From: Podarcis gaigeae
Taxonomy: Eukaryota
Length of the DNA stretch: 64,000 bases
Assembly: GCA_964106915.2 (NCBI GenBank)
Contig: OZ066915.1
Reading direction: 5' to 3' (one strand)
Position numbers and translations under genes: made by a program. Below, one piece after another: positions 1-64,000 of this stretch (the stretch's first letter is position 1; every line of letters starts with the position of its first letter). The notes beneath the pieces are model-generated. The model was given only the letters and a program-made list of their open reading frames with translations. It was not told where the DNA came from and did no database searches.

Positions 1-677
1 GTGCAACAAGTGCAATCCAATGTTTCTGCAGCCGCACCCCACACCCCTCTATCTTCCATCCAGGCAAGCAAAAGGCACACTTCAAGAACACATTCCAGTC
101 AGTTAAAAGCATTTGATGAGGGGGCAGAGCCACAATGTAGAATAGAGTATGAAGAGTTGTGGTCTGGAAATAATCCCAAAAGACATGAAGGGTCGCATTT
201 GACCACCAGATGTGAGGGTCCTCACTCCTGATCTACAGCCTGAAGGTTGCATAGTAAATAAGTAAGGTTATAATGCCTGTGTCTTCACCTCCAACAGTCT
301 CTTATCGTTTAGGAAAATTAATTTTCGGAAATTTAATTTGTAAGAACAGGTTGCTTTTGGAGAAAACAGAGCTCTTGTAGGCTACACACAACTAATCTGC
401 TTTCCTGCAAAATTTAGTGTACTTTTGTACTACTCTATAAAGAAACTGTCCATCACATTTTAGTATCATATCCCCTACTGTGGTGATTCTAACTCATCTG
501 ATCAGCTATCTCAGGAAAGACCTGTGTCAGGAGTTGTTCTGGCCCGGATACTGTCACCAGGTCTGTTCCTAGAATGGAACTGAGGGGTAGGGCAAGACAG
601 CCAGAACTGACATGGGTCAAATGGGGCTACTCTTTTAGACAGCGCTAACCAGCATAGACAAAACAGCAACTGCATTA

Positions 678-897
678 CAGTGGTACCTCTGGTTACGTAC
701 TTTATTCGTTCCGGAGGTCCGTTCTTAACCTGAAACTGTTCTTAACCTGAAGCACCACTTTAGCTAATGGAGCCTGCCGCCACGCCGCCCCCGCCCAATT
801 TCTGTTCTCATCCTGAAGCAAAGTTCTTAACCTGAGGTACTATTTCTGGGTTAGCGGAGTCTGTAACCTGAAGCGTATGTAACCTGAGGTACCACTG
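678..897. mobile_element. Tc1/mariner-type MITE, copy 1
   Basis: TA-flanked, terminal inverted repeats CAGTGGTACCTC...GAGGTACCACTG, ~220 bp, non-coding; five more close copies in the window. Confidence 0.9.
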
Positions 898-1545
898 TAT
901 ATGGAATGTAACTTGTGCTTGAGCTTGCTTTTCCCTTTCCCTTGTGTGTCATGCATTTTTAAACTATGAGCCTAAGGGTAAGGACCATCTTGGTCCTGAT
1001 TTTTTTAGGTCACTCTTAGAGCCTTTTGGGCAGAATATAAGGTACGGTATAAAAAGCTTAAATAAATAATAAATAAGCAAGTGACAAACTTGTTTACAGA
1101 AGAGAAAGCTCTGGATAAGAGATATGCTTTTGATTCTTACTTAGTGCTTGCAAAGCCTGCAAAGACTTTCATAAGTTATGATGTTTTTTGTACTTCTCAA
1201 ATTATGATTGAAACACAAGTAATTAAAAATGCAACTTCTTCAACAGGCTATATTTTATTTATTTAGTTATAAAAACATTTCAATACTGTATCAAAAAAAA
1301 CCACAGTGTTTTACAGCAATATAAAAAACATAAAACAGACAATAAATAATAAAAAGTTAAAAGCAAAAGGAATTTTAAAAAATCAGTGGCCCATCTTAGG
1401 AGGTGCACTCTTAATTGCCTGCATAAACCTGATGGAATAGAAAAGTTTCCAACAGGCATTTAAAAGTTGGCACAGAAGGCATTCACATGTACATAGCAGC
1501 ATATCAATAAAAGAAGTGCTAGGGATTGTTTGAACATAACATTGT

Positions 1546-2305
1546 TGTCAGGACTGCCGCTAGGTCCCAGCTCACAGAGGACCAACGCCCAGTGGATATT
1601 ATATACAAAAGTCTTTATTGAAGTTTAGTTTCCATTTCCAAGCTCTGGGCGCGCAGGCCCACGTCTTAACGCTAGACCGGCTAAGTCCCCTCTGACTCAC
1701 TGCTCCACCCACACCAGTTTAAGATTCTAGCCCGGCTCCACCTCTTGCGCTGCTCTTTCCTGCGTTGGGTCCTTCTGCCCTCTGGGGTTCCCTCCTTCCT
1801 GGACTCCTCTGACGCGGAGCCTCCTGAGTCTTGCCCCTCCCTCCGGCGGGCTTTAGGACCTGGCTCCCTTCCCGGGCTCCCCGCTGTGCCGCGCTCCTGT
1901 ACATTTGAACTTGGCGCGCGCGCCCAGCCGGTGACTTTCCTTCTGACCGTTTCCCCGCTTCCTGATGTGGGTGTTGCCAAACCTGACTCCTCTCCTCCCT
2001 CTGGTGGTGAGGACACTGGTCCCGACTCCTGGGACTCCCCCTCCCCACTGCGCTCTGGTGGAGACGCTGGCCCTGATCTCCAGCTGCTGTTCAGGGACTC
2101 CCCGCTGGCCCCTCCCTCTTGAGGTTTCTCCCTTGGAATCTCCCTTGCTCTGGCCACCGGCGCTCCCTTCTGTGAGTCCTCCGATTCGCTAGAGAGGCTT
2201 GTGGAATAACTCTGGCCACTGTCACTGCCTGCGCCCCCCTCGTACTCCTCCTCCTCACTCTCCATTTGCTCCCCCTCCTGTGTCTCTCCTTCTGAACCCC
2301 TGACA
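1546..2305 (-). mobile_element. Solo LTR (probably Gypsy-type) in a SAP30L intron
   Basis: Starts TGTCAGG and ends CCTGACA (TG..CA with 7-bp inverted termini); perfect 5-bp TSD ATTGT (1541-1545 / 2306-2310); AATAAA on minus strand near 1614; GC/CpG-rich relative to flanks. Confidence 0.85.
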
Positions 2306-2589
2306 ATTGTATTAACTTTGAATGAAAGTTAAATAAGGATATAGGGTTGCATCCAGAGTTCCCCTCAGTGAGTTGAAGGGCTTCTTCCATTTGCAGAATA
2401 GACTATTGTGGAATAGCGATTCCTGCAGGAGGAAGAGATTTTCACCAATTTTACACTACCACCACCACCCACATTTATCTGAACGGTCCCCCAACACTCT
2501 GGAGCATGGGACCTGCAGGTGAGAAGGGTAACTGGTGAAAATTTATCTCCCTCCCTCCAGCAGCCTATGAGCAAGTTAGAAACCAAGGC

Positions 2590-2760
2590 AGCTGCCTTAC
2601 GCTGAGTCAGACTATTGGTCCACCTAACTTAGCATTGTCCATGCTGACTTACAGTGGTTCTCCAGGGTTTCAGACAGAAATCGCTCCCAGAACAATCTGG
2701 TTATACTGGAGATGAAATGCATGATTGTCTGTGTGCAAAGCATGTGCTCTACCACTGACC
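2590..2760 (-). mobile_element. Old tRNA-derived SINE remnant
   Basis: Minus strand begins GGTCAGTGGTAGAGCACATGCTTTGCA (tRNA A-box-like); a related body flanks the L1 at ~48295/49240-49335. Confidence 0.55.
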
Positions 2761-3145
2761 TCTGGCTTGCCCTCTCACAGGAACTCTGGATCCAAGCCTT
2801 AATCTTTTAAGAGGGCAAATAAGAATAGTCTAATGTGACCCTGCTGTATCACCAAAGAAATTACTGGGATAGTGTATTCTCATCATTTCACCAATATGGT
2901 GGCTACAATCCAGAGAGTGCATACAAAATGGAGAGACCATTCTGTTGAAAGTACAGGGAAGTAAGGTGCTTGCAGAGCTGTTGGTGTCCCACTATTTATA
3001 TCCTAGTTACCTGTTTTGTGTATCTTGAACAGGAATTCCTTGCCTTAAAACAGGTGATGTTTCTTACTGATTTCTTCTTAGAGTAGATGCATATTTTTAA
3101 AAAGACTATGCCTTTTAACTATCAGTCATGCCATCTTTTTTGCAG

Positions 3146-3244
3146 GTCGACTTGTTTCAACTTCAGGTAAACACACTGCGTCGTTATAAAAGGCATTACA
3201 AGTTGCAAACCAGACCTGGCCTGAATAAAGCTCAGCTGGCAGAA
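3146..3244 (+). CDS. SAP30L: SAP30-like protein, penultimate coding exon (Sin3-interacting region)
   Basis: tttttgcag|GTC acceptor, GAA|gtaagt donor; 99 nt = [33 protein letters not shown], with SAP30L-type residues (DLF, HYKLQ, QLAE). Earlier exons lie upstream of the window. Confidence 0.97.
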
Positions 3245-4601
3245 GTAAGTTGGCTAGCAAGCTTCTGTGCTTTCATTATATGAACCGTGCTTACCCACCA
3301 CAACCAAACCTATTTATTTTTATTATAGTAATGCTGACTTGTAATTGTAGCTACTTATTGTAGCTATACATTGTCAGTATGACACCACTGCCTTCAACTG
3401 TATACTTAACATTTCTCAAAGGGTAAAATGTGAAAGGACCTGGAATGCTCCAGCTAATAAAGTAAGCTGATTTTCTTCTCTTATTGTTCAAGTTTTTTGA
3501 GGGGAGAAAACCACCACCAAATAACATTCTTTTGTTTACATATGTTGCATCAGTCACATGTCATATTAATCCATAGTTTAAATTAAACTATTGTTTAATA
3601 TGAAAGAGTAGCATGCCTGTGCACATCACATTCCTCAAGTCCCTGTGATGCTACCCCACTGCTCCTTGCTTTCCTGAACAAAGGAAAACAGTCTAGAGGC
3701 TGGTCTGCCATTACATATGAACCAGTGTTTATGGTTTGTTTTACTAACAAAATATGATTGTAAGTTGAGGTTTGTTCTTAATTTACTTTTGCCTGTGTCT
3801 GTGTCTTTTGCCTGGCACAGGAGCATTGACAGTTAACAAATTGAGGATTTGATTCAGTTCTTGAAAGTGTTGGCCAGTACCTAAATTACAGGTCCATTAA
3901 AAAGAAACTTGAGGGAACTGTTGGCAAAAGCACATGTTCGTTTAAGGAAATTGTGCTTTTCTTCCAGGCCATGCTTTTTTTTACCAACACCAAACATTAT
4001 TATCATTATTAATAAAATTGTACACCGCCCTTCATCTGAAGATCACAGGGGCAGTTCACAACATCAAAATACAAAATGAGAACCCAAAATACAAAGTACA
4101 AACCAATACCCTCCTCTCACAAACACCAGGCTATCAACCAGGCTTGAAGTTTTGTATGATTTATCAGCTGACATCTATAATTGTTCAAGTGAGCAATCTC
4201 TGTTTTACACTGTAGGTCATTATGTTTCTCAGGGGCTTCTGCAAGGTGTTGTTATGTGTGCTATAGGTTCATTTTCTGCTTTGCATGTCATAGGAAATAT
4301 CAACTGTCGTTTCTCCTTAGCGTTCCATGAAATATTGAGATGAAAAGAAATTTCAAGCACATTCAACATGCAGTAGACCTTGGAGAGCCAGCTGTGACTA
4401 AACCACAGCCAAGGGATAGGGAGCCTGTGGTCCAGATGAAGTCCAGATGTTGGACTATAACCCCATGGTCCCTGACTATTGTCCTGGCTTATGGGAATTG
4501 GGAGTTGAATAACTTCTGGATGACTGCATGTTCTCCATCCCTGCTACAGACCATGTGCTAGCTCTATATTACAAAACTTTCCAATTTTCTTGTCCTTTCA
4601 G

Positions 4602-4727
4602 ACTGTCAGCCGTCACTTCAGGAACATCCCAGTGAATGAGAAAGAGACACTTGCATACTTCATATACATGGTAAAGAGTAACAAGAGTAGGTTGGATCAG
4701 AAGTCAGAAAGTAGCAAACTTGAATGA
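4602..4727 (+). CDS. SAP30L: SAP30-like protein, final coding exon
   Basis: cctttcag|ACT acceptor; TVSRHFRNIPVNEKETLAYFIYMVKSNKSRLDQKSESSKLE-stop(TGA 4725-4727); in phase 0 with the previous exon. Confidence 0.97.
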   Translation, partial: TVSRHFRNIPVNEKETLAYFIYMVKSNKSRLDQKSESSKLE

Positions 4728-7700
4728 AGATCAGGCAGGTTTTGGACACAATCGTATGTGAATTTGAAGAAGCATTGGGTGCATTATGAATACAAAAGAG
4801 TTAACATTTTTGTAAATTTAAGTGCAAACTAGAAATTATACAGAAAACTTTTGGTCCAGAATATTAGAATACATGAATATATGTGATGATTCCAGAATTT
4901 TCAAAGCCTAATACTTGACTGAAGGGATGGAGATCACAGGAAAAATCAAGAAGTCAAATATAATGCCTGTCCACAGGATTAAAATTAATCTCTTGATTAT
5001 AAGTCACATGTGATAAGAGTTCATCATTCTTTCACTGGATCATACCATATCCATATAGGGCTCTAGGACTTACTTGGTCCAGGTCAGGCATGACACTGGA
5101 ATTTTGATTCAAAATCTTGGTCTGGGGTTCCTCTTTTTAAGTGTGGTCACCACTTGTATTTAATACAGGATTACTTGCTTTGAGACTAAATATGTATGGG
5201 TGCTAGAAGTTTTTAAACCTCGCCTTTTTGTATGTATATGGTCTTGATAGAATACTAAAACTGTCCAACTCTGCTTATTTGCTACTGGAACTTCTATTTT
5301 GTGAATTCACAAAAGTTAAAATGTTAAATGTTCAGGTGTTGTTGTTTTTTAAAAAAGCATCATTAGAATTTAGACATGCTATCCAATGCTCTTGCAAAGT
5401 TCAGTGCACAAATTTAATTCTGTTTTTTCACCATACTAAAAATGACTTTATTTAAGTTACTGTGGGCCATTGATCAACATTTAAAGCACCAGATTAACAG
5501 CACAATTTTATATATATCTACTCAGAAGTAAGCCCCATTGAGTTCCACTGGTCTACTTCCAGAAAAATGAGTGTAGGAGTGCAGCCCAGGTCTGTAACCA
5601 AATATTCAGTTATAGACCTAATCTGTTCTTGGTTAGGCAGATATCCATTAGCCTATCTGATGCTTTGACATTTGAATGCACACAATGCAAAACATCAGTT
5701 ATTATGTCAGCAGTTATGATGTCTGCTCACTCTAATTTTTGAAAATGAGAATTAGTGCCAATCCTCTTCTCTCTCCTACATGCAGCCACCGGAAATGTGC
5801 AGTGACAAAGTTACCATTGTTTAAATTTCATGTTGCTCTTCACCTTTTATCCAATCCAGAATCCCTTATGCACTGCACATGTGTACAGCTTCCTCATTTT
5901 CTTCAGTGGAGGAGGCAACACTATGGTCTAAAATAAGTCAACAACTTGTGGCCTGCTAGCTTTGGCTTGCAGGTACCTAACGTCTTATGTCCTGGCCAAC
6001 AACATATACAGGTTATTGACCTCTTGATGGACTGCTTAACATGAATGGTGAACTGTATTTTGCTTAGTAAGTTACATGTTACTCTTGCCTGGTCTAAAGT
6101 AAGTTTTCGCATTTTTTCCCACATTCAACTTAGAGACTATGATCATCATATCAGGCCTGTGCTGCTCTAGTCCTTGACTTTGTTTTATAAAAGCACAGAT
6201 TTAAGCACCTCTGAAATCCATCAGTCTTGTATACAAGTAAGAGGTGAGTGTATGGTGCAAGTTGCTTGCCGAAAATCTATTCCAAAGATAATTTCTCAGA
6301 TGATAAGGTGATAGGCAAGCATTCAAGAGTATTTTGGCATCCTAATAGTAGATCTCTCCCCCACCCCAAACTCATGTTATGCTATGGAGATTAACTGTGT
6401 GAAAAGATACTGCTTAATTCAGCCTTACATTTATTTGTTGTGCAATGCAGCCTTATCTTTTTAAATACTTTTCAATCTGACAAAGCGCATGAAAAAACTA
6501 AAATTGGTCTCAAAGATGCAACACTCATTTGCAATGGTTTGTTTGTTTCTATTGCAAATAGATGCTCAAGAAACAATGGATATGCGTCATGAATACATAT
6601 TCTCTCAATTAATTGGATACCACCATTAAATGTGGTTATTTTCAGGCAGCTTCAGCAAAGGGTATGTCAATTTACCATGTACTTCCAACAGATACACAAA
6701 GTGCTACTTCTCTTTTCACTGGGAAAAGTGAATTGAACTGACCACCAGAACACAATCTTTATAAGCAGAAGCTTGAGGACATAGTTTTTGATTTATCTTC
6801 AGAATATTCATGTTTGCAGTTAGAGGAATTTTGCCATGGTCATCAAAGAGACACACACTGTATGCCTCACTTCTAGACCAAAAATGTACATTTTTTAGTG
6901 TTAGGTCTCATTTTTTGTAAATAAATAACTGCAGGGTTTCAGCAGCCAGCTTCAAAATGACTATGGAAAAATGCAGGTGCTACCCCTTTAGGCATGGCTT
7001 TGGAAATCAAATCAAGGAAATCATTTCCCCAAATAAATTAATTGATGTAAAATGTAATTGTTATTCATTATACAAGCAGATCAGCAATTGCTGATATAAT
7101 TGTTGAGTCCTGTTGTAGTTTAGAGACATCTCTATATGCCTTATTTTCAGCTCGACCAACAAGGGTTGAACAAATGTCATGGCAGACAAAATAAGCCATT
7201 TTCATGGCTTGTCATGCTAGAAAGGAATCCAGCTCACAGCAATATCTATATTCAGGGAGAATCATAGAATCATAGAGTTGGAAGAGACCACAAGGGCCAT
7301 CGAGTCCAACCCCCTGCCAAGCAGGAAAGCCTGTGATTCTTGAACATCTAGTGTAGAATCACCAAAACCGCCATAATGCAGTTGTTTAATGTAATGGCAG
7401 ATTATGCTGCGTGCCATTTAAGGAAATTATCCAATTCCTTGTGGTTTTAATAAAACCTTCATCAGCATTTTTGAGCTTCAAAGGATGTGAAGGGTATTCT
7501 AAAATTAATAGAATATGTGAGAACTTAGTCACATTGACATGTTCGTTCATACAAACTGGTGGGTTGCATTTTATCTTGATTCTTGTCAACTATATAGTTT
7601 ACATGGGGTTTAAGCTAGTCAGCTACGAACTGTGGCTTGGGTGTGACAGTTCACATGTTTAAGATTAGGTATGGGTCATTATATTGCTGACCACAGCTAT

Positions 7701-9380
7701 ACTGAATGAAACTGAACTCCAAGCAAGAAGATCTGTTTGAAACCTTCAAACTCGTTCAAGAACCCACTTAAAGCTAGCAGAAGGGCCATCTTTGTTTTAA
7801 TGGGCTTTGCATCAGAGCCAAAGAACTTAATGTGGCACATCTTCTATAATGAAGTTAACCATCAAATATGGTGGTCCTCGGTGCATTAGTTGTTGTTGTT
7901 ATTGTAGTAGTAGTGCAAGGATTTTTGTTCATCCCTTGAATTGAATGAAGGAAAGAGCAAAGTGATGGGGAATGTGCAATGACAATTATAGCACTGGAAT
8001 GACACTTTTATGAATACATTGTGCAGGAATACATTGTGCAGTTGGTTAAATAGTCAGAAACTAAATCAAGCAAGTCCAAGTGTGTTTCTGCAGTATAAAT
8101 GTTGCATATCAAACTCCTGCACTAAATTTCAGATTTTGTCTTGCAAGGCACATCATGAAATATGATTCAAAAGTTAAGTCCTGCAGTTGTTCTGGCAGAA
8201 CTCCTAAGTCTTAGATTCATAGACTAATTCAATCAAACCTTTTTTTCCCCTGCCACCTGAAATATTTTATCAGTAAATGTATCTGTGTAAACGTCAGCAA
8301 AGCCAAAGTAGCTCATGGCAAGGATATTTTTTCAGATTTTCGAAAGCAGACTTGAAAAGCCATGAGCAAGATATATCCCAGAAATGCAGCAATTGGTGAC
8401 TTGTCTTGAGAGAGAACTTACTAAAACAGTATTTTAAATTTTGTGATAACTATATATTAGCCAAATGCAATTTTTGTGGGGGGTGGGTGGGTTTGGGAGC
8501 CTTGCACTTTACCTCATGTTGATTTTGATAAAGTTGCTAAGACTTAAAAGGCGGACTGTTGTATTCAGTGCACTAGTGTCACTTCGCCCTGTGTGTTGAG
8601 ATGAGGGACTGATGAATCTTTAGGACAGCTATCCTAAAAGAAGTATCTCAGTACTGGAACAATTGATTAAAGGGCCCTGCTATAATGAAGCAGAACATCA
8701 GTGTTCCCTCACTTGTAATATCCCACATGCTCAGTTGTGAATCTAAGGGTGTGCTTGGATTTGTTTGTTTCTTAAAAGTGTGATAGTGGTACAGGATAAT
8801 TCTTGCTCTTCTGTAGAATTTACCTATTCTCATTTATTAATACCTTAGATGTTGAATTTCAAATGTTTCTGGAGGGGAAGGGGCTTATGCCTTAAACTCA
8901 GAATTTCAATGAAATGCTTAGCAATAGTTTTTTCCTGCTGGTTGTTTTTGAGGTGTAGTTTTGGGTTTTTTTCACAATTTTCAAACATGAGCTTATGGAG
9001 TTGCCTTCATCCCTCCATTCCTGTCCTGATACACACTAGAAAAACATGACAACTTACCTGCTTATCTGTGTTTTACACCCCTTTGACATATAACAGGCTT
9101 ACTGGAGGAAAACAACATCCCTTCCCCTTCATTCATTCTGGTGGGCCTTCAATGTCTTGTTCTGATCTTTATGCCAAATGTTTTAGGCAAGCTTTCATTG
9201 TGAAATAATAACTGTGTACTCTTAAAGCAACCTTGTGACTTACAGTGAAACTGTAGAGTTCTTTTCTCTAAGATGTATAGTGTATCCTTCCTTCCACTGT
9301 AAGTTAAAACTCTGTGCTGTTGGACAAAGATGTCAATGCCTGAGGTGCATTTTTAATAAATGATCAGTTTTGCTGGTTGC
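4728..9380 (+). other. SAP30L: Probable long SAP30L 3'UTR
   Basis: AT-rich, TE-poor stretch after the stop; candidate AATAAA at 6920-6925, 9355-9360, 10199-10204 and 10211-10216. The true end is not determinable from sequence. Confidence 0.5.
7260..7327 (-). mobile_element. CR1-type 3' end fragment
   Basis: ATCATAGAATCATAGAG (reverse of the CR1 (ATTCTATG)n tail) followed by the GAGTCCAACCCCCTG hairpin motif. Confidence 0.75.
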
Positions 9381-12300
9381 AGTTTTCCTTGTAAATGTAC
9401 TCATTTATAGGTGTTAATACTATGTTTGCTGAAATCCTCAAATGGTGGGCATAGGAAGACACTTGCTTCACCCATGCGGGAAAAAGCAAAAAAAACTTTT
9501 CTCAACTTCAGAAATTTTGTACTTGACCTGGTCATACCCAGTTGCTTACCAGTATTCCATATTTTGAAAACTGAAAGCTTGGAAGCAAATCATAATATGT
9601 ACCTCATGATGTCTGCCAACTGACTTACAATTTCAAGTGCAAGCAAATACCATCGACAGGCTGAAGAGCAGTTGCCTGGTGGTGCAAAGGAAAAAAGGTG
9701 GCTTCCCTCAATGACAAATAGCAAATGGTGTTGTGACTAAGACTGAGGAGATCAGTGTTGAAGGCCCAGCCAGCCAAGAAGCTCACTTTGTGAATATGGA
9801 TAAGTCGCTATATGGTTCAGCCTATATGGTTCTATGGGTAAAGGTATGGCGTAGAACAAGAGCTGCCCATTTGTGCTGCCCTGAGCAGCTTTTAGGGAGT
9901 GCAGGATATATGCAAACATAAATTAAATAGCATAATTGTGTTTGTGCATAGACTACTAATATATTCCAGGATAAAGTTGTCTTAGTACATATTATAGATT
10001 TTCACTGCATCATCTGAAATCTATGTTGAAATTTGAGTTTAGTCTTATGATAGGCAAAATAGCAATTTGTTTATGTTGACAAGTTTGAACAGGAAGCACT
10101 GCTTGAAAATCTTGTCACAACTATATAGTCAGAATAGGTCACATTTCAGTTGCAGGAATTCATTGAACATTATAGAGAACACAGAGCTCTGTTTTTGAAA
10201 TAAATACATAAATAAAGTACAGTGAAATGCCTGTCCTTGTAAACTTGTCACATTTTTAAATTTATACTCGGTGTTCCAAACCACTTCTATTCTCTTTGGG
10301 CTATTGCTTGTGTTATGTTAGTAATCAGTGATTTTAACTACCCTTTGAGAAATTGTTACCAAGAAGAGCCTTCGAGAATCCACTTAAAGCTGGCAGAAGG
10401 GGCGCCAAGGACAAAGCACACCAAGGATAGTTCAAGTGTGTGCTTCCACTATATAAATGGATTGTTTTCTGAGAGCTTTACATTATAATGCTCATAGCTT
10501 GGTTCTTGGGAATCTTGGGGCAAAGGCATGTAGCTTTCATGCCACCAGTCTCTGAACTGAGTGACTTCTGCATCAGTGTTCTAGACTAGCACATTATAAT
10601 CTGAGTACTGGACTGTGATCATTTTGTATACTTCCCTCCTGTATCCTTTTTCACCATATGAGGGCAGTATCATCTAAGCAAGCACAGCTGGTTTTGCAGC
10701 CTTATAACCTTGGCAGTGTTTGTGCCCCTCCCCTTCCCTCTCAGCCGCAGGTCTGTGTTTTGCTGATTGGGTAAGGAACATTTTCCACAGCTGTTAACAG
10801 GGACTGCAGCCATTTTCCTGTCACAAACAGGACTCTTTCCATAGAAGTGCTTGTCAGATACCGGAAGTAGGATTATGCAGTATTAAGGGATATGAATATC
10901 ATTTTAAAAATCTGGCTTTTTAAAAATGGCCTGGTTGAGAATGAAATGCACTATGCACATTGGATTGGATCCCTGAAGGAGTTCTTTCTCCACCCTTTCC
11001 ATAACGTTTGATAAAAGCCAGGCTTTGATTTTTCTCAGCATCCCTGTTATAAAGGGCAGATTGGAGGATAGTGGAGAACATGAATGGAGATTTAATGGTT
11101 GAGGGTTTATTTTATAGGCAATCTGTTATCAAACAGGCTTGAGTCTATAGTAATAGCTGAGGCTTATATTTTATATTTACCCAGTGTACATAAGAAGGAA
11201 TGACTAATTAGTTTTTCTAAGGCTACTAATTCAAGAGCTGGAGTTGAGTTTATGTCTCCATTGCTTTTGGAGACAGGTTTAGATCTTCCCAGGCTATTAG
11301 AAAGTCTTCCACCACCCTGCCCCCTCCCAGCTTTTCTTAAACTTGCTTTTAAAGCTGCTTTCTAGCATGTATTTTAATTATGTTCCTACAGATTCGGTTT
11401 CTATAGCAGCACAAATGAGGGTGCACTAAAAGGAACAGGAGGAATGAACATAGAAAATGGATTAAACTTTGAGGAATATTATCACCCATATAGGTGCACC
11501 CCAGAGAAGAGGCACATGCCATTGTCTCTCAAGACAGATGTCCCCAGCTAGGCTTTCCTATAAGCACAGGAAGATAGGAAGGCTGTCTACCCTACTCCCA
11601 AAAGCTGTTTATTAGTTGATTATTATTATTATTATTTTAAAGAAGGTAAGGTTAGTGCAGAAAAGGGTCTGTGTGTGATTTCTCTAAGGTTGAGTTTCCA
11701 TTAACAGGAAAATCAGCAAGGTATCAGTCTCAGGCACTGTGTAGCCAGCCTCCCCAGTTGCCTGCAGCTTAGTCAAAAACCAGGGAAACAGCACGGACGG
11801 CCACAGAGCACTACAGACATCTTTTTAATGGAAAAAGAAACACATCCTACTGCAAGGATATGGTGATCTCAACCCTGTACTCACTAAAAGGATAAAGAAA
11901 TTATAAAATGCATTGCGAATGAGGCAGAAAGACAGAAGCTTATTTCAAAGGACAAAATAGTTTTTAACCTTAATCTTTCAAAAATCATAGAGCCATAGAT
12001 TTGAGCTGGATGCCTCCTATATATTGTACAGAAGCAGCACTGTATAAACCCAAACTATTCCTTCTGCTACTGTTTTAATGATAACATTTCCATCATTTCT
12101 GATATATCTGCTTTGTCAAATACTGATTACTTTGTGAAGAATAACCAGGTTCCACAGTGATGACACATTTTGAATGGACCACTTGTGATATGGCTTTCTG
12201 TGCTCCTTGTTGCCATTTGTGAGCTCAGCCAAGCTCAATGTCAATTTGTTGTGGTTACAGTATTGTGTTAGCATTAAGCAGAGTTAGATGGACCTTAGAG

Positions 12301-14607
12301 AAACTAAAAATGTATTGGTGCACTGGTCAGCATGGGGTCAATCGGGATCACTTGACTTGCATGAAGAGCCTTAGGTGTGTAGATAGAAAATCCATCAATT
12401 AATTCCTTCCATCAGTAGCATCAAAACCCAACAAATAGCACTGGCAGACCCTAAACCATTTTCTAAACCATTTGCAATCAACTAATCTATGTTGCCTTGG
12501 AAAGTACTTCAGTTTGACTTAATAAAGCCTTTATAAAGAACAATGTGGTGTCTCACTTGTGTTTTATCTAGGAAGGATTTGTCCTACTGGGTGTTCTCCC
12601 ATCAGTTTATCAATTCACATCATTTTTGGCTGCCGAGAGAGGAGTTACAAGACTCTCTAGCACAGAAGACTCGATCTGAATGGGCTGTCTAGGTTGGAGA
12701 TTCCAGTAGACCCATATGTGGGAAAGGCTAGGGGCAGGCAATGCAAAGAAGACATTGCAGTTATTTTATTTGAAAGCTGGCCAAGGTCCTGAGAGACTGG
12801 AAGGATGGGTGAGGATCAAAGGCCTCGCTGGCTGTAAATCTTTCACCTGCAACTGTTACTTACTGGGGCTTTTGGCCATTATTTCGAGGTCGGGCCCAGG
12901 TCAGGATTTCTCCTGTCTTTTTAGTCCCCAAACTCTGAAACATCCACCTTATCTTTGACGCCATCTTGACATAAAAAACAAATTATGGCCCAATTACCCT
13001 CCCCGAAAGAGCGATCTAAAGGGCTTGGGGGGGGGGACCTTAAATGACAAGAACTGTCAGGCGCTTCCTTAAGAAAATGTAAGCAAAGTTACAGGGAGGA
13101 AAATATGCCACAGCTTCAAACCACCTTGGCACACAATTGCCCATCTACGTGTACAAAATCTCCCTTTTGGCAAGCTGTCTGCCTCACAGGCTTAATGTCT
13201 CTAATCCAGAAGGCCAGTGCCTTCATTCCACTGATCTAGAAGTTCAAGCATGATGATTGGTTGAAACCTTTCCCTTTCTTGATAGAGAAACCCATTGTCC
13301 ACCAATCCCCTGTGGACTAAAGAAAATGAGCCTGGGGACCCATCCTAAAGTGGTCACCCTAAAGGCTGCTTTCCCCATGCATGCACTTCACTGGTTTCAA
13401 TGAGGGTTTCTACAAGACCTTCGTGACAGAGCACATGCCTTGCATGCAAAAATTCCTGATCCCTGGCATTTTCATTTAAAAGGCTCAGGTAGCAGGTGAT
13501 GTAAAAGGCTTCTGCCCCAGACCAAGGAGAGCTGCCTTTTGTTGTAGGGAGGAGGAGTAACAATGCTGAGCTATAGTTGAGCTCAGTGTAAGCTTCCTAT
13601 GTGTGAAAGAATATCACTTTTTAAAAAAAATTAAAAATGCTGTGTGAGCAAAAAATTCTCTTCTGTGATGATAAACACGTGGTGGCTAATTTCTCTTGAT
13701 GCTCTAGTAAGCAAGTGATGAACACATGTATAAACCAGCTCAAAGCCTTATTCCCATGTCATGATACTGAACATGAAGTCCCTTAGTCTCTGGGAATATG
13801 TTCATAGAGACTTTGGGAGTAATTACTACTGTGTCCTCCTGTCTTATTTTCCATCTCCTGTAGCAGAGGAATAAAGGGAGATTTTGTTACTCTGAAGTAT
13901 CCTTCCTGTCATTAAGTGTCACTGCTAGGAGTTTATGTGCTAGCAGTTACAAAGACTGTGGTATGTTGTAAGCAAAGACTTATCCAGGGGAGCATGACTG
14001 CTTCGATCACACCAGGCACAGAACTTCCTGAGAACCACAGCAGGCACTGCAACTCTGACATCTAACAGAAGGTGAGAGGCAGGGGACTGTGATGGGTTTT
14101 GGCATGGCACAGGGTGCCACTGAAATCTGAGACGCCAAAGTCTGCCACTGGTTGTCATCCACACATTTCTGAGTTTTATATATATACAGAATTGAATGTG
14201 GAAATAAATATCTATAGGCAGGGATGTTATTGTGAAGGGGAGGGGAAAGATTATTTTAGAGGCATATTTCTAGCAAAAGTTCAAAAGCCTATTCTTAGAT
14301 ATTAAAGTGAGCAGTGCAGTGTGTCCTGAAAACAGCATTCTGAAAGGTTGCTTTATGGTTAAGTCATAATAGTGATGCTTTGTGTTGAACTTTCTTTTGT
14401 ATCTGATAAAAGAAAAGTGTATATTAGGCATGTGGAATGTAGCCCACAGATGGCCAACTTCCAAATATTCCTGGACCATCATATTTGACTGGGGGTAATG
14501 GGAGTTTGAGTCTAACAGCTGGAGGATCACAGGTTCACAGCCACCAGTTCACAGTGGCAAAGAAACACAAGAATTTAAAAGAGAGACCAAAAAAGGGGCA
14601 AAGAACA

Positions 14608-14640
<33 letters not shown>

Positions 14641-14695
14641 TGAGTGTGAATGAATGAATGAATGAATGAATAAATAAACAAATAAATAAATAAAT
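14608..14695. repeat. Compound microsatellite (TG)n-(TGAA)n-(TAAA)n
   Basis: Seen directly. Confidence 0.95.
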
Positions 14696-15164
14696 GTGAA
14701 TGGAACAAATAAACAAAACAATGCATATTTTTACAAGTTGATAGCAAAATCAATTAAGGTTTCAATAAGCAGTGGAGTAGTGACTTAATGTAATCTGGTA
14801 CTGGCACACAGACACACCCTTTAAAACAAAAACAAAAAACTACCAGGATAAATTATTGAATATGTGTTGCTGTTTTGCCTCAAATGGGTGCTTATGTACA
14901 AATCTGAGTGTTTAACAGTAAACACACGTATCCACAGCTGCTCCATTTCAGGAAGTATACACAAAGCTACAGAAAGGGGGACATGGGCAGATTCTAATGC
15001 ATGTGATACTGCAGTGTGCACGAGGTTAGCAAGACATCGGTAGTGTCTTGGCAGGGTATGTGTGAGAGAGGGGACAGCGAGATTGCAGTTGAGAAAGTGA
15101 TGTGTGGACAACACCACATAAATGGAGGCACAGTCAGATTCTAATCCACACTAAATGATGATGT

Positions 15165-15255
15165 GGAGAAGTCCTGTGATGTTGACACCAGTCAATCTTC
15201 TGTATAGGGAGAAGTCCTGTGATGTTGACACCAGTCAATCTTCTGTATAGGGAGA
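15165..15255. repeat. Perfect 43-bp tandem duplication
   Basis: GGAGAAGTCCTGTGATGTTGACACCAGTCAATCTTCTGTATAG at 15165-15207 and 15208-15250, then GGAGA. Confidence 0.95.
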
Positions 15256-15364
15256 TTGTTCCAAAGTCAAGATGTGCCACCTCAGAAAAGGCCCTCAGCT
15301 TTGTGTGAGCAAAACATACTTCAGGAACTGATGATACTAGGGAAAGGGCCTCAACTCAAGGTCT

Positions 15365-15495
15365 TGATCCTCAAAGGCAAACCTATGTCTAATGCATGAT
15401 AGTACTCCAGCTGGAATGTTACCGGAGAATGGATCAATGTTGCTAAGCTATCCTTATCCAGATGATGGACAAGCCTAAAACTGGCAAAAGGTATT
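15365..15495 (-). mobile_element. Degraded L2-type LINE ORF2 fragment
   Basis: Translation RLVHHLDKDSLATLIHSPVTFQLEYYHALDIGLPL resembles the L2 post-RT motif (L..D...LIHA.VTSRLDYCN.LY.GLP). Confidence 0.65.
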
Positions 15496-16259
15496 CCATG
15501 CCGCCAAGGCCACTTCAGCCTCCTAAAGAACATAAGAAGCAGCTGCTGGATCAGGCCAATGGCCCATCTAGTCCTGTTCCCACAGTAGCCAACCAGGTGC
15601 CTGTGGGAAGCCTGCGAATTGAACGTAAGCACAACAGCAACTGTGATTCCCAGTCATTGGTATTCAGAGGCATGATGCCTCTGGCTACAGAGGTAGAACA
15701 TAGCAATTGTTGGTTATGGCTATAGCTCCAGTGACAGAGCTGGATCAAGGAGTATCCCCAGAATGAGCACCGGCTCTTTGGAAAATGGAAAAGTCGGTTT
15801 CCTAGTCCTGAGAATCAGCACTACCATCTTGTTACATGCACCATTTCTCTGATCTAAAGATCTCCATCCAAGCTGTTATTACCTGCATTTTGTTCTCATG
15901 GAGCTAAGAGAATAACACCTGTTTTAAAAAATATTTCCAGTGTGTGTGTGTGTGTTAAAAAAAAAATGTATACATGTTCCTAGAGCCTGACTTCTCAGCA
16001 TTTGCCATCCCTGAGATTATAATTTTGTTTCTGACGTTTGGAAGTCATGCACTAATAAAACTGAACCTTACATAAAAGCTTTTCTTGAGGGGGACAGTTG
16101 CTGTTGTTGTTATTATCATCTATTCCCCACTTCCTTCCATAGGAGTCCAGGGCAGCAATCCCTGCAACATTTTTAGTTACCAAAGATGAAATCTTACATT
16201 ATGTTCTCCTGTGTATCCTTTTCCCAGTTAAAATGATCATTTTCAATGATCAAGGAATA

Positions 16260-16500
16260 CAGTGGTACCTTGGGTTACATATGCTTCAGGTTACATACAC
16301 TTCAGGTTACAGACTCCGCTAATCCAGAAATAATGCTTCAGGTTAAGAACTTTGCTTCAGGATGAGAACAGAAATCGTGCTCTGGCAGCGCAGCAGCAGA
16401 GGAGGCCCCATTAGCTAAAGTGGTGCTTCAGGTTAGGAACAGTTTCAGGTTAAGAACGGACCTCCAGAACAAATTAAGTACTTAACCCGAGGTACCACTG
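16260..16500. mobile_element. Tc1/mariner-type MITE, copy 2 (inverted relative to copy 1)
   Basis: TA-CAGTGGTACCT...AGGTACCACTG-TA; interior is the reverse complement of copy 1. Confidence 0.9.
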
Positions 16501-18700
16501 TATTGTTTACTGATCACAACTTTCAGATTCATGCTAGAGATTGGATGTGCAATTCTCCAGGCCAGGGCAAGGGGGACCTTTGGCTCCCCAGATTTTCCTG
16601 GACTCCAACTGCCATCACCCGTGTCCATTTGCCATGTTGGCTGGGACTGGTGGGAATTGGGAGCCCAACATCTGAAGAGCCTCAGGTTCCCCACAGCAGG
16701 TTCTGGTTCTCTTGTATTTTTTTAACAAGGCCAATAGATCTCTTTATTTGATGAAAAGGGTGGTCTTCTGATAATTTTCCTCTCTTTTACTATCTCCTTG
16801 GAGTCTTTTTTAAAGAGTTTTTTTATTAAAAAAATAAATATGCAGGGGTTTTTTCCCATTTCATATCTGTACTGCTTCATATTTTAAAGAAAAAAATCAC
16901 AAGACAACCAACATTAAAGCATCAAATAAAACAATTCAGACTAAGCCATTACAGAAGGAAGTCAAATATAAAGTATATATTCAAAGGAGCATAATTAACC
17001 AGAAACTAAAATATTACCTTAAAAGATTTAAAAATAAAACATTACAAAGGTGGTCAACTACAGAACGCACATTTAATGCAGCAGAATTAACGAAAAAGTG
17101 TCTTAAACATTTCAAGAGAAAACATTAATAATGGAAGTCAAATATTAAATGCACATTTAAAAGAGCACAAGTAGTAAGAAAATAAAATATAAGCATAGAA
17201 CGTATCTGCTGCTGTTGCTGCCAATGGTTGTATGGTTGTTCATGGTGGGTGGTGGTTGTGGAAGCTCAGGCTCCATGACCTGAGTCTGCATTAAGAGACA
17301 GTCAAGATGGTCTCTGGCCACCTCAACAGCCTTTTGTAGCTGGAGTCAGTCCTGCCCTCCCAGGCCAGGTGGGAAAGGCCTGCAAGGCAGGGAGCAGGTC
17401 TTCCAGGACTCACAGCCCAGATAGTCTCCACACAGTTCTACACACTTTCCACCTTTCACAGGAGACCCACCTGTCAGCCTTTGGTTCTGACCTGTAGATT
17501 CCCATGAGGCAGCTGAATACTGACATCCAATCAATGCCCAAAAGCTTCATGCAAGAGATAGGTGGCTGCAACTTTTTCCCCATGGCACTGCAGTGGGCAT
17601 GACCTTGCTACACGCTTTCTGGCCATATAGCGAATTAGGCACAGTAGCAGCTATAACTTTTCTTCTCCTCCCTCTTCTCTCCCCCCCCCCCTCCAATTTT
17701 TGTACAGCTATGCATACAAACTTACCCAGGGGGGAAATGAAGCAATAATACTTTGCTGCCTTTGAAGCACTTCCCCTGGACTTTCACCGAACTCCCGCTT
17801 CTCGGCTTGTGGAAATGTTTGTAGGTACCTCTCATTAACTTTAACGGGGCCTGCGATCTGCAGGACGCAAGCGAGGGGTCTCAGTGTTAATGGTGCCCTC
17901 ACACGTCTCCTAAAGGCCTCTTGTGTTGTGGACTCCTCTGTGCGGAAAGCCCTTGGAATAGGCCAGGCAGCGCTGAATCTCCCAGCGCCGTGTTTTATTT
18001 TTCTTCCTCTGGTCTGGGTGAGACAATGGCCGCTCTATCCTTCCAAACCAAGCCAGGGAAGAAAAAGCAGCAAGAAGCAAAGGCTGGCTCTCTGTGTAGA
18101 GTCGACCATCTTCAGCCAGGGCCTGGCCACCCAACAGAGGGGCATACGCTTTCTCAGGCACCCAAAAAGCCATTCCCCATTCCATTTCAGTTTTGCTTCC
18201 ATGTGCCTTTCCCACTCCTGTTTTTCTTTCTAGTTTCCCAGCCCGCCCGACCCCCCTTTTGTCAGATTGGTATTTTATTTGGCTCCATGCTGTCTACGGG
18301 GCTGTCCCATTTAACCCCTTCCTTGCCGCTTCCGAGATAAGAATTGGCTCCTTTGAAATCAGATAAACAGTCTCATAAATACCAAGAAAGAAACAACACT
18401 GCAGCTTTCTGAAGGAAACTGTGTGTGCTTGGGATGGTGGGGGCGGGGGGGGAAGAGACGAGATAATTTGCCAAAAGGCCGAACACGTAAGTGCGGAGAT
18501 GAGTCATTGAGTGGGCGATTCCCTGCAGGGCTAGCTGCTTACCTTGTCACCGTACATGCTGTCAGTACGGCACCCGTGAGTGATTAGCCGTGCTTTGGGC
18601 ACACTAGATGGGAGATTCCCAGCTTCTGTTCAAAAATAATGATGAAGTTTCTAGCCTTCAGGGTTGGAAAGAAAAGCTTGACAATAGGCGACTGTAGTGG

Positions 18701-19075
18701 TAAAAAAAGGTAAAGGACCCCTGGACAGTTAAGTCCAGTCAAAGGTGACTATGGGGTGCTGCGCTCATCTCGCTTCAGACTGAGAAGCCGGCGTTTGTCC
18801 ACAGGCAGCTTTCTGGGTCATGTGGCTAGCATGACTAAACCACTTCTGGTGCAACGAAACACCATGACTGAAGCCAGAGCGCACAAAAACACCATTTACC
18901 TTCCCGCCACAGTGGTACCTATTTATCTACTTGCACTGGCATGCTTTCAAACTGCTAGGTTGGCAGGAGCTGGGACAGAGCAATGGGAGCTCACCCTATC
19001 ACAGGGATTTGAATCAGCGACCTTCTGATCGGCAAGCCCAAGAGGCTCAGTGGTTTAGACCACAGCGCCACCCGC
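18701..19075 (-). mobile_element. Sauria SINE
   Basis: Reverse complement of the elements at 39566 and 62375; (AAAGGT)n tail on the left, tRNA-like head on the right; more CpG-decayed than the other two. Confidence 0.9.
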
Positions 19076-21802
19076 ATGTGAGGCAGGTGTAGTGCACCAT
19101 CTTAGGGAATAAGATGATGTTCCTTCATCACAGGGTCAATGCACTGAAAGTTCCTAAGTCAAATTTTGGTTCAGCCGCCTGGTCTTAAGGAAGATGTTGC
19201 GCTTCAGCTCACCCATCTATAATAAGAGGGTAATTGTCCTGGCCTACCTTGCAAGGTGGTCAGAACTGCTGGCAATGTATGTTCAGTGTTTCAGGCATTA
19301 GGGGGATAACTATATAAACATAAGGTAGCAGCATTGGATGTTCTGAAACCTTAAAAATCAGAAGGCATGTGAAAAAGAAGCAATGAGCACAAAGCTATTG
19401 ATCCTACATGTGGTCAAGCCATGGGGTGCTTTTCTTGGGACACTTGCCTGGCACCCACATTGCTGCATTTTTGGCATCAGGTCAAGACCTTTTTGTTCTC
19501 CTTTTAACATTTTCATTTTTCAGTTGCGGCACTATGGTGGGTGGTTTTAGTGTATAAATTTGATGGCTGTTCTGGTTTTGTGCTGTGTATGGTATTTTGT
19601 TGTGCAGCTTTGGTTTTTATGATGCTTTGTCTCTTAAACTTATTGTGGGATGGAGAGAGGTGGGGAGTGGGAGAGCTTTTTTCTTTAAAAATGGGTACTC
19701 TCATTTTGACTCAAGAAAATACCATTTTATTGTTAAAATTGGGAAAAATAAATACAGTAAATGGACAAAAGTATGAAGATTCACGAAATGTTAGGGGTAC
19801 GCATACCCCTGTGTCCCCCCAGAAAAAAGGTGTGTGGGTGTGTGTAATGTTTTGTTCTTGTGCTTTTTTATTTTTATTTTGTTACTGCCGTCTAGACAAT
19901 TTATTTTATGAGGAATCTCATAAATATAAATAATATGCATCACAGGAGAACAGCAACACTCACATCGTGGATAAATGTTTCCACCAAGACACTGTTGTTA
20001 AGTCAGGAACGTATTGTAGAATAATAAAACGCTGCATGCGTGTGCATGTGCATCAATGCCCTCTATCCAAGGGGAAGATTTCTGGCCAGCAGGTTTCCTT
20101 TAGTGATCACACTATTCAAGCTCTCTTTGTGCCTCTGTGCATGCAGAGTGAAAGGGGAGGATATGGCATGCGGTCCAGGGAGATACAAAAATCCAGAATA
20201 TGGTGTACCGTGACAATGTTTTTCATTCCTTTTGTTTGCTCATTCGTTTTGCCCTCCTGCCATCTTTGAATTGGCAAGGAATACCTAAACCAAGAAGGGG
20301 GGGGGGGAGCCAAGTCCACAGAGAGAGGAGATTGGGTGGATGGAGGGGGAAGGGGGAGCCCTCTCAGATTTCTCAACGGATAATTAAGCAACAAGGGGGT
20401 GGAGAGGGTAGCTAAGATTTTGAAAAATGCCTTGACAAGAGCTAATGCTTTACAGGGATAAGTGTAGACATGATATAAGGCAAGGGTTAGCCTCTAGGAT
20501 CAAAGAGGCACACCTAATACTCCTATGCCCCTTTCCTGGCTTGCGTAATGGAAACAGGGAGGTCATTTTTCTTTCCTGTGCAGCAAAAACTTTAACTGGG
20601 ACTTTAAACAGCGCATTTGAAACCTGCAATGCAACATTCACCATTGTATTCAATTAAAGGCAGAAAGTTCAGGGGTGTTCCCAATCCAGCAGTGGTTCTG
20701 GGTTACCATTTATATTCTATCAGATCACACAGCGCTTATGCTTTCTATTCAGGCACATTTTGAATGATAAATAGCAAAGGAACAGAAATTATTCACAAGA
20801 GCTCGGCTTATAGGATGTATCTGTAGCTTATGCTGCTTATGTATGGTTACCATGTTTGGAAAAAGCATTGGCTCCTGTTTGGATACTTTTTGCCACCATG
20901 ACTGGAGAGAGATTTGCCGACAATGCATTCTCATCATAATCCGTAACGTTTACAGAGCGCTTTCTAGTGTTCAAAGCACTTCAAATCTGTTATTATCTTT
21001 TGGGGATCTTTACAACCTTCCCCTGCCCCAGAATGTCTGTATTATTTTTCCCTATATTACAGAGCGGGGGCTGGGGCTAACTAAGGACACGGGGGTCTTT
21101 TTTGTTTTATAACTCAGTCACTAACGCCACACCAGCTCTTGCCACCACAGAGAAAAAACAGCTGGGAAATGTCAGGAAATAGCACCTCTTCCTAGCCATG
21201 GAGTGGGGGGTGGGCCTCTGGCACAGCACAGTATTTTGTACAGTACCAGAAAGCAGCCCAAGGTGTCTTCCCCAGTGTAAATAAACTGAGTGTAATGTTT
21301 GTGCAAACTTTGCAACTTTTTCTTTCTTTCTTCTTCTCTAGTTCAGTTGTGACTATTCATTATTTATATGCACATAGATCCATGAAGGTGTGGTCTAGGC
21401 GTGTCATCCACACTGGGGAAAATTCCAGTGGAATGCTCGCATACACCCAGCAACTGGGTTTAGAGTACAGAACTAACACACACACACGTTTCTCCTTTCA
21501 AGTATTTCCCATGATTATTTCCTCTACCCGTTTCTCTCTTCTTAGGTTGATACCTTAATTCCTAAGGCTAGAAATGTTTTGATCCCATCAGCCCCAGCAG
21601 CCATGCCCTGTGATAGGGATTGTGGGAATTGTAGTCTGAGAGCACCTGGAGGGCCGCAGGTTCCCCATCCCTAATGTAAATTGTGTACTGATATAGAGAA
21701 CCCTAATGTAGTTGTGGACACTACACTAGGTGGTTTCAAAAGAGGAGGAGAGAAATTCAGGAATGATAAGGCTATCCATGGCTACTAGGCATGATGACTA
21801 TA

Positions 21803-22025
21803 CAGTGGTACCTCAGGTTAAGTACTTAATTCATTCCGAAGGTCCATTCTTAACCTGAAACTGTTCTTAACCTGAAGCACCACTTTAGCTAATGGGGCCT
21901 CCTGCTTCCGCCACGCCTCCAGAGCACAATTTCTGTTCTCAACCTGAAGCACTATTTCTGGGTTAGCAGAGTCTGTAACCTGAAGCATATGTAACCTGAA
22001 GCGTATGTAACCCGAGGTACCACTG
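21803..22025. mobile_element. Tc1/mariner-type MITE, copy 3
   Basis: TA TSD, same TIRs and interior. Confidence 0.9.
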
Positions 22026-23174
22026 TATTCTACCTCCACTGTTGGAGACAGTATCTCTTTGAATACCACCTGCTAAGAATCAAATGTGGGGAGAGCATTG
22101 TTGCACTCAGACCTTGCTTGTGGGCTTCCCATAGGCATCTGGTTAGCTACTGTGAAAACAGGATGCTGGACTAGAGAGGCCATTGGACTGGTCCAAGTGG
22201 GCTGCTCCTATGTTCTCAAATGATTCCTGGATACTCAGGATAGTTTGCAGTTTCCACCTGATGTCTAATAGGATATGTAAGGCCCTGTTCACGTAGCGGG
22301 TAGATGACCTTTGAGCAGCATACAGCATGCTTACATGTCGGTTGTGGCAGAATCTCCATGGGATTGTCACCAGGTTTCTTGACTGCATCCATTTGTGCTA
22401 CCTTCTCAATCTCCTGGGCTCACACCTCAGCTAGGCCCCTCTTTACGTTGGAGGGTTTTCCTTCCCTGCTGTTGCTGTCATGAAATTAAAGCCTCAGTAA
22501 TCCTTGTTATAGGAATGAAGCCAGCGAGTGTGGGAAAGAATGGGGGTCGTTTTCATGAATCCTGTTACCAGAAGTATTTCCACCAATAGAGCCAATATGT
22601 TAACAGCATCCTCTGTCATCTACGTGATCAACACAGCAAGAGAAGGCAGTTTGGGTTGCATTCCATTATGATTAACATGGTATGTTATGAATATGTGGCT
22701 TATTTCTAGCTTGCAAATCCCCTTTCCTCTAAGCAAGGCTTCTATTGGTTTTACTGGTAATCCTGCCTGGATAAAGGAACCTAGGTGGTTGAAATAAACA
22801 TCCCATACTCCAAGGAGCACCCCCAAGGCCTGAAGCTGAAAGAATTCAACACTTGGAGAGGGAATCATCTAATCACTTAAGGACCTTGATACTCTGGGCA
22901 CTTATCAGTCCATCCCTGGGTGCCTCTAGTCTCTCTCCTTGTATTGAAAGAGAACTCTCTTGATTTGATCATCATCAGAGGCCCTTCTGTCTGTGCCCTA
23001 CGGGAGTAGTCCAGAGGGTGACAACAGGAGGACAAACCTTTTGGCTGGCCGCTGCCCATTCAAGGAATGCTCTTCTCAGTGAAGCTCACCTGGAACCAAT
23101 AGTGATGCATTTTCAGCTCCATTCATTTGGGTGTTTATTTTTCTTTGACTCTAGGAGCTAATGATTGTCATTTA

Positions 23175-23392
23175 CAATGGTACCTCTGGTTACATATTTA
23201 ATTCGTTCTGGAGGTCCGTTCTTAACCTGAAACTGTTCTTAACCTGAAGCACCACTTTAGCTAATGGGGCCTCCCGCTGCCGCCACTGCGCGATTTCTGT
23301 TCTCATCCTGAAGCAAAGTTCTTAACCTGAAGCACTATTTCTGGGTTAGCAGAGTCTGTAACTTGAAGCATCTGTAACCCGAGGGACCACTG
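23175..23392. mobile_element. Tc1/mariner-type MITE, copy 4
   Basis: TA TSD, TIRs with single substitutions (CAATGGTACC / GGGACCACTG). Confidence 0.88.
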
Positions 23393-25295
23393 TATAATGA
23401 TTGCCATTTGTTTCCACACCTGGGCCTTAATGAAAATTTTAATTCCCTCCCTCTTTTGTTTTGCCTTCCATTCTCCGGAAATGTCCATGTATGAGAGACT
23501 CTATAATAAGAGACAGAAAGTCAAGAGCAGTTTGACCTTTTCCATCTCTCTTTCTCAAAGTGCAATGCAGACCTCTCACGGTCTACATAGAAATAAGTCC
23601 TATTAAATTCAATCATGGTGCTTACAAAATGGTGCTTCGGACTGAGGCCTCCGTGACACAAAATCCTCTTCTTGGGAGAATACTTAATGAAGAATGCTGT
23701 GTTAGTTGTGCAAATCAAGAAAAGTATTTTTGGCAGAATTATGTATGCATATTTGTGCGTGTGTGCATGCATGCACATGTGTACAGAGAGGGGGAGAGAG
23801 AGAGAAATAAAGGAGAGGTGCAGCTCTGCTGATTTTTGCCCCTATGGCAAAATCTGTAGACCCTGCACTGGGCAATATGTAATAGTACAGTGACTTTGAA
23901 ATGTGGTGTGACAGGCCTGCTTTCCTTGGAGACCCCCCTGCTCAATCTGCTAAGTGGGGGCTTTGGACATCTTCCCCAAAGGCTTACTTTAATAGCAGCA
24001 CTTGGCAGAAAAAGAGTAGCACACTCAGTCTCATATATGGGTCAAGATTCTGTTCCCATGTTTGTATTAGGTTTAGTTATTCCAACATTTGCCTCTCCCC
24101 AGAAGATCAGCTTCCTAGCTTACCAGAAAAGTCAAGGCAATGCATGTTACTTGGTATGAGGAGAAAAGGGGAGGAGCTTCTCTCTAAGTATCAAGGTTTA
24201 TGCCCACCAATTTGCAGTCCAAGGAGTACAATGAATGTGTCCAGCATCCTACACTGTGTGCTCTAACATGTTTATTGCTATCAAAGCTTTCCCAGGAGGT
24301 CTAGTAGGAATGGCATAGCACTAGAGATCTTGCTGAAACGTGGATGCTTGTGTGTGGAGGGGTTAAAACTATAGCCCCCAGGCTCTTTTTATTTTTTTAA
24401 GCAAGTGTCCAGCCCTTGTAGAATCAGAAAGAAGAGGCTAAATCTGCATGAGCTCTTGGGCCAGTGTGTTTTTGAGACTGCCTGTTTCTATCTTTCAGTG
24501 CAAATGAGGGACATTTGGGAAAGCAGGGCTAGGCAATTAGTCAAAGGCATTCCCAAGTGACACACCCAATGAATGAACTTCCTGATTCATGCTGAAGCTT
24601 CCTTCCTTGGTGGAGAAGTGATTGCTGCCCCATGAAAAACTACTCAGAAATCCAGGCTTTTAGAATAGCAGTAGCAGCACACATGGTAGAATGGAGCTCC
24701 CCTTTTGACGCCATTGTTTCTGCTGTTTACCTTGCTGGGGCTGCCTGGGTGGAGGCACCTGGAACCACCAAAAGAGTCTATCTGGTCTCTCAAAGCCCCA
24801 ACCTCATCCCCACCCAGCCTCATCCATGCCCCAACTAGGTAAGCAACAGCAACACTGGTGTCCGCAAAGACCATTATCTAATTCAGATCTAATTTCATAC
24901 CCTTTCCCACATGTTCTTTTCTTCCCCTGAGTTTGTAAACATTGTTTTTACAATGTTTACATTTAAACAACATTGGTTTTCAATGTCCTGCCTGTACCAA
25001 TGCAGATAAAGACCATCATTAACTTATCCCTGTTGGACAGGGCTAGAGGTTATGATAGACCTGCAAAATAGCAAAGTTTAATACCCTTTCTTCTGAGGAA
25101 AGGGGGGCAATAACCGCAGTGTAATCAAGTGCTGTTGTCCAGTTTTGTCGTGCTTTTGTTTTTTAATTAAGGGAAATGTGAAGTAGCTGAGCAATTAATT
25201 GGAGGGGGTGGGAGTGAGAATTGAAAGGTTTCAACTACAGGGAGAAGAAATCAGCAGGACAGCAGGTCTACCCACTGAGAAACAACAGTAAAGTA

Positions 25296-25417
25296 AAAAA
25301 AAAAAAAAAAATCCTTCCAGTAGCACCTTAAAGACCAACTAAGTTAGTTCTTGGTATGAGCTTTCGTGTGCATGCACACTTCTTCAGATACACAGATCAA
25401 CACGGCTACCTATCTGT
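25296..25417. mobile_element. Penelope-like element terminal fragment
   Basis: GTAGCACCTTAAAGACCAAC...ATGAGCTTTCGTG...CACTTCTTCAGAT signature typical of reptile Penelope ends; A-run on the left; flanking 12-bp duplication AACAGTAAAGTA (25284-25295 / 25418-25429). Confidence 0.65.
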
Positions 25418-27109
25418 AACAGTAAAGTAGACCTGTTAGAAAAGTTTCTCAGACCAAGTCTACCCAATCTGGTAGACTTGGGCTCTAAAATGGTACACCT
25501 GTTCTCTGGTGCCAGTTCTGAATGTTTGTCAAAATCTGTGTGTGCACAATAGTCCTGATGCAACAGTCTTTCATTAGGATCTATCGTCTTTTTGCTCTTT
25601 CTCCTAAGCCTAAGCCTTGAAGAGCGGGGGAGAAGAGAACTATGCTGTGTTGTCCTTTCTTTTGAAATTCACAATGAATATTTCCTTTTGATTTGCCACA
25701 TTAGCACTAATGGAGTCCTCACCAAGAAGAGGGGGATGTGTAGAATGAAGTGGGACAGATTAACTCTTTGGGCCCTTCTTCCCCATAACAGCTGTGCCTC
25801 TGCATCCATATTAGGCATCTGCATTTCAGTTAAAACACAAACACTGTTAAATAATGTGCACACTCCACAAATGCTATGGAGAAACATATTAAAGTGCCCA
25901 TAATGTGCATGCTGCTCATGTATACCAAGTCAGTACACTGAGGTATCTCAATGTGTATACTAAACACACTATACATCTAAGAGGGGGCAACTTTTAAATC
26001 CCATTTATTTCAATGGCAGATACATGCTTAAACTCTTCCTCTTTTTTATTTTTTAAAGATTGCTTAAACTTGGTATCAGCAACTATTTTCAATAAACTAA
26101 CTTTCATCATTTCTGACACTGTAGGGGAGTGACAGCTGAGAATAGGGGGAGGACGACGTAAATGTTGGTATCCCGTTACTTGTAAAACTGAAAAGCTTAT
26201 AAACATTTTTAACAGCAATTAATTCCACCAGGAATGTGAAGCACACACTTAAATCTCCAACTAAACTCTCTTCCGACATCCCCTTGATTTCAGTTGGAAA
26301 CATTCAAATCCATGCTTAACTCTCCTACTGAATTTGGTAAGGGGCCAAAACCTTCTCACTTTGGTTGAATCATGCCCCATGTTTACTTGAATGCAAGTTC
26401 TGGTGATTTCAGATAAATTCTTCCAAATCAAGGTGCTTAGCATCAAGGCACAACTGTCTAGAATCCATGTACTAACATTTAATGGGGCTGTGAATCATGG
26501 TCTGTGTCTGCCTAGTGCTAAAACTTTTATTTATTTATTTTTTTAAATCTCTGTTGGGTCTGCAAGCTCTCAAGCAACTACCACAACTATAAACATTTTT
26601 TCTCTGTAGCATTAAATCATATATGTTTATGACACAGCACCAGCAACTAGCAATATCAATAAATATAGAGCTTTCTCAAAATATGATGTATATTTAAAAT
26701 AATTTCATGTTATTTCTGTTCACGTATAAATATGATTGACGCCCTATTTATTTGAACGCCCGCCCTGTGCTATATCTCTCCTAGGCACAGGGTGGTTGAC
26801 AGTAGTCAGTCACCTAGGGAATCCATGGATGCAAACAAGATTCTAGACAGAAATTTTCAGTCTTTATAAAAAATATAAATATAAACCAGTAGGGCTTAAC
26901 GCTGGATCATATCTCCACTATTTATTTCCCTGTTGCTAATCAAGTTCTGTTCTTGCAAATTTCAGACTTCCTCCCTCACTGCTGTTTTCCCATTAGCACA
27001 AACAGGAAAATAAGTTTCCAAACTCAAACAGAGAGGATTTTGCACTCTGTTTCAGCTTGATTAGACGAGGAATCCGTCTGACTTTAGGGAGTGATGGCCT
27101 TAAGGAAAG

Positions 27110-29300
27110 CAAAATCTTCATAAAGCTTTTCTTTATTATTAATATTATTATTATTCTTCTTTAAATCCGCATAAATATTTGGCAAGGCAAACCTGTTCTC
27201 TTCGCAAGTGGTCATACAGATTTGAGGTAGAAAACCCGGTACAGGAAATGTATAAAATGCATCCATTTAGGTAGTTTAAATACATCCAAACAAAAATATG
27301 AAATGGAATCATCAATGTTGGGAGAGGAGAGACATGGTGGGAGGGGGAGACCTTGTGTTTATTTACATCGAAACAAATAACGACACTAGGCACAACACAC
27401 AAGCCTGCCACAGAGAAGCATCCTCACGAGTCACTGGTTTCAATGCGGGGGTCACCATGTGCTGAACTTTCTCCAGCCGAAACCAGGCGACCTTTTAAAT
27501 GGTGCTTAGTTGTAGCTGGATCATGCCCAGTATTCCCCTCCCCCACAAGTGCAGGAGGAACCAATCCCCCAAACTTGGGGGGGTGCAGGGAATGAGTGAA
27601 GTGGTGGTGGGTGGAAGGTATGGAAAGCTCATGCACGTCTGTAGGGGGGAGTGTCTCTAGAGTGCATGGCCAATCCCCCCATCCACCACGGGCAATATTG
27701 GGTCCCAGGCCAGGGAGGCAGGCGACAGTGCATTTACAACAGGAGGAGCAGATTGGGGGTCTCGTTCTTTCACTTTGCATCTTTCTTTCTGAACTGGATT
27801 CTCTTTTAACTGGGGAGGAGAGGGGATGAAAGCAGAGGAAATGTAAACCTAGGACACAGAGACAGAAGAAAGCAGCCGGGTTACAGCCAAAGCGAGCCTC
27901 CTTCCATTTCTGCAACCTGGACCTGAAAGTTTTGGATCTGCTTAGAATTGCAGGCTGTGGTGGTTTATTGACTCAGGTGGTTTCATGGGCATAGCAAGGA
28001 TTGGGGGGCAGCCCTTTTGTATTTTTATTGATTTTTATTGATAGAGGGGCAGCTACCCCTCCCCGCTACATCCACAGGTGGTTTATTGAAGGAGCTTCAT
28101 GGACTCCGATGGGGAGGGCGGGTGGCGGTTTTGGAATAAGCCCCTTGAGGACCGCATAGCTGTCCCCACTGAAATCCGAGAGATGGGTCCAGCCCAAGCC
28201 AAGAGTTTGGAAATCCAATTTGGCGGGGTCTTAAGGTGGGCTGGATTGTGTCCAAAGGTGGGATTCAACTCCTCCAGCTCTTATCTGCATCCTTCCATCC
28301 TAGTCAGGAAGTAATCCCATTCCTAGCTGTGGGATTTACTCCCGAGCAAATCCATTTATGTGCTCAGGTTTCCGGCTACAGCCCTGCTAGGGCGCTAGGG
28401 TGGGGGATCCTATAGATTTTGAAAAGGAAGCAAAGGCTCCTATCCCCACGCTGACATGCAGAAAGAAAGTTGTTGCCTCAGGAGTGGCCTGGCGTTAATA
28501 GAGTGGTGTACTTCGAAGCAGCTCTCCTCCTGTTCGATGGGATCCTCACGAAGAACAGGATGTTTCAGGCTGCAGCCTAAATTGTGACGAAATCGGATTA
28601 TCAACCTCTCTTCTCCTCCTCCCCCCTCCCACTCCCCCCCCTTCAGCAATGGCTTGACAGCAAATGGAAATCACTCTCAAGTCAGGATCGGCTGGCGGGC
28701 TTTCCACCTTCTTTTGTGCAACACAAGATCCCTTTCAGGTCCGCACACAATCCCGCGTGATATAGCTATATATATATATATATATATACATCTACATCTG
28801 TGGCACCCTGGTTCCATGAGACATTCAAAAGCGACATTAGACGACGCGATATCCCGCGTGGGTTTCCGGCAAGGCTTCTTCCTGCCTGACTTCCGACGGC
28901 GCAGACGGTCCATCGTTTGACGTCCAGGTCCTCGCCGGGCTTTCAAGCCAGCGAGTTACTGGCTTCAGGGAAGGGGAAGTTTTCCGTTCTCAGGCGTGTC
29001 GGGGGCCCCTCTCTGCAGCCTCCACATTGCACATGATCCTCGTCCTCACTGAGGCGGCCGCCGGCTCCCCGCTCCAAGGCTGCGAAGGGGAGGGCGGATC
29101 AGCAGACGGAAACAAACAAAAAAAGCGGGTCGCGGACGATTTTTCTCTCTCTCTCCTTCTGAGTGTTGGGGATTTGGGGTGGGAGGGATGGGGCAGAGAC
29201 CAACCAGGGAGAACAGGGTCCCCCATCCTGGGCGCGCGCGCAGTCCTCTTCCCAGCCACCTTGGTGGAGCCGGTTCTCTGGAAACGGTTCCTGGTTTCAT
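27110..29300 (-). other. HAND1: Probable HAND1 3'UTR
   Basis: Follows the TGA stop. Minus-strand AATAAA at 28082-28087, 28024-28039 (two), 27964-27969, 27358-27363 (within TGTAAATAAA) and 27132-27137; AU-rich terminal block 27110-27390. Confidence 0.5.
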
Positions 29301-29402
29301 TCATTGATTCAGTTCCAGCGCCCAGACCTGCTGAGGCCAGCCAGTCCTGCCCTTAAGCCGTTTTTCTCCGTGGCCTAAAGCGTGAGAATAGCCCTCGGTC
29401 TG
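29301..29402 (-). CDS. HAND1: HAND1 exon 2 (C-terminal HAND motif)
   Basis: Polypyrimidine tract + ttgCAG|CAG acceptor; [33 protein letters not shown]-stop. [12 protein letters not shown] is the HAND1 C-terminus (HAND2 has WPQHVWALELKQ). Missed by the ORF track. Confidence 0.97.
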
Positions 29403-32400
29403 CTGCAAGGGGGAGAGGGGAGGGGAGGAAAGAGGAAAAAAACAAAAACCAGGAGGGAATGAATCTCCATTACGCATTAATCATCCTCATCACCAGAAGA
29501 AAAGAAAGCAGGGAAATGTAGAGGGGAGCCATCCTAAGCGTGTTACTCTTGAGAAAGTACGCTTTAGGAGGGCGCCTGGACTGCCTCCCCTGGGTCCTCC
29601 TGTGCTCTGTCCCTAACAAATAGATCCTACCACTAATCCTATCGATTGTCCTAAAAGGCCCAACGCAGCCCCTGCGAAGCGCGCTTAACAGTCCTCGCAG
29701 GCGATGCAAGCGGCGCCAGCTCCTGGCTCTGCAACAAAAAATCGACGGAGGGGCTTGCAAAGCGCTTGGTCTTGGTGGGGTCGTGCCTAAGGCAGAAGAG
29801 AAAGCCAGGCGAGTAAAGGAAGGAAGGAAGGCGTTTGCATGGCGAGCCCTTCTGCCATCCACGAGGCCACTGTTTGTAAATTTCGCCCGGAAGGCTGTAA
29901 AGAAGACCCCGGAGTTGTTCATCTGTTTATGAGTATTAGATAATCAGGCGGAAGGCCATAAATTTCAGTCTCTATTTGCAGCCCTTTTATAAATATAAGA
30001 GGCTGCGTTTTGGTAAATACGTCGGAGCCCTCTACTAAATTATGCCGGTTATGAGTCTTTTAATTGCCGAGGCCGCTCCGCGAAAAAAAACGGGACCGAA
30101 TAAATAAATCGCGGGTTTTATACAGGCTCTTGAATAGTATAAACTTTGCAGATGCTAATTTATTTACCCTTGGGAAGTATTTGCAACTCGGTCATTTAGT
30201 TATTATTTATTTTCAAATCCGGCTCCTCCTCTATCTCCGCTCAACGAGAGCGAACGCAAAGGAATAAAGATGGATGAATGAATTCCTTTTTCCTGTTCCT
30301 TTTTTATTTTTTATTTTAAATTCACTGATTAAGCGCTTTCTTTTAACTGTGGAGAGAGGAATCCACACCGGGACGGGAAATGGAGGAAACTGAGATTGAG
30401 AACTATATTGCAATACGAATTTTGAACAATGATGATTATGATTATGATGATAATGGCAGCTGACATCGAATTCGATTAATGTTTCTATGGCCTGATACTT
30501 TTCTGTATTGAAACAGTATCGAAAACTGATCGGCCAAACGCCGTCACTGAGAGAGGGAGAAGAAGCGCAGAGCCTCTTTAAAAGCAGGAGCAGTACGTCT
30601 CACGGTCAATTCCCCCCCTCCTCCATTTTTACACTTCCAGAAAAGGGTGGGTTGAAATGGCCTGAATGCATTTATATTGAAGAGCAAGAGAGAAATCTAT
30701 TAGCATACGAAATAAATAAATGGAAGCCTCAGGACAGCCGAACCAGCTTCGCTCCAGTTCAATTTCACAGGGTTTCTTTTTTTGGGGGGGGGGGTCGAGA
30801 TTTGGGTGGATTGTATTCTGCTGGCAGCAGGAACCTGTGGAACAGCCCCCCCCCCCAGCCCTTACTGATCTATTTTATTGGGGAGAAGCTTCCATTAAAA
30901 GAAAAGGGGGGAAGACTACTACAGTACTGTTGAGGAAACTCTTCCAGGGCGTATTTTGGAGCGGTCCCAATTCACCTCGTGTGCGTATTTATTCCTTGCG
31001 CCTTGGTTTTGCGCAGAGAAGGTTTTTTTTTTTTTTTTTTGCGGGAAGCAACTGCAGCCAAAAGCGGCGAAGATACGGGATTATTATCCCCCCCCCCCCG
31101 CCTTCCTTCCAGATTGTGTATAATTCTCTCTGCTCGCCCTACCCCACCCCAAAACTCACATCCAAATGACCTTAACAGTTCTAAACAGCTCTGGCAATTC
31201 AGTGGCGCATTTTCAAATCCCGCCAGAAAGGGGAACAGGAGATGAGGAAATGAAGTCGAGAGTTGCCACGGCGCCTTTCATCGCTCCTGGAGGATTTTGA
31301 AACAATCTCTTGCGTTATGCCGCCTTCTTGAGCCCCACAACAAAAAACCTATGCAAACTAGCGAAAGAGGCGCCAAGAAAATGACCGGTATCAACGGAAA
31401 TTCCCTAGAGAGGACTGGGCCAAGAGAGCTACATGCCATTTTAAAAGGGATGTGGGGTGTTTAAGTAGCGGTGCAATATTTGACAGGCTTCCCTGCATCT
31501 TCCCTATCTTTCCAGGGGTGTGGGAAATATTCCCCCACCAGGTTTTTTTAAAAAACTATTTGTTGCAGTCCGATCTTCCAAAAAGGATGCGGTTCCTGGC
31601 CTGGGAGAATAAAAAGAAAAGTTGGCCATTTCATTTCGGCCGCCCTTTCCAAAAGTATTGGGACTTTTCTACCGCCAGATCCTACGCGTGTCTACTCAGA
31701 AGCAAGCGCCGCTGAGTTCAATTGGACTTCCATTGAAGCTTGCATAGAATTTGCAGCTGTCTTCGATGGCCAAATTGCGGAGTGAAGAGAAGGCGCTTTG
31801 AGCCGCTGACAACTGAACGCACTTTTACTCGGAGTACACCCATTGAAACTAATTGGCTTCAGTTAGTTATGACCATCAATTTCAGTGAGTCTGCTCTGAG
31901 TAAACGTTAGTCGCCGGCAACCCTGGGTAACATCTTAAGAGGAGAGCGCCGCTTTTGCAATCAGGAACAAGCTCCTGCGACCCCACAACCAGCCCGCAAA
32001 TAACGTTGAGTTGCCTCGATGTCTTTACGCAGCTGCTTAACACTAGGGCAGCGAATAGAAATCAAAAGGATAACTTGTGGATCAGAACAAGCGGGGCCTG
32101 TTGCACCTCCTGTCCGAGATGCCTGCCTGCCAGCCAGCCATGCCATGCCCGTTCATAGGGCATGCCATTTCCCTCCCGCTTCTGCCTCAACAGTCTGCTG
32201 AGGGCTTTCCCTCCCTATTTGCCCCTTGAAAATGTTACTACTTCTGAAAACCTTCCTATGGTGTCATGCTGCCAGCGCAGAAAGCAGACTGCTAACAGAA
32301 GCCTTGTGTTGAATCTTGCAGAAAATCCAGTTCAAATGAGTAATTTGCACTTGCAGGATACACATTGTGCAACCACTGTCACCATTATTATACTCTTGTG

Positions 32401-35006
32401 AGAGGCAACACTAGTGTGTCAGTGCTTGTCTGCTGTTGCTTGCGCAACAATGTAACTCTTTTGTGCGCGGATGGCGTTGTTTCAGATGCGTTCACGCCGG
32501 AAGAACAAAATTGATATTCTAGAAGAACATTCCTCGGACAGCACAATAGACGAGTCACTTCTAACTTTCCAGAAAGCGCAGTTCCAAACACTTTTCTCGC
32601 AGCGAGGCATGTTTATAAATAAACCTGCACCCGGGGTTAATCTGACCTAAAAGAAGGAAGATGGCTGCGGGCGATCTCACCGCTTTAACTCGCGGTCAGA
32701 ACCTTCGCCATTCTTTTCCTTCTAGGTCTGCTTCCGTTAACCATAGTAATTAATATATATTATTTCGGGGTGAAATAAAGGCGGCGCAACAGGACATTTG
32801 GATGGCTCGTTCATCTAAGGTCGGATTCCGATTCTCCCTCCGGCAAAGAACGTTCCGTGCAAGGGAGTAGTTCTAGTCAAGGAAGGGCACGTCTTGCAGA
32901 ATGCAGAACTGGGGACAACACTTGCAAGGAATGACCGCCCTCACTCAGCTCAGTCTGGCTCTGTCCTCCACCGTCTCACATCCACGCTAAAGGGAAATCA
33001 AACCAAGAGAACGAATGACTCACGTGCAGCGCGAGCCCACGCTTGTCTACTCAGAAGTGTGTGCAAGTGCACGCTTCCAAAGACGCGTGAAGGTTGGATG
33101 GAGGCCTAAGGCTGCCATCCTAAATCACGCGATGTCGGGGATTGCGCGACAGGGGGCCGAGGGCAGATCGTTAGCAAAGCCGAAAGGCTTGGCCTAGGCC
33201 AGAGTCAAGTTTAAAAAGGGCGCTTGCAGGGCGGACGCAGGGAACATTTGTTACAGGCGGTTACTTATTAGACAGGACTATAGCTCAGGGATCCCTAGGA
33301 ACAATTTCCCCGTGGTCTTGAAACGGGAGCGAGCGATTCCCCTTCCCCCTGCCTGGAGTGCTGATCTGTTAACGTATGAAGATCGGAAGGCATGCAGTAC
33401 AGTGAAATAATCGACCTTCTTTCCCCGAGAGACTGAGATCTCAGTTGGCACATTAGGAAGGGGTCGGAGAGAGGCTCCAGAGTCCCACATTACTTCTCCT
33501 GAAATATTGCCTGCCACAATGTCCCATTCTGCGTTTTGCTAAAATGTCATGCAATGCATTCCATGCAACAGAGTTCGAGCGCAAAGCATCAGTTGGGGGG
33601 GGGCGCAGATCCACCGACCCAGGTATTCAACTTGGACTGCCAAATGCTTTTGCCCACACAGTCTTTATGGCTCTGATTCAGACACCACCGGCAGGATGAG
33701 TCCATCAAGGGATGCGGTGGGTATGGGAAGCTTTGTTTTGTGGGACAAAGGGCTTCAGATTGGGTGGGTATCAAACCCTCAGATTGCTACAGCCCTCCTT
33801 TGAAGGTCTAGAAGAAACCCCCACCCCACACACCAGTGCAGAAGGGCTCGTTTAGATCCAAAGGCCAGAGGCCTAGGCTTTTCTTGGCACGCCTCTAGAT
33901 CCCAGTCGCTGGGGAGCCAGAGCAAGAATGAGCTGTTTTGCTCTCCTGCTCGGCTTGAGGAAGCTTTCCAGGGGCATCTGGCGAGAAACAGGGATGCTGG
34001 ACAAGAGAGGCCTTGGGTCTGATCCGGCAGGGCTCTTCTTGCGTTCTTCTGATTTAATAATTGAGGTTTAAGTACCCAGGCCACCAAATCTCATCTCTAA
34101 TCTTTACATCTCCCAAACCCACCGCACAGCAAATGCAGCTTTTCCCAGCTTGCCACCCTAATATCCACTCTACTTAAAGGAGGACCCTTTCCTTCCTTAC
34201 CCTATTCACTTGGACTTCCGCAGACGTCAGTGGGCTTGATATCCAACAAAATACTAGACCATCTTTAAAACACACATGGAAAAAGCAAGCTCACTTCACT
34301 CTTGCGCCAGGCGGGAATCATTTTTAAAAACCAAGCAGAGGGGCTCTATAGCCTGCCAGCCTAATTCTACCCACAGGAGGGGTGGGGCTCCCTCCATACC
34401 CTTTTGCGATGTCCAGGCCTCTGCTCTAGGTACCCCCACCGAGGAAATCAGCCTCAGAGAAAAACAGATGCTTGTTTGGGATAGCTATTCTTTAAGTGGA
34501 GCACCATTACCTCACATGAGCCTCTTACCTGAAGTTTAATGTGGGACAGGCCCGGAGACGAAGACCTGGAATTGGGGAAGGGGCGCGTGTTCTGGGGCAG
34601 AGAGGTCCACTCTCCGGAAGTGGAAGCCCATGGGAGCGGGATCAGGCTCGCTCAGGTGGTCAGACCTGGCCGAGAAGACAATCTCCAATGTGCTTTTTCC
34701 TCCCCTCCGCTACGGGACGGCTGAGCTCCAGGGTGAAGGGGCAGGGGTTGCAATTCCCTGGAATTGAGCAGAGTCTCTTCCCCACCGCTAGCCCCCGCGC
34801 CTCTAAGTTTTGGCCATGGCTACGCTCGGTGCAGCTGCCCTAAAGCCTGTGCAGAAACAAAGGTATTGTTTCCACCCCTTATATAGGGAGTCGCCACTCA
34901 TCCCGCTACGTCTGGAACCAGGAGACTCACTTTTCTGCCCCGCTCCTCCCGTTCGAGGGGAGGGCGCCTCTGAGCGCGCGCAGAGCGCCTTCGCGCGGGC
35001 CCTTAC

Positions 35007-35642
35007 CGGCTGCTCGCGCTTCCTCTTGGCGGCGTCGCGGGGCTCGGCCTTCTTGAGCTCGGCCTTGAAGCCCTCGGCGGCCGGCCCGTCCTTGGCCAGC
35101 ACCTCCATGAGGTAGGCGATGTAGCTGGTGGCCAGGCGCAGCGTCTTGATCTTGGATAGCTTGGTGTCGGCCGGCACGTTGGGGATGCACTCGCGCAGCT
35201 CGGCGAAGGCGCTGTTCAGGCTCTCGGTGCGGCGGCGCTCCTTGCGAGGCGCTCCGGGCGCCGACGACGAAGACGCACCCCGACGGCGCGCCGCGCTCAG
35301 CCGCCCGCCCAGCTCCGACGGGCTGCCGCCGTACGACGAGGCGGGCGAAGCCGACGAGCCCAGCCCGGCGGCCGCTGCAGCCGCTGCCGCGGCTGCCGCG
35401 CACACCAACTCGGGAGGAGGCGGAGGCGGCGGGGAGAGGTCGGAGGCTGCGCTGAGCAACCAGCCCTGCGCGAAGGGCCGCTCGGCCGGCGGGAAACATC
35501 GGCCGGGGGCCGGCGGAGGCGGCGGTGCGGGCGGCCCGAAGAGGAACGGCTCGTGGTGCGGGTGGTGGGGGTGGAGCAGCGCGCCGTGGTGCGGGTGGTG
35601 GTGGGGATGGGGGTGGCCCTGGTAGCCCCCCACCACGTTCAT
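35007..35642 (-). CDS. HAND1: HAND1 exon 1 (His-rich N-terminus + bHLH)
   Basis: gccgtcgccATG Kozak context; [68 protein letters not shown] (212 codons) then CCG|gtaagg donor at 35006; intron 29403-35006 (5604 bp); adjacent to SAP30L as in other vertebrates. Confidence 0.98.
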
Positions 35643-35672
35643 GGCGACGGCGGCGCCCCCGAGTCTCCGGCG

Positions 35673-35687
35673 CTACGAAGAAGCCAT
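35673..35687 (-). other. Upstream ORF (MASS*) in the presumed HAND1 5'UTR
   Basis: ATG GCT TCT TCG TAG ending 30 nt before the main ATG, downstream of the TATA-like box. Confidence 0.55.
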
Positions 35688-35816
35688 GGGAGGCTCGGCC
35701 CCGAGGGGCGCCCACGCTGCGGGCGCGCCGTCCAAGTTGCGTGGTCCAGCGGCGCGCTCCCTCTCTGCCGCGCTCGCCTCAGCCCTCCTGCTCTGCAACC
35801 AGCAACTCGGCCGGCC

Positions 35817-35846
35817 TTTATGCAGCGGTGGGCTCTTTGATGTCAC
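35817..35846 (-). promoter_or_regulatory. HAND1 core promoter: CATAAA box plus overlapping TCF/LEF (ATCAAAG) and CRE-like (TGACATCA) sites
   Basis: Minus strand GTGACATCAAAGAGCCCACCGCTGCATAAAGG, ~175 nt upstream of the ATG inside the CpG island. Confidence 0.65.
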
Positions 35847-38800
35847 GCTGCGGTGAAGGGGAGGAGAGAGAGAGACGCACGCACAAGCACACAAGCAAGG
35901 AGGGAAGCGAACCCGGGACGGAGTGGTTTTGCCCCTGAGCAAGGAGGCTGGCTCAGTCAGTCCTCCCCCCCCCCCCACGCCCAAGACCCGAGAGGCGTCG
36001 ACCTCGACCACATTCGTGGTGCATAGAAACAGTATTGTAGTTTGGGGTTATTTATGGCATTCCCAGCCCACTTTTTCCTCCAAGGAGCTTACTAGCTGGT
36101 TCTCCCCGCTCCCACAAACACCGTGTCCCCAAGGTCACCCGGTGAGCTTCATGGCCCAGTGGGCATTTGAGCCCTGGCCTCCCAGGCCCTATGGTCTGCC
36201 CACTTCAGTTCAGTGGCACACCTAAGAAGAGACTTGCTGGATCCAGTCCAGCTTTCTCAGTGGTCAACCTACCTCAGCGATCTCCTCACCCAAACGGCTG
36301 TTGTTATTTCTTCCGAGTGCCACCATCAAGCACACGGAGCCAGGGTTTGTGAGCACAACCACATTCGCCCTCCCAGCCCTCGCGTATTTACTTGGAAGGA
36401 AATCCCGCGGAAGTTATTCTGAAAGCGCGCCTGAGGTTGCGCACTTCTCTACCGCGGAAGGTAGCGCGACTTCCTTCTGAGAAAACAGGCATGGGATCCG
36501 GGCTGGCAACAGGCCCCGGTTCTAAGGCAGGTTCCTGCTCCCTGAAGCTCTATTTACTGTTGGAGGAGCTTGGGAAAGAAAACTTTCCGCTCCTTATAAA
36601 CCCTACAAGAGTTTCCTTGGAAGTGCAGTCCCGGCTGGTTTCCCTGGATATTGCTTCCGAAGAACTGCATTCAAGATCGCTTTGATCCGGATCGGCTGAG
36701 AACGACGACAAGATATAGCCAGAACCACCCTCAGAGTCGGAGCCCTGGCAGACCAGCGGCACTCACCACCAAGCACTTTGCTTTGGAAAAAAGACTAGAT
36801 TTTGAGGACCGATGAATGAATAAGGATCCCTGAGTGCCTGTCTTTGACATGTGGTCCGATCCAAAGCGTATCTGCAGTGCAGCCCTAGTCTACCCAGAAG
36901 CTACTCCAAGTGGTTGTGGCCTTGCAGGAGGCCCCACAGAGCTCAGTGGGTCTCGTCTCCTTCTAAGGAGGCTTCCTAAAATGTCGGCGTTAAGGCTGTG
37001 CCAAGGTCACACGCGCCCCTGAGAAATAGTCCATTATATCATTGGTATGTTGTGTTGCTGTAAGCCACCCCCAGTGTCCACGAATGTATGCGTGTATAGG
37101 CAGAATTGAATTCCATCACTTCCTACCAGCAGCGATGCGCTTGGTAGAGGCCCGCAGATCTTCGTGTTTCGCAAGCACCTTAGTTGGGAATCCGCAGTCC
37201 CCATTGACTTCTGTCGCCCGAAGTTCAAGCGTTATTTATAAACCGCTTGCTCTGATATTTACTGGTCAAGCAATTTAGGTCAGGATCTGGCAGAAAGCTC
37301 TCTTCCAACAGCTTCCGTGGTTACGTTTGGAGCTTGCGCAGGAGAACATCCCCCCTGGATAATTCGAAAACATAGACAGCCGGGTCCTCTGTAAGGTTCC
37401 TCGAGCAAAACCCGCAGGGTTCCAGGAGTGCCAACGTTGCCCCGCGACCGTAGGTGCCAGATTGCCATGCAGCGTGCATGGCCCTGGCACCGAAATTTGT
37501 AGGTATCCAGGTCCCTTCATGGGGAATTTTATGGGTACTCGGGCGCCCAGGAAATTGGCACTTGTGCAGGGTTCAATGGAGTTTGCTTACACAGGTGTCG
37601 GCTTACAGCCAGCAGTGGAATGAATGGGAGTAAAAACCACGTTTAGGATGGGGGGTAAAGGTGAGAGTGGGAGATCTCTGGACCATCTGGATCACAGTCT
37701 TCCTTGTGGTTAATATTATATGAGCGATCCGTTTCCCCACTAGGGAGTATGAAATTTTGTGTACATATATACACGCATCTATATGAGTTTGGGAACTATG
37801 TGCGCATTTCATGTTTTTCTATGTAAGTAACCCACAGGGCTCCATGCTTTTTCTCGGGGGCAACCTCGGCCCTCCTGTGATCCGGAGGTAGGGAGGACAG
37901 CGAATACAGCTTCGGCCTGGTCTTCACCTGACTTGCCGGCGCCATCCCAAAGGCTCGGAGGGAGCCCAGATGGGGCGTGGGCACACTCCGGCCTAAGTAA
38001 TTCCAACGGGACTGAGTCAAACCTGCTTACACTTGAGTCGACCTATATAATGTAAGGCTGCTATCTTAAACCTCGTGAACATACTGCATTGCTTAGGATT
38101 GCTTTGCGTAATATACCGCTTCTGTTAACATACCCATAGCCGCTAAGTAAGAATGACATTGAAAGCTCAGTGTGGTTTGAGGAAGAAGCAAATAACATCA
38201 TTTTAGGTTTGCGGGCGGGGCAGCTGTGAGGAGCGGGCCTGGGGCGGTCAGGGCGCTTCCCTTCGTTTTTATTTTATTTTCATTCTGAGCAGTCTGGAGC
38301 GGAAGAAATAAATGGATAACTTGTCTGAATTTCTCTTGTGTGTAAGCTGAATTCCGTGCTTATGGGTGGGTGTGCCCCTTCTCTGCGTTTTTAATTCTTT
38401 TCTCTCCATATTCGAGAGAATGAAGTCACAGGGATGACTGGAGGAAACCACAAAATGGGACCTTATCAGTTGAACCACGGAGACCGAAAACTTTTGCACG
38501 TGCTGTTTTATTTCTTCCCCTTGTCTCCCGTGTTTTTAAAAAGGGAATACCAAAGAAACTGGGGATCTTTGTCTGGTTCAGCACTAAAGGCGCTTCAGAG
38601 GAACCTTCTGAACTTTGCCTTCTGAGGTAATATGATGAGAAGCCTTTATAATAAGATCACAGTAAGGTGTCTGGGAGGTTGCTGGTGCCGTGACTTCCCA
38701 TTAAATCCATTGTTGCTAGATGACGAAGACACTGAAGAACTGAGGAATTGCCTTTAGGGACCAGAACAGGTCATTCTGTCGCCAACAGGGGTCAGTCAGA

Positions 38801-39565
38801 CAATTCAAGGCCAGGAGTGTTGTTGGACACAGCGACTGGCAGTGCTGGCTGAGGCTCACAAAAGTAGCTTGAAAGCCTTATCCTCTCACTTGTCTCCAGA
38901 AGCATAGGATTTTCCACATATAACCTGCTTCTATACAATATGGTCCATCACTCAACCACCATCCGTTGTGTGATCCAAGGATGGCTAAACTGTGGCCCAC
39001 TCATTGTTTTTTGTTTTAATTAAAGTTTTTCTTGAGTTACAAAAGCACATCCATCATCTCTATTTTCAGATCCTAAACTCCTTTCTACTGATCAGTTATA
39101 TTTGATGTGAGACGTTGATGTTGTTGGCCCTCTCAATGTTGTTGGAGTCCAACTCTCCTCAGCACCAGTCAGCATGGACAAAGGAGGGAGTGGGCATGGT
39201 CAGGAGTGGGCAGCACGATGGACCATGTGGCTCCTGAGGTGACCGCATCTGTGATGACACAGATCCACCCTCCCTCTCCCACCCTCAAGAGATTCTGGGC
39301 ACCTTCTGCTGGAATTTGGGGGTGCGGGTGGCAACAGGGGAGATCCAATAAGAAGTGTATGTGCTGGTTTATATGGACGAACCCTCCTTGTTCCCTATCA
39401 GCCTGGTCCCTTTTAGCCAGACACATGCCTCTGTGAAGCCCACAGTCCTCCCCTGTGGCCCAATACAGCATCTGGAATGAGTCAAAGCACACTCTTCTTG
39501 TGCCAAATAATCCTTGATAGGCCTAACCTATAGTCCCTCTTTTAAAGTCATCTAACTGCAGTCCT

Positions 39566-39915
39566 AGGTGGCGCTGTGGGTTAAACCACAGAGCCTAGGA
39601 CTTGCCAATCAGAAGATCGGCGGTTCGAATCCCCGCGACGGGGTGAGCTCCCGTTGCTCGGTCCCTGCTCCTGCCAACCTAGCAGTTCGAAAGCACGTCA
39701 AAGTGCAAGTAGATAAATAGCTACCGCTCCGGCGGGAAGGTAAACAGCGTTTCCGTGTGCTGCTCTGGTTCGCCAGAAGCGGCTTAGTCATGCTGGCCAC
39801 ATGACCTGGAAGCTGTATGCCGGCTCCCTTGGCCAATAAAGCGAGATGAGCGCCGCAACCCCAGAGTCGGTCACGACTGGACCTAATGGTCAGGGGTCCC
39901 TTTACCTTTACCTTT
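39566..39915 (+). mobile_element. Sauria SINE
   Basis: Head GGTGGCGCTGTGGGTTAAA...GGTTCGAATCCC (A/B boxes), tail (TTTACC)n, 13-bp TSD TAACTGCAGTCCT (39553-39565 / 39916-39928). Confidence 0.93.
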
Positions 39916-42900
39916 TAACTGCAGTCCTGTGTCTGTCTAGGCAAGCTCCATTGAGTTTAATTAAACCTACCTCTCATTAAGTGTGCATAGGATTGCATCC
40001 TAAACCAATGGCCATGCCCAATGGCTTTTAGTGCTGTTGGCTCTACTACCTCCAGTATTAAAGGAAGGAGGCCTCTGAATATCAGCTGCCGGGCATCCCA
40101 AGAGGGAGTGTGCTGGGGGTGCTCATCTCCTGTTCCTAGTCTTCCCAGAGGCATCTGGTGGGAAGGACTCTTTTTATGTCCTTATCACATCTTGCGGCAG
40201 TGAATAGTGAATTTCACAAGTTGGATGATAGCAACATTAACGGCAATGAAGAATAAAATATTCTTCACCACACAGCCGGGATCCAGCCTCAGAACCTGTT
40301 TGCAACTTCGTTTGGTGTGATGACGAGGAAAGGTAAGAGTGCCTTTGAACGTGGGCAGTATGCTGAGAAGCCAGCCAATGGTCCTCAGATGGTCCGGATC
40401 GGAGTATATTTGAGAAGGAAGGTTTTCCCCATGAGGACGGTCCAGTATTTCAGGAGCTCTCTCTAGAAGCCGCCATTCCCTCCACACTTTCAGAGCGCAA
40501 TGGGCTTCGCCAGCTCTTTTCTACACGAAAGCCCTGAAGCCCGGTCGAGGCCAAAGAACTGCCTTGAGTCCCTCCAGCCCCTCTAGCAGTCGAGCCAGAA
40601 AGTACAAAAGCAGCAGCATTTGCTACTGGACGGAGAGGGGATTTGGAGGACCTGCAGCTAAAGAGAAAGGAGCTGCGAGAGACTGGGACCAAGGTCCGTC
40701 AGGGAAAGCCACGCGTAGCCCGGGGACTGGTGGCTGAAAGGGTCGCTAGGGTTGAGAAGGAGCCCCCAGTGAGAGGGGCCTCACCTCCACCTCTAGGTCG
40801 CTTCCCACTAAGATGGCGAGGCCTGAAACCGCTCTGGGTGCTGCAGATTCTCACAGAAGTCAGTGGAAGTGTACGCACGGAAGTGGTGCCACAAGAGCAG
40901 AACTTGGGCGCAAATGCCCTGGCCCAGTTTTGCTGAATGAGCAGGAAGACAGCAGCCGGGCTGGTTTATGGCCTTTGCAGTAAGGATGACGGTAAAAACA
41001 TTTCCTCTCAGAAGAGCCCCCTCCCACAAGACCACGAGAAGCAAGCAAAGTAATAGGCGCACATTGTGATTTAAAGAGGGACCCGCTCTCTTTAGCCCTG
41101 AATCTAAAATTAATTAATACAGCCGCTGGGTAGCTGGAAACAGAAGACCCATCCTGGAGCAGAAGATCTCCCGTATCAGCGCACCCAGCCGTGGTTATAT
41201 CAGTTTCAATCAGAAAGGCTGTAGCCCTGCGCACATTGATTTGGGAAATAAGTCCTATTTAATTGGGGGTCGGGGGGGCTTACTTTGGAGTAGACACGCC
41301 TAGGATCCGCTGCAAGTGTTTAGACACACTGAGCTATGAGCCAGGTGACTCTCACCTCAGTAGCCATAGCCTGATCACACCAGGCTTCTGATCTTCCTGA
41401 CGGCATGGCTTTTAAAGACAATCCGGACAGTGAATAAGAAGCGCTTTGAGCACTTTGCGTCCCCAAGTAAAATGCAAAGTATTGTCGCTCTTACCGGTTC
41501 TGCGAAACCAAGCGCTGTGTCTGGCTTAGAACAAGCCTTCAAGCGTTAATAACACCAACATTTAAACATTGTGACATCCCCAATGTTAATGATGTTTACT
41601 CGGAAGTGTGTCCTGTAAACTGAACGGAGTTCATTTCCTCCCAGTTACGGGCCTGCTCCAGAACGCAGCTGGACACCTCGATCCTGAAGCGCCTTCGCTG
41701 GGATCTACATCGTAATAAAAATCTTGGACTAATTTCAAAATGGGTGGTCCTTCATACAATGACTTGTAGATCATCTTGATCTTTTGGGAAAGCGTCTAGA
41801 CAAAGTAGGCTGCCATCCAATGCCTTAGCTACTTGGAAGTTGAGTCCTATGGTACCCCCTAGAATCTACAGCAAAGTCAATGCTCTTAGGATCGCGCTGC
41901 TCTTTGATTAGTTCAGGATTGCAGCGTGATCATGTTTGCCCACAAAGAGGGGACTTTAGGTGTGGCGGGCGTAGGTCTATGACAAACACCCTTCCCCAGT
42001 ATAATAGTATCCCAGCATATTTATTTAACCGGTATGGTTAAATTACCCATTAATGCATTTCCGATTTCAAATGTACAATTGAACGGGATCTGTCTCCCGC
42101 GACGAGACGTATTTAGGATGGACTTGCTGGAAGTGTTTATGTATCTAAACGGTATCCAACCAAAGTAAAGGAGACTGATTTCAGTAAAAAAAAAGATTTG
42201 GGTTTCAACTCTCCCACTTAAATTAGTGAGATTTAAACGCGTTCAACTTCAGCAGGATAGGGTTCATTCTTTACTGACCCATTTCAGCTGAAAAATGAGC
42301 AGACTCAATTTTTTTTAATGTAGAAAGACACACTGCACCTGTCGTTTTCCTCGCCAGTTTCACCTGAATTAAGACACAAGTTGTTATTATTACGTGCGTA
42401 AGAAACTAAGAAAAGCGCTACAGGGATGGGTCAGACCAAAAGACCTATCTAAGCCTCTGATCCCGTTCTGGCTTTGGCCAAACAGATAGCTCTGGGAAGC
42501 CTCGAGCACTGTGGCAACGACCCTCTCCCCACGCGTGTCCGTGAGCGACTGGCATTGTTCTGTTTTCGAGAATGGAGTGACTATCTCGCCATCGTGGCCA
42601 GCACATTCACTTTTATGACGGGATGGCTCCATTGAATGATGAACTATCTGGGACCTTCCTCTAAGGCGGCTCAGAAACGAATCTCTGGATCCAGAACCAG
42701 GTGAAGTTGGCAAGTTGTCTTGCTCTAAGGTTACACTCCTCTGCGCCCAAGTAAGTTCCATTGAACACAGCGGGACTTAACTCTTGAGCGCGCGTCAGAT
42801 TGACCTGTACAGTTAGGGACTGGTGGGAAGTTAGTCCCACTAGAATAATATCCACCAGGGGCGGGGGTAGCCGGACTCTCAAACACCTTTCAACTGCGGG

Positions 42901-45900
42901 CATTCCTCGTGCATTATTATAATATATAACCCAAAGAATAAGTGTTCCTGTTTACCTCCCACCTCGCAAAAAACACAGTACCGTCGCCTCTCCATCCAGG
43001 AGCTTCCGCGCCTACGTGGTGGCCACGCCGGCTTAGATGGGATCCGGATCGGAATTCTCGCCTTGCAAGGTTGCCTTCCTCCTACCGTCCCCAATGAAAT
43101 CGGCCGGTGGTTTCAATCTCTCCGGCTGTCCCGAGGAGCTTCGGAGGACGGAGACCGAATGGTCTCAGCCAGTCCTTCAGAGTGACTTCTGCAAAAATTG
43201 ACGCGGCGCATTAGAAGAATTGGGTAGCAAGCGAAGGCTGCGATCTGGAGGACGCTTACCCGGGAGTAAACCTCACTGAGTACAGCGGGACTTGCTTCTG
43301 AGTAAAATAATGACGACGACGATGATAAAAATAATGCACCTGATTGTTTTGTACATGACATTTCTGGAATAGATGCGGCGAAGCGCTCCGGGACTACAGA
43401 GATCTCCCTTAGACCGGCAAGGCATTCCCGTTTACTATCCAGAAGGGAATTCTGGTTCGCATGAATTGCAAAGAGATATTGAATAAATTCCTCGTTTCCT
43501 GCCAGGATGTCTTTGGTTCCCCAAACTCCTGTGGAATTTGCAGGAGGCAAAGCAGCCTGCGTTGAGTGCCGTTTAATTTTATAGCAATTATGTTTGCTCT
43601 AGGCGCAGATTGCCCGTCATTTGTTTCCTTCATGTAAAATCGAATAAACGAGCAGACTGACCGCCTACTTTTGTGTCTTTAAAAATTAGGCATGTCTAAC
43701 TCGATCAGCCCGATCCACAGCCCAGATAAATCGAAATGATCGAATCGCAGCACTCGGATTCGAAATACAGACCTCACCGAAACACAGCTGAATTTATTTC
43801 CACGTTAAGCGTGCTGATAAAAGCAACCTAAATACGTTACGTTGAAATAAATGTCAGTAAAATGAATGGAATCTGCTTCCGTGTATCTATGTAGCTTTGT
43901 ATATGTTTAGTAATTAGACGTGTGCATAGCCCTTACTTGGGTTGAACTTGGCCGGTATCGTTTGTAGTTTGTACCACTGCATTAGCTGCCTACTGTGGCT
44001 AATTTGCCTGGTTGTAAATCCTATTCCGAGCAATGGGACTTACTTCCAGGTTGCCATGTCCAGTACTGGGGTACTAGCTCCTCTTAAGCGTTTGCTTTAA
44101 AAAATAACTTTGCAAATAATGGACGGTGTACTGGAAAACAATATAAATTGTATTGTTTTGTATATGTTTTTTTATGACGGGTAAACATTTCACACCGCTC
44201 TAGTGTGCATGTCCGCCCTATAGCTGCTGGGATTTAAAAAACAAACTCGTATTAAAACAAATCAGAATCTCAAAGAATGCGGAGGAAAAACGGCGTTTTA
44301 GAATAATCTATTTCCAGAACTCTGTGTGTGAGAGAGAAAGAGATTGAGAGAGTATGAGGAGAGACAGATAGGTTTATTTTTAATATGTCAATTTTAAAAT
44401 GTACTTTCATTTATTAAATATATTGCTCTTATGAACATTCACGACTGTTTTTATTATGTAGAATTACATGCCAGCTGTCCCATTTCTGAAGAGACCGAAA
44501 AGGGCCGAAGCGCCACTCATTGCGGAGGACAGACAATTGTGAACCCAGGAGACAATGGCTGCGGGTGTCTACATTTCTGGCAAGAAGAGTTGTGCTGGTT
44601 GCTAAAGGACCAACGCGACCTGTGCCAAAAAGTGCGGTTTCTCTCCAAAGTGTTGCGCACTGGTTTTTTGAAAAGTGCTTTGAGTTTGTTTCTTTCTTTC
44701 TTTTCAACTTTTGAATCAGAAATAGCCCCCAAAGGGGAGGGGGGACCCCGCGAGGTTGCCTGCAACACGCACCCACCCCGCCCTTATTAAGTCGCTGGAG
44801 CAGCGAGGTATGTTAACGATTAAATCGTTTTCAAAGGCTTAATCTTGCCGTTTAGGGTGGAAATGTTTCAAGGTTGTTTCTCAGGCGCCTTATATTAATC
44901 ATCCAACCTAACAGTCCATTAATGTCCATTTACATTTTGGAGATGACAAATTTTATGTGACTTATTTCAATCACAGCTCCGCCAGAAGTCTCCAGCGGAT
45001 TCGGTAGCCACTTAGAGGTCGGGAGAGCTGCCTCCTTATTTGTTACCAAAGGCGTTTAAAAGCCACTAAGACTCGGCTCTAAACCTCCCTCTACAGCTGA
45101 TCGGGAACAATCGGATTTTCCCTGTCGCAAAGGCCATTAAGCTGCGGAAAGAACAGCGTGCGACGCTGTGGCTTGCAATCTCTCTCGCTCTCTCTCGCTC
45201 TCTGCAGCCTAGCCTTTGACTAAAGAAAAGAGGCGCAAGAATCAGGTTTGTATTATAGGACTTTCCTCCCCGCCCCTCTAGCGCACTCCCTTTGCCTTTG
45301 TTCTCTCGCCGTGCTAAACCCTCCCCACCCCACCGCACCCCATTACGACCCCCTTAAACCAACGAGGTGGAAACATTTGTTATTCATTACTTGCCCATTT
45401 CCATTTGGTAACTGGGGAGGGGGGAGGAATTAAACCGAGGAAGGGTGAATATCCCGCTTTCTTCTGCATTAAATAATATAAATAAATTTGCTGTTATCAT
45501 CCGGTCACTTTTAAGCCCCATTGATTTCATCTGGTGAAAGGGAACCCAAGGCTTAACTCTTCTCACCGAAACCAGCGGGGTGTGAACGCGCTTCCCTTTG
45601 ACTGGATCCTGGCGTCATGATCGTCCTGCGTGATTATTAATATCTGATGGGTCTCTAGGACGCGCCGGGCATCGATCCGACGGGACGGACCGGGGAGATA
45701 AATTTCTAGCCTGCCCTCGACGTTGGGCGCCGCCCCGCCGCTTTGGATACGTCGAGAGGTCCTCCAAAAGTTTTCCTAGTCAGGGTGGCATATGCTCTTT
45801 ATTAAGGTCTGCATTTAAGGATTGTCACGGTTAACCTGCCGCCATCCGAAGGAGGCTTTTCCTTTTCCAAGGGGGAGGCACGTTTCTCATTAGAGTTTCC

Positions 45901-46225
45901 CAGGGGAGCGAGAGAGACCCACGTCTGGCGATCTGGGCTCTCCCTCCTCCTCGCCAGGCTGCTGCTGCTCCCCTCCTCGAGACGAGGATGAGGACTTCCA
46001 TCAAATAATGCTTAGGGAAGAGGCCGAGCACCCGGGCAAAGCTCTGCAGTGCGCGCTGCCACCAAGCGGGCTCCTTCCTCATCTGGCAGTCAGGTAGGGA
46101 GGAAAGGCAGCTGGTCCCCCTCTCCCGCCGCACCGCCTTTTCCATTCACAGAGAAAGGAGCGAAATCGAGCGTTTGCAGAGCGCCAGTTAACGCGGGTCA
46201 CACACGCGCGCGATCTCTGCCCCCA

Positions 46226-46344
46226 GAGGTTCCTAAGCAGAGGTTGGATGGCCACCTGTCATGGATGCTTTAGCTGAGAGTTCTGCATTGCAGGAGGTTG
46301 GACTAGATGACCCTCGGGTTCCCTTCCAGCTCTACGATTCTATG
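46226..46344 (+). mobile_element. CR1 LINE 3' end
   Basis: AGAGGTTGGATGGCCACCTGTC...GGTTGGACTAGATGACC...CCCTTCCAGCTCTACGATTCTATG, the canonical CR1 terminus. Confidence 0.85.
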
Positions 46345-47477
46345 GTTATTATTATTATTTCTCAATGTATTCAGTTTAGGAACACAGGAAGTGGCTTTAG
46401 GAAGAGTCACCAGACCATAGCTCGGGATGGTCTACTACACTGTCTCCAAGATTTCAGCCTGGATACAGGAGTGAGCTACTGATCGCCCCCCGCCGCCCCA
46501 CGGGAAAGGGTGCCGATCCTACGAAAAAAGTTGCCTGCCGTGGCTCACAGTGTTTACTCGGAAGCAAGTTCCGCAGATGTCCCCGGGTCTTCCTTCCGAG
46601 TCAACGCGCTTCGCCTTGCCGCTGCATCCGGATTCCATTCCCTAGCAGGCATTCCCTCTTAAAACAGGGAAGAAAAATCTCTGGGATTTTAAACCTCTGG
46701 GATTTCTGACTTGCAAGTTAGGCTGCAGCACCCCACCCCTACCCCTGTAGTCGCTTTTCCTGTCCCTACGAACTCAGTAGGGTTACTTTCGAGGAGCTGC
46801 CTCTAGTATTGCACTGTAGAGGTGTACTTTCGGATCCATGTGTACGAAAGGCCCCTTTCTCCCTCCCTCGCCCTCTTGGGGGCTAGTCTCCCACCGCGAT
46901 GCCACCCTCCTAGTGCCACCCCCTGCAAACCGACCGGGAGTTCCCCGCATCGCTCCGTTTGTTCCCCCCCCCCCCAAATGGTCAGCCGCTGGCTCTGGAG
47001 GGAACGAATCAGGTCCAGTTATCTAATCGTAATCGTTGGCCCCAGACCAAGAAAGCTACAGTGAGTCTGTGCCTAAGGAATCTCATTGATAAGGAAACCA
47101 CAGCGTGTTGCCGGGAAGGGGGAGGCCCGATGGGGGGGCATTTTTTTGAGCTGGGGGAAGGTTATATAATACGTCATCGCTTTAATCTCCAAACTGAGCC
47201 ACCACAACTCTTGAGTCAGAAAGAAGATACTCTTCAAAGGGTCTGGGGTGTCCCACATTTCTTTCCAGGTGGTTCATATCCCCCCCCCCTTTCAAAACAG
47301 TTACTCTTACCGTTTAACTGATGAGGATGATTGCTGTTAACTTTTCCTGCTGCATTCCAGTCCTGCTTTACTGATGATGTACAGTATTCTTGTTTTTGTT
47401 TTTTTAAAATGTTCTGATAGTCCTAAATATATTTCTCATATATTTGGAAGGCACCTTAGAGGTCAATTATACCATGC

Positions 47478-47940
47478 TTTTTAAAAAAAAATAAATTACT
47501 TTTTAAATTGATTTTAATGTCACCAGTCAACAGTATAACAAAACAGATAACATACATAAAAGAAAGCATTTCTATACATAAGAAATTCCTTCCACTTATT
47601 ATGACTTCCAATCTCCCCATCATGGGTTCCAAGTTTTCTTTATCAACTGCATATTATTTATTATCTAACTTAAGTTTATCCGAAATATCTATAATTTATA
47701 TATACTTTGCAGGAGTCATTCAAAGCATGCCAAAGATTTCATATGATTACAACATTCTTTTAAATATAATCTGTATTTATCCCATCCTCTGTTGAACCTC
47801 TGATCCGATTGGTTCCTAATTCTCCCTCTCATTTTTGCCAGTTCTACATAATCCAATAATTTCAACTGCCATTCCATTTTCGTTGGTATATTCTCTCCCT
47901 TCCAACCTTTGGCTATTAGTGTTCTTGCAGCAGTGGTTGC
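47478..47940 (-). mobile_element. Older L1 3' end remnant
   Basis: Minus strand encodes YVELAKM..IRNQSDQRFNRGWDKYRLYLK (with a frameshift), paralleling the C-terminus of the young L1 copies; A-rich tail. Confidence 0.6.
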
Positions 47941-48319
47941 ATACCTGTATGCATTTATATACTGTGCTCAATGCAGGATGCAGCTACAGCATCCCTGACC
48001 AATGGATGCCCAGCCCTTGTTCCCTCCAATGAAGCAGCTTTTTTATTGAACAGCAGCATTCATTTGTTTATTTAACAACATTTATATGTTACTCCCCTCA
48101 CCTAAAGTTTTCTGGGTGCCTTACAATAAAAAAAATAGTATGATGATGATTTATGTACAAAAGAAGACATAAAGCCATCAAATACAAGTGAGATATAAAG
48201 TACATAAATTGATTAAACAAAGTAATAAAGTTACAACAGGATTAAAAATACAATAATAAAGGAGAGGTGGAAAGGGCTGCAGCCAGACAGGAAACTGCCT
48301 TATGTTGAGCCAGGCCTTT

Positions 48320-49225
48320 TTTTTTTTTAAAAAAAGAATTTTTATTAGAGTTTCAACAAGTTTTTATCATAACAAAACAAAACAACACAATAACAGACAA
48401 AAAACAGTATAAAACATAGAAAACAAAAAGAAGCATATAAATTCAAATCTTAATTTCTTATAGCTTACTTTCCGACTTCCTCGCACCTCCCCTTTCTGTA
48501 TTCCAATTTCTGATTTATTTTCAGCAAATCCTTCCTTTATTTTGACTGATTTTAATATTGCTTATTTTCTTTTAAATTAACCATTACCGCTACTAACCAC
48601 TTATCTTCTAATCCCCCGTCATTTTAACATTGATTAATTTTGCTATATTTCTTTACTTATTACTCATAAAACATTTTTGCATATTCCTTTCAACTATGCC
48701 ACTAATGCCGCACTATCTTTATATCCTGCATCACTTTAACATTCAAATATTTTGCAATGTTTTTGCAGATAGTCCTTAAATTTCTTCCAATCCTCTTCCA
48801 TTTGTTCTTCTCCCGTGTCTCGGATTCTGCCAGTCATTTCTGCCAATTCCATGTAGTCTATGAATTGCATCTGCCATTCTTCCAGGGTGGGCAAATCTTG
48901 TGTCTTCCAGTACTTTGCGATGAGTATTCTTGCTGCTGTTGTTGCATACATAAAGAAAGTTCTATCCTTCTTTAGCACCATCTGGCCGACAATGCCCAAG
49001 AGAAAGGCCTCTGGTTTCTTAAGGAAGGTATACTTAAATACCTTTTTCAGTTCATTATAGATCATTTCCCAGAAAGCCTTAACCTTTGGGCACGTCCACC
49101 AGAGGTGAAAGAATGTTCCCTCAGTTTCCTTACATTTCCAACATTTATTATCAGGCAAATGGTATATTTTTGCAAGCTTGACTGGTGTCATGTACCACCT
49201 ATAAATCATTTTCATAATATTTTCA
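48320..49225 (-). mobile_element. Young 5'-truncated L1-clade LINE (ORF2 C-terminus + 3'UTR)
   Basis: ORF 48736-49215 contains the CCHC knuckle CWKC..EGTFFHLWWTC; poly(A) tail; 18-bp TSD ATGTTGAGCCAGGCCTTT (48302-48319 / 49226-49243). Confidence 0.92.
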
Positions 49226-50582
49226 ATGTTGAGCCAGGCCTTTGTTCCATCAAGCTCAGTATTGTCTACACAGGCTGGCAGTGAATTTCAGACAGAAGTC
49301 TTCCCTGCAGAGGCCATGGCTAGAACCTGGGATCTTATGTAGATGTCTGTCACTGGGTGGAGATTTAGGGGCTCACAGTGCAAATTCTGGTACTTATTTT
49401 CTAAATAAGCTCAGCATCAAACCTTTCTGTCAGTCACAATGTCTAATGTGAAAGCTTAATCCCACATACAAAGGTGCTGACTATGTTTACTTGGTGACGG
49501 AGACATACCTAGGATCCCTTGTGCCCTTGGCAAGGAGCCCCTCCCCAAAATCACTTTACCACATAGCCACATTAGAAATAACTAGGGACCCAAGTACTCA
49601 AAGTGCTGTCCAGAGTGAGGACGAGTCAAGGAGTAAGGACAAAAAAAAATGTGGTGCGAGAAAGACGACAAGCTTCTCCTGCATTCAATCTTGCTGTGCT
49701 GGTGACATCGCATTGCCACACACAAATGTGTCACACACTCCTCGGTTTGATATGTGACTTTTGCACCTTCTCCCTGGGCTTTCACCCTTGGCGGGGGCCA
49801 GTTTCACCAATCCCTAGGTATGCCTCTGCTTGGTGGTGCGGGAAAGCTGCTCTGCACATGGTCAGAAACACCTTCTTTGTATTACTTGCCATGTTCCAGG
49901 CAGCAGTGAGCCCTACACTGAATACAAGCTGAGAAGAGACTTCTGAAGAGTGCTGCATAACCCTCTGTACTTGGAATGAGTCTCACGGAGTTCATTGTTG
50001 CTTACTACTTTGTACGTGTGCAGAAATTTGATGCCCCGGAGTTCTCTGGAGTCTATTTCCAAACTTCGCACGTAGGAGGAAGTGCAATTATCCATATGCC
50101 TGCAACAGATAAATGCTAACACTGGGATCATCTGCACAAACTGCACACTCCTATTCAAAATATATTATATACAAATGCACATGTCTGGAAATGTTAATCT
50201 GTATCTGTTTTATTTACTTTTTCTATATCATATAGATAGAAGGAACATCATCAGCCCAAGCATCACCACTGCAAACATTTTGTCAAAGTGTTGCTTTGTG
50301 CATGAATCAGTCGTAGGAGATTCATTCTTAGGTTATTTTGGTTTCACATTTGTTCTGGGACAACTGATGGAAAGCATTATTAAAGATAAAATTAACATAT
50401 ATTCTATATTCAAATAATCTATATTAATATTGATGGTATATCAGAGAAAAACAAGTCTTCCTAAAGAGGAATCAGCATGGCTTCTCCAAAGGTAAGTCCT
50501 GCCTCCAACAGTCTTTCAGACTTCTTTGAGAGTGTTCAGAAGCATGCGGACAGAGGTGACACTGTACAGTTCCCAGCAATTA

Positions 50583-50808
50583 CAGTGGTACCTCAGGTTA
50601 AATACTTAATTCATCCTGGAGGTCCGTTCTTAACCTGAAACTGTTCTTAACCTGAAGCACCACTTTAGCTAATGGGGCCTCCTGCTGCTGCCGTGCCACT
50701 GCAGCACGATTTCTGTTCTCATCCTGAAGCGAAGTTCTTAACCGGAGGTAATATTTCTGGGTTAGCGGAGTCTGTAACCTGAAGCATATGTAACCCGAGG
50801 TACCACTG
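50583..50808. mobile_element. Tc1/mariner-type MITE, copy 5
   Basis: TA TSD, same TIRs and interior. Confidence 0.9.
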
Positions 50809-52779
50809 TATAACATGCTCATTGGGTAAGGAAGAAAGTAGACATGAAAACCTGCCTCTTTAGAAAGGTGAGAGGTGGTGGAAGGACTTGATTCTGTGAC
50901 ATCTGGTATTGTGAGCACTCAGAGGCAGTTGGGACTGGTCCCTATGGGGATTGGTGGGGTGGAAGGTAGGGAGACCAATAGGAGGTAGAGTCAGAGTCAG
51001 TGGCTGATGGAGCCACAGGCAATGACAGGCAGAGGCAACTAATTCTGGTTTGGTCCCCATCACAGCACGGGCTGAGGAGGAGGAGGAGGAGGATGACAAG
51101 TAGTGCTACCTTCTAGACTGGTTATGAGACAAGTAGGGGGCCAGCCAAGAGGAGGCTGTGCCCCATTCATACTAATGGATCAGCGTCCACTGATCAGAGG
51201 AGTGAATTCTCCTGCTCCTACCACAGCAGAGCCATGTTGGCTACCAGAGACAAGGCTCTATGCTGTTTCCTAGGATCAGAGGCAACATGTCACTGAAGAC
51301 TAATTGCTGGGAAGCAACAGCAGAGGAAGGCCATTGGGCTGATGTCATGCTCATCGGCTTCCCAAAGGCATGTGGTTGCCCACAGAAGGCTAGATTAGTT
51401 AGGCTTTTGGTCTGATTCATCAAAGGCTCTTCTTCCATTCTTTAGTTGAACACACCAGCAATAGGTGGGGATACAGACATTCTTAAATTGCCATTGCTAC
51501 TAATAAAAGTCCTCATTCATTTTACTAATTTATAAAATTGCATATATCTTTATATCTTATGGTCTCAGCCAGCAAGAAAATTCCAAGCTGCTATGACTTA
51601 ACCATGGCCCCATTCGGTGACCTTGGAGGCTATCACCTGAATAAATACAGAGGGAAAGCCATGTCTCCCAACTTTCACTTAGCAACAAAGACAGACTTCT
51701 TTTTTTTGGTTCAACACCTTCTAAATTCAGCCAGCAGGCTTGCTTTTCTTAGCACCTTTCAAGCTCCTTTGGAAAAGTCTATCCTTGCAAATTTATGGGG
51801 TAGAGAACTCTTCGGAGGGCTCTCTCTTCAGACACCTGCTTTCTGTCCAAATCCTTCTAAGGAGAGTTTCATGTGTCTTCTCAGTACAGCATTGGCCTGG
51901 GTCAATCAGGCATAGACATCATCTGATTTCTTTGCACTTAAGGACTGTACACATGGTGACTGGGAGCTGACTTTGTGCACTGCCTCCACTGTAAACATGG
52001 CATTTCAGTGTTATGCAGCGAATATCCAAATTCTTTCTGTGACACAGGATTGCACTGGCTCATTTGTACTTGCACATTACCGCTTGATCCTTGTGGAACA
52101 TACCAGCAGCATTAACTTACACAGAGTCTGCTTTTGTACAGTAATTATATTCCCATGTATGGAGTTCACCTGCAGATGACAGTTTCATACTTTAGCCTAC
52201 CTGATTCCTAGGAAAACCACAACACTGAATACCATCTGGATAGCTGTAGGAGGCTTAAAGCAAGGAACCAATGTGTCCATGCCATTTACCAGGCATAGCA
52301 GTCAACTCCTAGGGGCAGTGGGAACTTTGGCCCCACAAGTAAAATATTTTAGGGGTCAAGGCCCTCCCAAAGTTAATGGACATTGCCATTGGAATGGCGT
52401 GTGTGCACTGTGTCATGTGATCGCTTATGTGGGGGGGGGGGAGGTAAGCCTCGCCCCCATATTTTATTCAAGTTGGCACCCTTGATGGATATGGTAAAGA
52501 TTGCTCCCAGCAGTGAAGTGGGGTTTTTTATCGCTGATTAAGTTGCACGGTCGTACACCTAATAGAAGACTTCACTTTTGTTCAAGACCCTCAGGCGCAG
52601 ACACTAAAAACAATAAATATTTTTTTGCTCCAACACCCCGACCCATATCCCGTTTTTGCCTCTTCATTTCCCATTCATATTCAAAAGAGAGCCACACAAA
52701 GGAATGCAGAGCCAGGGGTGACCCTTAATCGGCTAAAGAGTTTGGTTGTGGGTGAAGCAAGACCCAGACCTAAATCTCA

Positions 52780-53530
52780 CGCCCAACACTCGAAGAGCCC
52801 CTGGGCAGATTGCGCAATCGACCACCCAAAGCTAGGAAAAAGCGCAGCAGCCCATAGACAATCCTCGCACCTTGTCGAGGTCGCTTTTGATTGGCCTTGG
52901 GGGAGAAACTCCATTCCTGCCTTGACCAATCGCCGGCTCTAGCGCCGAGACGAGGCTTTCCCCTCCCTTCTTCGCCTTCTCCTTTTCCTTCTCAGCAGCG
53001 CCTCTCGTGGCCGGTAACGGCGGGACACTGTTGGCTGCCTCTTCCAGAGAGCCGTAAGCGGAGTGTCCCGAAGGAAGGGCTGGTTGGTGCTTTTGCGCCG
53101 GAGGCGGCATTCTTGGGCGGCGTTTACGGCGCCTCCGTAACTGCTGCTGCTGTCCGGCGGAACGTCCGCCCTGGCACGCCCTGCGACCTTGACGCCACCG
53201 CCAATCCCTTCTCCGGACACCGTTATCTAAATAGGGCCGTAAATCAGGCACTTGTCTGATCGCGCGCCATTGCAGGGGCTCCGTAAAAAAAAAGCGGGCT
53301 CTGCGGCGGCGATGTTTACATTGCAGCTCCGTAAACTATTCCCCCTGTCTTTTGTATTAGCGTCTCACTGCAACATCCCGTAAATCAGGGGCCTTCAGCG
53401 TGAGGAATGGCTTAAAGGTCTTACATATTTTTGGAGGCATAAATAATGTCAAATTGGTTTCCATTATGCTGCGAGCTCGAGGATAAGAGGAGGAGGCCCT
53501 GACTTACGGGAAGATCGCACCTAGCGCCTC
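52780..53530. promoter_or_regulatory. Distal CpG island / candidate HAND1 enhancer with HOX/CDX-type motif cluster
   Basis: Isolated CpG-rich block; 8x CCGTAA, 2x TGATTTACGG, GGCGCC, GATA, FOX and two CCAAT motifs. Confidence 0.65.
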
Positions 53531-53547
53531 GCATGAAAAGACACGTG

Positions 53548-53685
53548 GTCATAGAACTGTAGAGTAAGAAGGGGACCATGAAGGGCATCCAGTCCAACCC
53601 CTTGCAATGCAAGGATCTTTTTGTCCAGTGTGGGATTCGAACCCTCAACCACGAGGTTAAGCGTCTCATGCTCTACCCTCTGAGT
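53548..53685 (-). mobile_element. tRNA-Lys-derived SINE with CR1-like tail
   Basis: Minus strand: GGTAGAGCATGAGACGCTTAACCTC..GGTTCGAATCCCAC (tRNA-Lys-like) joined to GGTTGGACTGGATG..TTCTATGA (CR1 3' end). Confidence 0.8.
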
Positions 53686-53870
53686 ACAATGCTAGCCATG
53701 GGTACCCTCAACCTATAGGTTTTCAGGCATGGTTGGTAGGATGCCAAGGCTCTTGGAAGTTTCAGCTTCTGAAGTTACTTATGGAGCTCAACCCTGCAAT
53801 CCCAATGAAATGCTTTTATAAAAGTCACTCAGGTGCTAGACTCTAGAACTGGTATAGGTGCCTTTTAGTA

Positions 53871-54102
53871 CAGTGGTACCTCAGGTTAAGTACTTACCGA
53901 TAATTCATTCTGGAGGTCCGTACTTAACCTGAAACTGTTCTTAACCTGAAGCACCACTTTAGCTAATGGGGCTTCCAGCTGCTGTTGCGCCGCCACCACA
54001 TGATTTCTGTTCTCATCCTGAAGCAAAGTTCTTAACCCAAGGTACTATTTCTGGGTTAGCGGAGTCTTTAACCTGAAGCGTATGTAACCTGAGGTACCAC
54101 TG
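53871..54102. mobile_element. Tc1/mariner-type MITE, copy 6
   Basis: TA TSD, same TIRs and interior. Confidence 0.9.
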
Positions 54103-56359
54103 TACTGTAATTTGCTGCCTGAAATGGGCTATGGAGAGTGTCTGCTCCCCACCACCCTAGATGGCCTCACTGGTTGAATGCCAAACTGGTATTTGTGCAA
54201 GAACATAAGAGCAACTTTGGTTAACTTAGAGGTAGGTGAATAAACCGCATCCTGTTCTGTTTTGACGGCTTTGAAAGAGACAAGGTGGGGCTGAGGATGT
54301 GTGGATTTTGTTACAGGATGATCAAGTGGGAAGATCCAGAGTTGGCTCTTCTGCTGCTGGATCTGTCTGGATCTTGGATTGGCATAAAAGGTTTCTGTTC
54401 AAAAGCCATTCCAGCTGAAGAACCCTGGTGTGTATGTTAGTTCAGGACTATGTGTGTGTTTGTGTAGAATACACTTGTGTATGTACACACAAATGCACAC
54501 AGAGATCTGAATCAGAGTGGACAGTCATATTTCAATAGTGGCATAATAGTAGGTGTACCTGTGTGGTTTCTTAAAAGCCTGATAAGTTCCTAGCTTGAAG
54601 AGTCTTCTGTAACACTACCTCTGGTCTGTCCGTCGTCCCCCCCACATTTGTTTTAAAGTGAAATTAAAAAGATATGCATCGAGAATGGCTGGTGGTCCGA
54701 AGGAGTTCATCCAGTCACTCAGAAATAAAGTTTGCCTTTGCCAGTTACCACTACAAATCCAGCATCTTGGACATTAGTCTGGAATGTGTCTCTGAAAAAC
54801 ATGATCTGAAACACATTACCGTCATGACAGTACAGTACAAATAGACATCACAATAAGGCAGCTAACACGACACTGTTATCTGTCACTCTCCCATGTTTCT
54901 TTTTGTCTGTCAAACTCTAGCAGCACAAGTGTCCCAAACCTAGTTGCTTTGGTAAAAGAAAAGCCAATAAGGTCATCTTGATTAAATATCAAAAGCCAGG
55001 GTGTTCCTTCCCCCTGCCCCCAAATATCTGAAAAGAAAATAGAATAAATGTTAGTGGGCGGACAGCTCAGAGTTTTAAACGGAAAAGGCAGACTCAGCTC
55101 CACTGTTGAGGGCCTTCAGGAGTTTTGATCTAGTAGGGCTCCGTAGCAGTCATGAGATGGAGGACAAAGATCTGGTTGATGAGAGGTGTGCAAACTAACC
55201 AAATGCACCAGAGCACCGAGTACCACCACAGGCACTCTCATATTTCACACAAGGCTTAGCAAAGTTGGGGACAAAACATCACCTCTCCATGGCTGGAACA
55301 AAGATCACAGCTCAGAGACCCCTTCACTTTTGCAAGAGACTTCTGGACCCTGTTCTCACCACTGGGAGTTTCCCTTGAGACGTACATAACAGCTCCAGAG
55401 AGGTTTTTTCCCCCTGGTGTGTGTGTGTGGATTGTGCCTGGGGGAGAAAGAATTGAATTCCACTGATTAGGGATGTCCAGATGCAATTTTACATACATAT
55501 GTATATATGTATGTAAATTGTTTTAATGCAATTAGCACCAGGTCTAGTTTGGCATTGGCCAGGTCAGAGATAATATGAGTGCATTCCAGTTTGGCTGGAT
55601 GCCATGAGGAGGGGCTACTTTCATGGTATTGACTCTTGGTGGCAAGGTCCCTTAACAGTTCAGGGTCCTGACCATAGCTTAGCCCTGCTGACCTCTGGCT
55701 GTGGCCGGAGGACTTCACACAACTGAAGGGAGGGTGGCAAATCTTTTCCCTATTTCCCATATGGACCTGCTTTCATTTCAGGATTATTTTTATTTTAACC
55801 AGATTTAATATACCACTTGATTGTAAATAGAATCTCTTGAGCAGTTTACAAAAAAAAAAATTAACTTTAAGACAGAGTTTAAAACATTTTTTTTAAAAAT
55901 GCAAAGAATGTATAAAAAGCTTTAAAAAGATTAAAACATATAGTGGTGTCTACATGTCTGAATAGACTTGTCTGAACAGAGTGTTCCTACCCACTGAGCG
56001 AGTGCTGAAGAGTGCAGTGCTTCTGAGTAGACCTGGTTAGGATTGCAGCTTATGTTTGGTGCATTAATTTTAATAGGTCTGCTCTGAGTAAAACTTAATT
56101 GACTAGCACCCATGGACTTTTAAAAGCATAAGAGGTGATAAAGGTCTTCATGAGGCATAAAAAATAACCCACTCCTATCATGGGCATTAAGTGAGCATCT
56201 TTAAGGAGAGCATTTCCGAGACACCACCACTGAGAAGGCTATGTATGTATGGGTTTTAGTACTTAAAGCCAATTCACATACAACCATTTTGTACTGTTTG
56301 TTGTTAGATGTTTGCATTTAACTGCCTGGATTACACTGAGCAGTAGCACATATCAAGTA

Positions 56360-56588
56360 CAGTGGTACCTTGGTTTGCAACCATAATCCGTTCCGGAGGT
56401 CTCTTTGTAAACCAAAACAGGTTGTAACCCAAGGCGTGCTTTTGCCAATGGGGCCTCCAAAAAAAATTTGTTTGTAATCCCCCCAAAATGGGTTGTAATC
56501 CCCAAAAAAAAAAGGTTGCAAACCGGGACACGCACTTCTGGGTTTGATGTGTTTTAATCCAAAACGTATGCAAACCAAGGCACCACTG
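56360..56588. mobile_element. Tc1/mariner-type MITE, related subfamily
   Basis: TA TSD; TIR CAGTGGTACCTTGGTTTGCA / TGCAAACCAAGGCACCACTG; interior shares ATCCGTTCCGGAGGT and AATGGGGCCTCC with the main family but otherwise differs. Confidence 0.85.
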
Positions 56589-57067
56589 TATATCATCTGA
56601 ATCATTCATCACAAACCTCTCCTCTTTTTTTGCACTTTGCTGCTGATTGCAAGAAAAAAGTAAATGTGGAAATAAGAAAAGAAAAGAAATCTATGCATAG
56701 TAAGTTTGAGGAAGTGGAAAGATGAAAATCTAAAATTGGTACCACTAGTTGTTTGCTCATGAAACCCTGACTGTTGTGAGGCAAGAAACAGAATTGTTTT
56801 TTTAAATTAAAATAAAAGTGGGTCCATTGTTAAGACTGGAGTTAAAGGTGGGTCCCAGATCCAGAAAGTTTAATGACCACTGATTCATATGAACTCTTCA
56901 TCAAATGCAAGATTCAATCCAGTTGTTGCAAGTGGAGAGGAACAGCCAGCCAGGAAATGTTTCCCCCAGGAAATGGGGAAGTATAATAATTTAGGGTGAC
57001 AGATCAACATTTTAAAATAACATGCTATGAAAGGATGGGTAGTGGTCTTTAATGGAACTACCTAAAC

Positions 57068-57202
57068 CATAGAAGCATAGAATTGTAGAGTTGGAAGGGG
57101 CCATGAGAGACATGTAGTCCCCCTACAATGCAGGAATCTTTTACCCAACTTGGGGCTCAAACCCACGTGAGATTAAGAGTCTCATGCTCTACCAGCTGAG
57201 CT
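57068..57202 (-). mobile_element. tRNA-Lys-derived SINE with CR1-like tail
   Basis: Minus strand GCTCAGCTGGTAGAGCATGAGACTCTTAATCTCA..GAGCCCCAAGTTGGG matches tRNA-Lys(CTT); CR1-type tail. Confidence 0.8.
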
Positions 57203-57732
57203 TGTAAATAAGCGTTTGCTCTGGAAAAAAGTACATTCCTGTGAAATAAGGATTGCTTAGAATGTGCACACTGATTCACTGTGAGCTTCCATGTGGCAAT
57301 CTTTTGCAGACTCTTTGCTCCCTTGGTGTGTTAAGTTTTTTTGCAGCATCCATGTGTTTTAATCAAAATGCCATCCATATCCCTACCACCACCATTTTAT
57401 TTGAATGTATAGTTTATGTTGCATTTTCTGCATAAACAGTAAATTTGGATTAAATAGGAAAATAACATGGGATGGTGTTTGGACGAACATGACATTATAT
57501 GGATACTATACAAATGATCAGCATAGTTCACAGTAAACTGCCATGTGGAACTACCCATTAATCCTGCATGGAAAATCCTGGCTGAAATATAAATTGCTAG
57601 GGATTGCTTCTCTCAATTCAGGATGGATCTGTTGCCCTTAGAACAATTCTGAAGAGAAGTAATTGGCAGAAGCCCATATTGTCTTCCACTGACTTCATGC
57701 ACAGTTGAGGAATGGTATTTGTACTGCAGTTC

Positions 57733-57784
<52 letters not shown>
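57733..57784. repeat. (TAT)n microsatellite
   Basis: About 17 perfect units. Confidence 0.97.
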
Positions 57785-58299
57785 TCCAGTGGTTAAAGTC
57801 ATGTAATGAAAATGGTAAAACCTGGCCTGTTCCTAATGGTTTGAGCCCAGTCACAGTGTCTCTCTTCTTATATTGAAAAGAGCTCAGAGGTGGGGAAGAA
57901 GTTTGGTTCCTGTGGAATCTCATGTTGGGAAGGTGATGGTGGTTGTTTTCTTAAGCCTACGCTGAAAGAAAAATCATTTGAAAAGATGACAGGCTTGATT
58001 TACAGTGTCATTAACCAGAACTGAAACCCTACACAGGCGGCGTCTCCTGTGTAAACCGCATTCCCCTCACGCTTTCCAGCTGACGTTTCTCTGATTATGG
58101 CAGATAAAGGCCACTGTGGATCTGTTTCTATATCACTAGACCTTCATTTTCTTCATGTGGATAGTACAATTATTGCCTTACATGTTCCCCAATCTCTAGA
58201 TAAAATGGGAGTTAATAATCTGCCCAAACTGCGAACATGTGGGAGATTTCTACATTACAGTAAAATGAATGTCAAGGCTTTGTTTTGTTTTTTTAAAGT

Positions 58300-60005
58300 C
58301 ACATTTAGAATTCCACCCCCCATCCTGTTTTAAGAAATTGATTTTTCTTGACTGGTCAAGCTTTGCAACATTTTAAAAAAGGACCAAAAACCCTAATTTA
58401 GCTAACTGGATCAATGATGCAATTACATATAAATAAATTGTAAATAATGGTCATTGCAGAAAAATGGTTGGGATAACAATAAGAATATAACCAAAAATAA
58501 TATGGTGAGAATACTGTCAAGTTGTGAGAAAATAATTTATAAGAAGGAAAATCTGAAGGGGGTTATTTCTAAAATATATGGTTTTTTTCCTGAATACTTT
58601 TAAAGCACATTTGGGTAGAAACCTTAAGGGAAAATGTGGGTTGACCAATTTTTGAACAAGAATTGGATTTTGTTTTGTTTTTACTCAGGAAACAGCACAC
58701 TCTCTTTCTGCTAACATGAGAGAAAATCATTACAAATTGCTATTTCAGTGGTATATGACCCCAGACAGAATTAGCAAAATTTATACTATCTGTGGTGGAA
58801 AGTGTTGGAGATGTGGACATCTGAGGGCAGATATGGAACATATTTGGTGGACTTGTCCAATAATTTAAAACTTTTGGGGGAATATAGTAAATATGATAAC
58901 ATTAACTACAACTTTCACTTTGCCACTGGGGTTAATATGGAATATAATTGTATTTTTTTTTTAAAAGAATTTTTATTAAAGTTTCAACAAATTTTATCAT
59001 AACAAAACAAAACAACACAATAACAGACAAAAAACAGTATAAAACATAAAAAACAAAAAGAAATATATAAATTCAAATCTTAATTTCTTGTAGCTTACTT
59101 TCCCGACTTCCTCACACCTCCCCTTTCTGTATTCCAATTTCTAATTTATTTTCAGCAAATCCTTCCTCTATTTTGACTAATTTTAATATTGCTTATTTTC
59201 TTTTAAATTAACCATTACCGCTACTAACCACTTATCTTCTAATCCCCCATCATTTTAACATTGATTAATTTTGCTATATTTCTTTACTTATTACTCATAA
59301 AACATCTTTGCATATTCCTTTCAACTATGTCACTAATGCCGCACTATCTTTATATCCTGCATCACATTTAACATTCAGATAGTTTGCAATGTTTTTGCAG
59401 ATAGTCTTTAAATTTCTTCCAATCCTCTTCCGTTTGTTCTTCTCCTGTGTCTCGGATTCTGCCAGTCATTTCTGCCAGTTCCATGTAGTCTATCAATTGC
59501 ATCTGCCATTCTTCCAAGGTGGGCAAATCTTGTGTCTTCCAGTACTTTGCGATGAGTATTCTTGCTGCTGTTGTTGCATACATAAAGAAAGTTCTATCCT
59601 TCTTTAACACCATCTGGCTGACAATGCCCAAGAGAAATAATATGGAATATAATTGTAGCTGCTTGCATGCTTGTTGCATTGCACCAAAAAGGGAAAACAG
59701 GTCACCACCAAAATTAAAGGAATAGTTAAAATAAAATTTGCATGGCAGCAATGGTGCATAAGCTTACTCAACTGATTACAGTGAGGGAAAGCAGACAAGA
59801 AAGAGAAAAATGTAAAAATAAATGGAAACTGTTTTCTAAATTTATGAAGAATAAATATAACATAAATATGGATGAATATGATAGTTTTTCTATGTAGTAA
59901 TATGTTAATTATAATTATAATGCATTTATTGCATGCCTCTATTTTGCTATGTTATGTATAGGTGTGTGTATGATTTAATGAAGTCAAATTTTTTAAAATA
60001 AAAAA
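58300..60005 (+). mobile_element. Old degraded L1 3' portion, interrupted by a younger L1
   Basis: 58719-58859 translates RENHYKLLFQWYMTPDRISKIYTICGGKCWRCGHLRADMEHIWWTCP (CCHC knuckle); similarity resumes after 59657; A-rich end near 60005. Left boundary approximate. Confidence 0.75.
58953..59637 (-). mobile_element. Young 5'-truncated L1-clade LINE, sister copy of 48320-49225
   Basis: Near-identical to the first copy; 20-bp TSD TAATATGGAATATAATTGTA (58933-58952 / 59638-59657). Confidence 0.92.
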
Positions 60006-60312
60006 GTACCAGAACCCCTTAAAAAGTACCAAAAACCCCCTTCTCTAGGACTATCCACTTTAGTACAGCCCAGGTTTTATTGCTCTTCTATATGAAGTCA
60101 GAAATGGAACTAAAACAGTGATTCCACAGGATACTTCAACCCCTATGAAAATCCTACAGTGTCTGTCCCCATTGGCAATATCCTAAGCATGTTTATACAA
60201 AAGGGGGCTGCAGACCAAACCCCATTTATGCTGGGTAGGGAGAGGGGGAATGGATTAGGCAGAGATGTCCCTCCACCCAGCCCTGGCAGCCTCCAGCCAT
60301 TGAATCCCCACC

Positions 60313-60347
<35 letters not shown>

Positions 60348-61920
60348 AGTCTAACAAGGAGGAAGAGTATGCTTTGCAGGAAGAAGAGATCATGTCCTAA
60401 AACCATTTGCTAGTTAGGTTGAAAACTGAAATCAGACAAAAACAGTGCATCAGCCTGAATTTCACACTGGACAATAGCACCATACCTGTGGTAGTCGAGT
60501 CATGTGCTGAAAGGTTGTCATCTGTAGCCTGCAGAAACTATTGCTAAATCTTTTATAGATTTCAGCTTCCTGCAATAATCCATGACTTTTGGTGAGACAT
60601 CACAACTGGTACATATATACACTAGCAAATCACCTAACATTATTTACAGCAATAAGCATTGTGAGTAACTGGGATCCATGTAAAGGAAAACTAGCAAGAG
60701 GCACTGGTGCAAATGGAATATTTATTGTCCTGTTTAATGCATCAGCACAGTCTGGGAATCTCTCTTCATCTAGGGCAATCAAAAATAACCTCGCTTTTTT
60801 GTAACCAAGCAATACTTCCTGCAAGAGGAACCATCTTGGTGTGTCTGATTTTTTTACTGCTTCCTGATGAAAGTTATTAGGCCTGTCCTTTTGTATAATA
60901 AAAATGCACTGTTCTACAGTATGAAATTCATATTAGCTGTTCTGTTGTTGTTGGACTTGAGTGTTCAGCCAGTTTTTACATATGCTGGATTTTATTATCC
61001 TTTAAAACTGATGTTTGTTGCTCACTTCAAATTCTAGCCAAAGATAGTTTAGGAGAATCTGGCAAATTGCTTTGGCTAATAAACTAACCCACCATAGCAA
61101 ACTGGTTAGCTGTGTCACAAAGAAGGATTTTGTCATGGAGGCACGGTTTCTGTTTCTCTCCAATGTAAACAAAGGCACCCTTGGGCTCCCCACCTCATAT
61201 TCCTTATTTTGGAGAGATACTCTTACCTTGAAGTGTTAAATATGTTGTAATCTCCCAACTTTCTTTACCTTCACGAATTCTTCATTTGAACATCAGCTGA
61301 CAGGGCAAATGTGTGAATACACCAGCACTTGGTTTGGATTCATTGCTTATTGCAATTTTGCATCTTAAACACATAATAGAAACATGAACAATAAGAAGCA
61401 GGAGGAAAAGACACTCTGCTATCATTGTCTATATGGTGGTAGTATTTACAAATCTAAATGGGACCCATATAAAACAGGCACAAGAAGATGAAATGACTTC
61501 CTTATCAATAGGGGGCACATACTTTCTGGATAAGCCACAACTCTTGATCCCTTTCCCAATTTTATGTTGTACGAACAAATTAACATGAGACTAATCTATG
61601 ACATTGCCATGCCAGCCCCGCTTCCCCCTGCCCACTGAAGTCCCTAGATCTCCATGACCCACTTGTGCACGTTGTCCTCTTAAACCACTTTGATGGGGTC
61701 GTGGGGAGGTAAAGTCTGAAACTTGAGGAAGAGTAGGTAGTAAGAAACTTTGTGGGAGCCTGCAAACCTCCACCTGGAAGAGAGCCCCAAATGATCCCTC
61801 CCCGCAAGAACACACTACCTTGTGGCATCAGCAGCTGTTCCTCCACTTTCCATTTTCATATTTGCATGTCTAATAACCAGCACACCTCATTCTAAGGAGA
61901 GGGGGCAAACATAGCCCTAG

Positions 61921-62273
61921 TGCTGGAGGAGACTCTTGAGAGTCCCATGGACTGCAAGAAGATCAAACCTATCCATTCTTAAGGAAATCAGCCCTGAGTG
62001 CTCACTGGAAGGACAGATCCTGAAGCTGAGACTCCAATACTTTGGCCATCTCATGAGAAGAGAAGACTCCCTGGAAAAGACCCTGATGTTGGGAAAGATG
62101 GAGGGCACACGGAGAAGGGGACAACAGAGGACAAGATGGTTGGACAGCTTTCTCAAAGCTACCAGCATGAGTTTGCCCAAACTGTGGGAGGCAGTGGAAG
62201 ACAGGAGTGCCTGGCGTGCTCTGGTCCATGGGGTCACGAAGAGTCGAACACAACTAAACGACTAAACAACAAC
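61921..62273 (+). mobile_element. RTE-BovB LINE 3' fragment
   Basis: Encodes WRRLLRVPWTARRSNLSILKEISPECSLEGQILKLRLQYFGHLMRREDSLEKTLMLGK..WRALVHGVTKSRT, the BovB ORF C-terminus; (CAA)n tail. Confidence 0.95.
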
Positions 62274-62374
62274 AATAACTAGCACACCTCATTCTAAGGA
62301 GAGGGGGCAAAGACTGCTGTACTCATAGCCCTAGAAACTAAAGGTTAAGAATGAGGGTGGGTATATGGGTGTCA

Positions 62375-62742
62375 GGGACGCAGGTGGCGCTGTGGGTTAA
62401 AGCCTCAGCGCCTAGGACTTGCCGATCGAAAGGTCGGCGGTTCGAATCCCTGCGGCGGGGTGCGCTCCCGTCGTTCGGTCCCAGTGCCTGCCAACCTAGC
62501 AGTTCGAAAGCACCCCCGGGTGCAAGTAGATAAATAGGGACCGCTTACCAGCGGGAAGGTAAACGGCGTTTCCGTGTGCGGCTCTGGCTCGCCAGAGCAG
62601 CGATGTCACGCTGGCCACGTGACCCGGAAGTGTCTCTGGACAGCGCTGGCCCCTGGCCTCTTGAGTGAGATGGGCGCACAACCCCAGAGTCTGTCAAGAC
62701 TGGCCGTACGGGCAGGGGTACCTTTACCTTTACCTTTACCTT
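62375..62742 (+). mobile_element. Sauria SINE (full length)
   Basis: GGGACGCAGGTGGCGCTGTGGGTTAAA head, (ACCTTT)4 tail, TSD TATATGGGTGTCA (62362-62374 / 62743-62755). Confidence 0.94.
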
Positions 62743-63834
62743 TATATGGGTGTCAGCTGGGAAGATAAGCAAGTGGTTTAGGGGAAGCACTTTCTCTGAA
62801 GAGTGGATACTTCCAGTGGTGGGAAAAGATGCTTAGGACCGAAAGATGGGAAGGAGGGACCTTGCAGCAGAAAGAAGTGATGCTCAAGGGACTGGAGAGA
62901 GAGGAAGCAGGGGCAAGGGAAAGAAAGAAGAGGCAAAGTTAGCTGGCTGCAAAGGTCGAACTTACTTTTATGGCCATGGTGGGCTTCTTCCTGAGGCCAC
63001 TACATAAAACACCTCAAAACAAACATATGGCCTTTACTTTTTCATTTTCCCCCTGTGTCTTTGCTGCGTCCTTCAAGACTTGAGCATCAGGGTCATCACA
63101 AAGTTGTTTGGAGTCTTCATGGATTTGCCCCACACATGTTGTTTCCCATTAACAGGCATTCCAGATTTCAGTGGTATCTGCAAGCAGATAGGATCTGTCT
63201 CCTGTCTAGGCATGGTCTTCCTGCCCTCCAGCTAGTTAATGGAATGAAAGCAGTCCAAAGGTTTCCCATTTTAGAATGATTCAGAAATGGCTACTAAGGG
63301 CTTGGGGTTTTGTTTTGGTTTTTGCATAAGAATGGAGTAGTGATAAGAAAGAATGGAGAGAGATAGAGGGAGAGATGGAATAAATACATTCCACAACTCT
63401 ATCTAGATACTCAGTTTGGAGACTTAGGTGAAGGGCAAACTTACTGTGGCTTTTAGCTTAAACTGAGCTCAAGCTATTCTTGTTTTTCCAGCTCATGCTC
63501 CCCCCCACCTGTATACAATATCATTATTATGAGAAGACGTTGTTCAAAACACTGCATAGAACTTGATAGTTACTGATCTAAGCAAATCACCAATAAATAA
63601 CATCTGAAAACAGACAAGTGTTCCAGGGAATTTGAGAGGTGCTTCACTTCAAGTCAAAAACTTGAAGAAGAAACCTGCTTACCAGAAGCGACTTGAGTGT
63701 ATGCACCACAAGCACCTTCAACCCTCTTAAAAACTACAGCCTTTCACCAACAATAGACACAGGCTTCTAGCTGCAAGTTCAGCACGACTCCAGAACAAGC
63801 TTGTCATACCATGGAGCAAAAGACCTCAATTATT

Positions 63835-64000
63835 ACATTTTTATCCTGCCTGTTCTCCAAGGAGCTCAGAATGGCACACATAGTTCTCTCTCCCCCCCCC
63901 CCCACAAACCTTATCTTTCTAACTCTGTGTTGTAGATTAGGGCAAGAGACAGGGACTGGCCCAAGGGCACCCAAGGAGCTTAATGGCCAAGTGAGATTTG
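63835..64000 (-). mobile_element. Old MIR-like SINE remnant
   Basis: TCTCCAAGGAGCTCAG...GGCCCAAGGGCACCCA..GAGCTT.ATGGCC; a similar remnant lies at ~36065-36220. Confidence 0.5.

Follow-up and report, generated by a model that had tools for sequence, protein, structure and literature searches.

The window analysed here, a stretch of 64,000 nt of Podarcis gaigeae DNA (contig OZ066915.1 of assembly GCA_964106915.2), contains upstream of HAND1 a probable orphan CpG island of promoter type that carries a homotypic cluster of the hexamer CCGTWA. An earlier note, prepared from the sequence alone, had drawn attention to eight CCGTAA motifs in this region, and the observation is real, and somewhat stronger and wider than first described. 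Because ten copies of one six-letter motif stand beside promoter-like signals, the island is probably a regulatory element, and we judge it on balance probable that its cluster functions as an array of binding sites, read either by posterior HOX/CDX homeodomain proteins or by a non-HOX factor. The single account that we favour, tentatively, is of a promoter-type orphan island from which an NF-Y-started transcript may issue and whose CpG-containing homeodomain sites would be weak and assisted by PBX, with an action on HAND1 as the part inferred most weakly.

The island and its promoter-like signals

CpG islands are delimited by a length of more than 500 nt, a GC content of at least 0.55 and a CpG o/e of at least 0.65, and the segment of 785 nt at 52761–53545 lies above all three values (Table 1). 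It sits within a block of about 1.06 kb (52486–53548) that is single-copy in the window, and CpG density over 52400–53700 rises and falls in a smooth, bell-shaped manner with no sharp edges; the decay products CCATAA and CTGTAA do not occur in 52700–53545. The CpG o/e is 0.22 for 1–27.5 kb, 0.68 for 27.5–47.3 kb (the part that includes HAND1), and 0.22 for 47.3–52.5 kb. The island itself has 0.96, and the DNA beyond it, as far as 62.3 kb, has 0.18. Since the ratio drops to 0.22 over 47.3–52.5 kb, the island is detached from the 20 kb CpG-rich domain of HAND1, and about 5 kb of CpG-poor DNA lies between the two. A SINE-like copy at 62380–62737, outside the HAND1 domain, serves as a control, and this young copy has an o/e of 0.87 in a CpG-poor background; CpG richness is therefore no proof of an unmethylated island, and a young insertion could mimic one. 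The smooth CpG profile argues that the island is old, and so does the absence, among the ends examined, of TIRs and of TG..CA ends with a target duplication.

The opposed CCAAT boxes to which the earlier note pointed both agree in full with RRCCAATSR, which we take to be the NF-Y consensus; the two in the island compare with a shuffle mean of 0.10 (P=0.005, post hoc), and there are eight such boxes in the whole window. With these two full boxes and a palindrome that is presumably a C/EBP-type site, the island looks like a promoter. The NF-Y pair and the palindrome are accompanied by a pyrimidine tract, and the ten T(A/T)ACGG sites then follow downstream. The tract can alternatively be read as a splice acceptor, as it ends in AG. 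A weak hint of direction comes from A(A/T)TAAA, which is absent from the plus strand between 52612 and 54239 and occurs once on the minus strand, at 52468. Orphan CpG islands are promoters that lack an annotation, or else enhancers that share features of promoters; the present one resembles them in its sequence composition, in lying away from identified coding starts and in its NF-Y boxes, and is unlike them in the unusual density of a single motif, ten of its 60 CpGs falling within CCGTWA.

Table 1. Features of the island, its boundaries and the nearest identified gene, with positions in the window
Feature	Position	Strand	Remarks
Isolated CpG island	52761..53545		GC 0.564, 60 CpG, o/e 0.96
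Perfect 12 nt palindrome GATTGCGCAATC	52808..52819		P ~0.03 in shuffles, post hoc
CCAAT box 1	52888..52896	-	Full RRCCAATSR
CCAAT box 2	52924..52932	+	Full RRCCAATSR, opposed to box 1
Pyrimidine tract, candidate initiation zone	52956..52995	+	Directly downstream of the CCAAT pair; YCTYTYY at 52981, presumably of initiator type
Site 1, CCGTTA	53015..53020	-	Fits MYB YAACKG
Site 2, CCGTAA	53052..53057	+	Also C/GTAAGC, 5' splice-site-like
Sites 3 and 4	53124..53140		Inverted pair TTACGG-CGCCT-CCGTAA, overlapping GGCGCC at 53128-53133
AACGTCCGC	53161..53169	+	Sole copy in window, post hoc; presumably HINFP-like
Third CCAAT (CCAATC)	53201..53206	+	Flanks imperfect; not listed in the earlier note
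Site 5, CCGTTA	53220..53228	+	Overlaps TTATCT (GATA, chance level)
Site 6, CCGTAAATCAGG	53237..53248	+	Opposite strand TGATTTAC, posterior Exd-Hox 8-mer
Site 7, CATTGCAGGGGCT-CCGTAAA	53268..53287	+	
Site 8, CATTGCAGCT-CCGTAAA	53319..53335	+	Abutted by TGTTTAC at 53313-53319
Site 9, TCCCGTAAATCAGGG	53376..53390	+	Opposite strand TGATTTAC; STAT M67 core with 1 mismatch
Site 10, TTCCCGTAAGTCAGGG	53497..53512	-	Matches site 9 at 14/15 in inverted orientation; STAT M67 core TTCCCGTAA exact; plus strand reads TGACTTAC; also donor-like C/GTAAGT
Left boundary, repeat-like element	52290..52485		Weak terminal similarity, no second copy found in window; presumably a lacertid MITE
Right boundary, tRNA-headed SINE-like repeat	53549..53684	-	More copies in window; tRNA match weak (53630-53685, E 3.9); SINE family presumed
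HAND1 coding exon 1	35007..35642	-	Nearest identified gene; ATG 17.2 kb from island

The CCGTWA cluster

All eight CCGTAA motifs counted in the earlier note are present at the positions and on the strands assigned to them (53052+, 53124−, 53135+, 53237+, 53281+, 53329+, 53378+ and 53504−), and only two others occur elsewhere in the window, at 20941 and 41645. The chance expectation of about 0.2 copies also holds, as dinucleotide shuffles of 52880–53510 average 0.23 copies and never exceed 3 (20,000 shuffles). Two CCGTTA sites (53015− and 53220+) had been overlooked, and the cluster thus becomes one of ten CCGTWA, against which trinucleotide shuffles of the island (5,000) give a mean of 0.51 and a maximum of 4; it is unique within the 64 kb. 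To allow for the post hoc choice of word, we note that at least eight copies of any hexamer arose in 28 of 20,000 shuffles, and at least eight copies of a hexamer with at least three different letters in 1 of 20,000. Among 202 real windows of 631 nt, the island window alone attains eight copies of a four-letter hexamer, the runners-up being seven-copy clusters of AACCTG and ACCTGA at about 21.4–21.7 kb that overlap a MITE copy near 21.8 kb. The tetramer CCGT continues as CCGT(A/T)A in all ten of its island occurrences versus 6 of 128 elsewhere (Fisher p=2e-11), where the comparison set is made up of three stretches leaving out 47301–52760, and where the ten include the eight sites that define the cluster, the new information being the two CCGTTA.

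The sites lie on both strands and their spacers are unrelated. Three of them (53237+, 53378+ and 53504−) extend to CCGTAARTCAGG (TGAYTTAC), and those at 53376–53390 and 53504− form a 15 nt inverted pair in which 14 of 15 positions match. The finer structure described earlier is largely as found here: the two identical 10-mers CCGTAAATCA are present and their identity in fact extends to the 12-mer CCGTAAATCAGG, the inverted pair TTACGG-CGCCT-CCGTAA does surround GGCGCC, and TTATCT (at 53223) and TGTTTAC (at 53313) are in place, as are the two opposed CCAAT boxes; the direct repeat exists too, its insertion being GGG and not the GG that had been reported.

The statement that the array is not a tandem repeat withstands scrutiny, since TRF reports nothing at the island and none of ten spacer pairs exceeds, at p<0.05, the similarity of local segments drawn at random, a comparison whose null is conservative because it was drawn from real segments of the same region, with overlaps possible. 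Flank comparisons fall at p<0.05 in 5 of 56 cases and in none below 0.02, and the CAYTGCA common to flanks is not significant, arising in about 22 % of simulations. A decayed tandem repeat of about 47 nt, which spacings of 44, 48 and 49 nt and the CAYTGCA flanks might bring to mind, is rejected on this spacer and flank test.

Origin of the block and candidate readers of the cluster

The block might derive from a transposable element or an endogenous retrovirus, as a 5′ promoter or sub-terminal region whose motifs would have served its own transposase or regulator, and which would now be either young or co-opted. We think this rather unlikely, even though repeats are found on both sides of the block (a repeat-like element on the left, SINE-like and MITE sequences that are multi-copy in the window on the right), the seven-copy AACCTG/ACCTGA clusters over a MITE copy point to transposon bodies as makers of such clusters here, and the young SINE-like copy keeps its o/e of 0.87. 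CCAAT and C/EBP sites are, moreover, common in LTR promoters. The block, however, has no second copy in the 64 kb, no Pfam domain in six frames over the island and gradual CpG edges, and neither TG..CA ends with a 4–6 nt target duplication nor a 12 nt TIR are seen between left ends at 52480–52899 and right ends at 53390–53559; two 11/12 inverted pairs beyond the SINE look like chance. Distinctly unlikely, in our estimation, is a neutral history in which short local duplications and inversions spread an inert motif through GC-rich DNA that was unmethylated for some other reason, such as an NF-Y promoter. Such a history would fit the shared flank families (CCGTAARTCAGG three times, the 15 nt inverted pair and the CATTGCAG direct repeat) and the placing of four sites at 44, 48 and 49 nt from one another, but the spacers are unrelated in both comparisons given above (at p<0.05, 0 of 10 for the pairs and 5 of 56 for the flanks), and intact hexamers among diverged spacers point to selection.

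The seven frames of the block that were scanned contain no Pfam family, two frames submitted to a word-index search gave no matches, there was no usable Atlas match, and none of six ATG ORFs (seven are listed) is present in the collection. A full-library protein search with a 167 aa minus-strand frame returned two unlabelled entries (best E 1e-13), to which we give no weight on either side as regards conservation or copy number. Searches for structured RNA were negative in Rfam at the gathering score (five weak matches, E 0.26–3.9, lie far below the cut-off) and in ARAGORN, and folding compared with shuffles gave z values of −0.30 and −0.44; nor was there any match pointing to a phage or plasmid origin.

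TTATGG and TAATGG are homeodomain cores, and each homeodomain-like site of the cluster is a CpG version of the usual form by a change of T to C (TTACGG for TTATGG, TAACGG for TAATGG), a reading that would unify all ten sites. The earlier note had proposed posterior HOX/CDX proteins with PBX, and of this the PBX-HOX 8-mer is present: TGATTTAC occurs twice and TGACTTAC once, against a shuffle mean of 0.02, the copies being perhaps not independent. TTTACG is found five times in the cluster. RTCA directly follows three of the eight CCGTAA (binomial p ~7e-6, which assumes independent sites, and since the three PBX-type sites share a flank of 12–15 nt local duplication may void that assumption), and A follows five of the eight (p=0.015), as TTTAC and TGAYTTAC predict. 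In the fingerprint of PMC4705621, TGATTTAC is an 8-mer of the posterior Exd-Hox class. On the side that is not supported, none of the ten sites is a HOXB13 or CDX2 optimum: they are devoid of the optimal monomer sites (CTCGTAAA, GTCGTAAA and C/GCAATAAA), with 1–4 mismatches to the HOXB13 or CDX2 optimum, and degenerate 9-mer seeds fit none of them exactly. TAAT cores are not enriched in the island (3 observed against 3.3 expected). TCGTAAA, CCATAAA and CAATAAA do not occur in it (one CAATAAA lies outside, at 52611) and GCATAAA occurs once, at 53437; the missing canonical HOX variants are weak evidence, since 0.3 would be expected by chance.

Single changes to TCGTAAAA lower HOXB13 binding by more than 70 % (PMC5896879), and CCGTAAA appears, from a figure legend in that paper, to be one such change. 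Methylation raises the affinity of HOXB13 for its CpG-containing optimum (PMC5896879), and so a tuning of the island sites by methylation is plausible in principle. In their copies of TGATTTAC, TGACTTAC and TTTACG, and in having a CpG where methylation helps HOXB13, the sites are like known posterior HOX/CDX and Exd/PBX-HOX sites (PMC4705621, PMC5896879), whereas the GC-rich setting, the lack of an optimum site or of TAAT enrichment, and the two TAACGG sites are unlike them. That ten sites should have one sub-optimal core in common is odd for HOX selection.

According to the tentative account favoured here, NF-Y at the CCAAT pair would keep the region open and start a candidate unannotated non-coding transcript, more likely directed toward higher coordinates, away from HAND1, although the hint is weak. 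Many copies of one factor would bind the cluster, the best named candidate being a posterior HOX/CDX homeodomain protein, with PBX assisting at the three TGAYTTAC sites. As CpG versions of T(T/A)ATGG cores the sites would be individually weak and would act by number, perhaps strengthened by methylation, and the element might act on HAND1 as an enhancer-like promoter, which is the least supported step. A bolder proposal, which we consider unlikely, is that the element is switched by methylation, so that the unmethylated island would be an NF-Y promoter and the island methylated in particular tissues would become a ten-site HOX/CDX-PBX platform acting on HAND1, or else that the cluster would belong to a devoted vertebrate CCGT(A/T)A factor as that at CHD4 belongs to ZNF410.

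It is possible, if somewhat doubtful, that the same promoter-type island is read by a non-HOX factor that requires the CpG and has CCGT(A/T)A as its true optimum; proteins of the SAND-domain, Myb-like or zinc-finger kind are examples. Such a factor would act like ZNF410 at CHD4, with one factor, a dense cluster and one target, and its occupancy would help keep the island unmethylated. TTTACGG is the core of the SP100 SAND array motif. The invariance of CCGTWA (10/10) while the next base varies and the lack of canonical HOX variants beside the cluster both argue for a reader of this kind, which with a CCGTWA optimum would better explain the uniformity of the sites, but the TGAY flank is then left unexplained; a factor with a CCGTAA optimum, SP100 included, was not found in the literature covered, from which subscription papers are mostly absent. 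Precedents for a motif cluster with a devoted factor are ZNF410 at CHD4 and ZFP64 at MLL (bioRxiv 2020.08.31.274324), and CG-rich motifs in CpG islands are bound by many factors that have received little study (PMC13538051). The text of the Codebook supplements (PMC13538051), file 13 excepted, contains no motif match, matrices and logos being material that would not show in text. The ZNF410 clusters at CHD4 (bioRxiv 2020.08.31.274324) are like that of the island in being dense and homotypic, in the rarity of their motif and in lying near a regulatory gene, and the island motif is unlike theirs in being 6 nt long and CpG-containing. ZNF410 itself is rejected as the reader, all ten sites having 3–7 mismatches of 12 to CATCCCATAATA; site 9 has CATCCC-TAA in common with the motif.

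A STAT- or MYB-responsive element is very improbable. The STAT M67 core is TTCCCGTAA (PMC6135694), which is exact at site 10 and one mismatch off at site 9, and both CCGTTA fit the MYB consensus YAACKG, yet eight of the ten sites are 2–3 bases off TTNCNNNAA, every one of the eight CCGTAA is one base off YAACKG, and the three YAACKG compare with 1.1 expected (P=0.10); as readers of the whole cluster both are rejected on mismatches at most sites. Three other candidates were also rejected, namely a splice-donor reading of CC/GTAA, which fits only two of the eight sites, ETS sites (CCGGAA, none in the region) and the CHR cell-cycle element (none found).

A homotypic cluster of this density can, as at CHD4, reveal a circuit of one factor and one target. 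If functional, the cluster would be a ready probe for the factor that reads CCGT(A/T)A and would offer a clean test of whether CpG methylation turns a promoter island into a homeodomain-bound enhancer, and an action on HAND1 would make it a candidate for a lizard-side change in how a gene that shapes ventricle and neural crest is controlled. If it is a transposon remnant, the cluster is ordinary.

HAND1 and the rest of the window

The gene that the earlier note took to be HAND1, with the island upstream of it, is correctly named: the minus-strand ORF from 35642 encodes an HLH domain and shares 99 % identity with the HAND1 of Podarcis lilfordi and 82 % with that of Elgaria, and on these grounds we assign it to HAND1. 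The associated claim of a BMP input fared differently. A GGCGCC and a GTCT 5 nt apart constitute the BMP/SMAD1/5 composite, and the GGCGCC of the island has no GTCT at that distance, the only ones in 53000–53400 being at 53254, 53347 and 53362. As the single GGCGCC proposed as a SMAD1/5 element is at chance level (P=0.47–0.56), and GATA is too (P=0.57 in the island), the BMP claim has no support; TGTTTAC gives P=0.03–0.06 in shuffles, post hoc.

BMP inputs to mouse Hand1 are described in the proximal 2.3 kb (PMC8465227), with BMP/SMAD input in the PA/OFT enhancer (PMC7344951), and the mammalian left-ventricle enhancer lies about 15 kb upstream and is GATA-dependent (PMC10777909, PMC5544250), while mouse also has a septum-transversum (ST) enhancer at about 34 kb and upstream lncRNAs that are called mouse-specific (PMC8147853). 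The island is like the mouse Hand1 distal enhancers (PMC10777909, PMC8147853, PMC7344951, PMC5544250) in its comparable distance upstream of HAND1, and there are upstream lncRNAs in mouse, which together with the several distal enhancers of mouse Hand1 speaks for the account favoured above; it is unlike them in that their described inputs are GATA, HAND2, DLX5/6 and SMAD, and in the portions of text on Hand1 enhancers considered here, alignment figures apart, a CCGTWA cluster is not mentioned. The full model of the earlier note, in which the island is a deeply conserved distal HAND1 enhancer that joins posterior HOX/CDX-PBX, BMP/SMAD1/5, GATA and FOX inputs, seems to us improbable. The position upstream of HAND1, the mammalian enhancer at about 15 kb (PMC10777909) and the BMP/SMAD responsiveness of Hand1 (PMC8465227, PMC7344951) agree with it, but within the island neither GGCGCC (P=0.47) nor GATA (P=0.57) rises above chance and TGTTTAC (P=0.03–0.06) is a post hoc finding, the known 15 kb enhancer depends on GATA (PMC10777909) where the island has one WGATAR, and a TAAT-rich block at 44.8–45.7 kb is more like a classical developmental enhancer.

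The TAAT-rich block (44780–45720) lies 9–10 kb upstream of HAND1, has 17 TAAT where 8.8 would be expected (P=0.006, post hoc) and contains TGACTTAT at 44958; it is a better candidate than the island for a classical conserved HAND1 enhancer. The CpG-rich domain around HAND1 extends over about 20 kb (27501–47300; o/e 0.68 versus about 0.2 outside), and presumably resembles the DNA-methylation valleys of developmental genes. Exon 1 of HAND1 (35007–35642, minus strand) encodes runs of His, Pro, Ala and Ser, and the closest named HAND1 protein has 245 aa, where most named HAND1 proteins of birds and mammals have about 200–220 aa.

Several repeats are dispersed through the window. A MITE of about 235 nt is present in six copies (53867–54106, 673–901, 16244–16506, 21797–22030, 23169–23397 and 50577–50824), which are 79–89 % identical to the copy at 53869 and have 27 nt TIRs and, internally, five repeats of AACCTGA type. 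Three copies of a presumably Sauria SINE-like element about 360 nt long (18690–19075, 39566–39926 and 62380–62737) have CpG o/e of 0.42, 0.82 and 0.87 respectively. Two related LINE-like 3′ fragments, for which a LINE family label is our assumption, flank the island at 48319–49287 and 58953–59637 (minus strand), the first without a Pfam match, and a 3′ fragment at 61921–62265 (plus strand), also without a Pfam match and which we take to be RTE/BovB-like, is flanked by a 38 nt direct repeat (61872–61909 and 62274–62311). A low-complexity open frame of 215 codons, rich in Ser, Gly and Glu and belonging to no Pfam family, lies over a small CpG-rich patch at 1681–2328 (minus strand), and a perfect 43 nt tandem duplication is located at 15165–15255.
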